Origin: an uncultured Pseudomonadales bacterium
GTDB lineage: Bacteria > Patescibacteriota > Microgenomatia > UBA1400 > Chazhemtobacteraceae
Assembly (NCBI GenBank): GCA_964422035.1
Contig: CAYQZQ010000001.1
Location: 587,786 to 651,785, forward strand
Direction of reading: 5' to 3'
Length of the DNA: 64,000 nucleotides
This document shows positions 1 through 64,000 of this stretch, one piece after another (the first letter of the stretch is position 1; each line of letters begins with the position of its first letter). The notes under the pieces are model-generated. The model ran no database searches and had not been told where the DNA came from. It saw only the letters and a program-made list of their open reading frames with translations. The translations under genes were made by a program, and so were the position numbers.

Positions 1-429
1 CGCCATCAGAAGGGTTTGTCGCGGAGTGAAGTTAGCAATAAAACGGCTGACAGGAACAGCAAAGATAAAGATAATAATTAGTAATACCGTTACAGTAAAA
101 AGCAGAGAGTTTAAAGTGGCGTTGGAAAAATTATTAGCTTCTTTTTGTCCCTTTTTTAAATAAGAGCTAAGGACAGGAATGAAGGCAGCTGACAACGCTC
201 CTACTACAATGAGTTGAAAAACTGAGTCGGGAACAACAAAAGCAGCAAAATAGACATCAAGGTGTGATTCCAGACCACCAAAAAAATGAGATGCCAAAAG
301 CCGATTTCTGATTAATCCCAATATGGCTGAGAGGAGGTATGAAAGACCGATTACAAAAGCACCCGAGAGAATGCTGTTGTGCTGGAGAGAAAATATATGT
401 TTAGAATTTTTTATGATTTTTTTGACCAC
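1..429 (-). CDS. murJ: Lipid II flippase MurJ/MviN, partial (runs off window start); GTG start inferred
   Basis: Manual translation of the reverse strand gives an open frame 'MVKKIIKNSKHIFSLQHNSILSGAFVIGLSYLLSAILGLIRNRLLASHFFGGLESHLDVYFAAFVVPDSVFQLIVVGALSAAFIPVLSSYLKKGQKE...'. It resembles the MurJ N-terminus (SRVLGFxRD...[29 protein letters not shown]). An in-frame TAA lies immediately upstream of GTG at 427-429. The gene is absent from the ORF track because it has a non-ATG start and is truncated. Confidence 0.55.
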   Translation of the reverse strand, partial: MVKKIIKNSKHIFSLQHNSILSGAFVIGLSYLLSAILGLIRNRLLASHFFGGLESHLDVYFAAFVVPDSVFQLIVVGALSAAFIPVLSSYLKKGQKEANNFSNATLNSLLFTVTVLLIIIFIFAVPVSRFIANFTPRQTLLMA

Positions 430-539
430 GGCAGCTTAAATTATATCTTTATTAGAAAGAATTTTAAAAGGAAAAGAAAAAAGGGGTTGAATTGACAAAG
501 GGTTGCTTGAGCTCAAATCTTGGTATAAAATAAACCGCT

Positions 540-791
540 ATGCCAGTATTACCACACGCAAAGAAAAAAATGCGCGTCGATGAGCGCAGGAAAAAAGTAA
601 ATAAAAAGATTCGAACAAAAGCTAAGAAGGCTATTTCTGCTTTCAGAGAAAGCCCTAGTGAAGATCTTTTAAGTAAAGCTTATTCAGCAATTGATAAAGC
701 AGCCAAAAAAAATGTCTATCATGAAGGAAAAGCTGATCGATTAAAATCTCGGCTAAACAAGCTTTTGGAAAAGAACAAGAAAAAAGACTAA
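540..791 (+). CDS. rpsT: 30S ribosomal protein S20
   Basis: 83 aa, strongly basic, Lys/Ala-rich. It has the S20-like pattern 'AKKxxRxxxxxRxxNKxxRTxxKxAI...AxxAIDKAAKKxVxHxxKAxRxKSRL'. Confidence 0.85.
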   Translation: MPVLPHAKKKMRVDERRKKVNKKIRTKAKKAISAFRESPSEDLLSKAYSAIDKAAKKNVYHEGKADRLKSRLNKLLEKNKKKD

Positions 792-800
792 AATAGAAGT

Positions 801-1358
801 GTGCCTGCCCCAAAGTCACTAAACCAGATTAACTTAGTTCCCAAAGATGAATTCGAAAAGGGTTTGTTAGGAAAGGGTGTTAAATGGGCCTTAACAGCCG
901 GTAAAACTATTGTTATCTTGACTGAATTTGTTGTTATTCTAGCTTTTTTGGTCCGATTTAAGCTGGACAGAGACTTAAATGATTTAAGTGAGCAAATTAC
1001 CCAAAAACAGTATGTTGTTGAGAATTTTTCTGACGTGGAAGAACAGATGAGAGATCTTCAGCTTCGGTTAGATCGAATTGAAGAAATTGAGCAGAAGACA
1101 ATTAATTTGTCGAGTGAGTGGGAATTATTGAAGGGTAAAATTCCAAAAAGTGTTACCTTACAGCAATTGCAGATTTCAAATGAGGAGCTAAATCTAGAAG
1201 CAGTAGCTGGATCAGAGTTAGGATTTTATAGTTTAGTAAATAATTTTAAGTCAGATGACAGATATAATGAGGTAAGTTTTTCAGAGGTTGAATTTAATCA
1301 AAGAAAAGGTGGGGTAATATTTTCATTAAAAGCTAGAAAGGAGGAGCTAGATGGCTGA
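801..1358 (+). CDS. pilN: Type IV pilus assembly protein PilN-like (fimbrial assembly; N-terminal TM plus coiled coil)
   Basis: N-terminal 'QINLVPKDE' matches the PilN 'INLLP' signature. A single TM helix (IVILTEFVVILAFLV) is followed by a coiled-coil periplasmic region. The gene overlaps the next ORF by 8 nt. Confidence 0.5.
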   Translation: MPAPKSLNQINLVPKDEFEKGLLGKGVKWALTAGKTIVILTEFVVILAFLVRFKLDRDLNDLSEQITQKQYVVENFSDVEEQMRDLQLRLDRIEEIEQKTINLSSEWELLKGKIPKSVTLQQLQISNEELNLEAVAGSELGFYSLVNNFKSDDRYNEVSFSEVEFNQRKGGVIFSLKARKEELDG

Positions 1359-2025
1359 TCAACCACAATGGAGACAATCAGCGCAAAATTACTTGCAACA
1401 AGCTCAAGAAATCTATAAAGCTCAAGAAGTGATGGTAAAAACATCCTTCAAGTTGGTCATGTCTATTTTTGCAGTAGCTTTCTTTACACTATTTGCACTG
1501 AAACCTACTTTGGGGTCAATTTCTACTTTAGTAAAAAGAATCGAGGATCAAAAAGAAGTAAGCAGAAAGCTTGATAGTAAAATTGTGCAGCTTTCTCAAG
1601 CAGAAGATGTCTTAACTTCTAGAGGCAATATGATTAGAAGCCTGGCAGAAAAAGCAATAACAGATGGCCCAAGTGTTGATAGATTGGCACAACAGATAGA
1701 AGCGATTGCTAATGATAGTGGGGTATATTTAACTTCAGCAAATATTGAGGAGGTGCCTATTTTTGGTGAAGAAGATAGTGATGAGATAATCAAAAGCTCA
1801 AAGTTTTCATATGATCCTAAGCATAAGTTTGTAACATTTAGCTTTACTGTTGGGGGTAATCAGGACGAGATTATTGAATTTTTCAAGCAGTTGGAGAATA
1901 TTGAAAGAGCAATTCTACTAGCAAGAGTAAATTTTGAAAAACCTCAAAAGAGATTGGCTGGACAGCTACCCTTATTAGTTAATGGTAAAGCCACTATTTA
2001 TTATTTGCCTGATGATAATGAATAA
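1351..2025 (+). CDS. pilO: Type IV pilus assembly protein PilO-like
   Basis: 224 aa with an N-terminal coiled coil, one TM helix (LVMSIFAVAFFTLFAL) and a C-terminal alpha/beta domain. It is translationally coupled to the pilN-like ORF, which is typical PilN-PilO gene order. Confidence 0.45.
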   Translation: MADQPQWRQSAQNYLQQAQEIYKAQEVMVKTSFKLVMSIFAVAFFTLFALKPTLGSISTLVKRIEDQKEVSRKLDSKIVQLSQAEDVLTSRGNMIRSLAEKAITDGPSVDRLAQQIEAIANDSGVYLTSANIEEVPIFGEEDSDEIIKSSKFSYDPKHKFVTFSFTVGGNQDEIIEFFKQLENIERAILLARVNFEKPQKRLAGQLPLLVNGKATIYYLPDDNE

Positions 2026-2389
2026 AGATAAGTTTTTTTCTTCTAACTCTTTGGTTATTGGAATATTTACTTTACTGGCGGTGGGAAGTTGGGTAACTTT
2101 CGATGTATACAGAGGATTAACAAAATCTACTGTACCGGATGTATTGCAAGAACAAATAAGGCCGCTTAAGACAGAATTAGATGAAGAAATTGTAAATAAT
2201 TTACGGAATAGAAGACAGTTTAGTGATCAGTTTCTATTAATGGTTGAGTCAAAGGCACTGGAAGAACAAGAGGAAGGAGAGGGGGCTGTAGAGCTGGAGT
2301 TGATTAGAGATGAAAATCAAGTAGAAGAAGGTGACCAATCAACTTCTAGTGGGGCTATTGAGTCTAGCCCGAGTGCAGAAGTTAATTAA
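1982..2389 (+). CDS. Small membrane protein, acidic C-terminus (pilus-locus associated; PilP-like role speculative)
   Basis: 135 aa with one TM helix (LVIGIFTLLAVGSWV) and a Glu-rich tail. It overlaps pilO-like by 44 nt, so the true start may be an internal Met. Confidence 0.35.
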   Translation: MVKPLFIICLMIMNKDKFFSSNSLVIGIFTLLAVGSWVTFDVYRGLTKSTVPDVLQEQIRPLKTELDEEIVNNLRNRRQFSDQFLLMVESKALEEQEEGEGAVELELIRDENQVEEGDQSTSSGAIESSPSAEVN

Positions 2390-2409
2390 AGATGTTTAAA
2401 TATGTATAG

Positions 2410-3798
2410 ATGCCAGATATTAATTTAAAAAAGATACCAACAATATTAGGTTTACTGCTACTTTTAGTAGGAGTTGGAGCTGGAGTATATCTGGTGGCAA
2501 GTAATCAAAGTCTAGATCTTTTTAGCAAAGCTGGACCAACCGCAACACCCAGACAGGTCAAGGTTTCCAATATAGAAAGTGATGGGGCTACGATTTCTTG
2601 GGTGACAGACACCAGAGTTAAAGGATTTATCAAATATGGGACCAGTAAAAATAGTTTAGACAATACAGTAGCGGATGATAGAGATCAGACAAGTGGTGAA
2701 GGTTCGCAGTATACAACTCATTATGTAAGCTTGAATAATTTACAAGCTAGTCAAGAGTATTTTTATGCCATTGGCTCAGGATCACAGGTCTATCAAAATG
2801 ACGGCCAACCTTATCAGTTTAGGACTGCTCCAACTTCAGGTGGAAAACCGGCTGCAGATACGATAAATGGAAAGATTGTTGTAGCTGATGGAGAGTCGGC
2901 TCCAGGAACTATTGTGTATGTCCAGATTCAAGGGGGGGATTTAAGATCAGCGTTAAGTAAAGAAACTGGTACATGGACTTTACCTTTGGCAACAACGAGA
3001 ACAAAAGGTCTGTCTCAGTATTTAAGTTATGATCGCCAGAAAGAAAGATTAACGATAACTGCCCAAGGAGGAGAGCTGGGCACTGCCACGGCTCAAGTTT
3101 ATAGTGGCCAAGCTTCTCCCGTACCTGATATTAAACTGGGGGAGACTCACAACTTTTTAGATGAAGCTCCCCAGCAAGTAGCTGAACCAACTCCAACATC
3201 GGCTCCAGTCCAAGAAAGTGATGGGGAAGTGGCAACTGATTCAGCAGGTTTTAAAGATTTATCAGATGAAGAATTGAGTGGTTTAGAAGAAGTTGAGTTG
3301 GTTAATCCAGGTCAAGATGGAGAGAATGTAGCAACCAGTTCTCCAGCGCTCCAAGTGAAAGGGCCTGTTGGAAAAAAAATAACTATTACAGTAGAGTCAG
3401 AACCCCAAACTGCAGAAGGAGTGATTGGAGAAGACGGCAGTTATGTTTGGACTCCTCCTGAAAACTTGGAGCCAGGAGAACATACAGTAACTATTGAGTA
3501 TGAAGATGATAATGGTATTTTGCAGACGATTAAAAGAAGTTTTACGGTCTTGGCAGCAGGAGACTCGGATGATTTACCATCAATTACAGCTACAGATTCG
3601 GCAACTCCAACCTTAACACCCACACCAACACCGATAGCAACTGAATCGGGCAGGACAACAATGCCGTCTACGGAAAGTGGTGTGCCAGATCCAGGAACAA
3701 TGACCCCAACATTGTTAGTACTTTTAAGTGGAGTCTTCTTATTTGCGACAGGGATTATCTGGCAAATTAGACTTTTAAAAGTTAAAAATATACAGTAA
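2410..3798 (+). CDS. Surface protein with fibronectin-III/purple-acid-phosphatase-N-like domain and C-terminal TM anchor
   Basis: N-terminal signal-anchor (ILGLLLLLVGVGAGVYLV). The block 'VSNIESDGATISWVTDTRVKGFIKYGTSKNSLDNTV...YTTHYVSLNNLQASQEYFYAI' is FN3/PAP-N-like. There is a Pro/Thr-rich stalk, and the C-terminus 'VPDPGTMTPTLLVLLSGVFLFATGIIWQIRLLKVKNIQ' is a motif, then hydrophobic helix, then basic tail, which looks like a sorting signal. Confidence 0.6.
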   Translation: MPDINLKKIPTILGLLLLLVGVGAGVYLVASNQSLDLFSKAGPTATPRQVKVSNIESDGATISWVTDTRVKGFIKYGTSKNSLDNTVADDRDQTSGEGSQYTTHYVSLNNLQASQEYFYAIGSGSQVYQNDGQPYQFRTAPTSGGKPAADTINGKIVVADGESAPGTIVYVQIQGGDLRSALSKETGTWTLPLATTRTKGLSQYLSYDRQKERLTITAQGGELGTATAQVYSGQASPVPDIKLGETHNFLDEAPQQVAEPTPTSAPVQESDGEVATDSAGFKDLSDEELSGLEEVELVNPGQDGENVATSSPALQVKGPVGKKITITVESEPQTAEGVIGEDGSYVWTPPENLEPGEHTVTIEYEDDNGILQTIKRSFTVLAAGDSDDLPSITATDSATPTLTPTPTPIATESGRTTMPSTESGVPDPGTMTPTLLVLLSGVFLFATGIIWQIRLLKVKNIQ

Positions 3799-3807
3799 AG
3801 TAAAGAT

Positions 3808-5250
3808 ATGAACTCGCCTGCTCAGCCAAACGATCCACAGGATAATAAGCCACAAGATCAAATAAGTGATGGTGATGGTCAAGTAGATAAAAAGCAAAGT
3901 CCCCAAGGAGACATGGAGGAGAAAATTAGACACGGAGACTTGCCCTATCAAGAAAGTGAGCAACAGGAGAAGGTGCAAGAGACAAGCGAGAAAACACAAG
4001 ACAGTCAAGTTGGTGATTACGGGTTTTTAAACGAAGCTGGGGAGAAAGAGACTCAAGAGGTGAAAGGGACTCAGGAAGAAAGTGATACTCCTCAACAGGA
4101 GAACAAGAAGCATGTGGCGATAGAAAAGCAACAACCAATCGAAAAGGAGAGTTCAGAACTTAAAACTACAGAGCCTGTTGAAAATAATGCTAAAAAACAA
4201 GAAGGAAGCAATTTGCAACAAGCGGGGTTGCCGGATTTATCTGGAAATAATATGGAAGGTTCACCTCCTCCAGGACAGATGCCTCCTCCCCCTGCAGACA
4301 ATCAAGAGCCGGAAGTAAATGATCAAGAAGAAAAAAATGAAAAGGTGGTAAAGAAGAGTGGAAAGAAAATAAGTCCGAAAGTAATTGCGGGCGTATTGGG
4401 TTTATTATTGTTGGTTGGTGGTGGTGTGGTAGCGGTTACACAGTTTACAGATTTTAGTGGTGATATAAGGCAGAGAGCTAATGAATCTCTCCATTCTTGT
4501 GTAAATAATGGTGGTCAGTGTGCCCGAAACTCTACGTGTTGTTCTGGAAACTGTGATCTGAGTGGTGGAATGCCGGGAGTTTGTAGGGCAGCAACACCTC
4601 CCCCAAACCCTTGCAATCCTACACGAGATGCTTATTGTTATAACAGCACTGGAGGAGAATGTCAGCCGGATGGAGATGGAGGATGGTATTGTACAAATCC
4701 TGGCACACCTACTCCTGCCCTAAGTCCTGGCCCAGTTTGTGGAAACGGAGATTGCGAACAAGGAGAAACAGTGAATAATTGTCCTCAAGACTGTATATCA
4801 TGTGAGAGAGATATTGGCGGAGTTTGCATGATGGTGGACGCATGTCCCTATGAATGCTGGAACGATACGGCTTCTGATTGTTCTGCCCCAGATAAAACAT
4901 GTTGTACTTGCTCAGGAGTTCCAACTTCAACCAGTGCCCCTTCTCCAACCAGTGCCCCTTCTCCTAAAGTAGGAGGAGCTTGCATGACTACTAAGATATA
5001 TACAGAGGGCCCAAGTGGGTGGGTGGAAACAAGTCCAAGTGATCTGCCAGACAGAGTGAATATTGGTGATAGGATTAGATTGGCGGTTAAGGGTGATAGT
5101 GCGGGTGTAGTTGAGGGTCGATTTAAAGTCAATAATAGTAGTTGGATTTCAACTACAACTACAAATGAAAAAGGTGAATATTTCATTGAATATACTTTGA
5201 ATGAGGGTGGTCAATATACAATTGCAGGAGAAGTTTTATATGGAAAATAA
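3808..5250 (+). CDS. Cysteine-rich membrane-anchored surface protein (acidic disordered N-terminus, one TM, multiple Cys-knot-like modules)
   Basis: About 190 aa acidic/Gln-rich N-terminus, then TM (VIAGVLGLLLLVGGGVVAVTQF), then about 40 Cys in spaced modules (CVNNGGQCARNSTCCSGNCDLSGGMPGVC; CGNGDCEQGETVNNCPQDCISC...). It ends in a Cys-free beta-rich C-terminal domain. Confidence 0.55.
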   Translation: MNSPAQPNDPQDNKPQDQISDGDGQVDKKQSPQGDMEEKIRHGDLPYQESEQQEKVQETSEKTQDSQVGDYGFLNEAGEKETQEVKGTQEESDTPQQENKKHVAIEKQQPIEKESSELKTTEPVENNAKKQEGSNLQQAGLPDLSGNNMEGSPPPGQMPPPPADNQEPEVNDQEEKNEKVVKKSGKKISPKVIAGVLGLLLLVGGGVVAVTQFTDFSGDIRQRANESLHSCVNNGGQCARNSTCCSGNCDLSGGMPGVCRAATPPPNPCNPTRDAYCYNSTGGECQPDGDGGWYCTNPGTPTPALSPGPVCGNGDCEQGETVNNCPQDCISCERDIGGVCMMVDACPYECWNDTASDCSAPDKTCCTCSGVPTSTSAPSPTSAPSPKVGGACMTTKIYTEGPSGWVETSPSDLPDRVNIGDRIRLAVKGDSAGVVEGRFKVNNSSWISTTTTNEKGEYFIEYTLNEGGQYTIAGEVLYGK

Positions 5251-5752
5251 AAAGAAAATTTTAACTGCTGTTTTAATAGTTTTGCTTTTGGCAGCTATTG
5301 GGGTTTTTGTGATAGTTATCGTTCCGAGATTAACAACGGTTGATGAGGGAGTTGCTCCTACAGCTCCAGAAAGCATGCCAGCAGCGGCAGAGTGGAAAGG
5401 TGGTCAGTCATGTCAGCTGGCTTTTACATTACCTACTGAAGCCCCTACCCCTACTCCAACTGACACCCCTACCCCAACTGACACCCCTACTCCTACTCCC
5501 ACCGATACTCCAACCCCTACTCCAACTGACACCCCTACTCCCACCGATACTCCAACTGAGATAATAACCTCAACACCAACAGAAACAGTGAACCCAACTA
5601 CAACTAAGATTGCAGAAGCGACCCCAGCTGAGACAACCACAACCACCCCAACAGCTACAGAATTACCTGAGGCGGGAATTGGATTACCAACACTGGGTGC
5701 ACTTGGGGGCGGAGTAGTGATGATTCTTTTGGGGATTTTGTTGATTCTCTAA
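5201..5752 (+). CDS. Pro-Thr repeat surface protein with N-terminal signal-anchor and C-terminal 'LPEAG'-hydrophobic segment (sortase/exosortase-type sorting signal candidate)
   Basis: TM near the N-terminus (ILTAVLIVLLLAAIGVFVIVIV). Repeats of (TPTPTD)n. The C-terminus is '...ELPEAGIGLPTLGALGGGVVMILLGILLIL'. It overlaps the upstream ORF by 50 nt. Confidence 0.5.
   Translation: MRVVNIQLQEKFYMENKKKILTAVLIVLLLAAIGVFVIVIVPRLTTVDEGVAPTAPESMPAAAEWKGGQSCQLAFTLPTEAPTPTPTDTPTPTDTPTPTPTDTPTPTPTDTPTPTDTPTEIITSTPTETVNPTTTKIAEATPAETTTTTPTATELPEAGIGLPTLGALGGGVVMILLGILLIL
5440..5567 (+). repeat. In-frame tandem nucleotide repeat encoding (T-P-T-P-T-D)n linker
   Basis: Direct repeats of roughly 18-24 nt ('actgacacccctaccccaact...') are seen in the sequence. 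Artefactual ORFs appear in the other frames and on the antisense strand. Confidence 0.8.
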
Positions 5753-5771
5753 GCTTTGTACAATAGGGTCT

Positions 5772-7037
5772 ATGAAAGTTGCAATTATTGGTGGAGGTTT
5801 TACTGGTTTGGCAGCGGCGATGTATTTGATAGATAGAGGTGTTGAAGTTGAGGTGTGGGAAGCAAATGATCGATTGGGTGGGCTAGCAAAGAGTTTTGAA
5901 GTTGAAGAATGGGATTGGAATTTGGAAAAATATTATCATCATGTTTTTGCAAATGATAGAAAAATAATTGATTTATCCCACAAGGTTGGCTGGCCAGTTT
6001 TTTTTAACAGGCCAGTAACTAATGTGTGGGCAGATGGAAAAGAAGAACAACTGGACTCGCCTATTTCACTTTTAAGCTATTCAGGGTTGAGCTGGTGGCA
6101 ACGAATACGCATGGGCGCAGGGCTGGCAAGTTTAAAGGTTATTTTTTGTAAAGAGTTAGGTCAAAAGCTTGATCAATACAAAACTAGCCAGATTTTGCCT
6201 AAGTTAATCGGCAAGAAAGCATGTCAGAAAGTGTGGGAACCTTTACTGATAGCTAAGTTTGGCAAATATGCAGATGAGGTTAATATGGCTTGGTTTTGGG
6301 CCCGAGTGGTTAAAAGAACAAGCAAGCTGGGGTATTTTGAGGGAGGATTTGGCAAATTAGCTGAAAAGATTGGTGATTATATAGAAAGCAAAGGTGGAGC
6401 AATAAGATTAAACAAGAAAGTTGAAAAGGTTGAGAGAGAGGGTAAAAAATTTGTGGTTAATGATGAAGAGTTTGACAAGGTATTGTTAACTGTTCCCTCT
6501 GGATTGGTAAATAATATTGTGGGAGAAAAAGTAATTGATTTGCCAGAAATAAACTATTTATGGGGGCAGACTCTTGTCTTGGAGATGAAGAAAAGCTTTA
6601 TTGAAAGTTATTGGTTAAATATCTTAGAAAGGAACTGGCCATTTTTGGTAGCGGTGGAACACACAAAGTTTATTGATAAAGAAAAGTACGGAGACAGTCA
6701 TGTTTTGTATTTGGGGAATTATCTTGAAGAGGATAACGAAAAACTTGATATGGAGAAGGGGGAGTTGTTGGAGTTGTTTTGGCCGTATTTGAAAAAGATT
6801 AACCCTAGTTTTGAAAAGAACTGGATAAAAAGAAGTTGGAAGTTTCAAAGTCCATACGCTCAACCAGTTTTTCCGGTCAATTATTCAGAAGAGATTCTGG
6901 ACATTAAAACTAAAATGGATGGTGTTTATATGGCAAGCATGAGCCAGGTATACCCTTGGGACAGAGGAACAAATTTTGCAGTAGACATTGGAGAAAGAGC
7001 AGCTGAGTTAATTTTGGAAGATCAAGATGATTCATGA
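5772..7037 (+). CDS. FAD/NAD(P)-binding oxidoreductase (amine-oxidase / UDP-galactopyranose-mutase-like superfamily)
   Basis: N-terminal Rossmann 'MKVAIIGGGFTGLAAAMYL...VEVWEANDRLGGLAKSF' (GxGxxG...E...GG dinucleotide motif). 421 aa. It overlaps the downstream membrane protein by 11 nt. Confidence 0.7.
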   Translation: MKVAIIGGGFTGLAAAMYLIDRGVEVEVWEANDRLGGLAKSFEVEEWDWNLEKYYHHVFANDRKIIDLSHKVGWPVFFNRPVTNVWADGKEEQLDSPISLLSYSGLSWWQRIRMGAGLASLKVIFCKELGQKLDQYKTSQILPKLIGKKACQKVWEPLLIAKFGKYADEVNMAWFWARVVKRTSKLGYFEGGFGKLAEKIGDYIESKGGAIRLNKKVEKVEREGKKFVVNDEEFDKVLLTVPSGLVNNIVGEKVIDLPEINYLWGQTLVLEMKKSFIESYWLNILERNWPFLVAVEHTKFIDKEKYGDSHVLYLGNYLEEDNEKLDMEKGELLELFWPYLKKINPSFEKNWIKRSWKFQSPYAQPVFPVNYSEEILDIKTKMDGVYMASMSQVYPWDRGTNFAVDIGERAAELILEDQDDS

Positions 7038-8958
7038 TTTAAATTGGTGGATAAATATTAGCTTAAGCCTGTTGGTGGTTCAAATAGTGATAGGTTCGTG
7101 GTGGTTAATTGGACCAGGAAAAAAATTGGTTGATGGTGGATGGGCATGGGGAAGATTGTCTGGATGGTTGTTTGTGTCCTTATTGATTTGGTGGGCTAGT
7201 CATTTGATGGCCACAAATTCATTATGGGTGGTTAGAGGGGTGATGAGTGGTTTGTTGAGTGTATTGAGCGCGATTGTTATTAAAAAAAGAAAAGAGTGGA
7301 GAGAGCAGTTTAAGAAAAAATGGAGGTTTATTTTAACGGAAGAGGTTTTGTTTTTTATTGGTTTGTTAGGAATGGGGATCGTGAGAGGATTTAAGCCAGA
7401 AATTTTAGGTCTTGAGAAATTTATGGATGCAGGATTTATTAATAGTTATTTAGAGTCGACAAGCTTGCCGGTAGAAGATATGTGGTTTGCGGGAGGGACG
7501 ATCAACTACTATAGCTTTGGTCATTTTATGGGGTCAACGATGCTTAAGTGGTGGGGTGTGGGAATTGGAGTTGGGTATAATTTGCTTTTAGCATTGTTGG
7601 CAGGGTTGATTTTCTCGGGCAGTTTTTCTGTAAGTGCTAATTTGATTAGCTTAAAGGATCAGGTTATTGAAAAGAAAGTCTTGATTGGTGGTTTTGTTTC
7701 GTCTTTGTTGGTTGTACTGGGCGGTAATAGTCATACTCTTTGGTACGGATTAAGTAACAGAGGGTGGAAAGGGTACTGGTATGCAGATGCTACTCGATTT
7801 ATTGAAAATTCTATTCATGAATTTGCAAGTTATAGCTTGGTAGTAAGTGATTTGCATGCACATTTATGGGCTTTGCCGATTGTATTGTTTTTACTCTTTT
7901 TGATGATAGGTTGGTACAAGTCGGGCAATAAGATTATTTGGGAGATAGGTTGGGGAATATTGGTGGGGGTTTTGGTGATGACAAATACTTGGGATGTAAT
8001 GGTGTATGGACTTCTTTTGTTAATATGGACGGGTTGGTTGATGATGAAGGATGAAATTGAAAGCAAGGTGGTGATAAGGGCTGGATTGGTTACTTTAGGG
8101 ATGGCAGGACTGGTTTCTATGGGGTGGTGGTTGAACTTTTCATCTATCGGCCAAGGTATAGAAGTGGTAGAAAATGGTTCGTTGTTGTGGCAAATGGCAG
8201 TGTTGTGGGGAGGGCATGGGGTTTTGACGATAATTGCAATTAGAAAGGGTTGGTTAAAAAACAATCTTTTAATAGCAAGCATGGGGATGGGAGCTTTGGT
8301 GTTAATTTTGATTCCGGAGTTGGTTTATTTGAAAGACATCTACCCTACTCACCCTAGGGCAAATACGATGTTTAAGCTGACCTATCAGGCAATGTTATGG
8401 ATGAGTTTATTGGGCGGATATGTTTTAGCTGCAGGAGAAAAAATTGAGAAGGCGGTGACGATTGTTTTAAGTATTTGCTTTTTAAGTTTTGCTTGGTTTG
8501 CGTACAGAGATTTTTATTATTTTAAAAGTTATCAGGGAATTGATGGTGAAGGGTGGATAAAACAAGAATATACAGATGACTGGAAGGGAATTGAATGGCT
8601 GAGGAAAAACATTAAAAGACGACCTGTTGTTTTAGAAGCGGTGGGAGAAAGTTATACAAAATATGCGCGAGTGTCAGTTTTTTCAGGAAAGCCTACTGTA
8701 TTGGGGTGGAGGGTGCATGAATGGTTATGGAGAGGAGGGTTTGAGAAAGTGGCAGAAAGGACTGAGGAGGTAAGAGTGATATATGAGAATACAAACAGTC
8801 AAGAAGCTGAGAATATCTTAGAGAAACACCAGGTGGAATACATATTTTGGGGGGAGAAAGAAAACGAAAAATATGATGTTGATGAAAAAGCAATAAGAGA
8901 CTTGGGAGAAGTGGTTTTTAAAAGCGGGAAAACTGAAGTGATAGAAATTACTGATTAA
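7027..8958 (+). CDS. Large polytopic membrane protein (at least 12 TM) with C-terminal soluble domain; GT-C-type glycosyltransferase or polymerase-like
   Basis: 643 aa. There are many Trp/Gly-rich TM helices across residues 1-480, then a soluble C-terminal domain of about 150 aa. It is coupled to the upstream FAD oxidoreductase and adjacent to the LCP gene. Confidence 0.55.
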   Translation: MIHDLNWWINISLSLLVVQIVIGSWWLIGPGKKLVDGGWAWGRLSGWLFVSLLIWWASHLMATNSLWVVRGVMSGLLSVLSAIVIKKRKEWREQFKKKWRFILTEEVLFFIGLLGMGIVRGFKPEILGLEKFMDAGFINSYLESTSLPVEDMWFAGGTINYYSFGHFMGSTMLKWWGVGIGVGYNLLLALLAGLIFSGSFSVSANLISLKDQVIEKKVLIGGFVSSLLVVLGGNSHTLWYGLSNRGWKGYWYADATRFIENSIHEFASYSLVVSDLHAHLWALPIVLFLLFLMIGWYKSGNKIIWEIGWGILVGVLVMTNTWDVMVYGLLLLIWTGWLMMKDEIESKVVIRAGLVTLGMAGLVSMGWWLNFSSIGQGIEVVENGSLLWQMAVLWGGHGVLTIIAIRKGWLKNNLLIASMGMGALVLILIPELVYLKDIYPTHPRANTMFKLTYQAMLWMSLLGGYVLAAGEKIEKAVTIVLSICFLSFAWFAYRDFYYFKSYQGIDGEGWIKQEYTDDWKGIEWLRKNIKRRPVVLEAVGESYTKYARVSVFSGKPTVLGWRVHEWLWRGGFEKVAERTEEVRVIYENTNSQEAENILEKHQVEYIFWGEKENEKYDVDEKAIRDLGEVVFKSGKTEVIEITD

Positions 8959-10015
8959 GGTTATTTTGGATATATTGGTGAAGAGCTTGCCAGTTATTAT
9001 CTCGAGGAATAAGGACCCATTGACCATCATAAGGGGCTTGATTAGTGGGGTGTTCTAAAATGCCTAATTCATTTTCTTGAGATTTTACAACTAACGGGAT
9101 CGAGCTTATGGATTTTGTATCAGCCATGAGAGTTAGACGAGCAAAAGCAGGGTATTCTGTCTGAGGAATGTCAGTGGTGATGTATTTTTGATATAAACCG
9201 AAGAGTTGGGAAATTTTTTGTGGTTTAAGTAAGGTTTTTTGAGAGAGAATTTTTTCTACAAAAGCCATGAGGACTTGTTGCTGGCGACGAGTGCGGGCAA
9301 AATCTGTTCCTTCCTCTCCTTGTGCATTGCGAGATCTGACGTATTTGAGAGCTCTGTCTCCGCTCATGATTTGTAGTCCGGCATCAAAATGAAGATGTTG
9401 ATAACGAGTACTCTCTGGATAGGCGTTTTCCATGCCGGGAATGGGGTATTTGTAGTCATCAAATGAGTTTTTAACATCGATATCAATACCTTCGACTAGA
9501 TCGATAGCTTTGGTAAAACCTTCAAAGTCTAGAGCAAAAGCGTAGTGAACTGGCAGTCCAGTTACCTCAGCAACTGAAGATTTGGCAAGAGTTAGCCCTT
9601 CACCTTGTTTTTTTTGCTCTCCGTAATAATAAGTGGCGTTTATTTTTGTCTTTAGAGAATCGACCCAAATGTCGCGAGGAATAGAGATCAAAGTGATCTT
9701 ACGACTGGGATGATGATAGGAAATAAGAAGAATGGAATCTGTTAAAAGCCTGCCTTGATGTCCCTCTCCTCCCATGCCCAGAAGTAGAACGTTAGTGTGG
9801 TCATTTGTGGTACGCAGTGTACTGGCAGGATTTTTAGTGATTGAGATAGCAGTGCTTGGTCCCTGCAACAAATTGTGAAAAAAATTTAAGGCTGGAGAAG
9901 AAAGGGAGTAAAAAATAAAAAGAACCACTCCTGTAAAGAGGATTAAGAAGGTGGTCTTAATTACTGGCAAGTGTTTGCCGAGCTTGCGTTGAATTTTTGA
10001 GATAAAACTACTCAC
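8948..10015 (-). CDS. LytR-CpsA-Psr (LCP) family cell-wall glycopolymer ligase
   Basis: N-terminal TM, then 'VLLLGMGGEGHQGRLLTDSILLISYHHPSRKITLISIPRDIWV', which is the canonical LCP core (D..R..D). 355 aa. Confidence 0.8.
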   Translation of the reverse strand: MSSFISKIQRKLGKHLPVIKTTFLILFTGVVLFIFYSLSSPALNFFHNLLQGPSTAISITKNPASTLRTTNDHTNVLLLGMGGEGHQGRLLTDSILLISYHHPSRKITLISIPRDIWVDSLKTKINATYYYGEQKKQGEGLTLAKSSVAEVTGLPVHYAFALDFEGFTKAIDLVEGIDIDVKNSFDDYKYPIPGMENAYPESTRYQHLHFDAGLQIMSGDRALKYVRSRNAQGEEGTDFARTRRQQQVLMAFVEKILSQKTLLKPQKISQLFGLYQKYITTDIPQTEYPAFARLTLMADTKSISSIPLVVKSQENELGILEHPTNQAPYDGQWVLIPRDNNWQALHQYIQNNLNQ

Positions 10016-10670
10016 GAGAGACTATTTTAGCAAACTTAATAGGATCGAGACTGGCTGAGCCGACCAAAACTCCATTTATATGTGGTTGAGAAAGAAAAGT
10101 ATCAACGTTTTGATCATCGACTGAGCCACCGTATAAGACATCGGGGGAAGAAGTAAGCTGATTGATCTGTCGAGCAACCTGGTTGGCTTGTAGGGGGTCT
10201 TCTGGTTTGTCAGAGCCTATTGCAGAAGCAGGTTCATAGGCATATATCAGATTACTTAGGTCTACAGAGCTGTCTTTTAAAGATTTGATCTGAGATTCTA
10301 AATACGGGAGATCAAGACAAACAATGGGAGTGATGTTGTTTTCAATTAATTTTTTAGCTTTGTCAACGACTTGTTCTGAATCACTGAAGGCTCTTGTTTC
10401 TGAGTGCCCTATTATGCAGAAGTTAACGAAATCTTTTATTTGCTTTGCGCTTACCTGGCCGGTGTGGGCTCCAGAAGAAAAGGGAGAGATATCCTGAGCA
10501 GTTAAGAGGAGGTTTGTTGAGTTACTAAGAGATTGGAGAAAAGGAAAAGAGGGAGATATGATAATTTTTTGGTCATCTTGTGGGATAAAGTTTTTATTAA
10601 ACTCTTCTAGCCAAGTATTCAAGTCAGATTGGGTGAAGTTTTGTTTGAAATTAGCAATGAAATAGTTCAT
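10008..10670 (-). CDS. tpiA: Triosephosphate isomerase (short form)
   Basis: 'FIANFKQN' (AGNWKMN-like), 'IIGHSETR' (GHSERR catalytic His) and 'VLYGGSV' loop motifs. 220 aa. Confidence 0.8.
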   Translation of the reverse strand: MNYFIANFKQNFTQSDLNTWLEEFNKNFIPQDDQKIIISPSFPFLQSLSNSTNLLLTAQDISPFSSGAHTGQVSAKQIKDFVNFCIIGHSETRAFSDSEQVVDKAKKLIENNITPIVCLDLPYLESQIKSLKDSSVDLSNLIYAYEPASAIGSDKPEDPLQANQVARQINQLTSSPDVLYGGSVDDQNVDTFLSQPHINGVLVGSASLDPIKFAKIVSRE

Positions 10671-10745
10671 TAAAAAAGATATGATTTATTTAATTGGTGT
10701 TTAAGATAAAGTTTATCACGACTTCATGTTAAAGTAGACAGTTGT

Positions 10746-12635
10746 ATGAGTAACTGGGAAGAAAAACTAAATAATCAACAATTAAGGGCGGTAACACATT
10801 CTGGGAGTCCTTTGCTGGTATTGGCAGGGGCCGGATCTGGAAAAACCAGAGTATTGACCCATCGAACAGCGAGGCTTATTAAGGAAGAGGGTGTTGAGCC
10901 AGAAAGAATTTTGTTGCTGACTTTTACAAACAAAGCGGCTGATGAGATGAAGAAGAGAGTCAAAAAATTGGTGGGAAGAACTCCTGGGTTTGCGGGAACG
11001 TTCCATTCGTTTTGCGCAGGCCTTTTGAGAAGATATGGAAAAGTAGTTGGATTGGATCCTGATTTTGTAATTTATGATCAAACGGATAAACGGCAGGCTT
11101 TGAAGATGGTGATGAAGGAGTTGGATATTGACAGCAAGGTCGTAAAAGTAAGAAGTGTGAGTGCTCAGATTTCAAATGCTAAAAATGAAATGCTTTCCTG
11201 CGAGTCATATTGGGACTTGGCTCGCGGCGGATATCAAGAGCGAGTGGCAAAGATCTGGAGAGACTATCAAAAGAGGTTGAAGGATTATCAGGCGGTAGAC
11301 TTTGATGATTTATTGCTCTACGGTGTAGGGTTACTTGGTAATGAGAGGGTAAAACAACAACTGCATGATAGGTATCGATATGTACTTGTTGATGAATATC
11401 AAGATACTAATAAAGCTCAGTATGAGCTTACTAAACTACTTGTGGAAGGAAATGAAGAAGGACTGACTGTGGTGGGAGATTTTTCCCAGAGCATATATTC
11501 TTGGAGAGGAGCAGATTATAGAAACTTGGAACACCTTAATCGAGACTTTAACAACCTAGAAACTGTTGAGTTAAAACAAAATTACAGAAGCACTCAAAAT
11601 ATCTTAGATGCGGCCTATGGAGTAATTGAAAATAATAACACTCACCCTATTTTGCAACTTGAGGCGACAAAAAATGAGGGCAAAAAAATTAAGTTATATA
11701 AAGGCAAGGACGAGAAAAGTGAGGCGAGATTTATACTAGATCAAATTAGAAAAGGTGATAGTTATAAAGACTTTGCAATTTTATATCGAACTAACGCTCA
11801 ATCAAGAGCTTTGGAGGAGAGATTTATTAAAAGTGGTACTCCTTATGTATTAGTGGGGGGGACAAAATTTTACGAAAGACGCGAGATTAAAGATATTTTG
11901 GCTTATCTGAAAGTAATAGCTAACTCAAAAGACAAAGTCTCTTGGGAAAGACTAGATAAGGTCGGGAAAAGAAGAAGGCAGGCGTTTGAGGAGTGGCTTA
12001 GTCAGTTAAAAAGCAAGAAGGAGCTTAGTAAAGTAAGTAGTGAAGAGTTTATGGCAGGAGTTTTGTCTAGCACTGATTATTTATCTTTGTATGACGAGGA
12101 GGATGAGAACGACTTGATGAGGTTGGAGAATATTAAGGAGTTGGCTTCAGTGGCAAGAGAGTTTTCAGATTTAAGGGCTTTCTTGGAAAATGTGGCTTTA
12201 GTGCAAAGCGAAGCCCAGTCTGATCTGGAAGACTCGGATAAGGTAACACTGATGACTATGCATGCTGCTAAGGGGCTGGAGTTTAAAAATGTGTTTGTGG
12301 TAGGAATGGAAGAAGGATTATTTCCACATTCAAGATCCTTGGGAGAAAAACAAGAACTGGAAGAAGAGAGGCGTCTTTGTTATGTCGCCTTTACTCGAGC
12401 AGAACAGAATTTGTTTTTAACTTATACAAAAAGCAGGCTATATTTTGGTAGAAGAACTAGCAATTCTCCTAGTAGATTTTTGACTGAGACTCCACAACAC
12501 TTAATTGAGTCTGTCAATAAAAAAGGAGGCAGAAAAATTATAGGGGCTGATTATAGTGAGGAAGCACCCAAGGTTGATGATGACAAGCTACAGAGAGCTG
12601 TGGCAGAGGATTTTGAAGAGATTGATAACTGGTAA
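10746..12635 (+). CDS. pcrA: ATP-dependent DNA helicase, UvrD/PcrA family
   Basis: Walker A 'LVLAGAGSGKTRVLTHR'; motif II 'VLVDEYQDTN'; 'TMHAAKGLEF' (motif V); 'VAFTRAEQNL' (motif VI). 629 aa. Confidence 0.85.
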   Translation: MSNWEEKLNNQQLRAVTHSGSPLLVLAGAGSGKTRVLTHRTARLIKEEGVEPERILLLTFTNKAADEMKKRVKKLVGRTPGFAGTFHSFCAGLLRRYGKVVGLDPDFVIYDQTDKRQALKMVMKELDIDSKVVKVRSVSAQISNAKNEMLSCESYWDLARGGYQERVAKIWRDYQKRLKDYQAVDFDDLLLYGVGLLGNERVKQQLHDRYRYVLVDEYQDTNKAQYELTKLLVEGNEEGLTVVGDFSQSIYSWRGADYRNLEHLNRDFNNLETVELKQNYRSTQNILDAAYGVIENNNTHPILQLEATKNEGKKIKLYKGKDEKSEARFILDQIRKGDSYKDFAILYRTNAQSRALEERFIKSGTPYVLVGGTKFYERREIKDILAYLKVIANSKDKVSWERLDKVGKRRRQAFEEWLSQLKSKKELSKVSSEEFMAGVLSSTDYLSLYDEEDENDLMRLENIKELASVAREFSDLRAFLENVALVQSEAQSDLEDSDKVTLMTMHAAKGLEFKNVFVVGMEEGLFPHSRSLGEKQELEEERRLCYVAFTRAEQNLFLTYTKSRLYFGRRTSNSPSRFLTETPQHLIESVNKKGGRKIIGADYSEEAPKVDDDKLQRAVAEDFEEIDNW

Positions 12636-12660
12636 ATAGGTTTGTTGATAAAATACATAT

Positions 12661-13671
12661 ATGATTAGAAAAATAAAAGAGAGGGAAAGAGAAGAATTTA
12701 ATAAGCTCGCCAGTCATCCTTTACAGGCTTGGGAGTGGGGGGAGTTCCGTAAGGAAACTGATATTGCAGTACTAAGGTTGGGTCGATATGAGAGTGATCA
12801 GTTGATTGAAACAGCTCAGATTACCTTTCACAAGATTCCTAGACTACCCTGGTCTGTGGGATATTGGCCGAAGGGAAAAATTCCAAGCAAGCAGATGATT
12901 GAGGCAGTCAAAAAAGAAGCAGAAGTGCATAAGGCAATAATGATCAAGTTGGAGCCAAATATCTTAGCAGAGGAGGGCAAGAGTAAGATAGATGAGCTTA
13001 AGAAGGATTTTAGATTAGTTGAAGGCAGGTCACTGTTTACCAAATGGAGTTTTTGGCTGGATCTTAAAAAAGACACTGAAGATATTTTGATGGATATGAA
13101 GAATAAAACACGTTACAACATCCGGTACGCAGATCGGCAAGGAGTTGAAGTGGTTAGAGATAATTCTTGGGAAAGCTTTGATAAATACTGGCGACTGATG
13201 AAAAGAACTATGGATCGACAGAACTTTTATGCTCATGATAAGGAATATCACAAATTGATGTTTAAAAACCTAAAGGGGGAAATAGCGCAATTGTTTAGAG
13301 CTGAGTACAATGGAGAAACACTAACAGCTTGGGTTGTGTTTGTTTTAAATGGTGTTCTTTATTACCCATATGGAGCTTCGACTCGCAAGCATAGAAATGT
13401 ACAAGCTTCGTCGCGAATGACTTGGGAGGTTATAAAGTTTGGCAAGGATCGAGGTTGCACTTTGTTTGATATGTGGGGCAGCCCTGGACCAAAACCAGAA
13501 AAAAGTGATCCGTGGTATGGTTTTTGGAGGTTTAAAAAAGGATTTGGGGCAAGGATTGTAGAGTTTGTCGGCAGCTGGGATCTGGTTTTGAGTCCATTTT
13601 TATATTCAATCTATCGGATTGGAAATACTACAAGATGGAAGATTTTGCGCTGGAAAGCTAAGCTGAAATAA
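12661..13671 (+). CDS. FemAB-family aminoacyl-tRNA-dependent peptidoglycan peptidyltransferase (GNAT fold)
   Basis: 336 aa. The C-terminal signature 'YYPYGASTRKHRNVQASSRMTWEVIKFGKDRGCTLFDMWG...WYGFWRFKKGFGARIVEFVGSWDL' matches the FemAB pattern (YYyGAS...y.FKkgFGg..ve.iG.fdl). Confidence 0.6.
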   Translation: MIRKIKEREREEFNKLASHPLQAWEWGEFRKETDIAVLRLGRYESDQLIETAQITFHKIPRLPWSVGYWPKGKIPSKQMIEAVKKEAEVHKAIMIKLEPNILAEEGKSKIDELKKDFRLVEGRSLFTKWSFWLDLKKDTEDILMDMKNKTRYNIRYADRQGVEVVRDNSWESFDKYWRLMKRTMDRQNFYAHDKEYHKLMFKNLKGEIAQLFRAEYNGETLTAWVVFVLNGVLYYPYGASTRKHRNVQASSRMTWEVIKFGKDRGCTLFDMWGSPGPKPEKSDPWYGFWRFKKGFGARIVEFVGSWDLVLSPFLYSIYRIGNTTRWKILRWKAKLK

Positions 13672-13675
13672 CAAG

Positions 13676-14500
13676 ATGGTTGACTTAAGGCAAAGTGATT
13701 TATATGCTCATTATCAAGAATTGAGGGACTGGGAGGTATCAGAGGTTTTTGATAAGAAAGGTAAAGCTGTGCAGGTGTTTATCAAACACATGCCGGTGGT
13801 GAAAGTTTCTGTGCTTAAGTGCCAGAGATTTGAAAGAGTGCCTGACTGGAGTTTGTTTAAGAAGTTTAAAAAGAAGAATAGAGTTGTATATACAGTTTTG
13901 GAGCCTTTGGGCGGAAGTAGGGAAAACTACCAGAGAGAGGGTTATAAAGTTAATAAGAACTCTTATCTTCCTACTCAGACAGTGGTGATTTCTTTAAATA
14001 AAGAAAGGGACTGTTTGTGGAATGATTTGTCAAAAGATGCGAGAAAAACTATCAATGATAGTAGGGTGGAAATTAGAAAATTAGATGGCAAAGCTGAAAG
14101 GAATGATTTTTGGAAAAAATGGAATAGTGAAAGTAAAATTATTACTCCCAGTTGGAAAAGTTTTCAGGACTTAATAGAGAGTTTTGATAAGAACATGTGG
14201 CTTATGGGCGCGTTTTTAGATAAAGAAATGGTGGCTGGCACGATAGTTTTGATTGCTGAAAGGAGAGCGTATTATTATTATGCCTGGACCAGCTTGAGAG
14301 GCCGTGAAGCGGGCGGACAATACAAGCTAGTCTGGGAAAGTATTTTGAGACTCAAAAAAGAAGATGTTGAATTTTTTGACTTAGAAGGGGTTGAGGATGA
14401 AAGATGGCCGAGAAAGAGTTGGAGAGGTTTTTCGCGTTTTAAAAGCAAATTTGGAGGTGAGAAGGTGTCTTTTTTGGGAAGTTTTTCTAAGTGGTTTTAA
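13676..14500 (+). CDS. FemAB-family paralogue (shorter, 274 aa)
   Basis: 'YYYAWTSLRGREAGGQYKLVWESILRLKKEDVEFFDLEG...FSRFKSKFGGEKVSFLGSF' repeats the FemAB C-terminal core. It sits immediately downstream of the first paralogue. Confidence 0.5.
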   Translation: MVDLRQSDLYAHYQELRDWEVSEVFDKKGKAVQVFIKHMPVVKVSVLKCQRFERVPDWSLFKKFKKKNRVVYTVLEPLGGSRENYQREGYKVNKNSYLPTQTVVISLNKERDCLWNDLSKDARKTINDSRVEIRKLDGKAERNDFWKKWNSESKIITPSWKSFQDLIESFDKNMWLMGAFLDKEMVAGTIVLIAERRAYYYYAWTSLRGREAGGQYKLVWESILRLKKEDVEFFDLEGVEDERWPRKSWRGFSRFKSKFGGEKVSFLGSFSKWF

Positions 14501-17500
14501 TATCAGAGTTTAACTGAGGTATGCCTTTAGGCCAACAGTGATCTTTAAAATCACAGCGGGAGCACACACTTTTGTCGTCTGTCCTGGGGAAGTTTAAATC
14601 CCTGATCTGTTTAACAGCTTGTTTGATAATTTTTTTGAGCTCATCGACTTCTTGAGTTGTAATTGAGAAGTCTTCTCTACCCTCTTTATTTTCTCTGTGT
14701 GGAGCTTCGACAAAATCGAGCTGGGTGGTTTTGGCGTGAACGTTAAGGCTATTATCTAGGTCAACAAGTAGCTTGTAAAAAACTAGTTGGCGTTTTAGAT
14801 TTCCTTGTGAATTTTTGGTAGTGCCTTTAATTTGACCTCTTGTTTTGCGTTTACCGGTTTTGTAGTCAACTAAGCGAACAGTTTTTGGATTGCTGTCAAC
14901 AAGATCAATGCGATCGATTTTTCCTGAGAGCTGAATATCATCCAAAAAGACTTGGGATTTGAAACCTCCAAAATATCTTTCTACAAAGTATGCTGGGGAG
15001 AATTTTTTATGATGCAGATCATAGTAAGCGGAAAGCACTTTTTCTCCGTGTTCTAGTCGGGTGCTTAGTTCTTGTGAGGTGAGAATCTCTTGCTTAAGAG
15101 ATTCTTTGAACTGTTTTATTAAAAAAGATTTTTTGGGAGTTTTGCGGTCTTTTTTTAGTTTGGAGTGAAATTTTTCTAAGGCAGTGTGAACAGCTGTTCC
15201 AAAAGAAAGATAAGGTTGTTTTGCTTTAGGGACTTTAAGTAGATTATTAAGTTTAAATTTATAAGGACACTCAAGATATGTATTAAGGGCAGTAACAGAT
15301 AGCTTGAAATCTTTAATTATATTTTCAAGATATTGAGCTTGTTTTTTATTTATTTTGCTGGACACTGCTGGTTGTAGTAGTTTTATGAGAAGTTTTTCAA
15401 GTTGCTCTTTGTCGTAGCTGTGCTCTATTTTGTCAATAAACTTTTGAGGGATTTCACTGATAAATTGGCTGGGCACTGCTTGTCTGGTGCGACCATTTTT
15501 GTTGTATGAATCAGCATAAGTGATAGTGAGGTCTTTTTTGGCCCTGGTCATGGCAACGTAAAATAAACGCCGTTCATCTTCGATGGGGTCGTGTTGTATC
15601 TTGTCTCCTTTTTTTAGTATCTGAGGCGGCAACTTGATTAATTGTCGAATTGTTTGATTCCCCCAGTGGCCATCGATAGCTTGAAAGATAAAAACATGAT
15701 CCCATTCAAGTCCTTTGGCCTTGTGGGCAGTTGTCAAAGTCACCTGTTGTTGAGCTTGTCCAAAGTCTGGTTGAGAGATGGTTAATCGGTTCTGATGCAT
15801 AAGCTCTAGGTATTCTAGAAACTGATTGAGGTTTAGTTCGCGATGAGATTGGTTTATGTTTTTTATTTCAGAAAAGAAAGCGTTTAGATTAACCAACTGT
15901 AGCGAGGAGTTAGGTTGGTCAAGAGACCATTTTAGAAGTCCTGACTGCTCTAGTACTTTTTGAACGAATTCTGTGAAGGTGGCTTGTGAGTCCAGCTTGT
16001 GCCATGAATGAAGTTGTTTGAGGAAGTTGGTAAATTTTTCTGGATTGTTTACAATTTGAGATTGGGAGAAATCTTCTTTTGAAATTAGATCAACTAAAGT
16101 GGTTTTTTGCTGACTTGCGTTTCGGGAAAGTTTAAGGATGTCGAGAGAGTCAATATTAAAGAAGGGGTAATGGAGAACGGTAAAAAGATCAAGATCGTCT
16201 AAAGCTTGCTTGCTTTTATTTATTACTTTGAAAAGCTTGATCAGGTATTTGACGACTGTCGAGTTTAAGACGTCTTGGTTGCCTTTTAGGGAAAACGGAA
16301 TTTGATGGTGTCTTAAGATGTCTGCGAGAGGATTTAGGTCGGTGTTATTGCGAACGATGATAGATATTTGATCAGGAGAAGTCTTGTTTTTGATAAGCTG
16401 TTTAATTTTTAGAGCGATGTAGTTTTGTTCGACTAGTTGGTGATCTAGATTGACTAGGGTTATTTTTTTGTCAGGTAGATCAATTTGTGCTTCTAGTTGT
16501 CTATCTAGGTTTGCAAAAACATTCTGAAGATCAAAATCGTTGTAACTAATTAGTTGATGAGCAGCATCGAGAATTGTTTGCTGAGAGCGGTAGTTATTTT
16601 TAAGAGTAATTACTTTGGCTTTTGGATATTGATCGGTGAATTCCAAGGGGTTTTCAAGGGAGGCTCCTGCAAATCTATAGATCGATTGTTGGTCGTCACC
16701 CACTACAAATATGTTGGCTCTTTCTTCCCAGTGAGATGTGAGAAGATTTACAATCTTATTTTGAGCCGAGTTTGTATCTTGATACTCATCTACAAGGAAG
16801 TAGTGGAATCTTTCTTGAAACTGGGCTAAAAGTTCTTGATTTTCTTGAAATTTGTCTATGACAAAATTTATCATGTCGGCAAAATCGTAGCGGCCTTTGT
16901 CTTGGAGAAGTTCTCGGTATTGAAAATAGATTTTTACTAGCTCAAGGTTTTTATTTAATGTGCGGGTTTTTCTATTAAATTCTGTAGTTGAGAGATCGTC
17001 TTTTTGAGAGTTGATTTCTTCTAGTTGTTCTTTGATGATCTGTTTAAAATAAGAGGGTTCAACTGCCTCTCGCTTAAGGTCTTGTAGAGCTGAGACAATT
17101 GCTTTTGCGTAATAATAAGGAGAATTGGTGGGCTTTAATAAATCAAAACTGTTTTCATCTAAGATGGTGTGGATTATTTGAAAATGTTCAAGGTCGGTTA
17201 GAGGTTGAGCTTGGGGCGCGATAGTAAAGTAGTCAGGATAGTCTTTAATCACTTGTGAACAAAACGAATGAAAGGTTGAGATGTGAATACGATACGCAGG
17301 CTGGCCTATTAGTTTGATTAGCCTGTCTCGCATGGCGACTGCGGCTGAGTCAGTGAATGTCAAAGCTAAGATGGCTGATGGCTCGGTGTCTGTATTTAAA
17401 AGAATATTGGCAATGCGAGTGGCAACAATCTGTGTTTTGCCTGTTCCTGGACCAGCAATAACCATAACTGGTCCTTCAATGGCATCAACCGCCTGTTTTT

Positions 17501-17561
17501 GGGAAGGGTTTAGCTCTTTGTAGGCCTTTTGAAATGCGGGTGTAATTTTTTTTTCAGTCAC
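14487..17561 (-). CDS. UvrD-like SF1 helicase fused to C-terminal iron-sulfur PD-(D/E)XK nuclease (AddA/AddB/Cas4-like single-chain helicase-nuclease)
   Basis: 1024 aa. Walker A 'MVIAGPGTGKTQIVATR'; 'FLVDEYQDTN'; 'TAHKAKGLEWDHVF'; 'YVAMTRAKKDL'. The C-terminus has 'LECPYKF', 'RLVDYKTGK' (the D-x-K of PD-(D/E)XK), 'QLVFYKL' (QhxxY) and 'CSRCDFKDHCW' (4-Cys cluster). Confidence 0.8.
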   Translation of the reverse strand: MTEKKITPAFQKAYKELNPSQKQAVDAIEGPVMVIAGPGTGKTQIVATRIANILLNTDTEPSAILALTFTDSAAVAMRDRLIKLIGQPAYRIHISTFHSFCSQVIKDYPDYFTIAPQAQPLTDLEHFQIIHTILDENSFDLLKPTNSPYYYAKAIVSALQDLKREAVEPSYFKQIIKEQLEEINSQKDDLSTTEFNRKTRTLNKNLELVKIYFQYRELLQDKGRYDFADMINFVIDKFQENQELLAQFQERFHYFLVDEYQDTNSAQNKIVNLLTSHWEERANIFVVGDDQQSIYRFAGASLENPLEFTDQYPKAKVITLKNNYRSQQTILDAAHQLISYNDFDLQNVFANLDRQLEAQIDLPDKKITLVNLDHQLVEQNYIALKIKQLIKNKTSPDQISIIVRNNTDLNPLADILRHHQIPFSLKGNQDVLNSTVVKYLIKLFKVINKSKQALDDLDLFTVLHYPFFNIDSLDILKLSRNASQQKTTLVDLISKEDFSQSQIVNNPEKFTNFLKQLHSWHKLDSQATFTEFVQKVLEQSGLLKWSLDQPNSSLQLVNLNAFFSEIKNINQSHRELNLNQFLEYLELMHQNRLTISQPDFGQAQQQVTLTTAHKAKGLEWDHVFIFQAIDGHWGNQTIRQLIKLPPQILKKGDKIQHDPIEDERRLFYVAMTRAKKDLTITYADSYNKNGRTRQAVPSQFISEIPQKFIDKIEHSYDKEQLEKLLIKLLQPAVSSKINKKQAQYLENIIKDFKLSVTALNTYLECPYKFKLNNLLKVPKAKQPYLSFGTAVHTALEKFHSKLKKDRKTPKKSFLIKQFKESLKQEILTSQELSTRLEHGEKVLSAYYDLHHKKFSPAYFVERYFGGFKSQVFLDDIQLSGKIDRIDLVDSNPKTVRLVDYKTGKRKTRGQIKGTTKNSQGNLKRQLVFYKLLVDLDNSLNVHAKTTQLDFVEAPHRENKEGREDFSITTQEVDELKKIIKQAVKQIRDLNFPRTDDKSVCSRCDFKDHCWPKGIPQLNSDIKTT

Positions 17562-17584
17562 TGTAAGAGATAGTATACAGGTGC

Positions 17585-18577
17585 TTATTCTTCTAAGAGA
17601 GAGTCTTGAGATGATTGAAGGGATTGAGCAGAATTGATTTTTTGACCTAATTTATTGAGATCTTGACCAGCGTTATTTGTTTGATTGTAAGCATTGGTGA
17701 CGTGACGATTTAAAGTTGAAAAAGTGTCTTCCAATTGGGAGTAATCTTTTCTCATACCTCTTAAGAGTTGAAGGACTTTTTTGGATCGGGCTTCTATTTT
17801 TTGTCCTTGAAACGAGAGCATTATAGTTTGAAGAGAGGCGTAGAGGGTGGTTGGTGAGACAGGATATACTCGCCTTTTTCTGGCATATTCAAGTGTATCG
17901 GGGTGGTTGACGATTTCATAATAGATAGATTCTGAGGGGAGATACATAAGAGCAAAATCTAGGGTTTCTTCGTCTGGTAAAACATATTTTTTGGATATAT
18001 CTCTAATGTGTTTTCTGACGTCTTTTATAAAAACCTTTTCGTATCTCTTTTTTTCTTCTTCGGTTTCTGCTTCAGCCATTTTTTGAAAGTTTTCCATGGG
18101 AAATTTGGAATCGATGGGCAAAATTCCAGCAGAGGTCTTTATGGCGGCATCTACAATGGCTCCGGATTTGAAGGTGTATTGAAGATGAAAGGCACTTTTA
18201 GGAAACATCTGAGTAATCAAATCTTTTAAGACTTCTTCTCCAATATTTCCACGTAGTTTGGGAGACTCTAGAAATTCTTGCAACTGGTGCATTGAACGAC
18301 CGATTTCACTGAAAGCTCCTGCTTCTTTTTTTAAGTCTGCCATTACTTGAGTGGTTTTCTCTAATCTTTGGTGAAGTTGACCATAGCTTTCCTGAAGGGT
18401 GCTGGTAATATTTTTGTTTTGTGAAGCAAGAGAGTCTTGCATGCTTTTAAGCCACTCAATAAGAGTTGAGTCTTGCTGGTTTTCTTGAATGGTGCTTAGT
18501 TTTTTTAATATTAGAAGGTAAAGAATTGCAAAACCAGCCATGATAGCTGCTAGTATAAGAAATGTGTCAGAGTTCAT
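17585..18577 (-). CDS. rmuC: DNA recombination protein RmuC
   Basis: N-terminal TM (FLILAAIMAGFAILYLLIL), a long coiled coil, then an RmuC-type C-terminal nuclease-like domain ('IDSKFPMENF...YVLPDEETLDFALMYLPSESIYYEI'). Confidence 0.75.
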   Translation of the reverse strand: MNSDTFLILAAIMAGFAILYLLILKKLSTIQENQQDSTLIEWLKSMQDSLASQNKNITSTLQESYGQLHQRLEKTTQVMADLKKEAGAFSEIGRSMHQLQEFLESPKLRGNIGEEVLKDLITQMFPKSAFHLQYTFKSGAIVDAAIKTSAGILPIDSKFPMENFQKMAEAETEEEKKRYEKVFIKDVRKHIRDISKKYVLPDEETLDFALMYLPSESIYYEIVNHPDTLEYARKRRVYPVSPTTLYASLQTIMLSFQGQKIEARSKKVLQLLRGMRKDYSQLEDTFSTLNRHVTNAYNQTNNAGQDLNKLGQKINSAQSLQSSQDSLLEE

Positions 18578-18609
18578 ATAGTTATATATTACTAGGATAA
18601 AATGGAATT

Positions 18610-18951
18610 ATGAAGAGAGGGAGAAATAATAAAAATTATTGGCCAGCTTTAGTCTTGGCGGTTTTGTGGTGGTTGCTTCTTGTGGGAGTTGTCATGTTAG
18701 TTGATCCCGAAGTGGTGGCTGATTTTCCTATATCTAATACATATTTGGTATTTTTTGTTTTGTTATTTTTGGCGGTGTTTTTCTTGGTTAGTCTTTTATT
18801 TGAGGACTCAAGGAGAGGGTTTTTGATGGCTTTATTGGTAACGGTATTAGGTTACTTGAGGTTGTGGGGATTGTGGGGGTGGGGGCCAGTGATCTTGATT
18901 TGTGGTGCTTTTATAGCTTTTGAGGTCTACTTTATAAGCAGAAAGAATTGA
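18610..18951 (+). CDS. Small integral membrane protein (3-4 TM), unknown function
   Basis: 113 aa, highly hydrophobic and Trp-rich. Confidence 0.4.
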   Translation: MKRGRNNKNYWPALVLAVLWWLLLVGVVMLVDPEVVADFPISNTYLVFFVLLFLAVFFLVSLLFEDSRRGFLMALLVTVLGYLRLWGLWGWGPVILICGAFIAFEVYFISRKN

Positions 18952-19059
18952 TGTTGTCGAGGCTTTAGTATTTGACAATTTTTTATAGGTGGTTTATAAC
19001 TTCAGTTAATCTACATTGGTAAATTGCCTGCCCAGTTCTATTAATTAAAGTGGGCAGTT

Positions 19060-19431
19060 ATGCAAAGTTCAAGTAAAAAACTAAATAAGACAATTGAGAA
19101 ACAGATTTTTAAGATGCTGAATCAAGTTTTGGCAGACGCCAGAAAAGATGATGAGGTAAAAGTGTTGTTGCAAGATCTTTTGACTGATTCTGAAAGACTA
19201 GCTATGTCGAAGCGACTGGCAATTGCCTTGTATCTTGATAAGGGTAGAAGTTACGAGAATATCAAAAAAAATTTACGTGTGAGTTCAGCAACAATTGCAG
19301 GAGTAGCTGAGCAAATGGGAAATCCTGGAATGCAGATGGCAATAAATAAGATTAAGGCAGAGCAGTGGGCTGAAGAATGGAGTAAAAAGTTGGTCAAGAT
19401 GCTGGAAAAGGTGCTACCAAAAAGCAAATAA
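19060..19431 (+). CDS. TrpR-like YerC/YecD family DNA-binding protein
   Basis: 123 aa. 'LLTDSERLAMSKRLAIALYLDKGRSYENIKKNLRVSSATIAGVA' matches the YerC/YecD TrpR-like HTH core (L.T..E......R..IA..L..G..Y..I.....VS.ATI.R). Confidence 0.6.
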   Translation: MQSSSKKLNKTIEKQIFKMLNQVLADARKDDEVKVLLQDLLTDSERLAMSKRLAIALYLDKGRSYENIKKNLRVSSATIAGVAEQMGNPGMQMAINKIKAEQWAEEWSKKLVKMLEKVLPKSK

Positions 19432-19465
19432 GAGATTTTAGGGAAGGAATGATAAAATTGTAGCC

Positions 19466-20890
19466 ATGAGCAAAGAAGGTCATTTTTACGTAACAACTAC
19501 CTTGCCATATGTTAATGCAGATCCTCACATTGGATTTGCTCTAGAGTTAATTCAGGCTGATGTTTTGGCTAGATATAATCGCTTAATTGGAAAAAAAGTG
19601 CTTTTTAATACAGGAACGGACGAGCACGGTCAAAAGATTTATCAAAAAACAACTGAGCAAGACATTAACCCTCAAGATTATGTGGATGAATACTCAAAAA
19701 GATTTAAGAAGCTGAGAGGAGCTTTGAATTTGAGTTATAACAATTTCATTAGAACGACGGATAAAAATCATGTTGAGGCTGCGAGAGAGATGTGGCGAAG
19801 ATGTAAAGAAAGTGGCGATATTTACAAGGCTGATTATAAAATCAAGTATTGTGTGGGCTGTGAGATGGAGAAAACAGATTCCGAGTTGGAGGACGGCAGG
19901 TGCAACTTGCATCCCAATAAAGAGATTGAGATTAGGAAAGAAGAAAATTACTTCTTTAGGTTTTCAAAGTATGAAAAAGAGCTAATGAAGTTATACGAAA
20001 GTGAGGGGAATTTTATTGTCCCAGAAAATAGATTGTTGGAAATGAAAAACTTTGTTGAGAGCGGCCTTAAAGACTTCAGCATCTCAAGATTAAAGGAAAA
20101 AATGCCTTGGGGAATACCTGTTCCGGGCGACGATGAACATGTTATGTATGTTTGGTTTGATGCTTTAACAAATTATATTGCGGCTGCAGGTTGGCCAGAA
20201 GATAAGAGTGATTTTGATAAATGGTGGCCAGCGGTTCAGGTGGCAGGCAAGGATAATTTGCGACAACAGGGCGCTATGTGGCAGGCAATGCTTTTATCAG
20301 CTGGCTTACCAAATTCTAAACAGGTATTGATTCATGGCTTTATCACGAGTGGTGGAAAGAAGATGAGTAAGAGTTTGGGAAACGTAGTGAATCCATTTGA
20401 TTTGGTGGAAGAGTATGGAGCTGAAGCGGCTAGATATTACTTGTTGGCTAAAATTTCTTCTGATAAAGATGGGGATTTTACTACTGAAAGATTTGAAGAA
20501 GTTTATCAATCAGATTTAGCCAATGGTCTGGGAAACTTGTTATCAAGGGTAACAGCAATGGCAGAAAAGTCTAAGTGGCAGTTTCCTAAAAGAGAGGAGT
20601 ATGGAATTAATTTGATGGTGGGTGAAAAAATAGAAAATTTTGAATTTAGCAAGGCAATGGAAATTATCTGGGAGGACATCAGATCGGCAGATAGATATAT
20701 AAATGAAGAAAAAGTCTGGGAACTGGAAGGAGAAGAGCAAGCAGGAGCTTTGGATGTTTTGATTAATAAGTTGCGCCAGATTGCGGTAGACATAACTCCT
20801 TTTATGCCAGAGATCTCAAAGGAAATTCAAAAGAATTTAGAAAGGGGGCAAATTAAGAAAAGTGAGGGAATTTTCCCTCGTTTAGAATAA
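19466..20890 (+). CDS. metG: Methionine--tRNA ligase (short, class I)
   Basis: 'TLPYVNADPHIGFALELIQADVLARY' (HIGH-class motif). A zinc knuckle 'CVGCEMEKTDSELEDGRCNLHPNKEIE'. 'YVWFDALTNYI' and 'KMSKSLGNVVNP'. Confidence 0.85.
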   Translation: MSKEGHFYVTTTLPYVNADPHIGFALELIQADVLARYNRLIGKKVLFNTGTDEHGQKIYQKTTEQDINPQDYVDEYSKRFKKLRGALNLSYNNFIRTTDKNHVEAAREMWRRCKESGDIYKADYKIKYCVGCEMEKTDSELEDGRCNLHPNKEIEIRKEENYFFRFSKYEKELMKLYESEGNFIVPENRLLEMKNFVESGLKDFSISRLKEKMPWGIPVPGDDEHVMYVWFDALTNYIAAAGWPEDKSDFDKWWPAVQVAGKDNLRQQGAMWQAMLLSAGLPNSKQVLIHGFITSGGKKMSKSLGNVVNPFDLVEEYGAEAARYYLLAKISSDKDGDFTTERFEEVYQSDLANGLGNLLSRVTAMAEKSKWQFPKREEYGINLMVGEKIENFEFSKAMEIIWEDIRSADRYINEEKVWELEGEEQAGALDVLINKLRQIAVDITPFMPEISKEIQKNLERGQIKKSEGIFPRLE

Positions 20891-21658
20891 ATGGTTATTG
20901 ATACTCACTGTCACTTAATTGATGATGCGTTTGATAAAGATCGAGAGGCTGTAGTTCAAGATGCAATAGAGAGGGGTGTTGAAAGAATGATTGTTCCTAG
21001 TACAAGTTTGAGAGAATCTAAAGAGGTTGTTGGCTGGGTAGAAAGAACGGATGGCGTGTTTGGACTGGTTGGAGTTCATCCTGAGACTGTAATGAAAAAT
21101 GAAAAAATAGAAGTCGAAGGATTGAGAGAGTTGGCGATAAATGAAGGTGTGGTAGGTATTGGAGAGATTGGTTTAGATTTTTACTGGGACAAAGAAAAGA
21201 AGAGTAAGGTTAAGCAAATGGAAGTCTTTGAAAAACAAATGAAGATGGCGTCTGAGTTGGATTTACCAGTTGTGATTCACATGCGAGAAGCAGAGGAGGA
21301 GATGAAGAAAGTCTTAGGCAAGCTAGAGGTCCTGCCAAGAGGTCAGTTTCATTGCTGGTCTGGGAGTGAAAGTTTTTTGAAGTATGTTTTGGGCAAAGGT
21401 TTTTATGTTAGTTTTGCTGGAAATGTAACATATCCTAAAGCTGAAAAATTAAGAAAGCTGACAAAGATGGTGCCTGTTGATAAATTGCTTTTTGAGACAG
21501 ATTCCCCGTATTTAGCTCCTCAAAAGAAGCGTGGGACAAGAAATGTGCCTGAAAATGTTATAATTATAGGGAGATTTTTGGCTGATCTTTTGGGCATTTC
21601 AGAAAAAGAGCTGTTTGGAAGAGTCAGACAAAACACAAGAGAATTGTTTAATATATAA
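20891..21658 (+). CDS. tatD: TatD-family metal-dependent DNase/hydrolase
   Basis: 'MVIDTHCHLIDDAFDKD' (HxH...D), 'IGEIGLDFYW', 'VIHMREA' and 'FETDSPYLAP' are TatD motifs. The ATG start abuts the metG stop. Confidence 0.85.
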   Translation: MVIDTHCHLIDDAFDKDREAVVQDAIERGVERMIVPSTSLRESKEVVGWVERTDGVFGLVGVHPETVMKNEKIEVEGLRELAINEGVVGIGEIGLDFYWDKEKKSKVKQMEVFEKQMKMASELDLPVVIHMREAEEEMKKVLGKLEVLPRGQFHCWSGSESFLKYVLGKGFYVSFAGNVTYPKAEKLRKLTKMVPVDKLLFETDSPYLAPQKKRGTRNVPENVIIIGRFLADLLGISEKELFGRVRQNTRELFNI

Positions 21659-21667
21659 AAGTCTACA

Positions 21668-23179
21668 ATGAATAGATTATTATCTCCCATTAGAAAATTA
21701 ATTATAAAATACCCAAGAAGGTCAGAAAGAGTCTTGGAGATCTTGCCAGGTTTTGTATCTTGGAGTTTAATTTTATTTCCAGTTTGGGGCTCATTTTTTT
21801 GGCCTATCGGGGTAGCTTATTACATTATCGCCTTTGATGTTTACTGGTTTTACCGATCAGTATCCATGGGGGTAGCAGTTTTGGTAACTCATTTTAGAAT
21901 TAAGGCAGCTAGTAGTTATGATTGGATGGGCGATGTTAACGATTTCCCCGGATGGGAGGAGATGAGACACGCGATTGTAATACCAAACTACAACGAGCCA
22001 ACGCATCTTCTTGAAAGAGCTTTAGATAGTTTAGTTGCACAAACATTCCCAAGCAACAAGATCATTCCGATCATTGCGTGTGAGGAAAGAGCTGGAAAAG
22101 AGTTGTTTGAAGAAAGAAAAAGGGTATTAAAAGATAAATTTGAAGGCAAGTTTGATAAATTGATGTTCACTTTGCATCCGGCAGATATTGAGGGAGAAGT
22201 GGCTGGGAAATCAGCAAATGCTGCTTGGGCTTCTAAGAAGTTTAGAGAGGAAAAAGAGAAACATCCCGAATGGGAGGATAAGTATATGACCATTTCTTCT
22301 ATGGACATGGATATGGTTTATCACCCTAATTATTTTGCTAATTTGACTTACAACTTTCTAGATAATCCCGATAGGTACAGAAGGATCTGGCAAGGCGCAA
22401 TTGTTTACTACAACAACATCGATCAAATCCCGGGCCCGATGCGAGTATTTAATAGAATATCTTCGATCTTTCAGATGGCTTTATTGGTCAGGCAAGACAG
22501 ATTGATTAATTTTTCTACTTATTCAATGTCGGTTAAGCTAATGGAAGAGGTGGGATACTGGGATGCTGATGTTATTCCAGAAGATTATAGAATGTTTTTT
22601 AAGAGCTACTTTACTACTGGGGGAGAAGTTGAGGTTGAGCCGATTTTCTTGATTATTTCAGGGGATGCAGCAGAGTCTCACAATTTCTGGGGGACATTTA
22701 AAAACACTTATACACAAGTAAAAAGATGGGCATGGGGGGCAAGTGACGATGCATATATTTTGAAGAATTATTTTTTAGACACAGAGGCAGACTTTGGCGA
22801 TAAAACAGTAAGGGTGTTTAAGATTCTTGAAGATCACTTTTTGTGGCCTGTTAATTGGTTTATCGTTACTTTAGGAGCCACTTTGCCTCCCCTTTTGAAT
22901 GAAGATTTTTCGAGAACAATCATCGGTAAAACATTACCTCAGATAGCAAGTGCGATCTTAACTGTGTCGTTGGTTAGCTTAGTTGCAAGCCTATTTGTTG
23001 AGTTTAGAGCAAGGCCTGATTTAAAAAATTCTTCTTTGTTCAAGAAGATCATGGCTCCTCTTGAATTGATACTTTTACCATTTGTTGGGCTTTTCTTTTC
23101 AGCATTACCGGGACTGGAAGCACACACTCGTTTAATGCTTGGGAAATATATTGAATACCGAGTGACTGAGAAAGTTTAA
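21668..23179 (+). CDS. Membrane-bound family-2 glycosyltransferase (processive beta-glycan-synthase-like)
   Basis: TM helices flank a cytoplasmic GT-A domain: 'AIVIPNYNEP' (GT2 start), a 'DMDMV' DxD motif and a C-terminal multi-TM region. 503 aa. Confidence 0.7.
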   Translation: MNRLLSPIRKLIIKYPRRSERVLEILPGFVSWSLILFPVWGSFFWPIGVAYYIIAFDVYWFYRSVSMGVAVLVTHFRIKAASSYDWMGDVNDFPGWEEMRHAIVIPNYNEPTHLLERALDSLVAQTFPSNKIIPIIACEERAGKELFEERKRVLKDKFEGKFDKLMFTLHPADIEGEVAGKSANAAWASKKFREEKEKHPEWEDKYMTISSMDMDMVYHPNYFANLTYNFLDNPDRYRRIWQGAIVYYNNIDQIPGPMRVFNRISSIFQMALLVRQDRLINFSTYSMSVKLMEEVGYWDADVIPEDYRMFFKSYFTTGGEVEVEPIFLIISGDAAESHNFWGTFKNTYTQVKRWAWGASDDAYILKNYFLDTEADFGDKTVRVFKILEDHFLWPVNWFIVTLGATLPPLLNEDFSRTIIGKTLPQIASAILTVSLVSLVASLFVEFRARPDLKNSSLFKKIMAPLELILLPFVGLFFSALPGLEAHTRLMLGKYIEYRVTEKV

Positions 23180-23332
23180 TCGAAATGGGCGGACAAAGGT
23201 AAGGTGAAGAGTTGTTAATATAAGGGCATTGGAGTAGTCGAAAAGTTTATGTTGTGAAATGGTGAGGCTAAGATTAAGAAATTATTACTCATTGTTGGCC
23301 ATGACTTGTGTGATAAGGAAAAAAATAATTAA

Positions 23333-24841
23333 ATGAAGATATTGATGAAAAAAAGATGGCAAGCTTTTAAAGACTGGGTCGAGAATAATCGAGGGGTAAT
23401 TATAGTTTTGTTAATTGTGTCTTTATTGCGGGTTCCGAACTTGTTTGAGCCAGCATGGTATGGAGATGAGGGGATTTATTTAGCGGTGGGACAGGGGATA
23501 AAGCGTGGTTTGGTTTTATACAAAGAGATCTTTGATCATAAGCCACCAATTATTTATTGGTTAGCTGCCTTATCTGGTGAGCTATTGTGGTTTAAGGTGG
23601 TTGGAATCATAGCTAATTTTTTAAGTATAGTAGTGATACATAAGATTAGTGAGAAGTTGTTTAGTAAAAAGAATGTTTCATTTGTAGTTACGTTGTTTTT
23701 TGGTGTAATTACTACTCTTCCTTGGATTGAAGGGAATATTGTTAATGCTGAGTTGTTGTTTATCTTGACAACAAGTTTGGCAGTATGGATTTTGATCAGG
23801 AAGAGAATGATGAATGTTAAGTGGGTTGATTTATTATTTGCAGGAATTATGTTGGGGGTTGGTGTCTTACTAAAAGCCCCCGTTTTATTGGATATAGCAG
23901 CTGTTTCTCTTTGGTTTATTGCCTTTAGAAAGGGATTGAAGATCTATTGGGGAGAGATTTGGAAAGTGGTGGTTTTGGGAGTTGGGGTTCTTATTCCTTC
24001 AGCTTTGGCTGGTATATATTTTTGGATAGAGGGAGTCTTTAATGAATATTTAATTGCAGCATGGGGTCAAAACTTTTCTTATCTTAGTTCTTGGGGGGGC
24101 GGAGAAGGATTATCTACGGGGGCTGCTGAAGGTGGGGGATTAATGATGAGGGGGATTGTTTTAGTAGTTTGGTTGTTGATTGTTTGGTGGTGGACTAGAA
24201 AAGAAAAAGTGAAAATGAGATTGATTGTGGTATGGTTTGGGATGGCTTTGTTTGGAGCTCTATTGGCGGGAAGACCTTATCCTCATTACTTAATCCAAAT
24301 CGCCCCGGCGGGAGCTTTGTTAATTGGAGTAATTTGGGAGACAAAAAATAAAGGAACTGTGCTTAGCGGTTGCTTGGGACTGATGTTATTGGTAGTAGCT
24401 ATTTTTAAATATGATTTTGGTTTTTATAAATCAGTAGAGTATTACAAAAATTTTGGACGTTATGTAGCTGGCAAGATAGGACAAACAGAATTTTATGATA
24501 GTTTTGACTGGAGGGTAAGTAGAAATTATCAAATCGGTAAATATATAAGAGAAAGGACAGATAAAAATGATCGAATTTATATTTGGAGTGATGAACCTAA
24601 TATTTACGTTCTTTCAGAGAGATCTCCAGCAGGTAAGTGGGTGATGGCTTATCATATTGATATTTTTGACAAAAAAGATGGGGTTTTGGAAGCTATTAAA
24701 GAAGAAAAGCCTAAATTTATTCTTTGGCCTAAAGAAGCAAGAGAGTTTAAAGCTTTGTCCTCCTATAGAGAAGCATGGTATATACAAGTAGAAGAATTTC
24801 AAGGGATGAAGGTTTATCGCAGAATGAATTGGAAGCAGTGA
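23333..24841 (+). CDS. GT-C fold glycosyltransferase (PMT/ArnT/GT39/83-like polyprenyl-phosphate-sugar dependent transferase)
   Basis: 502 aa. 'PAWYGDEGIYLAVGQ' sits in the first extracytoplasmic loop (DE motif of PMT/ArnT-type enzymes). It has about 11 TM helices and a C-terminal soluble domain. Confidence 0.55.
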   Translation: MKILMKKRWQAFKDWVENNRGVIIVLLIVSLLRVPNLFEPAWYGDEGIYLAVGQGIKRGLVLYKEIFDHKPPIIYWLAALSGELLWFKVVGIIANFLSIVVIHKISEKLFSKKNVSFVVTLFFGVITTLPWIEGNIVNAELLFILTTSLAVWILIRKRMMNVKWVDLLFAGIMLGVGVLLKAPVLLDIAAVSLWFIAFRKGLKIYWGEIWKVVVLGVGVLIPSALAGIYFWIEGVFNEYLIAAWGQNFSYLSSWGGGEGLSTGAAEGGGLMMRGIVLVVWLLIVWWWTRKEKVKMRLIVVWFGMALFGALLAGRPYPHYLIQIAPAGALLIGVIWETKNKGTVLSGCLGLMLLVVAIFKYDFGFYKSVEYYKNFGRYVAGKIGQTEFYDSFDWRVSRNYQIGKYIRERTDKNDRIYIWSDEPNIYVLSERSPAGKWVMAYHIDIFDKKDGVLEAIKEEKPKFILWPKEAREFKALSSYREAWYIQVEEFQGMKVYRRMNWKQ

Positions 24842-24853
24842 TATACTGTAGGC

Positions 24854-25201
24854 ATGGAAAAAGATGTCGAGAAAGATAAGAAAGGGATTGAAATAGTCAT
24901 AATTGTGTTGGCCGTTGTGTGGTTTCTTTCAGCAGCACTACTGCTGGTTTTTTGGAAAAAGCTCCCCCCAGAGATGCCGTGGTTTTATTCTTTGCCGTGG
25001 GGAGAAGAACAGTTGATAAGTAAAGAGGGGATGGTGTTTGTAATGGGTGGATTAGGAGGAGTGATAGGATTAGATATCTTTTTTGCCAAAAGACTGGAAA
25101 AAGAAGATGAATTTTTGACAAAGATGTTGCTGTGGGGAGCATTGGCTACAACAGGATTGGTTTTATTAAGTTGGATTAAGGTGTTGATAATCATTTTATG
25201 A
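24854..25201 (+). CDS. Small membrane protein (3 TM)
   Basis: 115 aa and hydrophobic. It is abutted by GT genes on both sides and shares a 4-nt overlap with the next gene. Confidence 0.4.
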   Translation: MEKDVEKDKKGIEIVIIVLAVVWFLSAALLLVFWKKLPPEMPWFYSLPWGEEQLISKEGMVFVMGGLGGVIGLDIFFAKRLEKEDEFLTKMLLWGALATTGLVLLSWIKVLIIIL

Positions 25202-26295
25202 ACATGGAAGAAATGAGGTTAATATGGGGACCACTGTTTTTATCAATGGTTGTTTCTTGGGTTGTTAGTAAGCTGGTTATAAAGATTTATAAAAAAATAG
25301 GGTGGGTAATTGACCCTAAAAAACAAAAACACCCAGCACATGTCCACAAAAAACCGGTACCTAAAGGGGGAGGGATTTCAGTTTTTTTTGGTAGCGTAGC
25401 GGCAATGATGGTTTTTTTACCCTTAGACGGACATTTGATAGCAATCATTTTGGCGGGTTTGCTTTTGGTATCCGTGGGCGTTTGGGATGATGCAAGTGAT
25501 ATAAGCCCGATATTGAGATTGTTGGTAAATTTTTTGGCGGCAGGCATTGTAATTGGAGCAGGTATTGGAATTGCCTATGTAACCAACCCTTTTGGATCAG
25601 GAATAATTCATTTGAATCAACCACAATTAAGCTTTTATCTTTTGGATAAGCAAAGAAGCATCTGGCTTTTAGCTGATTTATTAGCTTTGCTGTGGATTCC
25701 TTTTATGATTAATGCTGTTAACTGGAGTAGTGGGCTAGACGGACAAATTGCAGGGGTGGTACCGATAGCTGCTGCTACTATTGGAATACTATCTTTTAGA
25801 TTTAGTGCTGATGTTACCCAGTGGCCGGTAGCTATTGCGGCTTTTTCTTTAGCGGGTGCTTTTTTGGGATATTTGCCATATAGTTTTTATCCCCAGAAAT
25901 CTATGCCTGGATATGGCGGGGCAGGTTATGCAGGGTTCATGTTGGCAGTTTTAGCAATTTTATCTACAACTAAGGTGGGAACGGCGATGGTGGTTTTGGG
26001 TGTTCCATTAATCGACGCTATATATGTAGGTGTAAGCAGAATTATTAAAGGGAAATTGCCTTGGAAGGGTGGGAGAGAGCATCTGCATCATAAGTTAATG
26101 GATCTGGGGTGGGGAAAAAGGCGAATAGCAGTTTTTTACTGGTTGGTTACTGGGTTATTGGGGTTGATTGCATTAAGTTTGAACAGTAGACAGAAGCTAT
26201 ATACAATGGTGGCAATAGCTGTTATTTTAGGAGGCTTTTTTATATGGGTATCGCAAGGGCACTTGTTAGAACTGCAAGACCAAGACAATGGTTAA
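25198..26295 (+). CDS. Polyprenyl-phosphate N-acetylhexosamine-1-phosphate transferase (GT4, WecA/TagO/MraY superfamily)
   Basis: 'VGVWDDASDISP' (the DDxxD Mg2+ motif of MraY/WecA), 'NAVNWSSGLDG' (NxxNxxDGxDG) and about 10 TM helices. Confidence 0.75.
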   Translation: MNMEEMRLIWGPLFLSMVVSWVVSKLVIKIYKKIGWVIDPKKQKHPAHVHKKPVPKGGGISVFFGSVAAMMVFLPLDGHLIAIILAGLLLVSVGVWDDASDISPILRLLVNFLAAGIVIGAGIGIAYVTNPFGSGIIHLNQPQLSFYLLDKQRSIWLLADLLALLWIPFMINAVNWSSGLDGQIAGVVPIAAATIGILSFRFSADVTQWPVAIAAFSLAGAFLGYLPYSFYPQKSMPGYGGAGYAGFMLAVLAILSTTKVGTAMVVLGVPLIDAIYVGVSRIIKGKLPWKGGREHLHHKLMDLGWGKRRIAVFYWLVTGLLGLIALSLNSRQKLYTMVAIAVILGGFFIWVSQGHLLELQDQDNG

Positions 26296-27176
26296 AAAAT
26301 GTGGCTTTATTGGCTCCGCTTATATTTAGCGGACTTTTAATTGTACCTGGCAAGCTGGAGACTGCAATAAATGCGGTTATCATATTTACGATTTTAACCA
26401 GCAGTGTCTATATTCTTAATGATTTGTTGGATTTGCCAGCTGACAAAAAACATCCTTTTAAGAGAATGCGCCCTTTGCCTTCTGGAGATTTACCCATAGG
26501 GATGGCTGTGTTTGCGATGATGTTTGGAATAATAGTTTCTTTAAGTTTGGCGTATTCAATGAACTTCTTCTTCTTTTTGATTGCGTTGACTTATTTTATT
26601 TTGTCAGGAATTTTATATACATTGTGGTTTAAGCAAGTACCAATTGTAGATGTAATTACTATTGCATCAGGGTATGTATTAAGAGTGTATGCCGGCTCCG
26701 TGGTGATCGATGCTCATATGAACGTGTGGTTTTTGTTAACAGTCATATCACTATCTTTATTTTTGGCGGTAGGAAAGAGAAGAAGTGAGATGACACTTTT
26801 GTCTGAGTCTGGTGAAACTAAAGAGATAAGAAAAACTTTGAAAAGATATACGGGAGGATTGCTTGATATTTATACGGCGATGTTTGCAACTGCAACCTGG
26901 CTTACATATGCATTATTTACTTTTAATCAGCCAAAGATTTTTTTAGGAGGAAAGTTTTTGACTTTAATGTCAGTTTTACCAAGAACATTTATGAATGAAA
27001 AATGGTTAATGGTAACTATTCCTTTTGTAGTATATGGGGTAATGAGGTACTTGCAGCTGATTTATGAAAAAAATGAAGGAGAAAGTCCTGAGAAGGTATT
27101 GCTTAGTGACAAACCTTTAGTGTTAACTGTGTTAACTTGGGGGGTTTTGGTGATTGGCTTGATATACGGGGTATAA
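26244..27176 (+). CDS. UbiA-family polyprenyl-phosphate transferase (decaprenyl-phosphate phosphoribosyltransferase/DPPR-synthase-like)
   Basis: 'SVYILNDLLDLPADKKHP' (NDxxDxxxD first Asp-rich motif) and a second Asp-rich region 'VIDAHMNVW'. It has 8-9 TM helices. It overlaps the upstream GT4 gene by 52 nt in another frame. Confidence 0.65.
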   Translation: MGIARALVRTARPRQWLKNVALLAPLIFSGLLIVPGKLETAINAVIIFTILTSSVYILNDLLDLPADKKHPFKRMRPLPSGDLPIGMAVFAMMFGIIVSLSLAYSMNFFFFLIALTYFILSGILYTLWFKQVPIVDVITIASGYVLRVYAGSVVIDAHMNVWFLLTVISLSLFLAVGKRRSEMTLLSESGETKEIRKTLKRYTGGLLDIYTAMFATATWLTYALFTFNQPKIFLGGKFLTLMSVLPRTFMNEKWLMVTIPFVVYGVMRYLQLIYEKNEGESPEKVLLSDKPLVLTVLTWGVLVIGLIYGV

Positions 27177-27181
27177 AAGAT

Positions 27182-28087
27182 TTATTTTTTTCCGGTGGTG
27201 ATTACAGCATCATAGTTGGAGTCTAGGTTGAGCTGGCCAGAAAGAGATGCTGAGAAAGATCCGCTTAGGGCATCGCTTAAAAGGTTGAAGAGTTGGTTGG
27301 ATGCGTCAGGATGTAGGCTGATTTGAGTTTGTTGGTAGTCGAAGGTGCTAGCGTTGGCTGTTTCAATTGATGTAAAGCCGGCTTCTACCAAGAGGTCTTC
27401 AGCTTGCCCTGCTTGTCCAGGGGTGCCAGTGCCATTTAATACTTGAATCGAGTATTGAGAGAGGTCAAAAGCGGTGTCTTCGATTTGGGCTGACTGAGTG
27501 CCAAGTATGGGTTCCTGTAGATCAGTTTGTTGGGACAATTGGGCAGAGATTGTTAGGCGATATCCGGGCAGAGTACGAGCTCTGATTGTCTTATCCTTAA
27601 ATCCGGGGGATGTGAGGGCAATGACGTGCTCACCAGTTTGAATTGTTTCTAGCGAGATGGGAGTAAAACCTTTGGGGGCACCATCAACTGAGACATTGAC
27701 GGAGTCTGGCAAGGTAGAAATGGCTAGCTCTGTGTCTTTTTGAGATGATATTTTTTCAAAAGAGAGAATGTAACCATGATTTTGATCAGAATCCTTGCTT
27801 AGCTTACGGTCGACGACAGTGAGAATGTTGGGACTTAAAGTTATTGTAGTCTGCCAGGGAGAAAGTTGCGGATCTTGAGGGGTAAGTTGAAGGGTGTATT
27901 GACCAGGTTCTAGATCTTCTTTTACTAAAGGTGTTGTTCCCAGTGAAGTACCATCAAACATAACAGTGGATTGGGGGGTAGAGGTGACCTGAAGCCCAGC
28001 CTTTTTTTTGTCGAGAAATGGTATTTTAAGTTGACAGGCTGAAAGGAAGAAGGAAAGAGAGATAAAAACTAATATTTTTTTAAACAT
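27182..28087 (-). CDS. Lipoprotein with PEGA domain and LytR_C-terminal domain
   Basis: Signal plus lipobox-like 'FFLSAC'. 'VTSTPQSTVMFDGTSLGTTPLVKEDLEPGQYTLQLT' is PEGA-like. 'IQVLNGTGTPGQAGQAEDLLVEAGFT' is a LytR C-terminal domain. Confidence 0.55.
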   Translation of the reverse strand: MFKKILVFISLSFFLSACQLKIPFLDKKKAGLQVTSTPQSTVMFDGTSLGTTPLVKEDLEPGQYTLQLTPQDPQLSPWQTTITLSPNILTVVDRKLSKDSDQNHGYILSFEKISSQKDTELAISTLPDSVNVSVDGAPKGFTPISLETIQTGEHVIALTSPGFKDKTIRARTLPGYRLTISAQLSQQTDLQEPILGTQSAQIEDTAFDLSQYSIQVLNGTGTPGQAGQAEDLLVEAGFTSIETANASTFDYQQTQISLHPDASNQLFNLLSDALSGSFSASLSGQLNLDSNYDAVITTGKK

Positions 28088-28168
28088 GTTCTTGCTTAGT
28101 TTAACAAATTAAAGGTGGTTTGTGGATATTATAAGAGAAAAGAGAGGCTAGGTGGTAAAATGTGTGTG

Positions 28169-28244
28169 TGGCGCAGTGGCGAAGTTAGTCTAACGCGGCG
28201 GTCTGCAAAACCGCTATTCACGGGTGCAAGTCCCGTCTGCGCCT
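28169..28244 (+). tRNA. tRNA-Cys (anticodon GCA) candidate with non-canonical D- and T-loops
   Basis: A perfect 7-bp acceptor stem (GGCGCAG/CUGCGCC), a 5-bp anticodon stem (GCGGU/ACCGC) with loop CU-GCA-AA (U33, A37), a 5-nt variable loop, and a 5-bp T-stem (ACGGG/CCCGU) with a 7-nt loop. The D-loop lacks GG and the T-loop reads UGCAAGU. Confidence 0.5.
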
Positions 28245-28256
28245 CAATTTTGTTTT

Positions 28257-29372
28257 TTAATTGTTTTCTGAGACCTTGGCAGCTTGCTCAATTAAGCGAT
28301 TGGCGTATCCCCATTCATTGTCATACCAGGCCAGTATTTTGATAAGATCTCCGTCTACAACTTTGGTCATACCGAGGTCAACAATAGCTGATTCAGGGCG
28401 ACCGATGATATCAGAGGAAACAAGAGGTTGATGAGTGACAGCTAAGATTCCTTTATACAGGGGGTGTTTTGAAGCGTCTATAAAAATTTGATTAACTTCT
28501 TCTACGCTGGTGGTTTTTTTGGTAACAAAGGTGAAGTCGGTAATTGAGCCGGTAATGACAGGGGCTCTTAAGGCTAAGCCATCAAACAAACCTTTTAATT
28601 CCGGAATGGTTTCTGTGGTGGCATTAGCAGCTCCGGTTGAGGTAGGCACTATGTTTTGGGCAGCAGCTCGAGCTCTGCGCAAGTCTTTATGAGATCCGTC
28701 TTGAATGTTTTGAGAGTCAGTATAGCCGTGAACTGTAGTTAGCATAGCCTTTTTAATCTCAAGCTTGGAGTGCATTACTGCTGCTATTGGGGCAATGCAG
28801 TTGGTGGTACAGGAGGCATTATTTATCATAAAGGTTGAGCCGTGAGGTGAAAGCTTGACTTGATCTTGATTGACGCCGATAACGGAGGTGGGCAGGTTGC
28901 CACCCTTAGAAGGGGCAGAAACCACAACAAACTTAGCACCGGCTTCAAGGTGTTGCTTGGCCTTTTCTTCAGTGCGAAATGCACCGGTACACTCTAAAAC
29001 TACATCTGGTTTATATTTATTCCAGGGTAGTTTTTTAGGGTCTCTTTGAGCCAGAATTGGGATCTTTTTGTCTTTGACGTTTATATATCCTATAAGAGGG
29101 TCTTGGTCATTAGCTTTTTGAGGGTCTTTTAGATCCTCAGCCTGAAGGGGGGTTTTTAGAATACCGTAGGCAGTGTCGTATTTGGCCAGATGAGCCCAGT
29201 CCGAGGCTTTCATGGATCCAGAGGTGTTAATGGCAACAAGATCAAGTTGCTCAATATAGCTTTTAAGCCAGATTCTAAAGCTTAGGCGGCCGATACGTCC
29301 AAAACCATTGATTGCAATATTAGTTGGAGCAGACATTGAGATAAGTATGAAGGATTCAGTAAAAGTATGCAA
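28257..29372 (-). CDS. gap: Glyceraldehyde-3-phosphate dehydrogenase
   Basis: 'IAINGFGRIGR' NAD motif; 'ASCTTNC' catalytic Cys; 'WYDNEWGY' C-terminal signature. 371 aa. Confidence 0.9.
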   Translation of the reverse strand: MHTFTESFILISMSAPTNIAINGFGRIGRLSFRIWLKSYIEQLDLVAINTSGSMKASDWAHLAKYDTAYGILKTPLQAEDLKDPQKANDQDPLIGYINVKDKKIPILAQRDPKKLPWNKYKPDVVLECTGAFRTEEKAKQHLEAGAKFVVVSAPSKGGNLPTSVIGVNQDQVKLSPHGSTFMINNASCTTNCIAPIAAVMHSKLEIKKAMLTTVHGYTDSQNIQDGSHKDLRRARAAAQNIVPTSTGAANATTETIPELKGLFDGLALRAPVITGSITDFTFVTKKTTSVEEVNQIFIDASKHPLYKGILAVTHQPLVSSDIIGRPESAIVDLGMTKVVDGDLIKILAWYDNEWGYANRLIEQAAKVSENN

Positions 29373-29541
29373 GATAAAAATTTTAAGGGTCCCCTAGCCT
29401 ATTTTGAGGCTAAAAATTGAAGGTTTAGACGGATATATGCGTCTTTTTGTCTAGTTTTGGGTTATCTTTGGTTAAGGCTAAAATTGTTTTTGAGGCTAGC
29501 AGACTTGACAAGAGGGTGATAACTAGATAGTATTACACGCG

Positions 29542-29558
29542 TCTGTGATAGTCACAGG
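29542..29558. promoter_or_regulatory. Perfect palindrome CTGTGA-TAG-TCACAG in the gap/M23 divergent intergenic region (candidate operator)
   Basis: A 6-bp inverted repeat with a 3-bp spacer lies within an unusually GC-rich 360 bp spacer. That spacer also contains direct repeats 'CAGTGACTGT' (29609 and 29697) and hairpins 'AATCCGC-AGG-GCGGATT' and 'GCGGTGAATTAGCCGC'. Confidence 0.25.
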
Positions 29559-29735
29559 CATGTTTGTTGGTAATTAACCAACCTAGGCCTGGCCAGGACC
29601 AGGCACCACAGTGACTGTATAGTCAAGTCACGCTAGGCGTGATGACGGAAAGATAGAGGATAATCCGCAGGCGGATTCTTTATCTTCCCTTTTAAGCAGT
29701 GACTGTGTCCTTTTATTCGCGGTGAATTAGCCGCG

Positions 29736-30446
29736 TTGATGATTTGGACAATAATTGAGCTTATGGTTCTAGCTTCCCTTGTATGGGCAGCTGAAAAACC
29801 CAAGGCTATTTCCCTTCTTAAACAAGGTTGGAGTATGTTTAAAGCTGGTTTAGACAGCTTGATGGGGCTCTTTTTGCCTGAAACACGTAAGTCAAACCCC
29901 GTTTCTAAGCTATTGAGGCCAGTATTTGAGCATAGCCATCTTAAGACCGTGGTGGGACTAAACCTAGCAGGCCTAATGCTGGTAGCTGGTTCCTCTGCTA
30001 TCCCTGGGGCTGCCTTAGGCATAACTCCAAGAGAGCTTGAAACTGATCTTTGGGCAGATGTACAGGTAGAGACCAAGAAGGCTGTCGTGCAGCCTGTGCC
30101 TGACGCCAGAGGCATATCTCAGGGTTATCATATTTTTCACCAAGCGGTCGATATTCAAGCTTATGTGGGAAGCGAGGTTAAACCTATTGCTGCCGGTACT
30201 GTTGAAAGGGTCGTATATAGTAGATACGGTTATGGATTCTGGATATTGATTGATCATGGTAATGAGACTAAGTCTTTGTATGCTCACTTGGGTGATATAA
30301 GCGTAGAAGTGGATCAGGAGGTTAAAACAGAGACTACTATTGGAATGATTGGTATGACTGGCAGAACCACAGGACCTCACTTGCATTTGGAGATTTTTGA
30401 AAATGGAAGAAATGTTAATCCATTGGTCTTTTTGTCTGGTAGATAA
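29736..30446 (+). CDS. M23-family (LytM-type) peptidoglycan endopeptidase with N-terminal membrane anchor
   Basis: 'YHIFHQAVDIQA' (HxxxD) and 'GPHLHLEIFENG' (HxH) Zn-ligand motifs. N-terminal TM (WTIIELMVLASLVWA). Confidence 0.8.
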   Translation: MMIWTIIELMVLASLVWAAEKPKAISLLKQGWSMFKAGLDSLMGLFLPETRKSNPVSKLLRPVFEHSHLKTVVGLNLAGLMLVAGSSAIPGAALGITPRELETDLWADVQVETKKAVVQPVPDARGISQGYHIFHQAVDIQAYVGSEVKPIAAGTVERVVYSRYGYGFWILIDHGNETKSLYAHLGDISVEVDQEVKTETTIGMIGMTGRTTGPHLHLEIFENGRNVNPLVFLSGR

Positions 30447-30517
30447 GCTTGTGAGTAATATGTAGGTATTCTCCCCTATTTGTCAATTAAAAATGGTCTG
30501 TGGATAAATAGAGTTTT

Positions 30518-31777
30518 TTGTGGATAGTTTGTAAGAGATGTACTAAAATAGGAAGCGTGGTTGAAAGAAGAAACGAAAACAATAACGAATCTGGTGAGAG
30601 TGCTGAGGAGTGGTTTAACAATAGAAAAGAAAGATTGGCTAGACAAAAAGAGTTTCGCTCCCTACCCACTTTTGTTGAAAAAGATGACAAGCCGGCAATA
30701 AGAGAAACTGAAAAAGTGATGCGCAAAGAACGAAAAAAGGCAATCGCTACCAATTTATCTAGTATGGAGGTCTTAATTCCCTGGCTTTATGAAAAGGCAG
30801 GCTTGATTGAGGGAGATTTGGTGGGTGTAGATAGAGGTTCTCATGTAGAAAAACTGTCTATTGTGGGACAAGAACTGCATGAAGCAGAAAGCTTGTTTAG
30901 TGTGGTGCTGCAGAAAGACAATGGACTTTATGCACACGAGGTGTTGCCTACTAGTGATGATGAGTTAGTTTTGCGAATTGAGAAGGCCAGTAACGGGTTT
31001 ATTGTCAAACAAAATGATGATAAAGAAACCATTAGAGAAAATTTGATGCACGCTTGGCAGAGATTCTGCGACCTCTCTTTAAAGAAGGGTCCTGAAAACC
31101 ATACTTTACCTGGGTTTGGGATAATGGGCCCTCTAGAAAGAGAAAATCTTGAATACAATGAGGAAGTTAAAGCTTTAGGGAACAGGTTGGCCGCAAGATG
31201 GGCTGAAGAGGTAAGTAAAGAGAGGCCGATGAGTTGGGAGTTTAGAAAAAATACTTTAACACAACGAGAGGTTTTGATCGCCGTGAAGTTTGATTTGGCA
31301 AACTTAATGTTTCGGTCAAGACTGGATAGTGTAAGTAGAATTATTGATAATCATGGATTAGTAAGAGCTCAGGTCATTGACCTAAAAACAGGCCAAAAAC
31401 AAGAGAGGGTGGGGCTAAGAGCAGAGATTGATAGAAGACAAAAGCAGTTGATCCAGGTCCTACTTGAAGAATTTACTGTGTCGTATTTGTTAAACTTTAA
31501 AAATCTTGAAAGCAATAAAGGGATTTTTTACTTAAAAACACAAGAGGGGGTGAGAAGACAAAGTGATAGGTTGCATATGATGGGATATAGATATTTTGAC
31601 AAAAATACTGGAGAGCTTGAGCTGGATAGGTTTAAAATGAACGACAAAGAAAGGCAGGAGTTTGACGATTGGCTTAGGTGGTATGGGGAGATGATGCATA
31701 TATATGAAGGCGATGTTAGGAAGTTGATGAAAAGAGATTTTTGGTATGATTTGTCGTCTGTTAGACTTAAGAGTTAA
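30518..31777 (+). CDS. Hypothetical protein, no recognisable domain; stop overlaps the tgt start (TAATG)
   Basis: 419 aa open frame with good coding composition. The N-terminal about 60 aa may be non-coding, with internal Met candidates (for example M at 'MRKERKK'). It is translationally coupled to tgt. Confidence 0.5.
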   Translation: MWIVCKRCTKIGSVVERRNENNNESGESAEEWFNNRKERLARQKEFRSLPTFVEKDDKPAIRETEKVMRKERKKAIATNLSSMEVLIPWLYEKAGLIEGDLVGVDRGSHVEKLSIVGQELHEAESLFSVVLQKDNGLYAHEVLPTSDDELVLRIEKASNGFIVKQNDDKETIRENLMHAWQRFCDLSLKKGPENHTLPGFGIMGPLERENLEYNEEVKALGNRLAARWAEEVSKERPMSWEFRKNTLTQREVLIAVKFDLANLMFRSRLDSVSRIIDNHGLVRAQVIDLKTGQKQERVGLRAEIDRRQKQLIQVLLEEFTVSYLLNFKNLESNKGIFYLKTQEGVRRQSDRLHMMGYRYFDKNTGELELDRFKMNDKERQEFDDWLRWYGEMMHIYEGDVRKLMKRDFWYDLSSVRLKS

Positions 31778-32859
31778 TGAGAGAAGTTTTTAAAAGCAAA
31801 AACCAAGATCTTAAGTTGCCTATCTTTTTTCCTGATGCTACACAGGGGGTAATTAAAGGGCTTGACAGTGATGATATTAGAAATACCAAGACCGAGGGGG
31901 TGTTGGTAAATACTTATCATCTTTATAGGAAATTAGGAAAGGGTGTATTGAATGAATTTGGAGGAATTGGTAAATTTATAAACTGGAAAGGTGGTTTGAT
32001 CTCTGATTCGGGAGGTTTTCAACTAATGAGTTTGGTTAAAAAAAACGGGAAAGGTAGAGTTAGAGAGCGGGGAATTGAATTTATGAGCCAGAACGGAAAA
32101 ATGTTATTTACTCCTGAAGAGTCAATAAGTTTCCAAATGGAGATTGGAGCTGATATGTTGGTGGTTTTGGATGACTTTACTCCCCCAGAAGCGGATTATG
32201 ATGAAGCGAAGGAAACTGTTGAGCTCACAATTAGATGGGCAAAAAGAAGTAAGGATGAGTTTGAGAAGATTTGCGACAAGAAAGGACTCTCAAACAAGAA
32301 AAGACCTTACTTGTTGGCAGTGGTGCAAGGTGGGCAGTTTTTAGATCTAAGGAAAGATTGTGCAAACAGGCTGGAAGAGATTGGTTTTGATGGTTTTGGT
32401 TTTGGAGGTTGGCCTGTTAAAGAGAGTGGAGATTTTCATTGGGAAGTTGCTGAGTGTCTGGCTAAAAATACTCCAGAGGATTATTTTTTATATGGACTAG
32501 GAATTGGAATGCCTGATGATATCGTTGGCTGTGTTGACCTGGGGTACAACATTTTTGACTGCGTTTTGCCAACCAGAGACGGAAGACATGGTCGAATATA
32601 TAGATACAAAGCTGACAGTATGGAGGAAATTAAGATTGAAGGTGATTTTTATGAATTTTTACAAGTAGGCAAGAAAGGTCAGATTGATAAAACGGAACCA
32701 GTGAGCAGGGCGTGTGATTGTGCTTTATGCAGAAATTACAGTTTGGGTTACTTGGCTCATTTGTTTAGGATTAAAGAAATGACAGCGGGAAGATTGGCAT
32801 CCATTCACAACTTAAGATTCTATTCAATATTAATGGAGAAGTTAAAGAATCGACAATAA
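31777..32859 (+). CDS. tgt: Queuine tRNA-ribosyltransferase
   Basis: 'LPIFFPDATQG', 'VNTYHLY', 'DSGGFQ' and 'LVVLDD' catalytic region. C-terminal Zn site 'CDCALCRNYSLGYLAHL' (CxCxxC...H). Confidence 0.85.
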   Translation: MREVFKSKNQDLKLPIFFPDATQGVIKGLDSDDIRNTKTEGVLVNTYHLYRKLGKGVLNEFGGIGKFINWKGGLISDSGGFQLMSLVKKNGKGRVRERGIEFMSQNGKMLFTPEESISFQMEIGADMLVVLDDFTPPEADYDEAKETVELTIRWAKRSKDEFEKICDKKGLSNKKRPYLLAVVQGGQFLDLRKDCANRLEEIGFDGFGFGGWPVKESGDFHWEVAECLAKNTPEDYFLYGLGIGMPDDIVGCVDLGYNIFDCVLPTRDGRHGRIYRYKADSMEEIKIEGDFYEFLQVGKKGQIDKTEPVSRACDCALCRNYSLGYLAHLFRIKEMTAGRLASIHNLRFYSILMEKLKNRQ

Positions 32860-32860
32860 A

Positions 32861-32890
32861 AAAACCCCGCGCAAGCGGGGCTTTTTATTT
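32861..32890. terminator. Bidirectional rho-independent terminator between convergent tgt and groEL
   Basis: AAAAAA-CCCCGC-GCAA-GCGGGG-CTTTTTATTT: a GC stem with GNRA-like tetraloop, flanked by A-tract and T-tract. Confidence 0.65.
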
Positions 32891-32901
32891 ATTAGTTTTG
32901 G

Positions 32902-34542
32902 TTACATTCCCATACCTGCAGGTATGCCTCCTCCAGCTCTACCTGGACCAGGTTGATCATCATCTTCTTCAGGAATTTGGGTGATCAAACTTTCTGTGGT
33001 TAGAATCATCGAAGCAACAGAAGCGGCGTTTTGCAAAGCAGCTCTAGTTACCTTAACGGGGTCAATGATGCCGTCTTTTAGAAGATCGCCGTACTGAAGA
33101 GTGCTGGCGTTGAAGCCGAAGTTAGGATCGTCACTCTCTTGAACCTTTCTGACTACATAGCCCTCGTCAGCTCCGGAGTTTTTGGCTAACCAGCGCAATG
33201 GTTGAGAGAGAGAGTCGCGAACTACTTTGACTCCAATTTCTTCATCGTCATTTTCAGTTTTGATGTCTTCAAGGACTTTTACAGCTCTTAATAGAGCAAC
33301 ACCTCCGCCGGGAACAATGCCTTCCTCGATAGCTGCTTTGGTGGCGCCAACTGCGTCTTTAACTCTTTCCTTAAGTTCGTTGAGTTCTACCTCACTGGCA
33401 GCTCCAACGTTTATAACGGCAACTCCGCCAGATAGTTTAGCAAGACGTTCTTGAATTTTTTCTCTATCAAAATCAGAGGTGGTCTTGTCTATCTGTTTTT
33501 TGAGTTGAGAAACTCTGGCTTGAAGGTCTTTTTTGGTTCCTTGACCTCCGATGATGCGAGTTTCGTCTTTGCCAGCAACTATTCTATCAGCTTGTCCGCA
33601 GTCTTGAGGAGTTACTGATTCAAGTTTTCTGCCGGTGTCTTCAGAGATGACAGTGCCTCCGGTTAAAATGGCTATGTCATCAAGCATGGCTTTTCTACTA
33701 TCACCAAAGCCGGGAGCTTGAACAGCTAAGACATTGAATGAACCGCGCATCTTGTTGACTACTAAAGTAGCCAGGGCTTCTCCATCGATGTCATCAGCGA
33801 TGATAACTAGGTTTTTGCTTATTTTGACGATGTTTTCCAGGAAAGGAAGAAGTTCTTGAACTGAGCTTATTTTTTGGTCAGTGATAAGAATGTGGGGCTC
33901 TTCGATAACTGCCTCCATACTGTCACTGTCGGTAACAAAATATGGAGAAGAGTAACCTTTATTGAAGGCCATACCTTCTTTGTGCTCGATTTCGATTTCA
34001 AGTCCTCTACCCTCTTCTACTTCCACTAGTCCGTCTTGGCCAACGTTTTTTAGAGCTTGAGCAATTTTTTTACCAATGTTGGGGTTTTGTGCAGAAATTG
34101 TGGCAACATTTTCCCAGTCTTTTTGGGTAACTTTCTTTTTGCTTTCTTTTAAGTGCTCAATGACTATCTTAGTGGCTTTATCAATGCCGGTTTTCATCTG
34201 CATTGGATTGGCACCGGCGGCGATTGATTTCATACCGTTTTTAACGATTTGTTGTGCAAGTAAGGTAGCGGTGGTGGTACCATCTCCAGCAGCATCGTTA
34301 GTTTTTTCAGCAGCTTCTTTTACTAGTTGAGCTCCCATGTTTTCGAATGGATCTTTAAGTTCAACTTCTTTAGCTACTGAGACACCATCATGAAGTACGT
34401 TGGGGGCACCCCAGGACTTCTCAATGGCTACATTACGACCACGTGGACCTAAAGTGGTAACAACGGCTTTTGCTAATTGGTCAACCCCGCTTAAGAGTTT
34501 CTGGCGGGCTTCTTCTGAATAGATTATTTGTTTGGCGGACAT
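32902..34542 (-). CDS. groL: Chaperonin GroEL (60 kDa)
   Basis: '[14 protein letters not shown]', 'GGGVALLRA' and a C-terminal Gly/Met-rich tail 'GGIPAGMGM'. 546 aa. Confidence 0.95.
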
Positions 34543-34579
34543 AATAGATTAGAAATTTATAATTTTAAATACAATATGA

Positions 34580-34897
34580 TTACTCAACTTGGGCAAGGAT
34601 GTCTTCGAATTTAAGAAATTGGAGTTCTTGTCCTTTGATAGTGACCTCGTTTCCTCCCCATTTTTTGTATACGACTAGGTCGCCTTTTTTGGCAGGGGAT
34701 GTTTGTTTTTGGTCGTCTTTTTGAATATCGTCTCCGACAGCAAGAACCTTGCCGTATTGGGGTTGCTCGTCATGAGTATCGGGTAAATAAATGCCTGTTT
34801 CTGTCTGTTTTTCAACTTCTGATGGTTCAACAATGATGTAACCAGGGGCGGGTTTTAAATTCTTAACTGAAAGAGAGGTTTTTTTCTTAGATGCCAT
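34580..34897 (-). CDS. groS: Co-chaperonin GroES
   Basis: 105 aa. The mobile loop region and 'GDLVVYKKWGGNEV' are typical of GroES. Confidence 0.9.
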   Translation of the reverse strand: MASKKKTSLSVKNLKPAPGYIIVEPSEVEKQTETGIYLPDTHDEQPQYGKVLAVGDDIQKDDQKQTSPAKKGDLVVYKKWGGNEVTIKGQELQFLKFEDILAQVE

Positions 34898-34936
34898 GGA
34901 TAAGTTTTTTTAATTGTTAATTGCTTAAAAATGCAA

Positions 34937-34963
34937 ATAGCACTTTACGTGCACGAGTGCTAT
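34937..34963. promoter_or_regulatory. CIRCE element (HrcA operator) upstream of groES
   Basis: ATAGCACTT-N9-GAGTGCTAT matches the consensus TTAGCACTC-N9-GAGTGCTAA. It is an 8/9 inverted repeat, 40-65 nt upstream of the groES start codon. Confidence 0.65.
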
Positions 34964-34986
34964 TTTATTTAAGGAAACTGCTGATG

Positions 34987-37485
34987 TCAAGTTTGTAGGT
35001 CATCAGATCCAGTCTTAGTCGATTCTTTTTTGTCAACCATCATGGTTAGATTATAACGTCCTTGATCATCTATTTCATAGAGTTTAACTTTTATCTGGTC
35101 TCCTTTATGGGCCCATTGATGTGGATCTTTGACGTATTCTTTTGAGATATTTGAGATGTGAACCAGTCCTTTGGTGTCGGGCAGAAATTCAACAAAGATG
35201 CCGTAGTCTTTGATGTTAGTTACCGAGCCGATGTATGTCTCGCCTACTTTGGGTTGGGTTTGTAATGGTTGTTGGGGAAGAATTTGGGGTGATTGGGGCT
35301 GGTTTTGGGATGGCTCTTGCTTGGTTTGACTGTGGCGTTGCTTTGAAGAGGTGATAACTTTTTGGCGATTGTGAGTGCGATTTTGTTCAGGTAGGGGCAA
35401 AGTGTAAGCGGGGAAGGGACTGGAAATGCGGCCGTCGATGGTGAGTTTGTTGATGATTTGATAGCGACCAAGGTTGACTAAGTCGTCCTGGGTATATAAA
35501 TCACCGAATTCTTGTTTTATTCTGTCAGCGTCATCAGCTCCGACTACAAATGTAGCAATGGTGCCTACGTTGCCAAAAATAGCTTTTTGAATTTCTTCAG
35601 GTAACTGAGCTGTATATTGGTTTGCAAGAGTTAAGCCAAGACGATATTTTCTGGCTTCGGAGAGAATTTTTATGAATGATTGAGTGGCAAAGTTTTGAAA
35701 CTCGTCAACATATAAGAAGAAATCTTTTCTTTCTTCTTCGGGAACGTTAACTCTGTTCATGGCTGCAAGTTGGAATTGGGTAATAAACATGGCACCAAGA
35801 AGAGCAGCGTTAGCTTCGCCTAATTTGCCTTGGGATACGTTAAGAATAAGGATTTTGCCTTGATCCATGATTTCTTCCAAGTCTATTGTTGAAGTGGGAC
35901 TTTCTAGCACTTTTCTTATGGTGGGGCTGCCGATGAATTGACCTACTTTGTTTAAGATAGGGGCCACCGCTTCGGTTTGGAGTCGCTCTGAATACTGATT
36001 AAATTCTTTTTCCCAAAAATCAATTAGCACTTGATGCTCGATGGCATCGAGACTATTAACAATTTTTGAACGAAACTGGCCATTGGTGAGGATTTTGGGA
36101 ACATCAAGCAAAGTTGAGCCGGGGGTTTCAACAAGAGTCAAAAGAGTGTTGCGGAAGATGTACTCCATGCGTGGCCCCCATGAATAATGAAAAAGTTTAT
36201 GAAAGATAGAGACGATGCCTTCCATGACGAGCTCTTTGTGCTCTGGTCGTTTTACTTCAAGTGGATTGAGGTGGAAAGGACGATCCATGTTGGTAGGATC
36301 AAGATAAGCAACATCTTTGATGCGATGGTCTGGTACGAAATCCAGAAGTATATCTGAAAGGTCTCCATGAGGGTCGATGACGGCCAGTCCTTGATCTTTT
36401 TGCAGATCTGAGATGGCCATGTTAGCCATTAACCAAGATTTACCTGTGCCTGATTTGCCTAAGATATAAAAATGTCGACGACGATCGGTAAGCCTGATAC
36501 CAAATGGAGCGAGTCTGTTTTTGAATTCGGTTTTGGCGTAGATGGTTAGACTTTTCTCTTCTTGAGAAGTTGTGGATTTGGCAACTGGCAGGTTATCTGG
36601 CGGCTCTCCCCGCAGGGTTTTGCCCCAGGCAAGGTTGCGAATTCCGACGTGTTGCAGGCTAGGAAAGTGAAAAAGACTGGCGAGTTCAACAACATTTAAG
36701 ACTTGATTTTTGGGTATAAAGTTGGGGGTGCGATTAATAAGTGATGAGATGAATTTTTGTTTGCGCTTGGGTTTTTGAAGTGAGAAAGAGTTGCCCTGGT
36801 TGAGAGTATAGGTATGGTAGGCACTGGATAGTTGAATGAGGAGACTTTGGGCTTGATTGGGATCTTTGGAGGTAGTGAGAATTCTTAGGTCAGCTTGGTA
36901 GGCTGGTGAGGAAATCTTGTCTTCGATAAGGTTGGCTTGAGGGTGGGCTTTGAAAACTTCAGGATCTGGGCTGACTCCTTTTTCGATGATGTGTCGGCTG
37001 CCTTGAGCCCAACCAGAGGGAGCGGCGGTAAGGAGTATTTGAATAATGGCAGCAGAGTGAGGAGTGGTTTTGGAGAGAACCCCTAGTATGGCTGAGAGGG
37101 GGTCTGTGTCTTCAAATTGATTGTAGGTTTTAAGAGGAAAATGATAGGGAGAGGTTAGCTGCAGCTGACCGGTACAAGTATGACCGTAGTTAGTCCATCC
37201 TGGTAAGTAGTCCTCCATTTGAGTGATAACTGAAGTTGGGTATTGGGCGGCGATTTGATTGCGGAGAAGTTGTTGATGTTTTTGGGGGGCGGTGACGATG
37301 AAGAATACTCTTTGGTTGAGGCTGGCAATTTCCAGACTAATGGTGGGTTGATTGTTTAAAAGTCTTTGAAAAAAGTTATCACTTAAAATGTTGTTTAAAC
37401 CAGAGAGAAACTGAGCAGACGCTTCTGGAGTATATTCGGAGTCTTTAGCAGTTCGGACTTCTAAGATTGTGCGTTGGGCAGGCAT
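34987..37485 (-). CDS. VirD4/TrwB/TraD-like P-loop ATPase (type IV coupling-protein-like) with C-terminal S1 RNA-binding domain
   Basis: 832 aa. 'RRRHFYILGKSGTGKSWLMANMAISDLQKDQGLAVIDPHGDLSDIL' (the TrwB_AAD-type Walker A plus 'DPxGD'). Walker B 'FFLYVDEFQNF'. A Gln/Pro-rich linker, then the S1 fold 'VGETYIGSVTNIKDYGIFVEFLPDTKGLVHISNISKEYVKDPHQWAHKGDQIKVKLYEID'. Confidence 0.6.
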   Translation of the reverse strand: MPAQRTILEVRTAKDSEYTPEASAQFLSGLNNILSDNFFQRLLNNQPTISLEIASLNQRVFFIVTAPQKHQQLLRNQIAAQYPTSVITQMEDYLPGWTNYGHTCTGQLQLTSPYHFPLKTYNQFEDTDPLSAILGVLSKTTPHSAAIIQILLTAAPSGWAQGSRHIIEKGVSPDPEVFKAHPQANLIEDKISSPAYQADLRILTTSKDPNQAQSLLIQLSSAYHTYTLNQGNSFSLQKPKRKQKFISSLINRTPNFIPKNQVLNVVELASLFHFPSLQHVGIRNLAWGKTLRGEPPDNLPVAKSTTSQEEKSLTIYAKTEFKNRLAPFGIRLTDRRRHFYILGKSGTGKSWLMANMAISDLQKDQGLAVIDPHGDLSDILLDFVPDHRIKDVAYLDPTNMDRPFHLNPLEVKRPEHKELVMEGIVSIFHKLFHYSWGPRMEYIFRNTLLTLVETPGSTLLDVPKILTNGQFRSKIVNSLDAIEHQVLIDFWEKEFNQYSERLQTEAVAPILNKVGQFIGSPTIRKVLESPTSTIDLEEIMDQGKILILNVSQGKLGEANAALLGAMFITQFQLAAMNRVNVPEEERKDFFLYVDEFQNFATQSFIKILSEARKYRLGLTLANQYTAQLPEEIQKAIFGNVGTIATFVVGADDADRIKQEFGDLYTQDDLVNLGRYQIINKLTIDGRISSPFPAYTLPLPEQNRTHNRQKVITSSKQRHSQTKQEPSQNQPQSPQILPQQPLQTQPKVGETYIGSVTNIKDYGIFVEFLPDTKGLVHISNISKEYVKDPHQWAHKGDQIKVKLYEIDDQGRYNLTMMVDKKESTKTGSDDLQT

Positions 37486-37508
37486 AGGTTAATTATAGCG
37501 AAAGTCGA

Positions 37509-38189
37509 TTATTGGTTAGAAAGTGCTGAGGATTGTTCTTGATTGGTGCTTTCTTGTTGATCTTGTGAAGGGGGCGAAGATTGGGGTTGATCTTTTTTAA
37601 AAACAATTTTATCTTTGGGCTTGTCGGTTTTGCCGATGATTTTTACTTGGGACAAAAGAATGCCTTCAACCACTAAGCCTTTATCATCAAAAAGCTGGGT
37701 CAGTTCCTTTTCAAGAGCTTTTTCAATAGCGGTTCTTTGTGAACGAATCTGCTCGGCTTTAATTTGAGTGAAGATATTGGAGATTCTTGAGCGGGCAAAG
37801 GGACGGACTACTTTGGAGACGAAGTTGTCACCTATGTTTTCCCAAAGTTCGGGAGCATTTTTTTTGTCAATTCTGAAAAGAACTGAACCTTCTACAGAGA
37901 TTTCCTGGCCATCTTGGGTGGTGGTGGTTATAGCTTTATCCCCTAGAGCTTCTTTGTTTTTAGGATTAAAGTTTTCAACTATCGAGTATTCGAGTATTTG
38001 AGCGTTGAAGAGCTTGGCAACCTGCCAGAATGGAATCTTAAGGTGCAAACCCGGACCCCAGACTCGATGAAGAACTCCTCTACCCCTGTCATAGATACAA
38101 GCAACGTGGCCGGGGGGCACAGAGACGAAAAAACCTCCAACTACTTCATCTACCAGAAAGCTGACTATTAGTTTGTCAAAATCTGCCAT
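37509..38189 (-). CDS. SPFH/band-7 (prohibitin/stomatin-like) membrane protein with Gln/Ser-rich tail
   Basis: An N-terminal hydrophobic segment, then an SPFH core ('IPFWQVAKLFNAQILEYSIVENFNPKNKEALGDKAITTTTQDGQEISVEGSVLFRI') and a coiled coil. Confidence 0.7.
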   Translation of the reverse strand: MADFDKLIVSFLVDEVVGGFFVSVPPGHVACIYDRGRGVLHRVWGPGLHLKIPFWQVAKLFNAQILEYSIVENFNPKNKEALGDKAITTTTQDGQEISVEGSVLFRIDKKNAPELWENIGDNFVSKVVRPFARSRISNIFTQIKAEQIRSQRTAIEKALEKELTQLFDDKGLVVEGILLSQVKIIGKTDKPKDKIVFKKDQPQSSPPSQDQQESTNQEQSSALSNQ

Positions 38190-38533
38190 ATTATTGTGTG
38201 GTGCTTAATTGTTGATTGTTACTAGTCTCTTCAGATTGGAATTCAGATTGACCTGGGGGGAATATCTGAAGGGCTTACTATCCATGTATGATACCAGAAA
38301 ACTAGCTGTATGACTAATTAAAATACTATGGAAAGAAGTAGGGTGGTTATATGGAATCACGAGAGAGTCTCTAGTGAAGTTTTAATACCTTTTAGGCAAG
38401 TTTTCTTTTTTCTTCAGCCGTTATTTGTACCCTGAGTTTGACTGGTAAAAGAATAATGAGAATGATTAAAGCAAAGGCTATAGTGGCTATTAGGTTGTTA
38501 GAAGAGGACTAATTGAGGAAGGTGATAGAAGAC

Positions 38534-39394
38534 TCAATCACTGTTGGTTGTATTTTGCAATTTTTGTGTTTGTTTGGTAAGTTGAGAGGCAATTTTAGGA
38601 TAAAGAGGGCGGGGGTGAAAATAGGCTGAATGAAGAGTAATGGTTTCTTGAGTGAGTTTGGGCTTCATATATAGATACTGGAGAGTAAAAAGGAGTAGGT
38701 TTAAAGGAGCTAATAGGTAGGTGAAAGGGGAAGCTTTGTTTTTTGATTGTTTTTTGTTAAAAGATTGGTAAGCGTTGGATAAGTGTTTTTTTACCCACGA
38801 GTTTTGAGATAAAAGTTGTTGGTGCGTATTGTGGCGGTCAAAAAGAGGTCTGACTTGAAGTATTTCATGGGCTGTATAGAGATTGCGCTTGGGTTCGGGA
38901 ACAGAGAGACCTAGAGAGTCAAGCCAGAGATTGTTGCAGATGTCATTTGAAGTAATAGCTGTTTTTTGAGGACGGCGGCGAGAGAAAAAAAGTTTGGTTA
39001 TGATGAAAACAAAGGGTCTGGTTATCCAAAGAGTGTGAGGGGTGGTGACAATTAAAATGTCAATGTCGTCTTGAGGACGGGCGTTGTTGACGGCTATTGA
39101 ACCGGTGGCAGCGATTAGATTGATAGTGGGAATGTGTTTTATAAAACTGGTAAGGCGTTGGGCTACTTTTAGCTTTTTTTGACTAATTTTTGTTCTTTTT
39201 TGACGCTTGGGGGTTAGTTGAGAGTGAATATGTTTTTTAAGTTGAGGTGCTTGATTGATAAAGTCTTTTAGCTGCTTTTTGGAGATAATGTGGGGAGAGA
39301 TTAGTCTTTGGTGCAGATCAGTTAAGCTAAGATCATAATCGAAAAAACGGGCATACTGAATCGTGGCAGCGACCGTCTGGTCAAGAGAGGTCAT
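38534..39394 (-). CDS. Hypothetical protein with possible nucleotidyltransferase-fold core (GS...DxD)
   Basis: 286 aa. 'LIAATGSIAVNNARPQDDIDILIVT' resembles the minimal-NTase (Pol-beta superfamily) motif. The call is weak. Confidence 0.3.
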   Translation of the reverse strand: MTSLDQTVAATIQYARFFDYDLSLTDLHQRLISPHIISKKQLKDFINQAPQLKKHIHSQLTPKRQKRTKISQKKLKVAQRLTSFIKHIPTINLIAATGSIAVNNARPQDDIDILIVTTPHTLWITRPFVFIITKLFFSRRRPQKTAITSNDICNNLWLDSLGLSVPEPKRNLYTAHEILQVRPLFDRHNTHQQLLSQNSWVKKHLSNAYQSFNKKQSKNKASPFTYLLAPLNLLLFTLQYLYMKPKLTQETITLHSAYFHPRPLYPKIASQLTKQTQKLQNTTNSD

Positions 39395-40962
39395 TGGGCA
39401 GAGTTGAGCTGATATTGAGACAGCACTTGGTTGAAGCCATTTTGTAAGGTGGAAATGGCTTCATCGTCGTTGGGGTTTTTACCTAGAGCATTTAGAGCAT
39501 CTTCTAGGTATTTTATAAGACGAGAGTTGATTCCGGAGGTGCCATCGTGGGTAGAGTCGGTAGTGTAAAAGGTTTGGGTAGAAGAAGTTTGCTGGACAAC
39601 TGGAGCCACTAAGGGATTGGTGGCAATTTGATTTTGAAGGTTTTTATTAGCTGGTGCCTGGGCGTATCCCCTAACCTGGTTGGCGGATTGAAATAAAGAT
39701 TGCTGGGCATTGGTGGAGGCGAGAAATTTGAGAAGTTGCCAGGAAAGTTGACTGTTCTTGCTTGATTTGGGAACAGCCTCTACCCAGAAGTTTGACCAAT
39801 TAACAACAGGGGCTTGAGGAAGCTGAGGTACGGGGTGAGTCTGCCAATTAAAAGCAGGGTTGGCTTGTTTAATCTGAGGAATGCGCCAGGTAGGGGCCAT
39901 ATAGAAGGCGAGTTTGCCTGAGATAAAGGCTTGGGTTGAGCTGGGAAGAGCGGTGCTCCAGGTGGGTTGTTGTGAGTTATTGAATAAAAGGTAGAATTTT
40001 AAAGTTTCCAGAGTTGGTTCAGCTTGCAGTTGGCTTAGATCAACTCCGTTTTGTAAAAGCATCAGAGAAACAATGTCAGGCCAGTGATCAACATTGGTGG
40101 TGGTACCCAAAGCCAAGCCGGCTTGGGTTATTTGCTTGGTGTCAGGGTTTTTTTTGGTGGTTTGGCGGGCTAACTTTTGAAGGTCAGGCCAGTTGGAGGG
40201 AACTTGAGCGTCACCGATTAGGTCGTGATTAACATACAAAACTAAGGAGTCGAAGTTGAGAGGAATGGCGTAGACTTGTCCGTTGATAAGAATTTGATTT
40301 GAGATTACAGAGTAAAAACTGGAGTTGATATCTGAAGAAGATAGTAGGCTTTGAGGAGCTGGTTGAAGTTGAGAAGCAAAAGAGGGAAGCCAAGTAGAGT
40401 GAATACGAACTATATCAGGGGGATTGTTTGAGGAAAGTGCAGTTTGCAGGCGCTGGCGGTAATCGGCTGATGATTGGCTCTTATAACTAACTTTTATATT
40501 TGGATTGTTTTTTTGGAATTGGTCAAAGACCGGTTGCATTATTTGAGGAGTTTCCCAGAGACCGTAGTAAGTAAGAGTGGTGTCTTTGGGGCTTTCTGCA
40601 GGCTTGTCTTGAAGAACAAACTTGTAAATCCCAAAGCCTATGGCGGAGACAACTACTATCCCTATTAGGGCTGGGGCGAGCCATTTAAAGGGAGATGTTT
40701 TGACTGGAGGCTTGGCGGGTTTGGGCTCAGGAGAATCGTTTTGTGGTGGTTGGTTTGATGGAGGCTGATCTATGGGCGGGGGTGGCGGCGAAGATGACTC
40801 TGTTTGATTAGATGGTTGTGAGCTTGGCTGAGAGGGAGGATTAGGTAGAGAAACAGCCTGATCGTTCAAGGGAGTTGGAGGAGCTGTTTCACTGGGTGGT
40901 TGATGAGGTTTGTTTTGAGATGATGAAGGATCGTTTAGAGGAGGATTGGGCAGATTGTCCAT
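39391..40962 (-). CDS. Extracellular solute-binding protein (ABC transporter family-1 SBP, sugar-type) with Pro-rich N-terminal stalk and TM anchor
   Basis: Pro/Ser/Gln-rich first about 90 aa, TM (LAPALIGIVVVSAIGFGIY), then an SBP_bac_1-like body ('TLTYYGLWETPQ...NPNIKVSYK...DIVRIHSTWLPSFA'). Confidence 0.65.
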   Translation of the reverse strand: MDNLPNPPLNDPSSSQNKPHQPPSETAPPTPLNDQAVSLPNPPSQPSSQPSNQTESSSPPPPPIDQPPSNQPPQNDSPEPKPAKPPVKTSPFKWLAPALIGIVVVSAIGFGIYKFVLQDKPAESPKDTTLTYYGLWETPQIMQPVFDQFQKNNPNIKVSYKSQSSADYRQRLQTALSSNNPPDIVRIHSTWLPSFASQLQPAPQSLLSSSDINSSFYSVISNQILINGQVYAIPLNFDSLVLYVNHDLIGDAQVPSNWPDLQKLARQTTKKNPDTKQITQAGLALGTTTNVDHWPDIVSLMLLQNGVDLSQLQAEPTLETLKFYLLFNNSQQPTWSTALPSSTQAFISGKLAFYMAPTWRIPQIKQANPAFNWQTHPVPQLPQAPVVNWSNFWVEAVPKSSKNSQLSWQLLKFLASTNAQQSLFQSANQVRGYAQAPANKNLQNQIATNPLVAPVVQQTSSTQTFYTTDSTHDGTSGINSRLIKYLEDALNALGKNPNDDEAISTLQNGFNQVLSQYQLNSAQ

Positions 40963-41037
40963 ATGTTTAAATAATTTTTGCTGTTAAATATGAGTATAAC
41001 AAGAAATGATGTATTAAGGTTATTGTAGAATAAAATT

Positions 41038-42828
41038 GTGAGCAAGAAAAAATGTTCTGTTAAACAATGGTGGAAAAAAGAGTGGGAGCTTCATCCCTTG
41101 TTGGCTAAGGTATTGATTGGTGTGGGGGTGGGAGTAATTTTGCTGGGAATAGTTATTGTTGCATATACTGCAGCGTATTGGAATATGGTTCTACCAGGAG
41201 TGAGGGTGGCTGGCTGGGAAGTTGGCAACAGAAATGGAGAAGAAGTGGCTAATCTAATTGAGGAGAGGATAAGTAGTAGTAATCCTGAGGTGGAGATAGC
41301 TTACGGCGAAGAAAAGAAAATTGTCAGTTGGGAAAAGATAGAAGGAGAAGTTGATGTGGCAAATACTGTTAATAAGGCCTGGACGGTGGGGAGAGAGGGA
41401 AGTTGGTTAGAAAGAGCAGGAAAAGCACAGAGGAGTTTTTTCGAAGGTGTGGATTTGAGTTTAAAGATTAAAGTAAATGAAGAGAGTTTGGATAAAATAA
41501 TTGAAGAAATAGAGGCAGTGATAAATGAAGAGCAGATTAAACCGAGTTTGATTATAGAAAATGAGAAGTTAATTTTGGAGAAGGGCAAGCAAGGTAGAAA
41601 GCTAGAAAGAGAAAAGTTGGAAGAGTTGATTTTGGCGGCCTTTGGCAACTGGGAAAACAAAGAAATTGAAGCACCAGTGAAGACCTTGGGGGAGAGGTTG
41701 AATGAAGAGAAAGCTAAGGAGGCGTTAAGTAAAGCTGAGCAGTTGTTGGGGAAAGAGATGGTGCTTGAGTATGATGGTAAAGACTGGATCCTTGGGGAAG
41801 AAGATTTATTAACGTGGGTAAAGATAAACGAAGGAGGAGGTTTTGATAGACAGGCAGTATCAGAAACTGTTGGCAGTTTGGCTGAGGGGATAAATCGAGA
41901 ATCTGAGAATGCTGCCTTTAAGTTTGAGGATGGACAGGTCAAGGAGTTTAGGGCGGCAAAGGAAGGATGGACTGTTAGAGAGAAAGAGCTCGTCGATAAA
42001 ATTATGGAGGCGTGGAATGAAATTTTGAGTAAAGATAAATTAAACATAAAAGTTCCGATCAGTAAAACTAAACCAGAAATCACAACAGGTGAGGTTAATA
42101 ACTTGGGCATTGAAGAGCTAATAGGCAGAGGTGACTCAACTTATTATCACTCTATCCCCAACCGAGTTCACAATGTTGGCTTGGCAGCTAGAAGAATAAG
42201 TGGAGCCTTAATTGAACCAGGAGAGGTTTTTTCTTTTAATGAGCATTTAGGAGATGTGTCACAAGCCACGGGATACAAAAGTGCTTATGTAATCAGCAAC
42301 GGAAGAACAGAGCTGGGTGATGGTGGGGGTGTTTGCCAGGTGTCGACGACGATGTTTAGGGCAGCATTGGATGCGGGACTACCTATAGTTGAAAGACATG
42401 CTCATTCGTATAGAGTTTCTTATTATGAGCAAGACTCACCTGCGGGTATTGACGCAACAGTGTTTGCCCCTAGAGTGGATTTGAAGTTTAAAAATAATAC
42501 ACCCAGTCATATTCTTATTCAAGCAGTGGTTGATGAAAGTAATCGTTATCTAGCGTTTGAAATTTATGGAACGGATGATGGTAGAAGTGTTGAGATTAGC
42601 AAACCAAAAGTGTGGGGGCAGACACCTCCACCGCCGCCCTTATATGAAGATGACCCAACTTTGCCAGAAGGGCAGGTAAAACAAATTGACTGGGCAGCTT
42701 GGGGAGCAAAAGCAAGTTTTGATTACGAAGTTGTGTCTGCAGACGGGGAAGTGCTTATTGATGACAGTTTTTACAGCAATTACCAACCCTGGCAAGCGAT
42801 TTATTTGAGAGGAACAAAGAAAGAGTAA
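41038..42828 (+). CDS. VanW-family protein (N-terminal TM, extended linker, VanW domain)
   Basis: 'GGGVCQVSTTMFRAALDAGLPIVERHAHSYRVSYYE' is the conserved VanW core. 596 aa. Confidence 0.75.
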   Translation: MSKKKCSVKQWWKKEWELHPLLAKVLIGVGVGVILLGIVIVAYTAAYWNMVLPGVRVAGWEVGNRNGEEVANLIEERISSSNPEVEIAYGEEKKIVSWEKIEGEVDVANTVNKAWTVGREGSWLERAGKAQRSFFEGVDLSLKIKVNEESLDKIIEEIEAVINEEQIKPSLIIENEKLILEKGKQGRKLEREKLEELILAAFGNWENKEIEAPVKTLGERLNEEKAKEALSKAEQLLGKEMVLEYDGKDWILGEEDLLTWVKINEGGGFDRQAVSETVGSLAEGINRESENAAFKFEDGQVKEFRAAKEGWTVREKELVDKIMEAWNEILSKDKLNIKVPISKTKPEITTGEVNNLGIEELIGRGDSTYYHSIPNRVHNVGLAARRISGALIEPGEVFSFNEHLGDVSQATGYKSAYVISNGRTELGDGGGVCQVSTTMFRAALDAGLPIVERHAHSYRVSYYEQDSPAGIDATVFAPRVDLKFKNNTPSHILIQAVVDESNRYLAFEIYGTDDGRSVEISKPKVWGQTPPPPPLYEDDPTLPEGQVKQIDWAAWGAKASFDYEVVSADGEVLIDDSFYSNYQPWQAIYLRGTKKE

Positions 42829-42834
42829 TATTTT

Positions 42835-43857
42835 ATGATTTTGTCTATTGAAAGTAGTTGTGATGAAACAGGAGCGGCTGTGGTGAGAAAACAGAGACAG
42901 GGAGTTGAGATAATGGCCTCTGTTAAAGCCAGTAGTGAGGAGCTGCAGACCGAGTACGGTGGGGTAGTACCGGAAGTAGCAGCAAGAGAACAAATAAAGG
43001 TGGTTTTGCCTGTAATTGAAAGAGTTATGAGTAAGGCAGGGGTTGATAAAGATGATATTGGAGCGGTGGCAGTAACGGTGGGGCCGGGTCTAATGGGCAG
43101 TTTGTTAATTGGAGTGGAGACTAGCAAAGCTCTGTCTTGGGGGTGGGACAAGAAGCTTTTGGCAGTTAATCATATGCAAGGACATGTATTGGCAAACTGG
43201 ATTAAACAAGAAAATGGCTGGAAGCCTCCTACTCTACCAGCCTTAGCCTTGGTGGTAAGCGGGGGGCACACTGATTTAGTGTTGATTGAAAGTTTAGATG
43301 AGTGGAGTCGAGTGGGAGGAACAAGAGATGATGCAGCAGGAGAATGTTTTGACAAGGCGGCAAGGGCGTTGGGGTTGGGTTATCCAGGGGGGCCGGAGAT
43401 TGAAAGATGGGCAGGGAAAATAAATAAAAGCAGGTTTAAGCTACCCAGGCCGCTTATACATGATGATGGTCTGGAGTTGAGTTTTAGTGGCTTGAAAACG
43501 GCTGTGGTGAGAGAGGTGGAGAAAGCGGAAGATTTGGATGAACAGGTGCGATCAGAGTTAGCCTGGGAAATAAATGAGGCAGTGGTTGATGTCTTGGCGG
43601 AGAAAACAAAACGGGCGGTAGTTAAGTTTGCACCTGAAAGTTTATTGTTGGCAGGAGGGGTGGCGGCAAACAGAAAATTGCGAGATAGATTAAGTGATAT
43701 GTCTGGTAAATGGGGGCTTGATTTTAGAGTGCCTGATTTTGCCTTTTGTACTGATAATGCAGCAATGATTGGAGCGGCGGCGGTAATGATGGAAACAAAA
43801 GTAGACAAGTTAAGTTTGAGGCCGAAGGTAAATTTAGGTACGGCTGAGCAGGTGTGA
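42835..43857 (+). CDS. tsaD: tRNA N6-adenosine threonylcarbamoyltransferase TsaD (Kae1/Gcp)
   Basis: 'MILSIESSCDETGAAVV', 'VNHMQGHVLANW' (HxxH metal site), 'SGGHTDL' and 'GECFDKAAR'. Confidence 0.9.
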   Translation: MILSIESSCDETGAAVVRKQRQGVEIMASVKASSEELQTEYGGVVPEVAAREQIKVVLPVIERVMSKAGVDKDDIGAVAVTVGPGLMGSLLIGVETSKALSWGWDKKLLAVNHMQGHVLANWIKQENGWKPPTLPALALVVSGGHTDLVLIESLDEWSRVGGTRDDAAGECFDKAARALGLGYPGGPEIERWAGKINKSRFKLPRPLIHDDGLELSFSGLKTAVVREVEKAEDLDEQVRSELAWEINEAVVDVLAEKTKRAVVKFAPESLLLAGGVAANRKLRDRLSDMSGKWGLDFRVPDFAFCTDNAAMIGAAAVMMETKVDKLSLRPKVNLGTAEQV

Positions 43858-43864
43858 TAAAATT

Positions 43865-44015
43865 TAGCTACTGAGACGTTGATCAGGTTAGTCACCTGAG
43901 AGTCGAGAAAGGAAAGGCCTTTGTGGCCAAGTAGAGTTCTCCGGGCAAGCCCGTAACAGCTGGAATAGTTAGAAAACAAGGTGGTACCGCGAGACATTCG
44001 CCCTTGGCCGTTTAA
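43865..44015 (+). promoter_or_regulatory. T-box riboswitch leader preceding valS
   Basis: 'AACAAGGTGGTACCGCGAG' at 43955-43974 contains the invariant T-box core GGUGGUACCGCG. An upstream stem-I-like region carries AGAGA and a GUC (Val codon). A terminator-like hairpin CCUUGGCC-GUUUAA-GGUCGGGG plus U-tract ends about 30 nt before the valS ATG. Confidence 0.6.
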
Positions 44016-44046
44016 GGTCGGGGTGTTTTTATTTATATAAACAAAC

Positions 44047-46248
44047 ATGGACAAACGATACTCGTTTGAAAAAGAACAAGAAATTTATAAGAAATGGGAG
44101 GATAATGGGGTTTTTGAAGCACCTGACAAAAAGGAGGCTGAAGAGAAAAGTCTTGAGGCTTTTAGTATTATCATGCCTCCACCAAATGCAAATGATCCTT
44201 TACATATTGGCCATGCTTTATTTGTGTCGCTTGAGGATTTATTGGCTAGATATGAGCGAATGCAAGGGAAAGCTGTGCTTTGGTTGCCAGGGGCGGATCA
44301 TGCAGGAATAGAGACTCAGTATGTTTTTGAAGACAAGTTAGCTAAAATGGATAAAAGCCGGTTTGATTTTGATCGTGAGAGCTTGTTTGAAAAGATAAGT
44401 TATTATGTTGAAGAGAAGAGTGGAGTGGCGATTGATCAGATGAAAAGACTGGGGGCAAGCGCGGATTGGAGCAGGTTTAAATACACACTTGACGGAGATG
44501 TGATCTCATATGTAAACAAAACTTTTAAAAAGTTGTATAAAGACGATCTGGTATATCGTGATGAAAGACTGGTTAATTACTGCACCAGTTGTGGAACAAG
44601 TTATTCTGAACTGGAAGTTGAATACAGAGAAAATGAGGGAAAGTTGTATATTATTAGCTATCCTCTGGTAGAGGGTGAGGGGGATGTTAAAGTAGCAACA
44701 ACCAGGCCGGAGACAATGTTGGGAGACACGGCAGTGGCGGTTAATCCGGATGACAAGCGATATAAAGATCTGGTAGGCAAGAAAGTGAAGCTGCCATTGG
44801 TGGGAAGAGAGATAGAAATTATCGCTGATGAGAAGGTTGATAAAGAGCTAGGTACGGGAGCGGTTAAAGTTACTCCGGCTCATGATGAGACTGATTGGAG
44901 AATTGGAGTTGATCATGATCTGGAAATGATAAAGGTGATTAAGATGGATGGAACTATGAGTGAAAAAGCAGGGGAGTTTGCAGGCTTGAAAGTCAACGAG
45001 GCTCGTGAGAAGGTGATTGAGAAGTTAAATGAAGAAGAGCGATTGATTGAGACAAGGAACCATAAGCATCGGGTGGGTCATTGTTATCGATGCGATGAAA
45101 TAATTGAACCCCTACCGCATTTGCAGTTTTTTATAAAAGTTAAGCCTTTGGTAAAAGAAGTTCTAAAGGCTTTGGATGATGAAAAAGTGGAGATTGTGGG
45201 GCCGGGACAGGAAAAAGTAATGAGACACTGGTTGGAAAACTTAAGAGACTGGAACATATCAAGGCAGATTGTCTGGGGAATAAGGATGCCTGTTTGGTAC
45301 AGTACTGAGTTAAACCCTGAACTTAAAGTGGTGTTTTTAGATAAAAAAGGAGAGAAAATTAAAGGCGAGGTAGGTAAATTGATAGATAAATATACTTTGG
45401 CTGAAATTGAGGATGGGCTGCAAGAACTGCAGGCAAAAAAGGATAGTGAGTTTGTGGTTTCTGAGAATAAGCCAGGAGATGAGTTTTTGCAGGAGACAGA
45501 CACTTTTGATACTTGGTTTTCCTCCTCACAGTGGCCAGTGGTGAGTTTGAAGACTAATAGACAGGGAGATTTTGAGTACTACTACCCTACTTCCATTATG
45601 GAAACAGCTTATGATATTTTGATTTTCTGGGTGATGAGAATGTTGATGATGGGGATTTATTTAACTGATCAGGTGCCGTTTGAGAGAGTGTACCTGCATG
45701 GGTTAATTAGAGATGAAGAAGGAGAAAAGATGAGTAAATCAAAGGGAAATGTAATTAATCCCTTAACGATGATTGAAAAGTATGGGGCAGATGCCTTGCG
45801 AATGGGACTGGTGATGAGTTCTGCGGCAGGACAAGATAAAAATGTGGGAGAAAGTGACATTAAAGGTATGAGAAACTTTGCTAATAAAATATGGAATGCG
45901 GCAAGATTTATCGAGATGAGTGCTGGTGATGAAGATGGTGATTGCAAGGGAGACGAGAAGTTTTTTGAAAGTCTAGATCAAGTAACAACTGACGTGGGTG
46001 AACATCTGGATAATTTGAGAGTTGGCCTGGCGGCTGAGACAGCACATAATAAGTTCTGGCACTGGTATTGTGATGAATGTATTGAAAAAACAAAACAGGG
46101 TGAAATTGGCCAGGCGGCTCTGCAGAAAGGCTTGCGAGTATTTTTGAAATTGCTGCATCCGTTTGTTCCGTTTGTAACCGAGTCGGTTTGGCAGGAGTTG
46201 GGTGAGGAGGGATTGTTGATCGAACAGAACTGGCCTAGTATAAAATAA
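44047..46248 (+). CDS. valS: Valine--tRNA ligase (compact form lacking long C-terminal coiled coil)
   Basis: 'IIMPPPNANDPLHIGHAL' (ValRS-type HIGH), the 'CTSCGTSYSELE' editing region and 'KMSKSKGNVINP'. 733 aa. Confidence 0.9.
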   Translation: MDKRYSFEKEQEIYKKWEDNGVFEAPDKKEAEEKSLEAFSIIMPPPNANDPLHIGHALFVSLEDLLARYERMQGKAVLWLPGADHAGIETQYVFEDKLAKMDKSRFDFDRESLFEKISYYVEEKSGVAIDQMKRLGASADWSRFKYTLDGDVISYVNKTFKKLYKDDLVYRDERLVNYCTSCGTSYSELEVEYRENEGKLYIISYPLVEGEGDVKVATTRPETMLGDTAVAVNPDDKRYKDLVGKKVKLPLVGREIEIIADEKVDKELGTGAVKVTPAHDETDWRIGVDHDLEMIKVIKMDGTMSEKAGEFAGLKVNEAREKVIEKLNEEERLIETRNHKHRVGHCYRCDEIIEPLPHLQFFIKVKPLVKEVLKALDDEKVEIVGPGQEKVMRHWLENLRDWNISRQIVWGIRMPVWYSTELNPELKVVFLDKKGEKIKGEVGKLIDKYTLAEIEDGLQELQAKKDSEFVVSENKPGDEFLQETDTFDTWFSSSQWPVVSLKTNRQGDFEYYYPTSIMETAYDILIFWVMRMLMMGIYLTDQVPFERVYLHGLIRDEEGEKMSKSKGNVINPLTMIEKYGADALRMGLVMSSAAGQDKNVGESDIKGMRNFANKIWNAARFIEMSAGDEDGDCKGDEKFFESLDQVTTDVGEHLDNLRVGLAAETAHNKFWHWYCDECIEKTKQGEIGQAALQKGLRVFLKLLHPFVPFVTESVWQELGEEGLLIEQNWPSIK

Positions 46249-46252
46249 ACTA

Positions 46253-46804
46253 GTGACGAAAAAAAATAAACAAGAAAGCAAGCAAAAACAAGATGAGGGC
46301 AGCGCAAAAGGTTTGTTTTATAGTTCTCCACTGATATTAGGACTGAAGAGTTTGATTCCGGTTCTTGTGGTTTTATTAATTTCTGTGTTAGCTTTGAGAT
46401 CTACCCAGGGGAGCAGAAAAAGAGCTTTGATGAAGACGGGGGAAGAGGTTGGCTCTCCCCTAGCCCATCGAGAGTTGGCTAAAAAGGCGGCATTGGCTAA
46501 TGACTATCAGTTAGCTGAGAAAGAGTATTTTAGAGGTCTTGATCTGGTTGATAATCAGTCGGCTGTATTGGGTTGGGAGTCTGATCTTGAGTCTGTTGTG
46601 TTTCCTGACAGGAGTTTGAGGAAAAGAATAGAGAGATGGCTTGAGTTGGTAGAGAGAACTGCTTCAAGGGAGATATATCTTAAGATTGCAATCGGTTATT
46701 GGAAGTTGGGAGAGAAAGAGTCAAGCTTTGAGTATTGGGAAAAAGCAAGCAAGCTTGACCCAAATGACAGACAAGTTCTTGAAGTAAAACAGTTATATAA
46801 CTGA
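46253..46804 (+). CDS. Hypothetical membrane-anchored protein with TPR-like helical C-terminal domain
   Basis: 183 aa, with a TM (LILGLKSLIPVLVVLLISVLAL) and helical repeats ('YQLAEKEYFRGLDL', 'YLKIAIGYWKLGE', 'YWEKASKLDPN'). Confidence 0.4.
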   Translation: MTKKNKQESKQKQDEGSAKGLFYSSPLILGLKSLIPVLVVLLISVLALRSTQGSRKRALMKTGEEVGSPLAHRELAKKAALANDYQLAEKEYFRGLDLVDNQSAVLGWESDLESVVFPDRSLRKRIERWLELVERTASREIYLKIAIGYWKLGEKESSFEYWEKASKLDPNDRQVLEVKQLYN

Positions 46805-46806
46805 GA

Positions 46807-47526
46807 TTATTTTTCTTCCGGCTTTTCTTCTACTTCTTCACCTTCAGGAGTTTCGCCTTCTTGCTCCTCTTCACCTTCAGGAGTTTCGCCTTCTTCGCCC
46901 TCTGGTACTTCACCTTCTTCAAGTTCTTCCTCTGCTGGAGGAGGAGCGATTTCTTCTTCTTCTCGAGGCTCTTGAGCCTGAACAGCTTCCATCTCCTTAT
47001 CTATTTGAAGATTTATTTTTTCTCTATCTATGTCGAAGTCTTCAGTTGAAAGAGAGTCGCCGATGTCTTGGAGAGAGGAGATGTCAAGTTCTAATTTATC
47101 GGGTAGGTCTGTAGGTAAGGCTTGTACATCGAGTTGATCGAGAAGTTTGACGATAACAGCACCTTTTTCTTGGGCGGGAGCTTCACCTTTAAGAACAACA
47201 GGGACAGTAGCAATAACTTTTTCTTTAAGATCGATTTGTCGAAAGTCAACATGAATTGGATTTCCGGAAACAGGATGAAATTGAACCTGGCTAATTAAAA
47301 CTGGTCGCTCTTTGTCTTCCCCTTTTATCTCAAGGCTTAAGACAGAAGTCTCTCCTATTTTATCGTAGAGTTGTTCGAAGTCGACTTGGGAGAGCTTTAC
47401 AGCTTGGGAGTCAACGTCTTTTCCGTAGATGTTGGCGGGCAAGATGTCTTCTCTTCGAAGTTGTTTAACTTTGCGACCTTTAAGATCTCTTTTTTCTGCT
47501 TTTAGTTTTGATTGTTTTTTAGCCAT
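46807..47526 (-). CDS. rplY: 50S ribosomal protein L25/general stress protein Ctc, with Glu-rich C-terminal extension
   Basis: 'AEKRDLKGRKVKQLRREDILPANIYGKDVDSQAVKL...PVLISQVQFHPVSGNPIHVDFRQIDLKEKV' is the L25/Ctc fold. The tail is (GEEGETPEGEE)n, encoded by a 27-nt direct repeat at about 46835-46900. Confidence 0.8.
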   Translation of the reverse strand: MAKKQSKLKAEKRDLKGRKVKQLRREDILPANIYGKDVDSQAVKLSQVDFEQLYDKIGETSVLSLEIKGEDKERPVLISQVQFHPVSGNPIHVDFRQIDLKEKVIATVPVVLKGEAPAQEKGAVIVKLLDQLDVQALPTDLPDKLELDISSLQDIGDSLSTEDFDIDREKINLQIDKEMEAVQAQEPREEEEIAPPPAEEELEEGEVPEGEEGETPEGEEEQEGETPEGEEVEEKPEEK

Positions 47527-47602
47527 GAATGATTTTAAGTGTTAACCGACTGGTAGTGATTTTAGCACAAGTTGGGCTTTAGAGAAAATTTGGTGGCTAT
47601 TT

Positions 47603-50449
47603 TTAGTCCTGAGAGAGGCGGTTAAATTGAACTGCGTATAAAGTATCAGCTTCTAAAGGATTTGAGAAAACAAGTGATTGAGGTTCGGTGCGGGCAGGAA
47701 TGGTGATTTTTTCAGGTGATAGTTGAGATGGGTAGTTGATGGTGACGGATGTTGGTAGTGAGCCGGTACCAGATTGTTTTTGCCAGTTGATTGAGAGACT
47801 GGAGGTTGGACTGAAGGTGTTTAGTATCTGCTGGGAACGGATAGCGAGATCAAGTTGGCCGGTTTGTTGGGAAGGGATGGTGTAGTAAAAGGAGATTATT
47901 TTAAGATTTAAAAAGGGGTCGATGGTGGTGTCTTGAGGCTGGATCGGTTGATTGTTCAGTTGGCTAGAGATTAGTTGAGAGTTGGGAGGAAGATAAAAGC
48001 GGGTATACGTTTTATATGTTCCAGACGAGGGAGTGTCTTGGAGAGCGTTGTTTTGGTAAATAACTGATATCTGGTGGTCGAGCTGGCCTTGAGGTTGAAT
48101 ATCTATTGTGTGAAAGAGGCGGCGTGAGAGATAGTAGTTGGCTTTATTAACACCCAGGTTTGCCTCGATGAGAGAAAAAGTTAATGAGGTGCAGTAAGTT
48201 TGATTAAACATAGCAGGGCAGTCTTGTTTGGCTAGAGAACCTGACCAGTTATTTTTTTCAATAATGGGTTGAGCTTGAGGTGAATTGAGAGAAATGGTTA
48301 TTTCCTGTTTTTTAAGAGACTGATCAAGAGCTCTTACGAAGGCTACAAAATCTAGCTGGCCAGAGGTGATTTTTTGTAGAATTTTTTCAGTTAAAGGAGT
48401 AATTAGTTGGGGTGAGGAGTTGGGTTGATTAGCTAGTTGAGAGTGTTTGTTTATTTGTTGAAATAGATTCTGGGCGTCGATTGTTGTTTGGGGTTGGCTG
48501 AGAGTAATGGGGCCAGTGGACTGAAGGATGCTCTGAAGGGAGTAAAGATTTAAGCCAATTGTGCCTGAAATACTTTTATTAAGCTCTTTTTGAGCAAACC
48601 ATTGAGCTTGTTCTGCGGCGATGGGAAAATGAGGGCTCCAGTTTGAATCTCTTAAGTACCAGCTGTCTTCTGCAAGGTATTGCTGCAGAGGAGCGGGAGC
48701 TTCTACTACCCCGTCAAGTTGGGCGTCTGCTTGATAAACAGGCATTGTTTTTGTTTGGGTAAGATGACCGTTTTGAAAGGTTAACAGACTGATACTGCTG
48801 ATAAAACCACCAGTGGGGCGCAGCTCCTGGTTGTTTTGAAGAAGAACTAGATAGGTTTGGGGTGTATTAGTGTCAATAAGTTGAGGCAAAATTTCAATGG
48901 CGGCTATCCCCAACTGTAATCTTTGTCTTAAGTCTGGAATTTTTGATTTTATATCTTTGAGTTGATGGATGTATTTGAGTCGGGATTGAATGTTTAACTT
49001 GTTGAGACTAGATTGAAGCAGTGATAGTTGGCTGTAGAGATAGTCAAGATCTGTTTTTAAGCCAGTATTGATTTGTTCAAAGTTTTGAGACTGAGGGTTG
49101 ATGATTGTTTGATAGAGTTTTTGACCTTTTTGAGCTGAGTGAGAGGTAGTTTCAAGAACGGTAGTTAGGCGCAGGCCGACGTCAAAATACTGGTCGTATT
49201 TGTTGATTTTTTGATCTACGGATGGAAGGGGGTTAATTTGACTGACTAAGCCCAGGAATTGTCGGGCTTTGTTGAGTTTGCGGGTAGACTTTTGAGAAAG
49301 CTTTATGCTTTGCTCAAATTGGACGGAACGTAGATTATCAAGGGAGGCCTGCAATGAGTTAACAGCTTGGTAACTGAGAGAGACAAAATATATTAAAGGC
49401 GAGAGAGCAATTACGGTGATGAGGGTTGCTTTGGTTAAAACCCTGGATAATTTTTTTAGTTTGGTTTTTAACTTGTTTTTTTTAGATGGTTTATCAGTTG
49501 TGTTTTTTTTCAGAGGTGAAAGCTGAGGAGAAGGAGTTGGTTGTCTTTGGGTAGTCCCCTTCTTTTTATGGGCAGATGAGGGAGTTGGTTGCTGTGGCTG
49601 TGGTTGGTTTTTAGACAAAAACTGAAAAGTTTGCCTTAGAGAGACGTTAAGATCAGTTTCTGGTTGCCAATTTAGTTGGGCCTGGGTATGAGCAATAAGT
49701 TCTTGGCTGGGTAGTTTTAGGTCTTTGGCGTTTTGAGTCAAGTCAAGATCTGGGTGGAATTTTAAATATTCATCAGAGGGGTCTTCTAGCGATAAAGCAA
49801 AATCTGTTAAAGTAACTGGTTCAAGAGGACTAATAGAAAATATTTTTTGGTCTGTCTGAGGAGAGAAAGTGGCTTTTGTTAAACCTGAGACAGCGTCTTT
49901 AACGTATAGAGGTAAGAGTTTTGTTTGGGGATGGGCCGGGAGAGTTAGAGATTTTTGTTGCCAGAGATGGGTGAATATTTTTTCAGTAAAACCAGAGTCG
50001 GTGGTGAGCATGTAAGGGCCATATATGTGATCAAGTAAAATGCTTCTGTAGTTTGTGGAGGGGGAAAGTTGTGATTGAAGATCGTGGAGGAGGGCGTCTT
50101 TTTGGGAGAAACGTCCGACAAAGGTGAGTTTAGAGGAGGTAGAGGTAAGCAGAGGTAAAAACTTGGTTAGGTTAAAGCGAGAGTCAAATGGATAGAGAAA
50201 GAATGTGTAGTCAGCGGATTTCCAGTCGGCTTGCGAAGGGGTAGATGAGAGGGTTTTTTGTTGAATACTTTTGTCCGGGGAGGAGAAGGTGGGAAGGCTG
50301 GGTGGCAGATGGTACCAGGTAACTTGAATGTTGTGCTGGGCCAGGATGAAGGCAAGATGGTAAGCAAGGAGGTTGTGAGGAGAAAAAATTAAAGCCCGGT
50401 TAAGTTCCTGGTCGATGTTTGCATGGTAAGGCAGGTTGGATTGGGGCAT
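47603..50449 (-). CDS. Large DUF4012-like envelope protein (cytoplasmic degenerate Rossmann-like N-domain, one TM, extracellular domain of about 600 aa)
   Basis: 948 aa. TM 'LITVIALSPLIYFVSLSY'. The extracellular part contains 'LVLLQNNQELRPTGGFISSISLLTFQNG', resembling the DUF4012 signature. A Pro/Thr/Lys-rich linker sits before the TM. Confidence 0.5.
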   Translation of the reverse strand: MPQSNLPYHANIDQELNRALIFSPHNLLAYHLAFILAQHNIQVTWYHLPPSLPTFSSPDKSIQQKTLSSTPSQADWKSADYTFFLYPFDSRFNLTKFLPLLTSTSSKLTFVGRFSQKDALLHDLQSQLSPSTNYRSILLDHIYGPYMLTTDSGFTEKIFTHLWQQKSLTLPAHPQTKLLPLYVKDAVSGLTKATFSPQTDQKIFSISPLEPVTLTDFALSLEDPSDEYLKFHPDLDLTQNAKDLKLPSQELIAHTQAQLNWQPETDLNVSLRQTFQFLSKNQPQPQQPTPSSAHKKKGTTQRQPTPSPQLSPLKKNTTDKPSKKNKLKTKLKKLSRVLTKATLITVIALSPLIYFVSLSYQAVNSLQASLDNLRSVQFEQSIKLSQKSTRKLNKARQFLGLVSQINPLPSVDQKINKYDQYFDVGLRLTTVLETTSHSAQKGQKLYQTIINPQSQNFEQINTGLKTDLDYLYSQLSLLQSSLNKLNIQSRLKYIHQLKDIKSKIPDLRQRLQLGIAAIEILPQLIDTNTPQTYLVLLQNNQELRPTGGFISSISLLTFQNGHLTQTKTMPVYQADAQLDGVVEAPAPLQQYLAEDSWYLRDSNWSPHFPIAAEQAQWFAQKELNKSISGTIGLNLYSLQSILQSTGPITLSQPQTTIDAQNLFQQINKHSQLANQPNSSPQLITPLTEKILQKITSGQLDFVAFVRALDQSLKKQEITISLNSPQAQPIIEKNNWSGSLAKQDCPAMFNQTYCTSLTFSLIEANLGVNKANYYLSRRLFHTIDIQPQGQLDHQISVIYQNNALQDTPSSGTYKTYTRFYLPPNSQLISSQLNNQPIQPQDTTIDPFLNLKIISFYYTIPSQQTGQLDLAIRSQQILNTFSPTSSLSINWQKQSGTGSLPTSVTINYPSQLSPEKITIPARTEPQSLVFSNPLEADTLYAVQFNRLSQD

Positions 50450-50721
50450 AGATTAAGTATAGAACAAGGATTTTATTTGAGCTAATGGTAATTTTTGTAT
50501 AGCTTATAGAAAATTGTAAGTTTTGGAGTAATTGAATAATGACTAATTTATTTGTTTATTTTAGGTTGAAGTTATTCTGTACTTTGTGGCTAGTGAATTG
50601 TGATTTTTGTTCTTACGTGGGACATGTGAAAATTGGGGGTAAAAAAAATTTCGATTATCCACAGTCGGGCACGGTATAATTTATCCTAGAATTATTTTGC
50701 GGGGATTAAATAAAAAAAGAG

Positions 50722-51141
50722 TTATTGGCGAAGATCTAGTTCGTTGTTTAAAAGTTCGTCAGCGCGGTGGTTTTTGTCTCTGAGAACATGGCGGAAGTTG
50801 ACAATTAGATTGAGATTGTTGATGTTTTCTTTAGTCTGGGCGGCAAGTTCTTGAAGATGAACATTTTTGATTTTGTATTGGCCGGTTAGTTGTTTAACTA
50901 CCAACTCGGAGTCAAGAACAAATTCAACGGTTTGAAACTGAGAAAACAATTGAGGGTTTCTTTTGATGAATCTTAGTGAGTTAAGAACGGCTTGGTATTC
51001 AGCTTGGTTATTGGTGGCTTCTCCTAGATACCAGCTTGATTGGGCAACAACTTGTTTATCTGTTTGAAAGACAGCAGCGCAAGCAGCTGGGCCGGGGTTG
51101 CCCCGCGATCCTCCGTCAGTGTAAATAGTTAGTTTGCTCAT
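50722..51141 (-). CDS. rnhA: Ribonuclease HI
   Basis: 'LTIYTDGGSRGNPGPAACAAV' (D-G-S-NPG motif), 'EATNNQAEYQAVLNSLRF' and 'DSELVVKQL'. 139 aa. Confidence 0.85.
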   Translation of the reverse strand: MSKLTIYTDGGSRGNPGPAACAAVFQTDKQVVAQSSWYLGEATNNQAEYQAVLNSLRFIKRNPQLFSQFQTVEFVLDSELVVKQLTGQYKIKNVHLQELAAQTKENINNLNLIVNFRHVLRDKNHRADELLNNELDLRQ

Positions 51142-51151
51142 AAGAAGTATT

Positions 51152-52405
51152 TTATACTAAGTTTGGTCGGTTTTTGAGAGTAATTAGAAGTGAGATGGTA
51201 AGAGCAAGCAGAAGGCGATTTTGAGGAAGAGTTAGCCAGTAGTGGTCAAGCAGGCCGGTGAGAATTATCAGGGCGATAATAAGTTGTGATTGGAAGGAAA
51301 GCTTAAAGTAGAATCGCAAGAAGTAGTAGGTTAGAGGAATAAAAATTAAAAGTCCCAGTTGAGACAACAACAGCCAAAAAAGGTTGTGGGCTGGTTGAAT
51401 TAGAGAGAAAGGAGTTTGGGGGTTTATTTTGACAAGAGCATAAAGGAAGTTGTTCAAGCCCGTACCTAACAGTGGATTGTTAATAAAAATTCGAACAGCT
51501 GAGTGATTGAGAAAGAGTCGGCTTTGTATGGCAAGTCTGGTATTTTGAAAGTTAGTAAGAGCTGGAAAGATAAAGAGTGAAGAGAAGACTAAAGAAATGG
51601 TTGGAATGAGGGTGCCGATGGTTTTTTTAGTTGAAGAAGAAAGATGAGGAGAGATAACCAATATGGGCAGGATGATTAAAGCTGTAAACAAGGAGACGCG
51701 AGAGAAAGTGAGAAACAGAGCAGGGAGAGCAATAATAAAAGATAAGTAGAGGGAGGGTTTTTTAAAGTTAAGGTGTTGGTGAAGAAGATAGATCAAGCCC
51801 AGTGATAAAAGCAGAAAACCGGCTAGAGAGTTGGGGTGGCTGAAGGTGGCGTAAGGGCGCAAAAGTAGAAAAGAAGAAGGGAAAAGAGAGTAGGGAAGAT
51901 GTTGAGCCAGATCAAGACGAGCAATGCCTGAGGTGGCAATATTGAGTTGTCGTTCACCTAAAAAATAAAGCGGGCCGTTTAATGAAGACTGGAGAATAAA
52001 CTGGGTAATGGTTAGAAGTGAGGTGAATATCAGGGTAGTAAAAAGTGTGTAATAAATTGTTTTTAATAAAGAGGGGCGGGAGATAATGGTAGAGACAAAG
52101 CTTATTAAGAGAAAAATACGCAACCAAAAAATCAGGGCGGGAAGAGGGTGGATGGCAAAAATTATGTTCAAAACAGGAAAAGCTACAATAGAGATTTTTA
52201 GAAATAAAGAAAGTTTGTCTACTTGTTGTAAAAGAGACTTCAAATTAAACAAGAAAAGTAAAACTAAAAGAATATCTGTGAAGTAAAAGACGGGAGAGAG
52301 GTAATCTATCTTAAGTCCGCTGAGATAGCTGTAGGAAGGCCAGAAATGTTTACCCAGTTGAGTGGGAGAGAAAAGAGTCAGTAATGACACTAAGACGGCA
52401 ATCAT
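51152..52405 (-). CDS. O-antigen ligase/polymerase-like (Wzy_C-type) polytopic membrane protein
   Basis: 417 aa with at least 10 TM helices and a large loop between TM helices late in the protein. There is no cytoplasmic domain. The call rests on topology alone. Confidence 0.4.
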   Translation of the reverse strand: MIAVLVSLLTLFSPTQLGKHFWPSYSYLSGLKIDYLSPVFYFTDILLVLLFLFNLKSLLQQVDKLSLFLKISIVAFPVLNIIFAIHPLPALIFWLRIFLLISFVSTIISRPSLLKTIYYTLFTTLIFTSLLTITQFILQSSLNGPLYFLGERQLNIATSGIARLDLAQHLPYSLFPSSFLLLRPYATFSHPNSLAGFLLLSLGLIYLLHQHLNFKKPSLYLSFIIALPALFLTFSRVSLFTALIILPILVISPHLSSSTKKTIGTLIPTISLVFSSLFIFPALTNFQNTRLAIQSRLFLNHSAVRIFINNPLLGTGLNNFLYALVKINPQTPFSLIQPAHNLFWLLLSQLGLLIFIPLTYYFLRFYFKLSFQSQLIIALIILTGLLDHYWLTLPQNRLLLALTISLLITLKNRPNLV

Positions 52406-52423
52406 GCTCTTAGTATAAGGGTT

Positions 52424-52882
52424 TTAGGCCGGAATGATATATAGTTGCCTGAGTGGTTCTTCTCCACGTGATTCGGTAGTAACATCTTTTCGGTTGGAGA
52501 AGTGTTGATGAATCAGGTGGCGTTGAAATGAGTTTAGGTCGGGGAGAATAATTTCTTGGCCGGTGTCTTGGGCGCGATTAGCTGCTTGCTCGGCTTGATT
52601 TAGAAGCATTTGCTTGCGTCGATCTTGATAGTCGTTGACGTTAACACGAACATGAAACCATTGGTCAAATCTTTGGTTAAGCATCAATCCTAAAATTAGC
52701 CTTAAAGAGCGAATTGTTTCACCTTGTCGGCCGATGAAGCGACCTGATTGATCTTCAGGCAAGGTCAGATGAAGATAAACCCTATCTTCTTCAAGCTCTA
52801 CCTCGATTTGGTCTTCATTGAGTCCCAAGAGTTGACAGGTGTTGGTGAGGATTTGTTGGATTTTTTGGTTGTCTTTAGTCAT
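52424..52882 (-). CDS. jag: RNA-binding protein Jag/KhpB (KH plus R3H domains)
   Basis: 'EDRVYLHLTLPEDQSGRFIGRQGETIRSLRLIL' (KH-like) and a C-terminal R3H-like region. It is in the conserved position downstream of yidC, overlapping it by 8 nt. Confidence 0.7.
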   Translation of the reverse strand: MTKDNQKIQQILTNTCQLLGLNEDQIEVELEEDRVYLHLTLPEDQSGRFIGRQGETIRSLRLILGLMLNQRFDQWFHVRVNVNDYQDRRKQMLLNQAEQAANRAQDTGQEIILPDLNSFQRHLIHQHFSNRKDVTTESRGEEPLRQLYIIPA

Positions 52883-53627
52883 TTTTGAGAAAACTTAATT
52901 TGCTTAACAATTGATTTTTTAGAGTTATTAAACCACCTGGGCCGGAAACGATAAGTTGTTGACCAAAAGAAAAGAGAGTAGTGACCACCCAATAGAGAGC
53001 CAGGCCGGAAGGAAATCTGGAGGCGATTACGACGGTCATGATGGGCATGAGATAGACCATTTGCTGTTGGATTGATTGGGCCATTTCCAAAGAGTCTTCC
53101 TCTTCTTGTTTTTTTTGTTTATCTTTAGGGTTTTCAACGTCTTGTTTTAAGCCTGATTGCATCATGAATGAGTAAAGAAGCTGAGATATACCAGCCAGAA
53201 CAGGGAGGATGTAGTAAGGGTCTGATTTGGACAGATCCAGCCAGAGGAACTTCATGTTGATAGCTACTCCGTCGGCCGTACCTTTATCAATGAAGTTTAA
53301 AAAGACTCGGTAAAGGGCAATTAGGATGATGATTTGAACTATTTGAGGGAGACAGCCACTGACAGGGCTGACGCCGTGTTCTTTATATAGATCCAGTTGG
53401 GCTTGTTGTTGCTTGGCTTTGTCTTTGTGCTTCTTTTTGATCTTGTCGAGTTGGGGTTTTAATTCCTGCATTTTTTTAGCAGAGCGAAGAGCGGGAAGAG
53501 TGATAGGGACTAAAATGGCGCGTATTAGAAGTGTTAAGGTGATGATGGCCAGAGCAATGTTGTTACCTAAGGCTTGATAGAGAAAGATTAGAACTTGTGT
53601 TATTGGCGAGGTTAGAAAATTTATCAT
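52875..53627 (-). CDS. yidC: Membrane protein insertase YidC (short Gram-positive/Oxa1-like form)
   Basis: 'ALAIITLTLLIRAILVPITLPALRSAKKMQELKPQLDKIKKKH' is the YidC TM1 plus amphipathic coiled-coil paddle. 'GCLPQIVQIIILIALYRV'. 250 aa. Confidence 0.85.
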   Translation of the reverse strand: MINFLTSPITQVLIFLYQALGNNIALAIITLTLLIRAILVPITLPALRSAKKMQELKPQLDKIKKKHKDKAKQQQAQLDLYKEHGVSPVSGCLPQIVQIIILIALYRVFLNFIDKGTADGVAINMKFLWLDLSKSDPYYILPVLAGISQLLYSFMMQSGLKQDVENPKDKQKKQEEEDSLEMAQSIQQQMVYLMPIMTVVIASRFPSGLALYWVVTTLFSFGQQLIVSGPGGLITLKNQLLSKLSFLKND

Positions 53628-53639
53628 ATTGTTTTTTAT

Positions 53640-53879
53640 TTAATTTAAATCTGGAACAGGGTCGTGACCGCCTGAAAAAAGAGGATTGCAACGCAATAAG
53701 CGTTTAGTACCCAGCACTAAGCCTGTTATTATACCGTATCTTTGGACTGCTTTTTTTGTGTATTGAGAACAGGTGGGGGTAAAACGGCAGGCATTAAGGC
53801 TGTGAGTGAAGGGAGCCATTAGAGAATGAAGGGCGGGAGAGATAAATCTTTGATAGAAGTTAATCAGGTATTTAGTCAT
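53640..53879 (-). CDS. yidD: Membrane protein insertion efficiency factor YidD
   Basis: '[10 protein letters not shown]...[46 protein letters not shown]' is the canonical YidD core. Confidence 0.85.
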
Positions 53880-54222
53880 GTTTTAAGTATTTATTTAGAA
53901 TGTTTTGTAGTTGTTGTTTTATTTTTTGAAAACTGGTAGAGGTGATGGACTTTTGGGGAATAATAATGATGTCTAAGCCGGTGGGTAAAGAATCTAAAAG
54001 TTGATGGGCTGAATTGAGTATCTGGCGTCTTTTTTTGTTTCTGATTACGGCTTTGTTGCTTATTTTTTTGGAAAGCAGAGTGGCAAAGCGAGTTGGCTGA
54101 TCTTTTCGATCAGAGGGGGAAGCGATAAGGATAGTAAAAAGGGGAGAGAAGAAAGATTGGGCTTGCTGTTGGGTTATCTGTCTTCTCTTTCTTAAGGGTA
54201 GGCGGTTTTTTTTAGGAAGCAT
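53872..54222 (-). CDS. rnpA: Ribonuclease P protein component
   Basis: 116 aa and basic. The N-terminus '[17 protein letters not shown]' and '[22 protein letters not shown]' (the RNR motif region) are typical. It overlaps yidD by 8 nt. Confidence 0.8.
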
Positions 54223-54230
54223 AAGGAAAT

Positions 54231-54353
54231 TTACGCGGATAGCTTTTTGCGCCCCTTGCGGCGGCGGCTTTTTATGATGGTTTTGTTACGATTGCGAAAA
54301 CCATGCTTTTTTTTTCTTTTTCTTTTGGATGGCTGGTAGGTTCTTTTTGTCAT
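54231..54353 (-). CDS. rpmH: 50S ribosomal protein L34 (missed by ORF track; 40 aa)
   Basis: Manual reverse-strand translation gives 'MTKRTYQPSKRKRKKKHGFRNRNKTIIKSRRRKGRKKLSA*'. It matches the L34 consensus (MKRTxQPSxxKRxRxHGFRxRMxTxxGRxVLxxRRxKGRKxL). It ends 9 nt before rnpA in the classic rpmH-rnpA-yidD-yidC-jag order. Confidence 0.8.
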   Translation of the reverse strand: MTKRTYQPSKRKRKKKHGFRNRNKTIIKSRRRKGRKKLSA

Positions 54354-54419
54354 AAAAGCGCTTTAATTGGCTAACGAGTAGATATTTTACCATGAATGGT
54401 TGATTAAAACGAAAAGAGA

Positions 54420-54560
54420 AGGGTGGATCAAGATATTCGGGATCAAATGTGGAAAAGAAGTTTTTGGTACTCAAAGATGGTATTTTTTAGGTAGCAAATC
54501 AGTCAAAGTCAGTGTTTTGTTTGGGGTATTTAGGGGTTTAAAATTGTGGAAAACTATTCT
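54420..54560. promoter_or_regulatory. dnaA promoter region with DnaA-box-like 9-mers
   Basis: TGTGGAAAA at 54448-54456 and at 54546-54554 (8/9 to TGTGGATAA), and GGTGGATCA at 54422-54430. These sit in the 218-bp spacer between divergent rpmH and dnaA. Confidence 0.4.
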
Positions 54561-54571
54561 ACAGTTGTCGT

Positions 54572-55963
54572 GTGGCAGCAATTGAAAAGGAAAACCTTTG
54601 GAAGTCTGTTCTGGGCGAACTGGAGGTTAGTATATCACCAGCTTTTTATAATTCTTTTATTAAACCTTGTTACATCAGCTCGATTGACAAGATTGATAAA
54701 GAGAGACTTTTAGTTGAGTTGGGGTGTATGTCGGGATTTCACCAGCAGACGATTGACCAGAGATATTATGCGCAGATAAAACAGATAATTGAAAAGCAGA
54801 CTGGGAAACAGGCTGAGTTAGCTCTGAAGGTAAAACCTAGACCATTTGAGGAAGAGGAAGTTTTGGACGAAAAAGAGGAGGCAACAAAAGAACCAGACTT
54901 GTTTGAACATCAAGAGTTTGAGGAAAAGGAGATGGAAGGGAAGGGAAGAAAGGCGGGTTTGAACTTAAGATTTTCATTTGATAATTTTGTGGTGGGAAGT
55001 TCGAATCAACTGGCTTACGCAGCAGCCAAAGGGGTGGTTGATGCGCCAGGAACAAAGCATAACCCACTATTTTTATGGGGTGGGGTTGGAGTGGGTAAGA
55101 CGCATTTAATGCATGCGGTGGGACAGGAACTATTGGGGAAAGGGTTGAATGTGCAGGCAGCAACAAGTGAGCAGTTTACAAATGAGTTGGTAACCACGAT
55201 CAGAAATAAAAACGTCGATGAGTTTAAGAAGAAGTATCGAAATTTGGATGTGTTATTGATTGATGATATTCAGTTTTTTGCAGGTAAAGAAAGTAGTCAG
55301 GAAGAATTTTTTCATACCTTCAATGAGTTATACAGTAAGGGAGCTCAGATTGTATTGACTTCTGACAGGAGACCTCAAGAAATTGAAGATGTTGAAGATA
55401 GGTTAATATCAAGATTTTTAGGAGGCTTGACTGTAGACATTAGTTTGCCAGACTGGGAGATGAGGTTGGCAATACTTAAGCAAAAATGTAATGAGTTGAA
55501 AGTTAATTATGAACCAGGAGCTTTGGATATCATTGCCACCTCGACAAACACCAACGCCAGAGAACTGGAAGGGATTTTAACGAGAATTATTAATATTGCT
55601 GAGATGGAAACAGGAGCAGTGACCAAAAATTTAGTAGAAAGAGAGATTGGGGTAGAGGCAGAGAAGAGAGCCAGAAGACTGCGTCCTCAAGAGGTTATTT
55701 CTTTGGTGGCCAAACATTTTGATTTAAAAAACAAACAATTAGTGGGTAAAAGCAGGAAATCAGAGTTAGTAAAAGCACGCCACATTACTATGTATTTACT
55801 GCGTGAGGAGATGGGAATGACTTTGCAACGCATTGCAAAACTGATTGGAGATAGAGATCACACCACAGTAATGCATGCTGTAGAAAAAATAGAAGAGGAG
55901 ATGATTGATAATCGTTTACTGCGATCTGATGTTATGGAAATGAAGCAGAAGATATACAAGTGA
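54572..55963 (+). CDS. dnaA: Chromosomal replication initiator protein DnaA
   Basis: AAA+ 'NPLFLWGGVGVGKTHLMHAVG' (Walker A) and 'LLIDDIQFF' (Walker B). C-terminal DNA-binding domain 'ELVKARHITMYLLREEMGMTLQRIAKLIGDRDHTTVMHAVEKI'. Confidence 0.9.
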   Translation: MAAIEKENLWKSVLGELEVSISPAFYNSFIKPCYISSIDKIDKERLLVELGCMSGFHQQTIDQRYYAQIKQIIEKQTGKQAELALKVKPRPFEEEEVLDEKEEATKEPDLFEHQEFEEKEMEGKGRKAGLNLRFSFDNFVVGSSNQLAYAAAKGVVDAPGTKHNPLFLWGGVGVGKTHLMHAVGQELLGKGLNVQAATSEQFTNELVTTIRNKNVDEFKKKYRNLDVLLIDDIQFFAGKESSQEEFFHTFNELYSKGAQIVLTSDRRPQEIEDVEDRLISRFLGGLTVDISLPDWEMRLAILKQKCNELKVNYEPGALDIIATSTNTNARELEGILTRIINIAEMETGAVTKNLVEREIGVEAEKRARRLRPQEVISLVAKHFDLKNKQLVGKSRKSELVKARHITMYLLREEMGMTLQRIAKLIGDRDHTTVMHAVEKIEEEMIDNRLLRSDVMEMKQKIYK

Positions 55964-56275
55964 ACAAGTGGTGGAAAAGGAGTGGATAAAAAATTAAAAA
56001 GTGAACAAATATTGATTAACTTAAAATAAAATAAAAAGATATCCCAAAATTTAAATAATAATTCACAATAGAATTCACAATATTAAACAGTAATTAACAA
56101 AACATAACCCAAAAACAAGAGCTCAGCGGCTTTTATTTTTGAAGATCAAAAATCGGTATATCAATTAAAATATGGGTTTTAAACAAAAACAACAGGCAGA
56201 ATACAGGCGTAGTATCCAGATATACACAGTGCCTATTATTACGACTATATATTTATATATAATTAATTAATAACA
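55964..56275. other. Candidate oriC / DNA-unwinding element (dnaA-dnaN intergenic, very AT-rich)
   Basis: 312 bp, almost entirely A/T. DnaA-box-like 'AGTGGATAA' (55981-55989) and 'GGTGGAAAA' (55970-55978). Tandem 'GAATTCACAATA' repeats (56068-56095). AT-runs are suitable for unwinding. The canonical dnaA-oriC-dnaN arrangement. Confidence 0.45.
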
Positions 56276-57394
56276 ATGAAGTTAACAATTTTAGCGAGTA
56301 ATTTAGAAAAAGCGATAGGCGTAACAAGCAGAAGCGTTGCAAGTAGGCCTCAGTTGCCGGTATTGGCAAATATTAAGTTGTCAGCAAATAAGCAAGGCTT
56401 GGAAGCTTTATCTACGGACTTGGAGATTGGATTTAAGGTAAATGTGGGAGCTAAGGTAGAAGAAGAAGGAGAGATTACTGTGGAGGCAAAGACATTGTCT
56501 GAATTAATTAAAACTTTACCAGCGGGAAAGGTTCTGATAGAAACAGAAAAAGAGATCTTGAAGTTATCTTCAGATGGAGTTGATGTGGAGTTGCCAGGTA
56601 TTGGAGCAGGAGAGTTTCCTTCTATTCCTTCTTTGGAGGGAGAGGGTCAGATGGAGATGTCGGCTGATAGATTGAAAAAAGTGGTAGGAAGAGTGAGTTC
56701 ATCGGCGGCAATGGATGAATCAAGACCGGTGTTGACTGGAATGCTGTGGGAGATAGGAAAGAAAAATATGGTGATGGTGGCAACTGATGGGTATAGGTTG
56801 AGCAAGGATAAAGTGAAGATAAGCAAGATTGATGAGAGTTTGGTAGGGAAGAAAATGGTTATTCCCAGTCGAGCTTTAGTTGAGCTAGTTAGAGTGATGG
56901 AAGAAGGAGTTGATAAGGTGATAGGTCAACTACAGGAAGAAAAACAGCAAGTTATTTTTCAAGCAGGAGAGATAGAGTTGGTGAGCAGGTTATTGTCGGG
57001 GGAGTTTCCTCCATATGAGCAGATAATGCCTAAAGGGCATGAAGTTAAGGTTAGAGTAGTTACAGAGGAGTTTGAGGAAGCGGTTAAGAGAGCGGCCATC
57101 TTTGCAAGGGATAGTGCTAATATTATTAAGATAAAAGTGGAAGATGGAGAGTTGATTGTGAGTGCTAATAGTGCCCAGGTAGGAAAAAGTAGAACTAGAT
57201 TGTCAGGAGAGGTTGAAGGAAGTGGTTTGGAAGTGGCTTTTAACAGTAGATATTTGCTGGATTATTTTAAGGCGGTGGAGACTGAGGAGATTGAAATGGA
57301 AAGTTTGGGGGGGTTGAAACCAGGTGTTTTTAAACAGGTGGGTGAGAGTAAGAACTGGGTGCAAGTAATCATGCCGGTGCGAGTACAAAAATAG
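56276..57394 (+). CDS. dnaN: DNA polymerase III beta sliding clamp
   Basis: 372 aa. 'MKLTILASNLEKAIGVTSRSVASRPQLPVLANIKLSANKQGLEALSTDLEIG' is a typical beta-clamp N-terminus. Three-domain length. Confidence 0.9.
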   Translation: MKLTILASNLEKAIGVTSRSVASRPQLPVLANIKLSANKQGLEALSTDLEIGFKVNVGAKVEEEGEITVEAKTLSELIKTLPAGKVLIETEKEILKLSSDGVDVELPGIGAGEFPSIPSLEGEGQMEMSADRLKKVVGRVSSSAAMDESRPVLTGMLWEIGKKNMVMVATDGYRLSKDKVKISKIDESLVGKKMVIPSRALVELVRVMEEGVDKVIGQLQEEKQQVIFQAGEIELVSRLLSGEFPPYEQIMPKGHEVKVRVVTEEFEEAVKRAAIFARDSANIIKIKVEDGELIVSANSAQVGKSRTRLSGEVEGSGLEVAFNSRYLLDYFKAVETEEIEMESLGGLKPGVFKQVGESKNWVQVIMPVRVQK

Positions 57395-57395
57395 T

Positions 57396-58454
57396 CTACT
57401 GATATAGGTTTTCAGGTAGGGCAGGGACGATGAATCTTGATTGAGGGAAGTTAAGATCGTTAGTGGAGAGGGGGCCGGTTAGGGAGTAGACAGGTTGAAG
57501 CAGGTTGGGGTTTTGAGGATCGAAAAAGAATGATAAGCGAATATCTTGAACAGTTAAGTTAAGTTGGGAAGCAGAATTCAGTTGTTTTTCTTGTTTAATT
57601 AGGTTGGTACTGGGAAGTCTTTGAGCTTTTTGGGGAGCTGTTTGTTGAAGATTTGAATAAGAGGCAGGGGAAGAAGTGGAGATGGAGGTAATGGTTTGAA
57701 ATCCGCCTAAAATTTCAAGATATTTGATGTTAAGTTGGGAATCAAAGATGACGATAATAGGGGCGTTGTTTGTAGTGGTGGTATAGATAGGGAGGTTGTC
57801 AGGAGATTGGGTGAAAAAAAGACTTCTTAGTTTGTCGGGTTGGTCGTTTTGATAGTTTGAAGAGTCAAGAATGACTGGTTCACCGATGACTTGAAGTTGA
57901 GACGGTGAGTTTAATATTTGATTGAGTCTTTCAGTTATGTTTTGTTTGATGATTTGGTTGTTAGGGAACTCGGAAATGGGTAGTTGAGGAGAAGAGTTGT
58001 TAAAAGTAAGTTGATTGCTGTTTAGATTGACAGAGAGAGAGTGAGGTGGTTTTGACCAAACTAGAAAGGGAGGTTGGTTGGCGACTAAGTCTTGATTTGA
58101 GAAACCTAAGTTTTGAGCAATAGTTTGTGAGGAAGAGTTATTAATTAAAGGAGTCTGAATTTTGTAGAGATTTAATTTATCTGGCAGTTGAGGAGGTTGA
58201 GTCTGCCAGGAAATGATTAGGCCCTGGTCTTGATTTTGAAGTGGTGAGCTGGCTTGGGGGAGAGGAATCGGTGAGGCAGTAATTTGGGGAATAGGGGATG
58301 GTTGACTAGGAATTTGGGTTGGTGGGTTTTGGATAACTAGATAAGCAATTAGGCCAATAATTAACAAGGTGATGGCAGTAATAGAGACGGTGGAGAGGTT
58401 TAGAGAGGAAAGTTTTTGTTTTATGCCGGTGAGTATGTTTTTATTAAGGTCCAT
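57396..58454 (-). CDS. Hypothetical N-terminally TM-anchored extracytoplasmic protein (Pro/Gln/Ser-rich stalk plus C-terminal domain); candidate T4SS scaffold (VirB8/PrgL-like role speculative)
   Basis: 352 aa with TM 'VSITAITLLIIGLIAYLVI'. No catalytic motif. It is convergent with dnaN, separated by 1 nt, and overlaps the next gene by 11 nt. Confidence 0.4.
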   Translation of the reverse strand: MDLNKNILTGIKQKLSSLNLSTVSITAITLLIIGLIAYLVIQNPPTQIPSQPSPIPQITASPIPLPQASSPLQNQDQGLIISWQTQPPQLPDKLNLYKIQTPLINNSSSQTIAQNLGFSNQDLVANQPPFLVWSKPPHSLSVNLNSNQLTFNNSSPQLPISEFPNNQIIKQNITERLNQILNSPSQLQVIGEPVILDSSNYQNDQPDKLRSLFFTQSPDNLPIYTTTTNNAPIIVIFDSQLNIKYLEILGGFQTITSISTSSPASYSNLQQTAPQKAQRLPSTNLIKQEKQLNSASQLNLTVQDIRLSFFFDPQNPNLLQPVYSLTGPLSTNDLNFPQSRFIVPALPENLYQ

Positions 58455-60954
58455 AGATTTTTTGTCCGTTAATTAAACAAGCGTTGGGGGCAGAAGGGTT
58501 GTATCCGCTACATCCTTCAGGAACATTAACGCCTGCGGCTGGGCATTTATTGTATTTTATACCGACGTATTCAAGGTGAAGATGGGGATTTTGAAAACTG
58601 GGGACTGAGCTGGTAGCTCCGGAAAGGCCAATTTGAGTGCCTGGTTTGACTGATTGACCTGGTGATACAAAAGTAGCTGAGAGGTGACCGTATATAACCT
58701 GGAAAGATTGACCTTTTGAGTAAGCATCGAGAATTATCCAGTTACCGTAGACTCCTCCCCAACCGGTTATTTTGATGGTACCAGGAACCACGCTGTATAC
58801 AGGAGTGGCAACTGGAGCTGAGATGTCTATGGCTTCGATTGCTGAGTGAGAGAATGAGCCGTGAGGGCCTTGAGTTACGGGACCGCGGTTGCCTAGTGGC
58901 CAGGCAGGAGCACAGCCGTCAATGATGGGGCCGCTGTAGGGGGTGACTCCTTGTCCGCCGATTAGTGCGGGCAGACCAGATTCAAGTTGGACGATGGTGG
59001 AGATGAGCGGGCCGGCATTGAGGGCGGCTATGTAAAACAGAAGAACAGCAATGGAAGAAAAGATGAGTGTTACTAGGGCAGATGCACCGGCGGTGAAAGT
59101 GGCTGATATAGCAGATTGCAAAGCTCGTCCTAGGCCGGTAATTATTCCAATACCAGCAGATCCAGCCATAATAAAGGGAGCGAATAAGTCTCTCTTTTTA
59201 ACTTTTTCTCCGTAAAGGGTGACAGCGATATTTTGGACAAATTCTTTTACCTTTTTGATTATGGCTGTGCTGACGGTGATGATGATATCAACGACAACTC
59301 CTAGTCCTGGTACTACATTTAGAGATTCTGCGGCTATATGAATACCAAGTTGTTCCGCGGCTTGAAGAGAGATTTTTTTGAGCAGCTCTTTGGCACCTGT
59401 TTGGAAGCCTTTTTGAGCAAGAGTTTGTAGACCTTTTTTAAGTACTTGGTGAGAGGTTTTTTGGGCGAGGCGAGTAAATATTCTTTTACCCAAGAATGAA
59501 CTGGCTTTGGTTCGAAGGAAGCCGACGGGAGAGAGAACGGCTTGGATTGTGGTGTGGGAAGAGGCAGGGAAAAGTGAGAGAAGGCGATTTCTTAAAGGAT
59601 TTAGTTTAGATAAGAGGGGATTTTTTTGAGCTTGAAGGAGAAGTTTTTGGCCGGCTTCTGTGTCTGCTAGATTAAAATAATTAGAGAGAATAGAGGAATA
59701 AAATTTAAGATTGTTGTTCACTTGTTGATGAAGAGGATGGTCTGGTTGAGTTTGAGCTTGTTGGAGGGTTGATTGAAGTTGTTGGGGAGTAATTCCGCGA
59801 CCCAGGTAACGAATTAGCAGTGGTGAGAATTGAGGTTGATCAGGAATATTTTCAGTAAAGCTGGCCCAGGCTTCAGCTTCTTGCAAGGGAAATATTCTTA
59901 GGGTTGGGTTTTGTTTTCTTAGGGAAGAGAGAAGTTGGGGCTTGTCAACGTGAGATTCAGGGTTGGCTTGTTGGAAGATTTTTTGGGTAGTGGGGTGGAT
60001 GCTGAGTTGGTTAAGTGAAATATTATTGTTTTTATGGAAACTATTGAGCTGGTCAAAAAGTGGAGAGTCTTGAGGAACTGATTGATAATTTTGATCAACA
60101 ATGTCTTTTTGAAGATTTTTAAGATTGGTACTTTGAAGGAGTTTTTTGGTGTTGTCTTGATTGATTTTTTGTAGTAGGTGGTCGGTGTTAATGGTGGTGG
60201 AAAAAAGCGGGTCAGAGTAGTGGGTGTCAAGGTATTGTTGGGGTTTTTGGAAAAGAAACTCAAAGTCTGGTTGTTGGGCGGGTTGGACAAGAGGGGTGAT
60301 TTGTTGGTTAAGTTGGTAAAGAGAAGATTGAGATTGGTATTGAGGGCTGTTTTGAGCGAGAGCGAGGTCGGCAAGAATTGGCAGTTGTTTGGCGCTGGGT
60401 TGAAGAAGGGTAATGTCGTTGGCTAGAGTTTGTTGAGCTTTGTTGGTTTCTTGGGCGGGAAGTTGAAGGTTTTGATTTTGAATTTTTTGGGAAATGACTT
60501 GTTGAGCAAGGTCTTGATTGATCTGATGAGGGTCAGATTGAGGTTTGGTAGTGGAAGCTTTTTTTATGGTTTGGGTTTGGGTTTGATTGAGTTGTAGGGC
60601 AAGTTTTTCTTGAATGATTTTTAGTTGTTGGTGGTGAACAAGGTATGAGATGAGGTCTTTTTGGTCTTGTTCAAGAGAGGTGTTTTTGAGAGGTTTTTGG
60701 AGTTGTTGTTGGTAGTTTTGATACTGGACGACCAGTTGGGTTAAAAGAGCGGTGTCGATATAGTTGGTTTTGTTTTCAGGTTGAGGGGCGGTGAGAAGTT
60801 GTTTTAGTTGTTGGGGTTGGATTTGATAGAGATTGGATAGATCTTGAAGGAGTTGTTCCAACTCCTGTTTTTGTTGAAGGGTGAGCTGGTCTGACTCTTT
60901 TGAAAGTAGAGTTTGCAGCTGTTGACGCTTGGTTTCAAGTGTTTGATAATCCAC
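58444..60954 (-). CDS. Coiled-coil / multi-TM / C-terminal M23 peptidase protein (T4SS- or injection-associated cell-wall hydrolase candidate)
   Basis: 836 aa. About 520 aa of Gln-rich coiled coil, then hydrophobic helices ('VPGLGVVVDIIITVSTAII', 'LFAPFIMAGSAGIGIITGLG', 'ALVTLIFSSIAVLLFYIAAL'), then M23 motifs 'HSAIEAIDISAP' (HxxxD) and 'NPHLHLEYVG' (HxH). Confidence 0.65.
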   Translation of the reverse strand: MDYQTLETKRQQLQTLLSKESDQLTLQQKQELEQLLQDLSNLYQIQPQQLKQLLTAPQPENKTNYIDTALLTQLVVQYQNYQQQLQKPLKNTSLEQDQKDLISYLVHHQQLKIIQEKLALQLNQTQTQTIKKASTTKPQSDPHQINQDLAQQVISQKIQNQNLQLPAQETNKAQQTLANDITLLQPSAKQLPILADLALAQNSPQYQSQSSLYQLNQQITPLVQPAQQPDFEFLFQKPQQYLDTHYSDPLFSTTINTDHLLQKINQDNTKKLLQSTNLKNLQKDIVDQNYQSVPQDSPLFDQLNSFHKNNNISLNQLSIHPTTQKIFQQANPESHVDKPQLLSSLRKQNPTLRIFPLQEAEAWASFTENIPDQPQFSPLLIRYLGRGITPQQLQSTLQQAQTQPDHPLHQQVNNNLKFYSSILSNYFNLADTEAGQKLLLQAQKNPLLSKLNPLRNRLLSLFPASSHTTIQAVLSPVGFLRTKASSFLGKRIFTRLAQKTSHQVLKKGLQTLAQKGFQTGAKELLKKISLQAAEQLGIHIAAESLNVVPGLGVVVDIIITVSTAIIKKVKEFVQNIAVTLYGEKVKKRDLFAPFIMAGSAGIGIITGLGRALQSAISATFTAGASALVTLIFSSIAVLLFYIAALNAGPLISTIVQLESGLPALIGGQGVTPYSGPIIDGCAPAWPLGNRGPVTQGPHGSFSHSAIEAIDISAPVATPVYSVVPGTIKITGWGGVYGNWIILDAYSKGQSFQVIYGHLSATFVSPGQSVKPGTQIGLSGATSSVPSFQNPHLHLEYVGIKYNKCPAAGVNVPEGCSGYNPSAPNACLINGQKIYGP

Positions 60955-61009
60955 GAATTTACGGTGGTTAGTAATTGTGAGTATAGTTTACTATGAACAA
61001 AGGAAGAAA

Positions 61010-62917
61010 CTAAGTTTGATCTGATTGAGGTGGGTTTGAAGAATCAGAGCTTTGATTTGTTGATTCTTGTTGGTCTTTTTCTCTTTTATCCAGAATTTCT
61101 TGAGGTTTGGTGGTTATTAGAGCGTGCTCATCGGGAGAGGAAACAACTCTGAGGGCGACGTGGTTTTGTCCGGCGAAAAAGATACCCTCTCCGACATTAG
61201 CAGAAAGAAGAAGGTGTTTTTCTCCTTGAGAGAGATAGAAAAGATCAGCCAGTTTATCAATGGCGGCGGGGGATTGTTTCATAAGAAACTGAATAGCGGA
61301 GTTGGTGACGATACTGGAGCCGTATTGGGAGTTGAGAAAGTCTTCAACATTTTGAGAGATGATACTAACCCCTAAATAATACTTTCTGGCGCGTTTAACA
61401 AAGCTTTGCAGGACCTGGGCAGAGTCCTCGTGTCTCATTAGGTACCAGGCCTCGTCAACGATGAGAAGACGGCGCTTAAGTTCTCTGCGAATTTGGGTCC
61501 AGATGAAGTCTAAGATCATGAACATGATAATTGGTCTGATTTCATCAGCGGTTTCTTTGAGAGAGAAAACAGTCATGGGTGAGTCAAGATCAATGTTGGA
61601 TTGTTGGTCAAAGATACCTCTTAAGCCGCCCTTGACGAATTTTTCCAGTCGGCGAGCTAGAGATTGGGCAGGTTTTTCTTCCATACCGATGAGAACTTTG
61701 TATAAGTCTTCCATACGGGGTGGTGGATTGTTGTGGGTACTGGGATCTTGGGTGATATTGCGCTGTTGATAGGTCAGGTTAATGGCTTGATTGAGTATGG
61801 CGTCCTGATCTGGAGATATTTCTCCAAGCATGATTTTTAGAAGAGAGGTCAAAAAAAGATGTTTGTAGTTCATTTCATCAGGTGATGAATTTTCTGCAGG
61901 GGGAAGCTGGAAAGGGTTTATTTTATTGGCAGAGGTGGTTTCAAAGGAGATGTGGTTGCCACCAACGGCTTTGCAGAGCATTTCGTATTCGTTTTCAGGG
62001 TCGATGATGATGGCGTTGGTGCCGAACATAAGAGAGCGAAGCATTTCCAGTTTGACAAGATATGATTTTCCAGCACCTGAGGTGGCTAGAACTAACATGT
62101 TGGCGTTTTCTAGAGAGAAGCGATCGAAGATAACTAAAGACTCGTTGTGTTCGTTGATGCCATAGAGGATGCCTTTATTGTCGGTAAGCTCTGAGGAGGT
62201 GAAGGGGAAAGTGGTTGAGAGAGCAGTGGTGTCCATGTTGCGGGTGATTAAGAGTTTGTCTTTACAGTAAGGAAGAGTAGATTTAAAAGCTTCTTCTTGT
62301 GAGAGAGAGGCAATTTTGGAAACGATGATAAGGGAGCCGAGAAGAGATTGGACTTGACTGGTGATGGTTTCAAGTTCTTTTTTGGTGTCGGTTGAGATGG
62401 TGATATAGAGAGAAAATTGGAAGAAGCGCTCAACTCCTTTGGTTAACTGGGATTGGAGGCTTTTAGCGTCTTCAAGTTGGGCTTGTGTGGAGGCTTGAGG
62501 AATACGACCCCTCTCGACGTCTGAACCGATTTCGGCCTCCATTTCGGCAATACGGCGGCGGAGTTTGTCAAGAGTACCTTTGACCTCGATGGGGTAAATG
62601 AACATGGAGACGTCTAGAGAGTGATCGAAGTTAATTAAGGGTGACAACCAGTTGGCAGAGACGTAGCGAGGGTAGCCGGCGACGAAAAGGGTGCGGGTAT
62701 AGGTGGAGCCGATTTTGAGATAAGTAAAATCAACTTCTATTGAGGGAGGAGCGATGATGTCTTGAACGTTTACAGTTCCGGAAGCAGCTGAGTCGGGTAG
62801 ATTTTTTTCTTCCTCCGGTTTTGATTGAATAGTAGGGGTGGATTTGGGTGGGGAAGGAGGTTGTTTTTTGGGGGATTGATCCTTTTTGTTTTGGTTTAGG
62901 AAAGGAAGTATGTTCAT
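61010..62917 (-). CDS. VirB4/TrbE/PrgJ-like type IV secretion ATPase
   Basis: 635 aa. An N-domain 'TRTLFVAGYPRYVSANWLSPLINFDHSLDVSMFIYPIE' is like VirB4. Walker A 'LVLATSGAGKSYLVKL...AIIIDPENEY'. Walker B 'LLIVDEAWYLM' is the diagnostic VirB4 'DEAW'. Confidence 0.7.
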   Translation of the reverse strand: MNILPFLNQNKKDQSPKKQPPSPPKSTPTIQSKPEEEKNLPDSAASGTVNVQDIIAPPSIEVDFTYLKIGSTYTRTLFVAGYPRYVSANWLSPLINFDHSLDVSMFIYPIEVKGTLDKLRRRIAEMEAEIGSDVERGRIPQASTQAQLEDAKSLQSQLTKGVERFFQFSLYITISTDTKKELETITSQVQSLLGSLIIVSKIASLSQEEAFKSTLPYCKDKLLITRNMDTTALSTTFPFTSSELTDNKGILYGINEHNESLVIFDRFSLENANMLVLATSGAGKSYLVKLEMLRSLMFGTNAIIIDPENEYEMLCKAVGGNHISFETTSANKINPFQLPPAENSSPDEMNYKHLFLTSLLKIMLGEISPDQDAILNQAINLTYQQRNITQDPSTHNNPPPRMEDLYKVLIGMEEKPAQSLARRLEKFVKGGLRGIFDQQSNIDLDSPMTVFSLKETADEIRPIIMFMILDFIWTQIRRELKRRLLIVDEAWYLMRHEDSAQVLQSFVKRARKYYLGVSIISQNVEDFLNSQYGSSIVTNSAIQFLMKQSPAAIDKLADLFYLSQGEKHLLLSANVGEGIFFAGQNHVALRVVSSPDEHALITTKPQEILDKREKDQQESTNQSSDSSNPPQSDQT

Positions 62918-63705
62918 GTTTGTTGGTTGTTTATTGATTGATGGGGTGACTTTGGTGGTTGTTGTTCAGTTGAAGCTGGTGTTTGGGCTGTTTGTTGTGT
63001 TTGTTCAGGTTGGGTGTCTGATTTTTTTTGAGCTTGGACAGCGGTGGTTTGATATTGGTCTGGTTCTGCCTGGTTGGGTAAGCCTTCGGGGTTGTCTGGA
63101 TTGTATATTTTGTAGAAAAGAGCCATGAGTTGTTTGGTGTTTAGTTGTTGGGCTTGGAGGCCAAGACTGGAGAACTGGCTGATCAAATGGTCGCGGCGAG
63201 GGAAAAGGTTGTCTTTGGCTTTCTTGAGGATGTAGTCGATTTTATAGGATGGTTTTTGTTGTTTGCTTGAGAAGGGGTTAAGTCCTTGAGAAAAAGTTTC
63301 TTTGAGGGTGAGTTGAGAGTAGGGAATGACGAGATAGAATTTTTTTTCTAAAACTTTGTTTTTCTTGACCAAGTTTTTAATGAAACTGCGATATTTAACA
63401 ACCTGCTCTTTTAATTTTTGTGACTGAGTTTGTTTAAGGTTGTTGTCGAGGCGCTGAATGTAGTCGGAGATATCTTTTCTGATTGAGCGCATGAGAATTT
63501 GAACTGGGAAAGAGAGAGAATTGAGAAGAGAGGCATAGGCGTAGATGATGGCGTCTTGCTCTTGTTCTGACAAGAGACCGAAGTTGATGGCGTTAAGCTG
63601 GAGGACTAGAGCTGCTGAGCCGTCTTTGAGAATAAGAAGATCGTCTTTAATGGTGTAGACATTGAGGTGATCTTGAGTGGTAGATTTTAATGCTTTGTTT
63701 AACAT
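62914..63705 (-). CDS. Hypothetical protein, possibly a detached N-terminal segment of the VirB4-like ATPase (or VirB3-like partner); Gln/Thr-rich tail
   Basis: 263 aa. 'NVYTIKDDLLILKDGSAALVLQLNAINFGLLSEQEQDAIIYAYASLLNSLSFPVQILMRSI' resembles the extreme N-terminus of VirB4/TrbE proteins. The stop overlaps the VirB4-like start by 4 nt. Confidence 0.4.
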   Translation of the reverse strand: MLNKALKSTTQDHLNVYTIKDDLLILKDGSAALVLQLNAINFGLLSEQEQDAIIYAYASLLNSLSFPVQILMRSIRKDISDYIQRLDNNLKQTQSQKLKEQVVKYRSFIKNLVKKNKVLEKKFYLVIPYSQLTLKETFSQGLNPFSSKQQKPSYKIDYILKKAKDNLFPRRDHLISQFSSLGLQAQQLNTKQLMALFYKIYNPDNPEGLPNQAEPDQYQTTAVQAQKKSDTQPEQTQQTAQTPASTEQQPPKSPHQSINNQQT

Positions 63706-63723
63706 GGGCAGATGTTACTTATT

Positions 63724-64000
63724 TTAACTTGTTTGTTGACTGGCTTGTAGTTTGAGGGGAGGAATGATTTTGCCTTCTAGTTTTAAATCATAAGCGGGAA
63801 AATTATATTGGGGGTTTTCGGCGGTGATTTGGTAGATGCCGTTTTCCAGTGGTTTTACGAAACGGAACTGGCCAAGTTTGTTTGACTTGGTGGCTCGAAC
63901 AGTAGAGCCGTTTTTTAGAATTTCGATTAAGGTGTTCTCCATGATTTTGCCTTGAGGAGTTAAGGTCATACCAACGATAGTGTTGGGTTCTTCTGAAGGA
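63724..64000 (-). CDS. Partial CDS (C-terminal end; continues beyond window) with carboxypeptidase-regulatory/prealbumin-like beta-sandwich segment
   Basis: 'GSTVRATKSNKLGQFRFVKPLENGIYQITAENPQYNFPAYDL' resembles CarbopepD_reg/transthyretin-like folds. The frame stays open to the window edge. Confidence 0.35.
   Translation of the reverse strand, partial: PSEEPNTIVGMTLTPQGKIMENTLIEILKNGSTVRATKSNKLGQFRFVKPLENGIYQITAENPQYNFPAYDLKLEGKIIPPLKLQASQQTS

Follow-up and report, generated by a model that had tools for sequence, protein, structure and literature searches.

Conjugation machineries of the Gram-positive MPF-FATA type include those of pCF10 (prgI-prgJ-prgK-prgL), pGO1/pSK41 (trsC-trsD-trsE-trsG) and the CTn2/Tn916-type CD1110 family. 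The Helicobacter ComB and archaeal Ced systems import DNA. In Patescibacteria, a Gram-positive-type, relaxase-less type IV secretion system (T4SS) with TrsD and VirB4 was described by Quinonero-Coronel et al. 2025, together with the abundance of TrsD, the pilin arrays and, in Microgenomatia, the proximity to dnaA/dnaN; the T4SS of Microgenomatia and this location are already part of the published record (PMC12102498). In that survey, Microgenomatia VirB3 homologs were rarely linked to virB4 (22.6%), VirB6 was scarce and VirB8 was essentially absent. In Southlakia epibionticum, the T4SS encoded by SEML1_0006-0019 is essential for epibiotic growth, and the cluster has no recognisable coupling protein (Wang et al. 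2023; PMC10633639). A t4cp homologue elsewhere in that genome is non-essential, whereas the T4SS genes are essential (PMC12102498). A review speculates on uptake (PMC12857230), and for a cultivated relative, feeding on host RNA has been reported, along with tubular structures at the host interface, possibly T4SS pili (bioRxiv 10.64898/2026.06.21.733656).

Here, a window of 64,000 nt (the whole stretch of DNA analysed) was compared with 80 species-level Microgenomatia genomes from several candidate phyla. With a probability of about 0.82, we read the region beside dnaN as the core of a chromosomal, vertically inherited Patescibacteria-type T4SS that derives from Gram-positive conjugation machinery (MPF-FATA). 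The features concerned are the following:

34987-37485, minus strand: soluble VirD4/TrwB-like P-loop ATPase with a C-terminal S1 domain, 832 aa; possible unlinked component
54572-55963, plus strand: dnaA, conserved neighbour, context only
55964-56275: AT-rich dnaA-dnaN spacer, possible oriC
56276-57394, plus strand: dnaN, convergent neighbour, context only
57396-58454, minus strand: bitopic extracytoplasmic protein, 352 aa, with a predicted YycI/YycH/PepSY-like fold
58444-60954, minus strand: predicted membrane-anchored M23 peptidoglycan endopeptidase, 836 aa (PF01551, TM block)
61010-62917, minus strand: VirB4 ATPase, 635 aa (NF045971, NF045975, Pfam, PDB 4AG5)
62914-63705, minus strand: TrsD-like protein, 263 aa, putative detached VirB4 N-terminal half (NF045975, NF041427)
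63724->64000, minus strand: PrgI/VirB3-like gene, of which the window covers the 3' end (reading frame open at the edge; assigned through full-length orthologs)

The sequence-only reading had proposed a T4SS-type module at this site, and the comparison bears this out: the VirB4 is genuine, and the module is chromosomal, relaxase-less and of the kind tied to the episymbiotic lifestyle of Patescibacteria. All five minus-strand open reading frames were confirmed at their coordinates. The stop codons of dnaN (TAG, 57392-57394) and of the 352-aa gene (57396-57398) converge, 1 nt apart. Within the five genes, two junctions overlap (11 and 4 nt) and two are spaced by 55 and 18 nt; the genes stand tightly packed in one block that is probably co-translated.

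The 635-aa protein scored 376 bits against NCBIfam NF045971 (VirB4-like, conju_CD1110 family; curated cutoff, 325 bits), with a match spanning profile positions 180 to 734 of 752. It was also matched by the Pfam families P-loop_TraG (6.7e-29), CagE_TrbE_VirB (23.8 bits; cutoff, 21), AAA_10 and DUF87, and the closest solved structure is the VirB4 C-domain 4AG5 (1.3e-43). The top-scoring families were conjugation ATPases of Firmicute and Mycoplasma ICEs, and CedB was matched weakly (59.8 bits; cutoff, 700). Orthologs in the 80 Microgenomatia genomes are 57-80% identical. The ATPase had been called VirB4-like from its 'DEAW' Walker B; the score above the NF045971 cutoff and the P-loop motifs (Walker A, SGAGKS; Walker B, VDEAW) agree with that call, and the curated models place the protein with VirB4, not with FtsK/HerA. 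These profile matches identify it as a VirB4 ATPase, the predicted motor of a T4SS. On the full-length VirB4 profile NF045975, it occupies positions 292 to 877 of 894 and the 263-aa protein occupies positions 102 to 292 (5.2e-11), so that the second match stops exactly where the first begins. The 263-aa protein also gave weak matches to TrsD/TraD NF041427 (6e-6), VirB4_CagE (positions 16 to 142) and Pfam TraC_F_IV, in line with its earlier description as similar to the VirB4 N terminus. The stop codon of the TrsD-like gene and the start codon of virB4 overlap as ATGA, and the two genes are separate in 77 of the 80 relatives. Overall, the VirB4 motor comes as two proteins, a TrsD-like one for the N-terminal part and the ATPase for the C-terminal part.

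The fifth gene, previously noted as a partial beta-sandwich protein, is present and leaves the window without an upstream stop. Its visible part consists of the C-terminal beta-sandwich domain only, for which CarboxypepD_reg was the sole, weak match. In full-length orthologs (L001:7983-8942 and L011:8379-9287), the N-terminal part holds a PrgI domain (PF12666; 34.4 and 29.7 bits; cutoff, 27) that has two TM segments, and a Pro-rich linker joins it to the C-terminal domain. This architecture points to a PrgI/VirB3-like N terminus, which recurs at 70 of the 80 loci of the relatives, without exception on the same strand; its start precedes the TrsD-like start by a median of 975 nt (range, 668-1333).

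The 836-aa protein has the polytopic membrane segment and C-terminal M23 domain ascribed to it earlier, with a TM block of 3-4 hydrophobic segments (residues 540 to 655) followed by Peptidase_M23 (PF01551, residues 707 to 796; 67.3 bits, 1.4e-18). Its first 520 residues are Gln-rich, in part through strand composition. The M23 enzymes ShyA, LytM and DipM in the PDB matched, and neither a lytic transglycosylase nor a CHAP domain was detected in this hydrolase. Across the M23 protein family, the motifs SH...(E/Q)AIDI, Y(A/G)HL and HLH.E and flanking Cys residues are conserved; the domain carries H-x6-D, not the canonical HxxxD, and is presumed to be active. By analogy, the protein would be the functional counterpart of VirB1/PrgK. 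Genes of the same plan (variable N terminus, TM block and C-terminal domain) follow VirB4 in about 50 loci, with M23 present in 33 and missing from 17.

The 352-aa protein had been described as TM-anchored, which its single TM helix supports. It had no Pfam match and no PDB sequence match. A structural comparison with VirB8 had been proposed, and the model was not clearly VirB8-like; instead, the confident predicted model matched YycI/YycH/PepSY-type proteins, with an uncharacterised Eubacterium rectale protein (5coz) as the top structural match. No VirB8-like protein was identified in our analysis. Full-length homologs occurred at all 22 loci with M23 and at none of the 18 without it (Fisher 2.4e-6, for genomes that are related and not independent), and about 12 state changes in this co-occurrence were seen on a VirB4 tree, including between close pairs such as L006/L030. 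Since the full-length form is found only where the neighbour has M23, we infer from fold and co-occurrence that this protein may be a partner or regulator that controls the M23 hydrolase.

As the synteny comparison proposed earlier revealed, most of the 80 Microgenomatia genomes share the order PrgI-like/TrsD/VirB4/large membrane protein/small TM protein/dnaN/dnaA. A tblastn search detected dnaN at 60 of these 80 loci; it adjoins the T4SS module wherever the contig reaches far enough and is convergent in most loci. Synteny with dnaN/dnaA/rnpA/yidC spans Collier-, Shapiro-, Ames- and Woesebacteria. At every locus that allowed the comparison, VirB4 was the better conserved protein, both against DnaA (53 of 53) and against DnaN (59 of 59); median identities were 62% for VirB4, 42% for DnaA and 40% for DnaN. 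The earlier suggestion of an acquired module does not fit this conservation. One of its arguments, the orientation opposed to replication, also falls away: the G/C disparity is continuous across the window, with no flip at dnaA, and because whole-chromosome G/C strand disparity is a published trait of this order, a head-on orientation is uninformative on acquisition. Genes are split about evenly between the strands. The dnaA-dnaN spacer holds a few DnaA-box-like motifs, with box counts in the window not above chance, and is a possible oriC. Judged by these comparisons, the locus is ancient, strongly conserved and housekeeping-like, not a recently acquired mobile element.

The window had been said to lack a relaxase, a pilin and an integrase, and neither a Pfam sweep over 40 further open reading frames in it nor tblastn with the pilins of relatives detected any of these; it also holds no VirB6-like gene. 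The description of the module as minimal was not sustained by the relatives, in which three T4SS_pilin genes (PF18895, VirB2-like) upstream of the module and a polytopic membrane protein lie 4-9 kb past the position of the window's end, and a ~790-aa secreted protein and a 171-aa anchored protein are also encoded beyond that position. The polytopic protein, a conserved channel and VirB6 candidate of ~570 aa with 7-9 TM segments, lies 4-6 kb upstream and matches nothing in Pfam or, by sequence, in the PDB. A search of the related clusters for other T4SS components recovered PrgI, TrsD-like and T4SS_pilin genes, and by extension from the relatives, pilin and VirB6-like genes would lie beyond 64 kb in the source genome. 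The 832-aa coupling-protein-like ATPase is encoded 20 kb from the T4SS genes; it is soluble, scores below the family cutoffs and matches CedD weakly (31.2; cutoff, 600). Many members of its family carry C-terminal S1 or NUDIX domains, and in the 80 relatives the family is never linked to T4SS genes and has no membrane anchor.

Three other origins or functions were weighed and found improbable to different degrees. A role of the block in cell-wall remodelling or division, with a VirB4-family ATPase that drives or gates an M23 hydrolase controlled by a YycH/YycI-like protein and with no transport, is very unlikely. The M23 and YycI/YycH-fold genes do adjoin and co-vary, PDB entry titles name YycH and YycI as regulators of the Bacillus cell-wall kinase WalK, the neighbours are housekeeping genes, and sequence conservation is very high; however, VirB4 of the relatives comes with PrgI/VirB3-like, TrsD-like and VirB2-type pilin genes, and M23 is dispensable in 17 of about 50 loci, whereas VirB4, TrsD-like and PrgI-like genes are near-universal. 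An ICE, or its decayed remnant, landed beside dnaN is still harder to credit. Conserved position and order across several candidate phyla, a VirB4 that evolves more slowly than DnaA and DnaN, a window without relaxase, integrase, linked coupling protein or flanking tRNA, and a module whose base composition and skew equal those of the rest of the window contradict it, in spite of the best-scoring ICE families, a gene order like that of Gram-positive conjugation operons and the strand opposite to dnaA/dnaN. Finally, PHROG tape-measure and endolysin families match the 836-aa protein, as if it were a phage tape-measure protein in a prophage, a reading we consider refuted to near certainty. These matches all fall within residues 663 to 805, the M23 domain, with none over the other 660 residues; genes for capsid, portal and integrase are missing from the window; the lone terminase-labelled match is to the VirB4 ATPase, whose scores on curated VirB4 models are far higher; and the 836-aa gene is conserved at the same chromosomal site in relatives.

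An apparatus that imports host DNA, RNA or other macromolecules instead of secreting, with the soluble S1- or NUDIX-fused ATPase handling incoming nucleic acid, is unlikely but deserves more weight. The window without a relaxase, the weak CedB and CedD matches and the S1 or NUDIX domains are consistent with it, as are the inability of these bacteria to make nucleotides, the reported feeding on host RNA and the possible T4SS pili at the interface (bioRxiv 10.64898/2026.06.21.733656), and the speculation in the review (PMC12857230). Against it stand the unlinked, unanchored ATPase, the Southlakia cluster without a recognisable coupling protein (PMC10633639) and the non-essential t4cp homologue beside essential T4SS genes (PMC12102498); moreover, the direction of transport is not readable from sequence.

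In the favoured reading, a Patescibacteria-type T4SS, a VirB4 hexamer would dock on the membrane via the PrgI-like and TrsD-like proteins and power the building of a channel and of a pilus of the VirB2 type. The M23 peptidase would locally open the bacterium's own peptidoglycan for the apparatus, and the 352-aa protein would hold, position or restrain it. Because relaxase and integrase are missing and Southlakia epibionticum depends on its homologous system to grow as an epibiont, the machine may serve contact-dependent exchange with a host bacterium, not conjugation.

Compared with the Gram-positive MPF-FATA systems, the locus has the same succession of a VirB3-like protein, VirB4, a membrane-anchored cell-wall hydrolase and a small bitopic protein, which we take to parallel the pCF10 order prgI-prgJ-prgK-prgL; it shares a separate TrsD-like protein with pGO1, and its VirB4 exceeds the cutoff of the CD1110 family. 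Unlike them, it has no relaxase, linked coupling protein or integrase and a fixed chromosomal position, its hydrolase is M23-only, its last gene is not VirB8/NTF2-like, and its relatives have the VirB2-type pilins that Gram-positive systems lack. Like Helicobacter ComB and archaeal Ced, it is relaxase-free and has a VirB4-family ATPase, and there is weak CedB and CedD similarity, but the Ced scores are far under the cutoffs. The 352-aa protein has no sequence-level similarity to the Bacillus WalK regulators YycH and YycI or to PepSY proteins such as YpeB, and, in contrast to YycH/YycI, no WalK-type kinase adjoins its gene. The closest likeness is to the Patescibacteria T4SS (PMC12102498, PMC10633639), with which the locus shares the TrsD-like protein and VirB4, a PrgI/VirB3-like protein, a peptidase right after virB4, the missing relaxase, the dnaA/dnaN location of Microgenomatia and, in relatives, VirB2-like pilin arrays. 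It departs from the published survey (PMC12102498) in a PrgI-like gene, extended by a C-terminal beta-sandwich, that immediately precedes the TrsD-like gene at 70 of 80 loci, in the conserved polytopic candidate of the relatives, and in a putative YycI/PepSY-fold protein that takes the slot expected for VirB8.

The five minus-strand genes that the sequence-only reading described in 57396-64000 are all present where it placed them, four complete and one truncated. From upstream to downstream, they encode a probable PrgI/VirB3-like protein, a TrsD-like protein of 263 aa, a VirB4 ATPase of 635 aa, a membrane protein of 836 aa with an M23 peptidase domain and a 352-aa protein, beyond which lie the convergent dnaN and dnaA genes. 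The first open reading frame (63724->64000, minus strand) is open upstream with no stop before the window edge and therefore extends past the window. Inside the block, neighbouring genes either overlap (by 11 and 4 nt) or leave gaps of 55 and 18 nt. In a scan of the region, promoter-like and terminator-like sites in the block were not above chance, so that a single transcription unit is plausible; an Rfam scan of the same region returned tRNA-Cys as the sole RNA gene. The stops of dnaN and of the 352-aa gene converge at 57392-57398, 1 base apart. This junction has no intergenic space for a terminator and, with 1 base between the convergent stops, either each transcript terminates within the opposite gene or the two transcripts collide.

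The VirB4-like ATPase with a 'DEAW' motif was confirmed. The 635-aa protein belongs to NCBIfam NF045971 (VirB4-like, CD1110), with 376.3 bits against a curated cutoff of 325, and the next-best models are other VirB4 or TraC models, with CedB, TraD and FtsK/HerA-type models far lower. Its Pfam matches are P-loop_TraG, AAA_10, DUF87 and CagE_TrbE_VirB. The nearest solved structure is 4AG5, the VirB4 C-terminal domain of Thermoanaerobacter pseudethanolicus (1.3e-43), and alignment to 4AG5 showed Walker A (SGAGKS) and Walker B (VDEAW) in place. As the match to NF045971 begins at profile position 180 and runs to 734 of 752, the VirB4 N-terminus is missing, and the protein is not a full-length single VirB4 polypeptide. 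The 263-aa protein, which had been likened to the extreme VirB4 N-terminus, does have significant homology to that region (5.2e-11). On the full-length VirB4 model NF045975, it covers positions 102-292 and the 635-aa protein positions 292-877, so the two genes correspond to adjoining pieces of one VirB4. Its score on the TrsD/TraD model NF041427 is 26.2 bits (E 6e-6), below the NCBI threshold of 200; the gene lies directly upstream of virB4, its stop overlapping the virB4 start as ATGA, which is the position expected for TrsD. Proteins of this sort were named TrsD homologues in the survey of Quinonero-Coronel et al. 2025 (PMC12102498). The pair fits this 'TrsD' arrangement and the split is real, with the TrsD-like protein and VirB4 kept as separate genes in 77 of 80 relatives.

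These relatives come from a scan at one genome per species, which gave 80 loci, all from Microgenomates-group Patescibacteria or from mislabelled MAGs of the same kind, with VirB4 proteins 57-80% identical to that of the window. As seen by tblastn with the window proteins, a gene order recurs: PrgI-like, TrsD-like, VirB4, large membrane protein, small transmembrane (TM)-anchored protein, convergent dnaN, dnaA, rnpA, yidC, jag and an O-antigen-ligase-like gene. It is found in most of the loci whose contigs reach far enough. Median identity was 62% for VirB4, 50% for the TrsD-like protein, 42% for DnaA and for YidC, 40% for DnaN, 29% for the M23 protein and 24% for the 352-aa protein, with VirB4 identity above that of DnaA in 53 of 53 loci and above that of DnaN in 59 of 59; since loci were chosen by VirB4 similarity, the absolute VirB4 values are inflated, and the within-genome ranking should suffer less. 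Together, the recurring order and a VirB4 conservation above that of DnaA and DnaN mark the locus as ancestral and core rather than as an acquired island. The suggestion that the module was acquired does not hold up against this conservation and a locus fixed beside dnaN in most of the 80 species.

A type IV secretion system (T4SS) block may also be read as a conjugative element. A Pfam search of 45 window ORFs returned no relaxase, integrase or coupling-protein family, in agreement with the absence of relaxase and integrase claimed earlier, and no tRNA flanks the locus. An integrative conjugative element would have a linked relaxase, integrase and coupling protein and would be variably present among relatives; neither pattern was observed. 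The fixed chromosomal position, the conservation and the lack of relaxase, integrase or flanking tRNA contradict a conjugative element. The orientation of the genes, opposing replication, had also been taken as a sign of acquisition. The T4SS genes are probably head-on to the replication fork. Nevertheless, about half of the genome is likewise head-on, so that gene orientation is uninformative on acquisition. In the order UBA1400, G/C disparity spans the whole chromosome (29.8% C versus 15.0% G in strain Ch65), cumulative skew is monotonic, unidirectional replication has been proposed and genes are about evenly split by strand (Kadnikov et al. 2020, PMC7143001).

Plus-strand GC skew ranges from +0.15 to +0.49 over all 64 kb, with a mean of +0.33 and no change of sign at dnaA, and third-codon-position skew from +0.23 to +0.79 in genes of both orientations. 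Collierbacteria-like relatives show a like skew across their dnaA loci. A uniform G/C skew was dropped as a new trait, having been published for UBA1400 (PMC7143001). The strand disparity, as a mutational bias, accounts for a strand-dependent amino-acid composition: Gln, Pro, Ser, Thr, Leu and Asn abound in minus-strand proteins (for example those of 57396-63705) and Glu, Lys, Gly and Val in plus-strand proteins (for example those of 54572-57394), as illustrated by the 352-aa protein (12% Q, 11% P, 2% E) and DnaN (12% E, 12% V). DnaA boxes with at most 1 mismatch number 27 in the window against 18.8 expected; as 5 of 100 shuffles reach 27, oriC is not placeable by the boxes.

Within the window, the truncated ORF 63724->64000 gives only a weak beta-sandwich match. 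Its full-length orthologs in two related Microgenomatia loci, L001:7983-8942 and L011:8379-9287, match PrgI (PF12666) with 34.4 and 29.7 bits (cutoff 27). Both consist of an N-terminal PrgI domain, two TM segments, a proline-rich linker and a C-terminal beta-sandwich as in the window, and the C-terminal 87 aa of the full-length orthologs share 59% identity with the window ORF. The added beta-sandwich is extracellular. A PrgI-like N-terminus was found in 70 of the 80 loci, without exception on the same strand, starting at a median of 975 nt upstream of the TrsD-like gene start. Farther upstream, relatives have three paralogous T4SS_pilin (PF18895) genes, a secreted protein of about 790 aa, a 171-aa anchored protein and a protein of about 570 aa with 7 to 9 TM segments, the last found in 44 loci; no counterparts of these genes occur elsewhere in the window. 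Since relatives hold pilin, secreted, anchored and polytopic genes upstream of the PrgI-like gene, the system is not 'minimal', as had been proposed. The window contains only its downstream half, and we infer the genes past 64 kb from the relatives.

From its 7 to 9 TM segments and its position, the polytopic protein of about 570 aa is a natural VirB6 candidate; none of the 16 members of its family matched Pfam, the family had no match among PDB sequences, and no sequence or profile match to VirB6, TrbL or PrgH was obtained. A variable insert (L001:4412-7920, L011:6016-8280 and equivalents in other loci) usually separates the VirB6 candidate and other upstream genes from the PrgI-like gene. 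It holds an opposite-strand cytoplasmic protein of 750-860 aa that matches no family, one with a zinc-ribbon motif, and additionally a PIN-domain gene in L001. This large protein is poorly conserved, one version being found in 4 loci and the other in 1. Upstream of the VirB6 candidate, the secreted protein of about 790 aa (L011:1347-3722, L001:362-2632) has a Cys-rich C-terminal region and no match in Pfam or NCBIfam. By eye, this region is reminiscent of a lytic-transglycosylase-type motif, and the protein could serve the T4SS as an additional cell-wall enzyme or as an adhesin.

The C-terminal M23 domain and polytopic membrane segment described for the 836-aa protein are both there: Peptidase_M23 (PF01551) covers residues 707-796 with 67.3 bits (cutoff 28.7), preceded by 3 to 4 hydrophobic segments at 540-655. 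PDB M23 enzymes match the protein at 1e-8 to 1e-5. No domain is recognisable in the N-terminal 520 residues, which are rich in Gln, and part of the apparent coiled coil or low complexity of the protein reflects the mutational bias of the minus strand. Residues kept across the family are SH...(E/Q)AIDI, Y(A/G)HL, HLH.E and cysteines flanking the domain. The HLH and Y(A/G)H motifs are present; because the first motif, conserved in the family, reads SH-x6-D (SHSAIEAID) and not the canonical HxxxD, peptidase activity is likely rather than proven. In 17 of about 50 loci (L001:11906-14842, L003, L007-L009, L030 and others), the large protein after VirB4 is devoid of M23, and the gene that ends the block encodes a short form of 137-225 aa. 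The L001 version of the large protein has a Ribosomal_TL5_C-like domain close to its N-terminus.

The hydrolase domain raises two further readings of the block. A prophage, with the 836-aa protein as tape measure, would be in keeping with its PHROG matches; these are confined to the M23 domain, and the prophage reading was rejected. A purely cell-wall role would fit the hydrolase itself. Nevertheless, PrgI-like, TrsD-like and pilin genes accompany VirB4 in relatives, and M23 is dispensable in one third of loci, making such a role unlikely. The T4SS interpretation was right in kind: VirB4 scores above a curated cutoff and has a TrsD-like partner, and PrgI and pilins are found in relatives.

The 352-aa protein matched no family in the sequence family libraries. 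A word-index search returned 2-7 homologs only, and a full HMMER scan returned 1813 representative relatives, mostly of about 350 aa; a profile search of the family against PDB sequences gave nothing meaningful. From an alignment of 128 of the 1813 relatives, AlphaFold2 produced a confident model (pLDDT 86.9, pTM 0.76) with one TM helix and three alpha/beta domains. In this model, an N-terminal TM helix and tandem extracytoplasmic alpha/beta domains are superposable on the YycH/YycI fold, and Foldseek agrees (YycI, 8e-8). The best structural match is PDB 5coz (EUBREC_2869), an uncharacterised Eubacterium rectale protein and not YycI itself; if its gene lies within a Firmicute conjugative element, it could link the YycI-like fold to Gram-positive T4SSs. 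A likeness to VirB8, PrgL or TcpC had been suggested. Because the fold of the model is YycI-type, with no NTF2-like fold of the VirB8/PrgL/TraM/TcpC kind as best structural match, this suggestion is not supported, and a VirB8/TcpC identity was rejected.

In 34 of about 50 loci, the gene immediately before dnaN belongs to the 352-aa family; some of these genes encode short forms (140-225 aa), with the anchor and first domain only. The full-length form was found in 22 of 22 loci with M23 in the preceding gene and in 0 of 18 without it (Fisher 2.4e-6, a value that treats related, and thus not independent, genomes as samples). On a neighbour-joining tree of VirB4, the state of M23 and full-length form changes about 12 times, and near-identical pairs such as L006 and L030 differ in both traits. 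The predicted YycI-type fold and the co-variation with M23 suggest that the 352-aa protein partners or restrains the M23 hydrolase. A literature search for PepSY control of M23 peptidases yielded nothing useful.

Apart from the block, the window encodes an ATPase resembling the VirD4/TrwB coupling proteins, with two neighbouring features:
34987-37485, minus strand: 832-aa soluble P-loop ATPase of TrwB/VirB4 fold, with a C-terminal S1 (RNA/ssDNA-binding) domain
37509-38189: SPFH/Band 7 gene, neighbour of the ATPase gene
38534-39394: weak nucleotidyltransferase matches, neighbour of the ATPase gene
The ATPase narrowly misses the cutoffs of two coupling-protein families, TrwB_AAD_bind and TraG-D_C. 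Its homologs number more than 4000, often pass these cutoffs and are labelled T4SS DNA-binding proteins by some sources; TrwB is the only PDB sequence matched by the family profile. VirD4/TrwB proteins would score above the cutoff, carry an N-terminal anchor and be linked to T4SS genes; the 832-aa ATPase scores below it and has no membrane anchor, and in none of the 80 relatives does its gene lie within 10 kb of virB4. Among the best 120 of the more than 4000 homologs, the C-terminus is S1 in about one fifth and NUDIX in about one third. Members of this large Patescibacteria family have S1, NUDIX or no further domain at their end; a word search of the main text of two papers, the survey and a 2026 preprint (bioRxiv 10.64898/2026.06.21.733656), returned neither S1 nor NUDIX. 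The protein may be the survey's 'T4CP homologue encoded far from virB4' (PMC12102498) and could serve as an unlinked coupling protein of the T4SS, although any part played by it there is speculation. At the window start, a PilN-like gene (801-1358) lies within 801-5752 (plus strand), followed by several co-directional ORFs with no family match and a protein of 462 aa that combines Ig-like, CarboxypepD_reg and purple-acid-phosphatase-N domains. A type IV pilus cluster probably ends in this stretch; type IV pili are the other surface machinery associated with epibiotic life.

The Patescibacteria T4SS is one of few molecular handles on the life of these ultrasmall host-dependent bacteria, and the sole species tested cannot grow epibiotically without it. 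There, the homologous cluster SEML1_0006-0019 is the one required (Wang et al. 2023, PMC10633639). A 2025 review (PMC12857230) repeats this essentiality and speculates on uptake by the pilus, and the 2026 preprint describes tubular structures at the host interface that may be T4SS pili. The machine may work in import or in export. Three leads bear on its cargo: the near-universal PrgI-like/beta-sandwich neighbour of TrsD/VirB4, the YycI/PepSY partner co-varying with M23, and the S1/NUDIX fusions on the unlinked ATPase. A combined proposal, which we regard as a long shot, would have the VirB8 slot of the ancestral Gram-positive T4SS taken in Microgenomatia by a YycI/PepSY-fold membrane protein as dedicated controller (inhibitor, chaperone or positioner) of a T4SS-bound M23 cell-wall peptidase, the two being gained and lost together, and, separately, as energising partner a soluble TrwB-like ATPase with S1 (RNA/ssDNA-binding) or NUDIX fusions, making the machine a conduit for host RNA or nucleotides and not for secretion or conjugation.

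Overall, the system and its dnaA/dnaN position are already known in kind and genomic context, as both are described in the survey (PMC12102498). There, the Patescibacteria VirB4 clade is related to MPF-FATA, with TrsD as its most abundant companion, PrgI-type VirB3, VirB2 arrays (abundant in Microgenomatia), M23-domain hydrolases and almost no relaxases, and dnaA, dnaN and rnpA adjoin virB4 in Microgenomatia and Paceibacteria. The VirB4 of the window would belong to this clade, for which its 57-80% identity to VirB4 of 80 Patescibacteria genomes is indirect support. The system is thus of a known kind, and the locus is a clean Microgenomatia example of an ancient core module, under stronger constraint than DnaA and not mobile. 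With the Patescibacteria-type T4SS of the survey, the window shares the TrsD-like gene with virB4, the lack of a relaxase and the adjacency to dnaN and dnaA; in relatives only, the match extends to the PrgI domain and an array of three T4SS_pilin genes. In contrast to the 22.6% reported in the survey, virB4 has a linked PrgI-like gene in nearly all Microgenomatia loci here. To that description, whose main text does not mention YycI or PepSY, our analysis adds a PrgI-like protein with an extracellular beta-sandwich and the predicted YycI/PepSY fold of the 352-aa protein, co-varying with M23.
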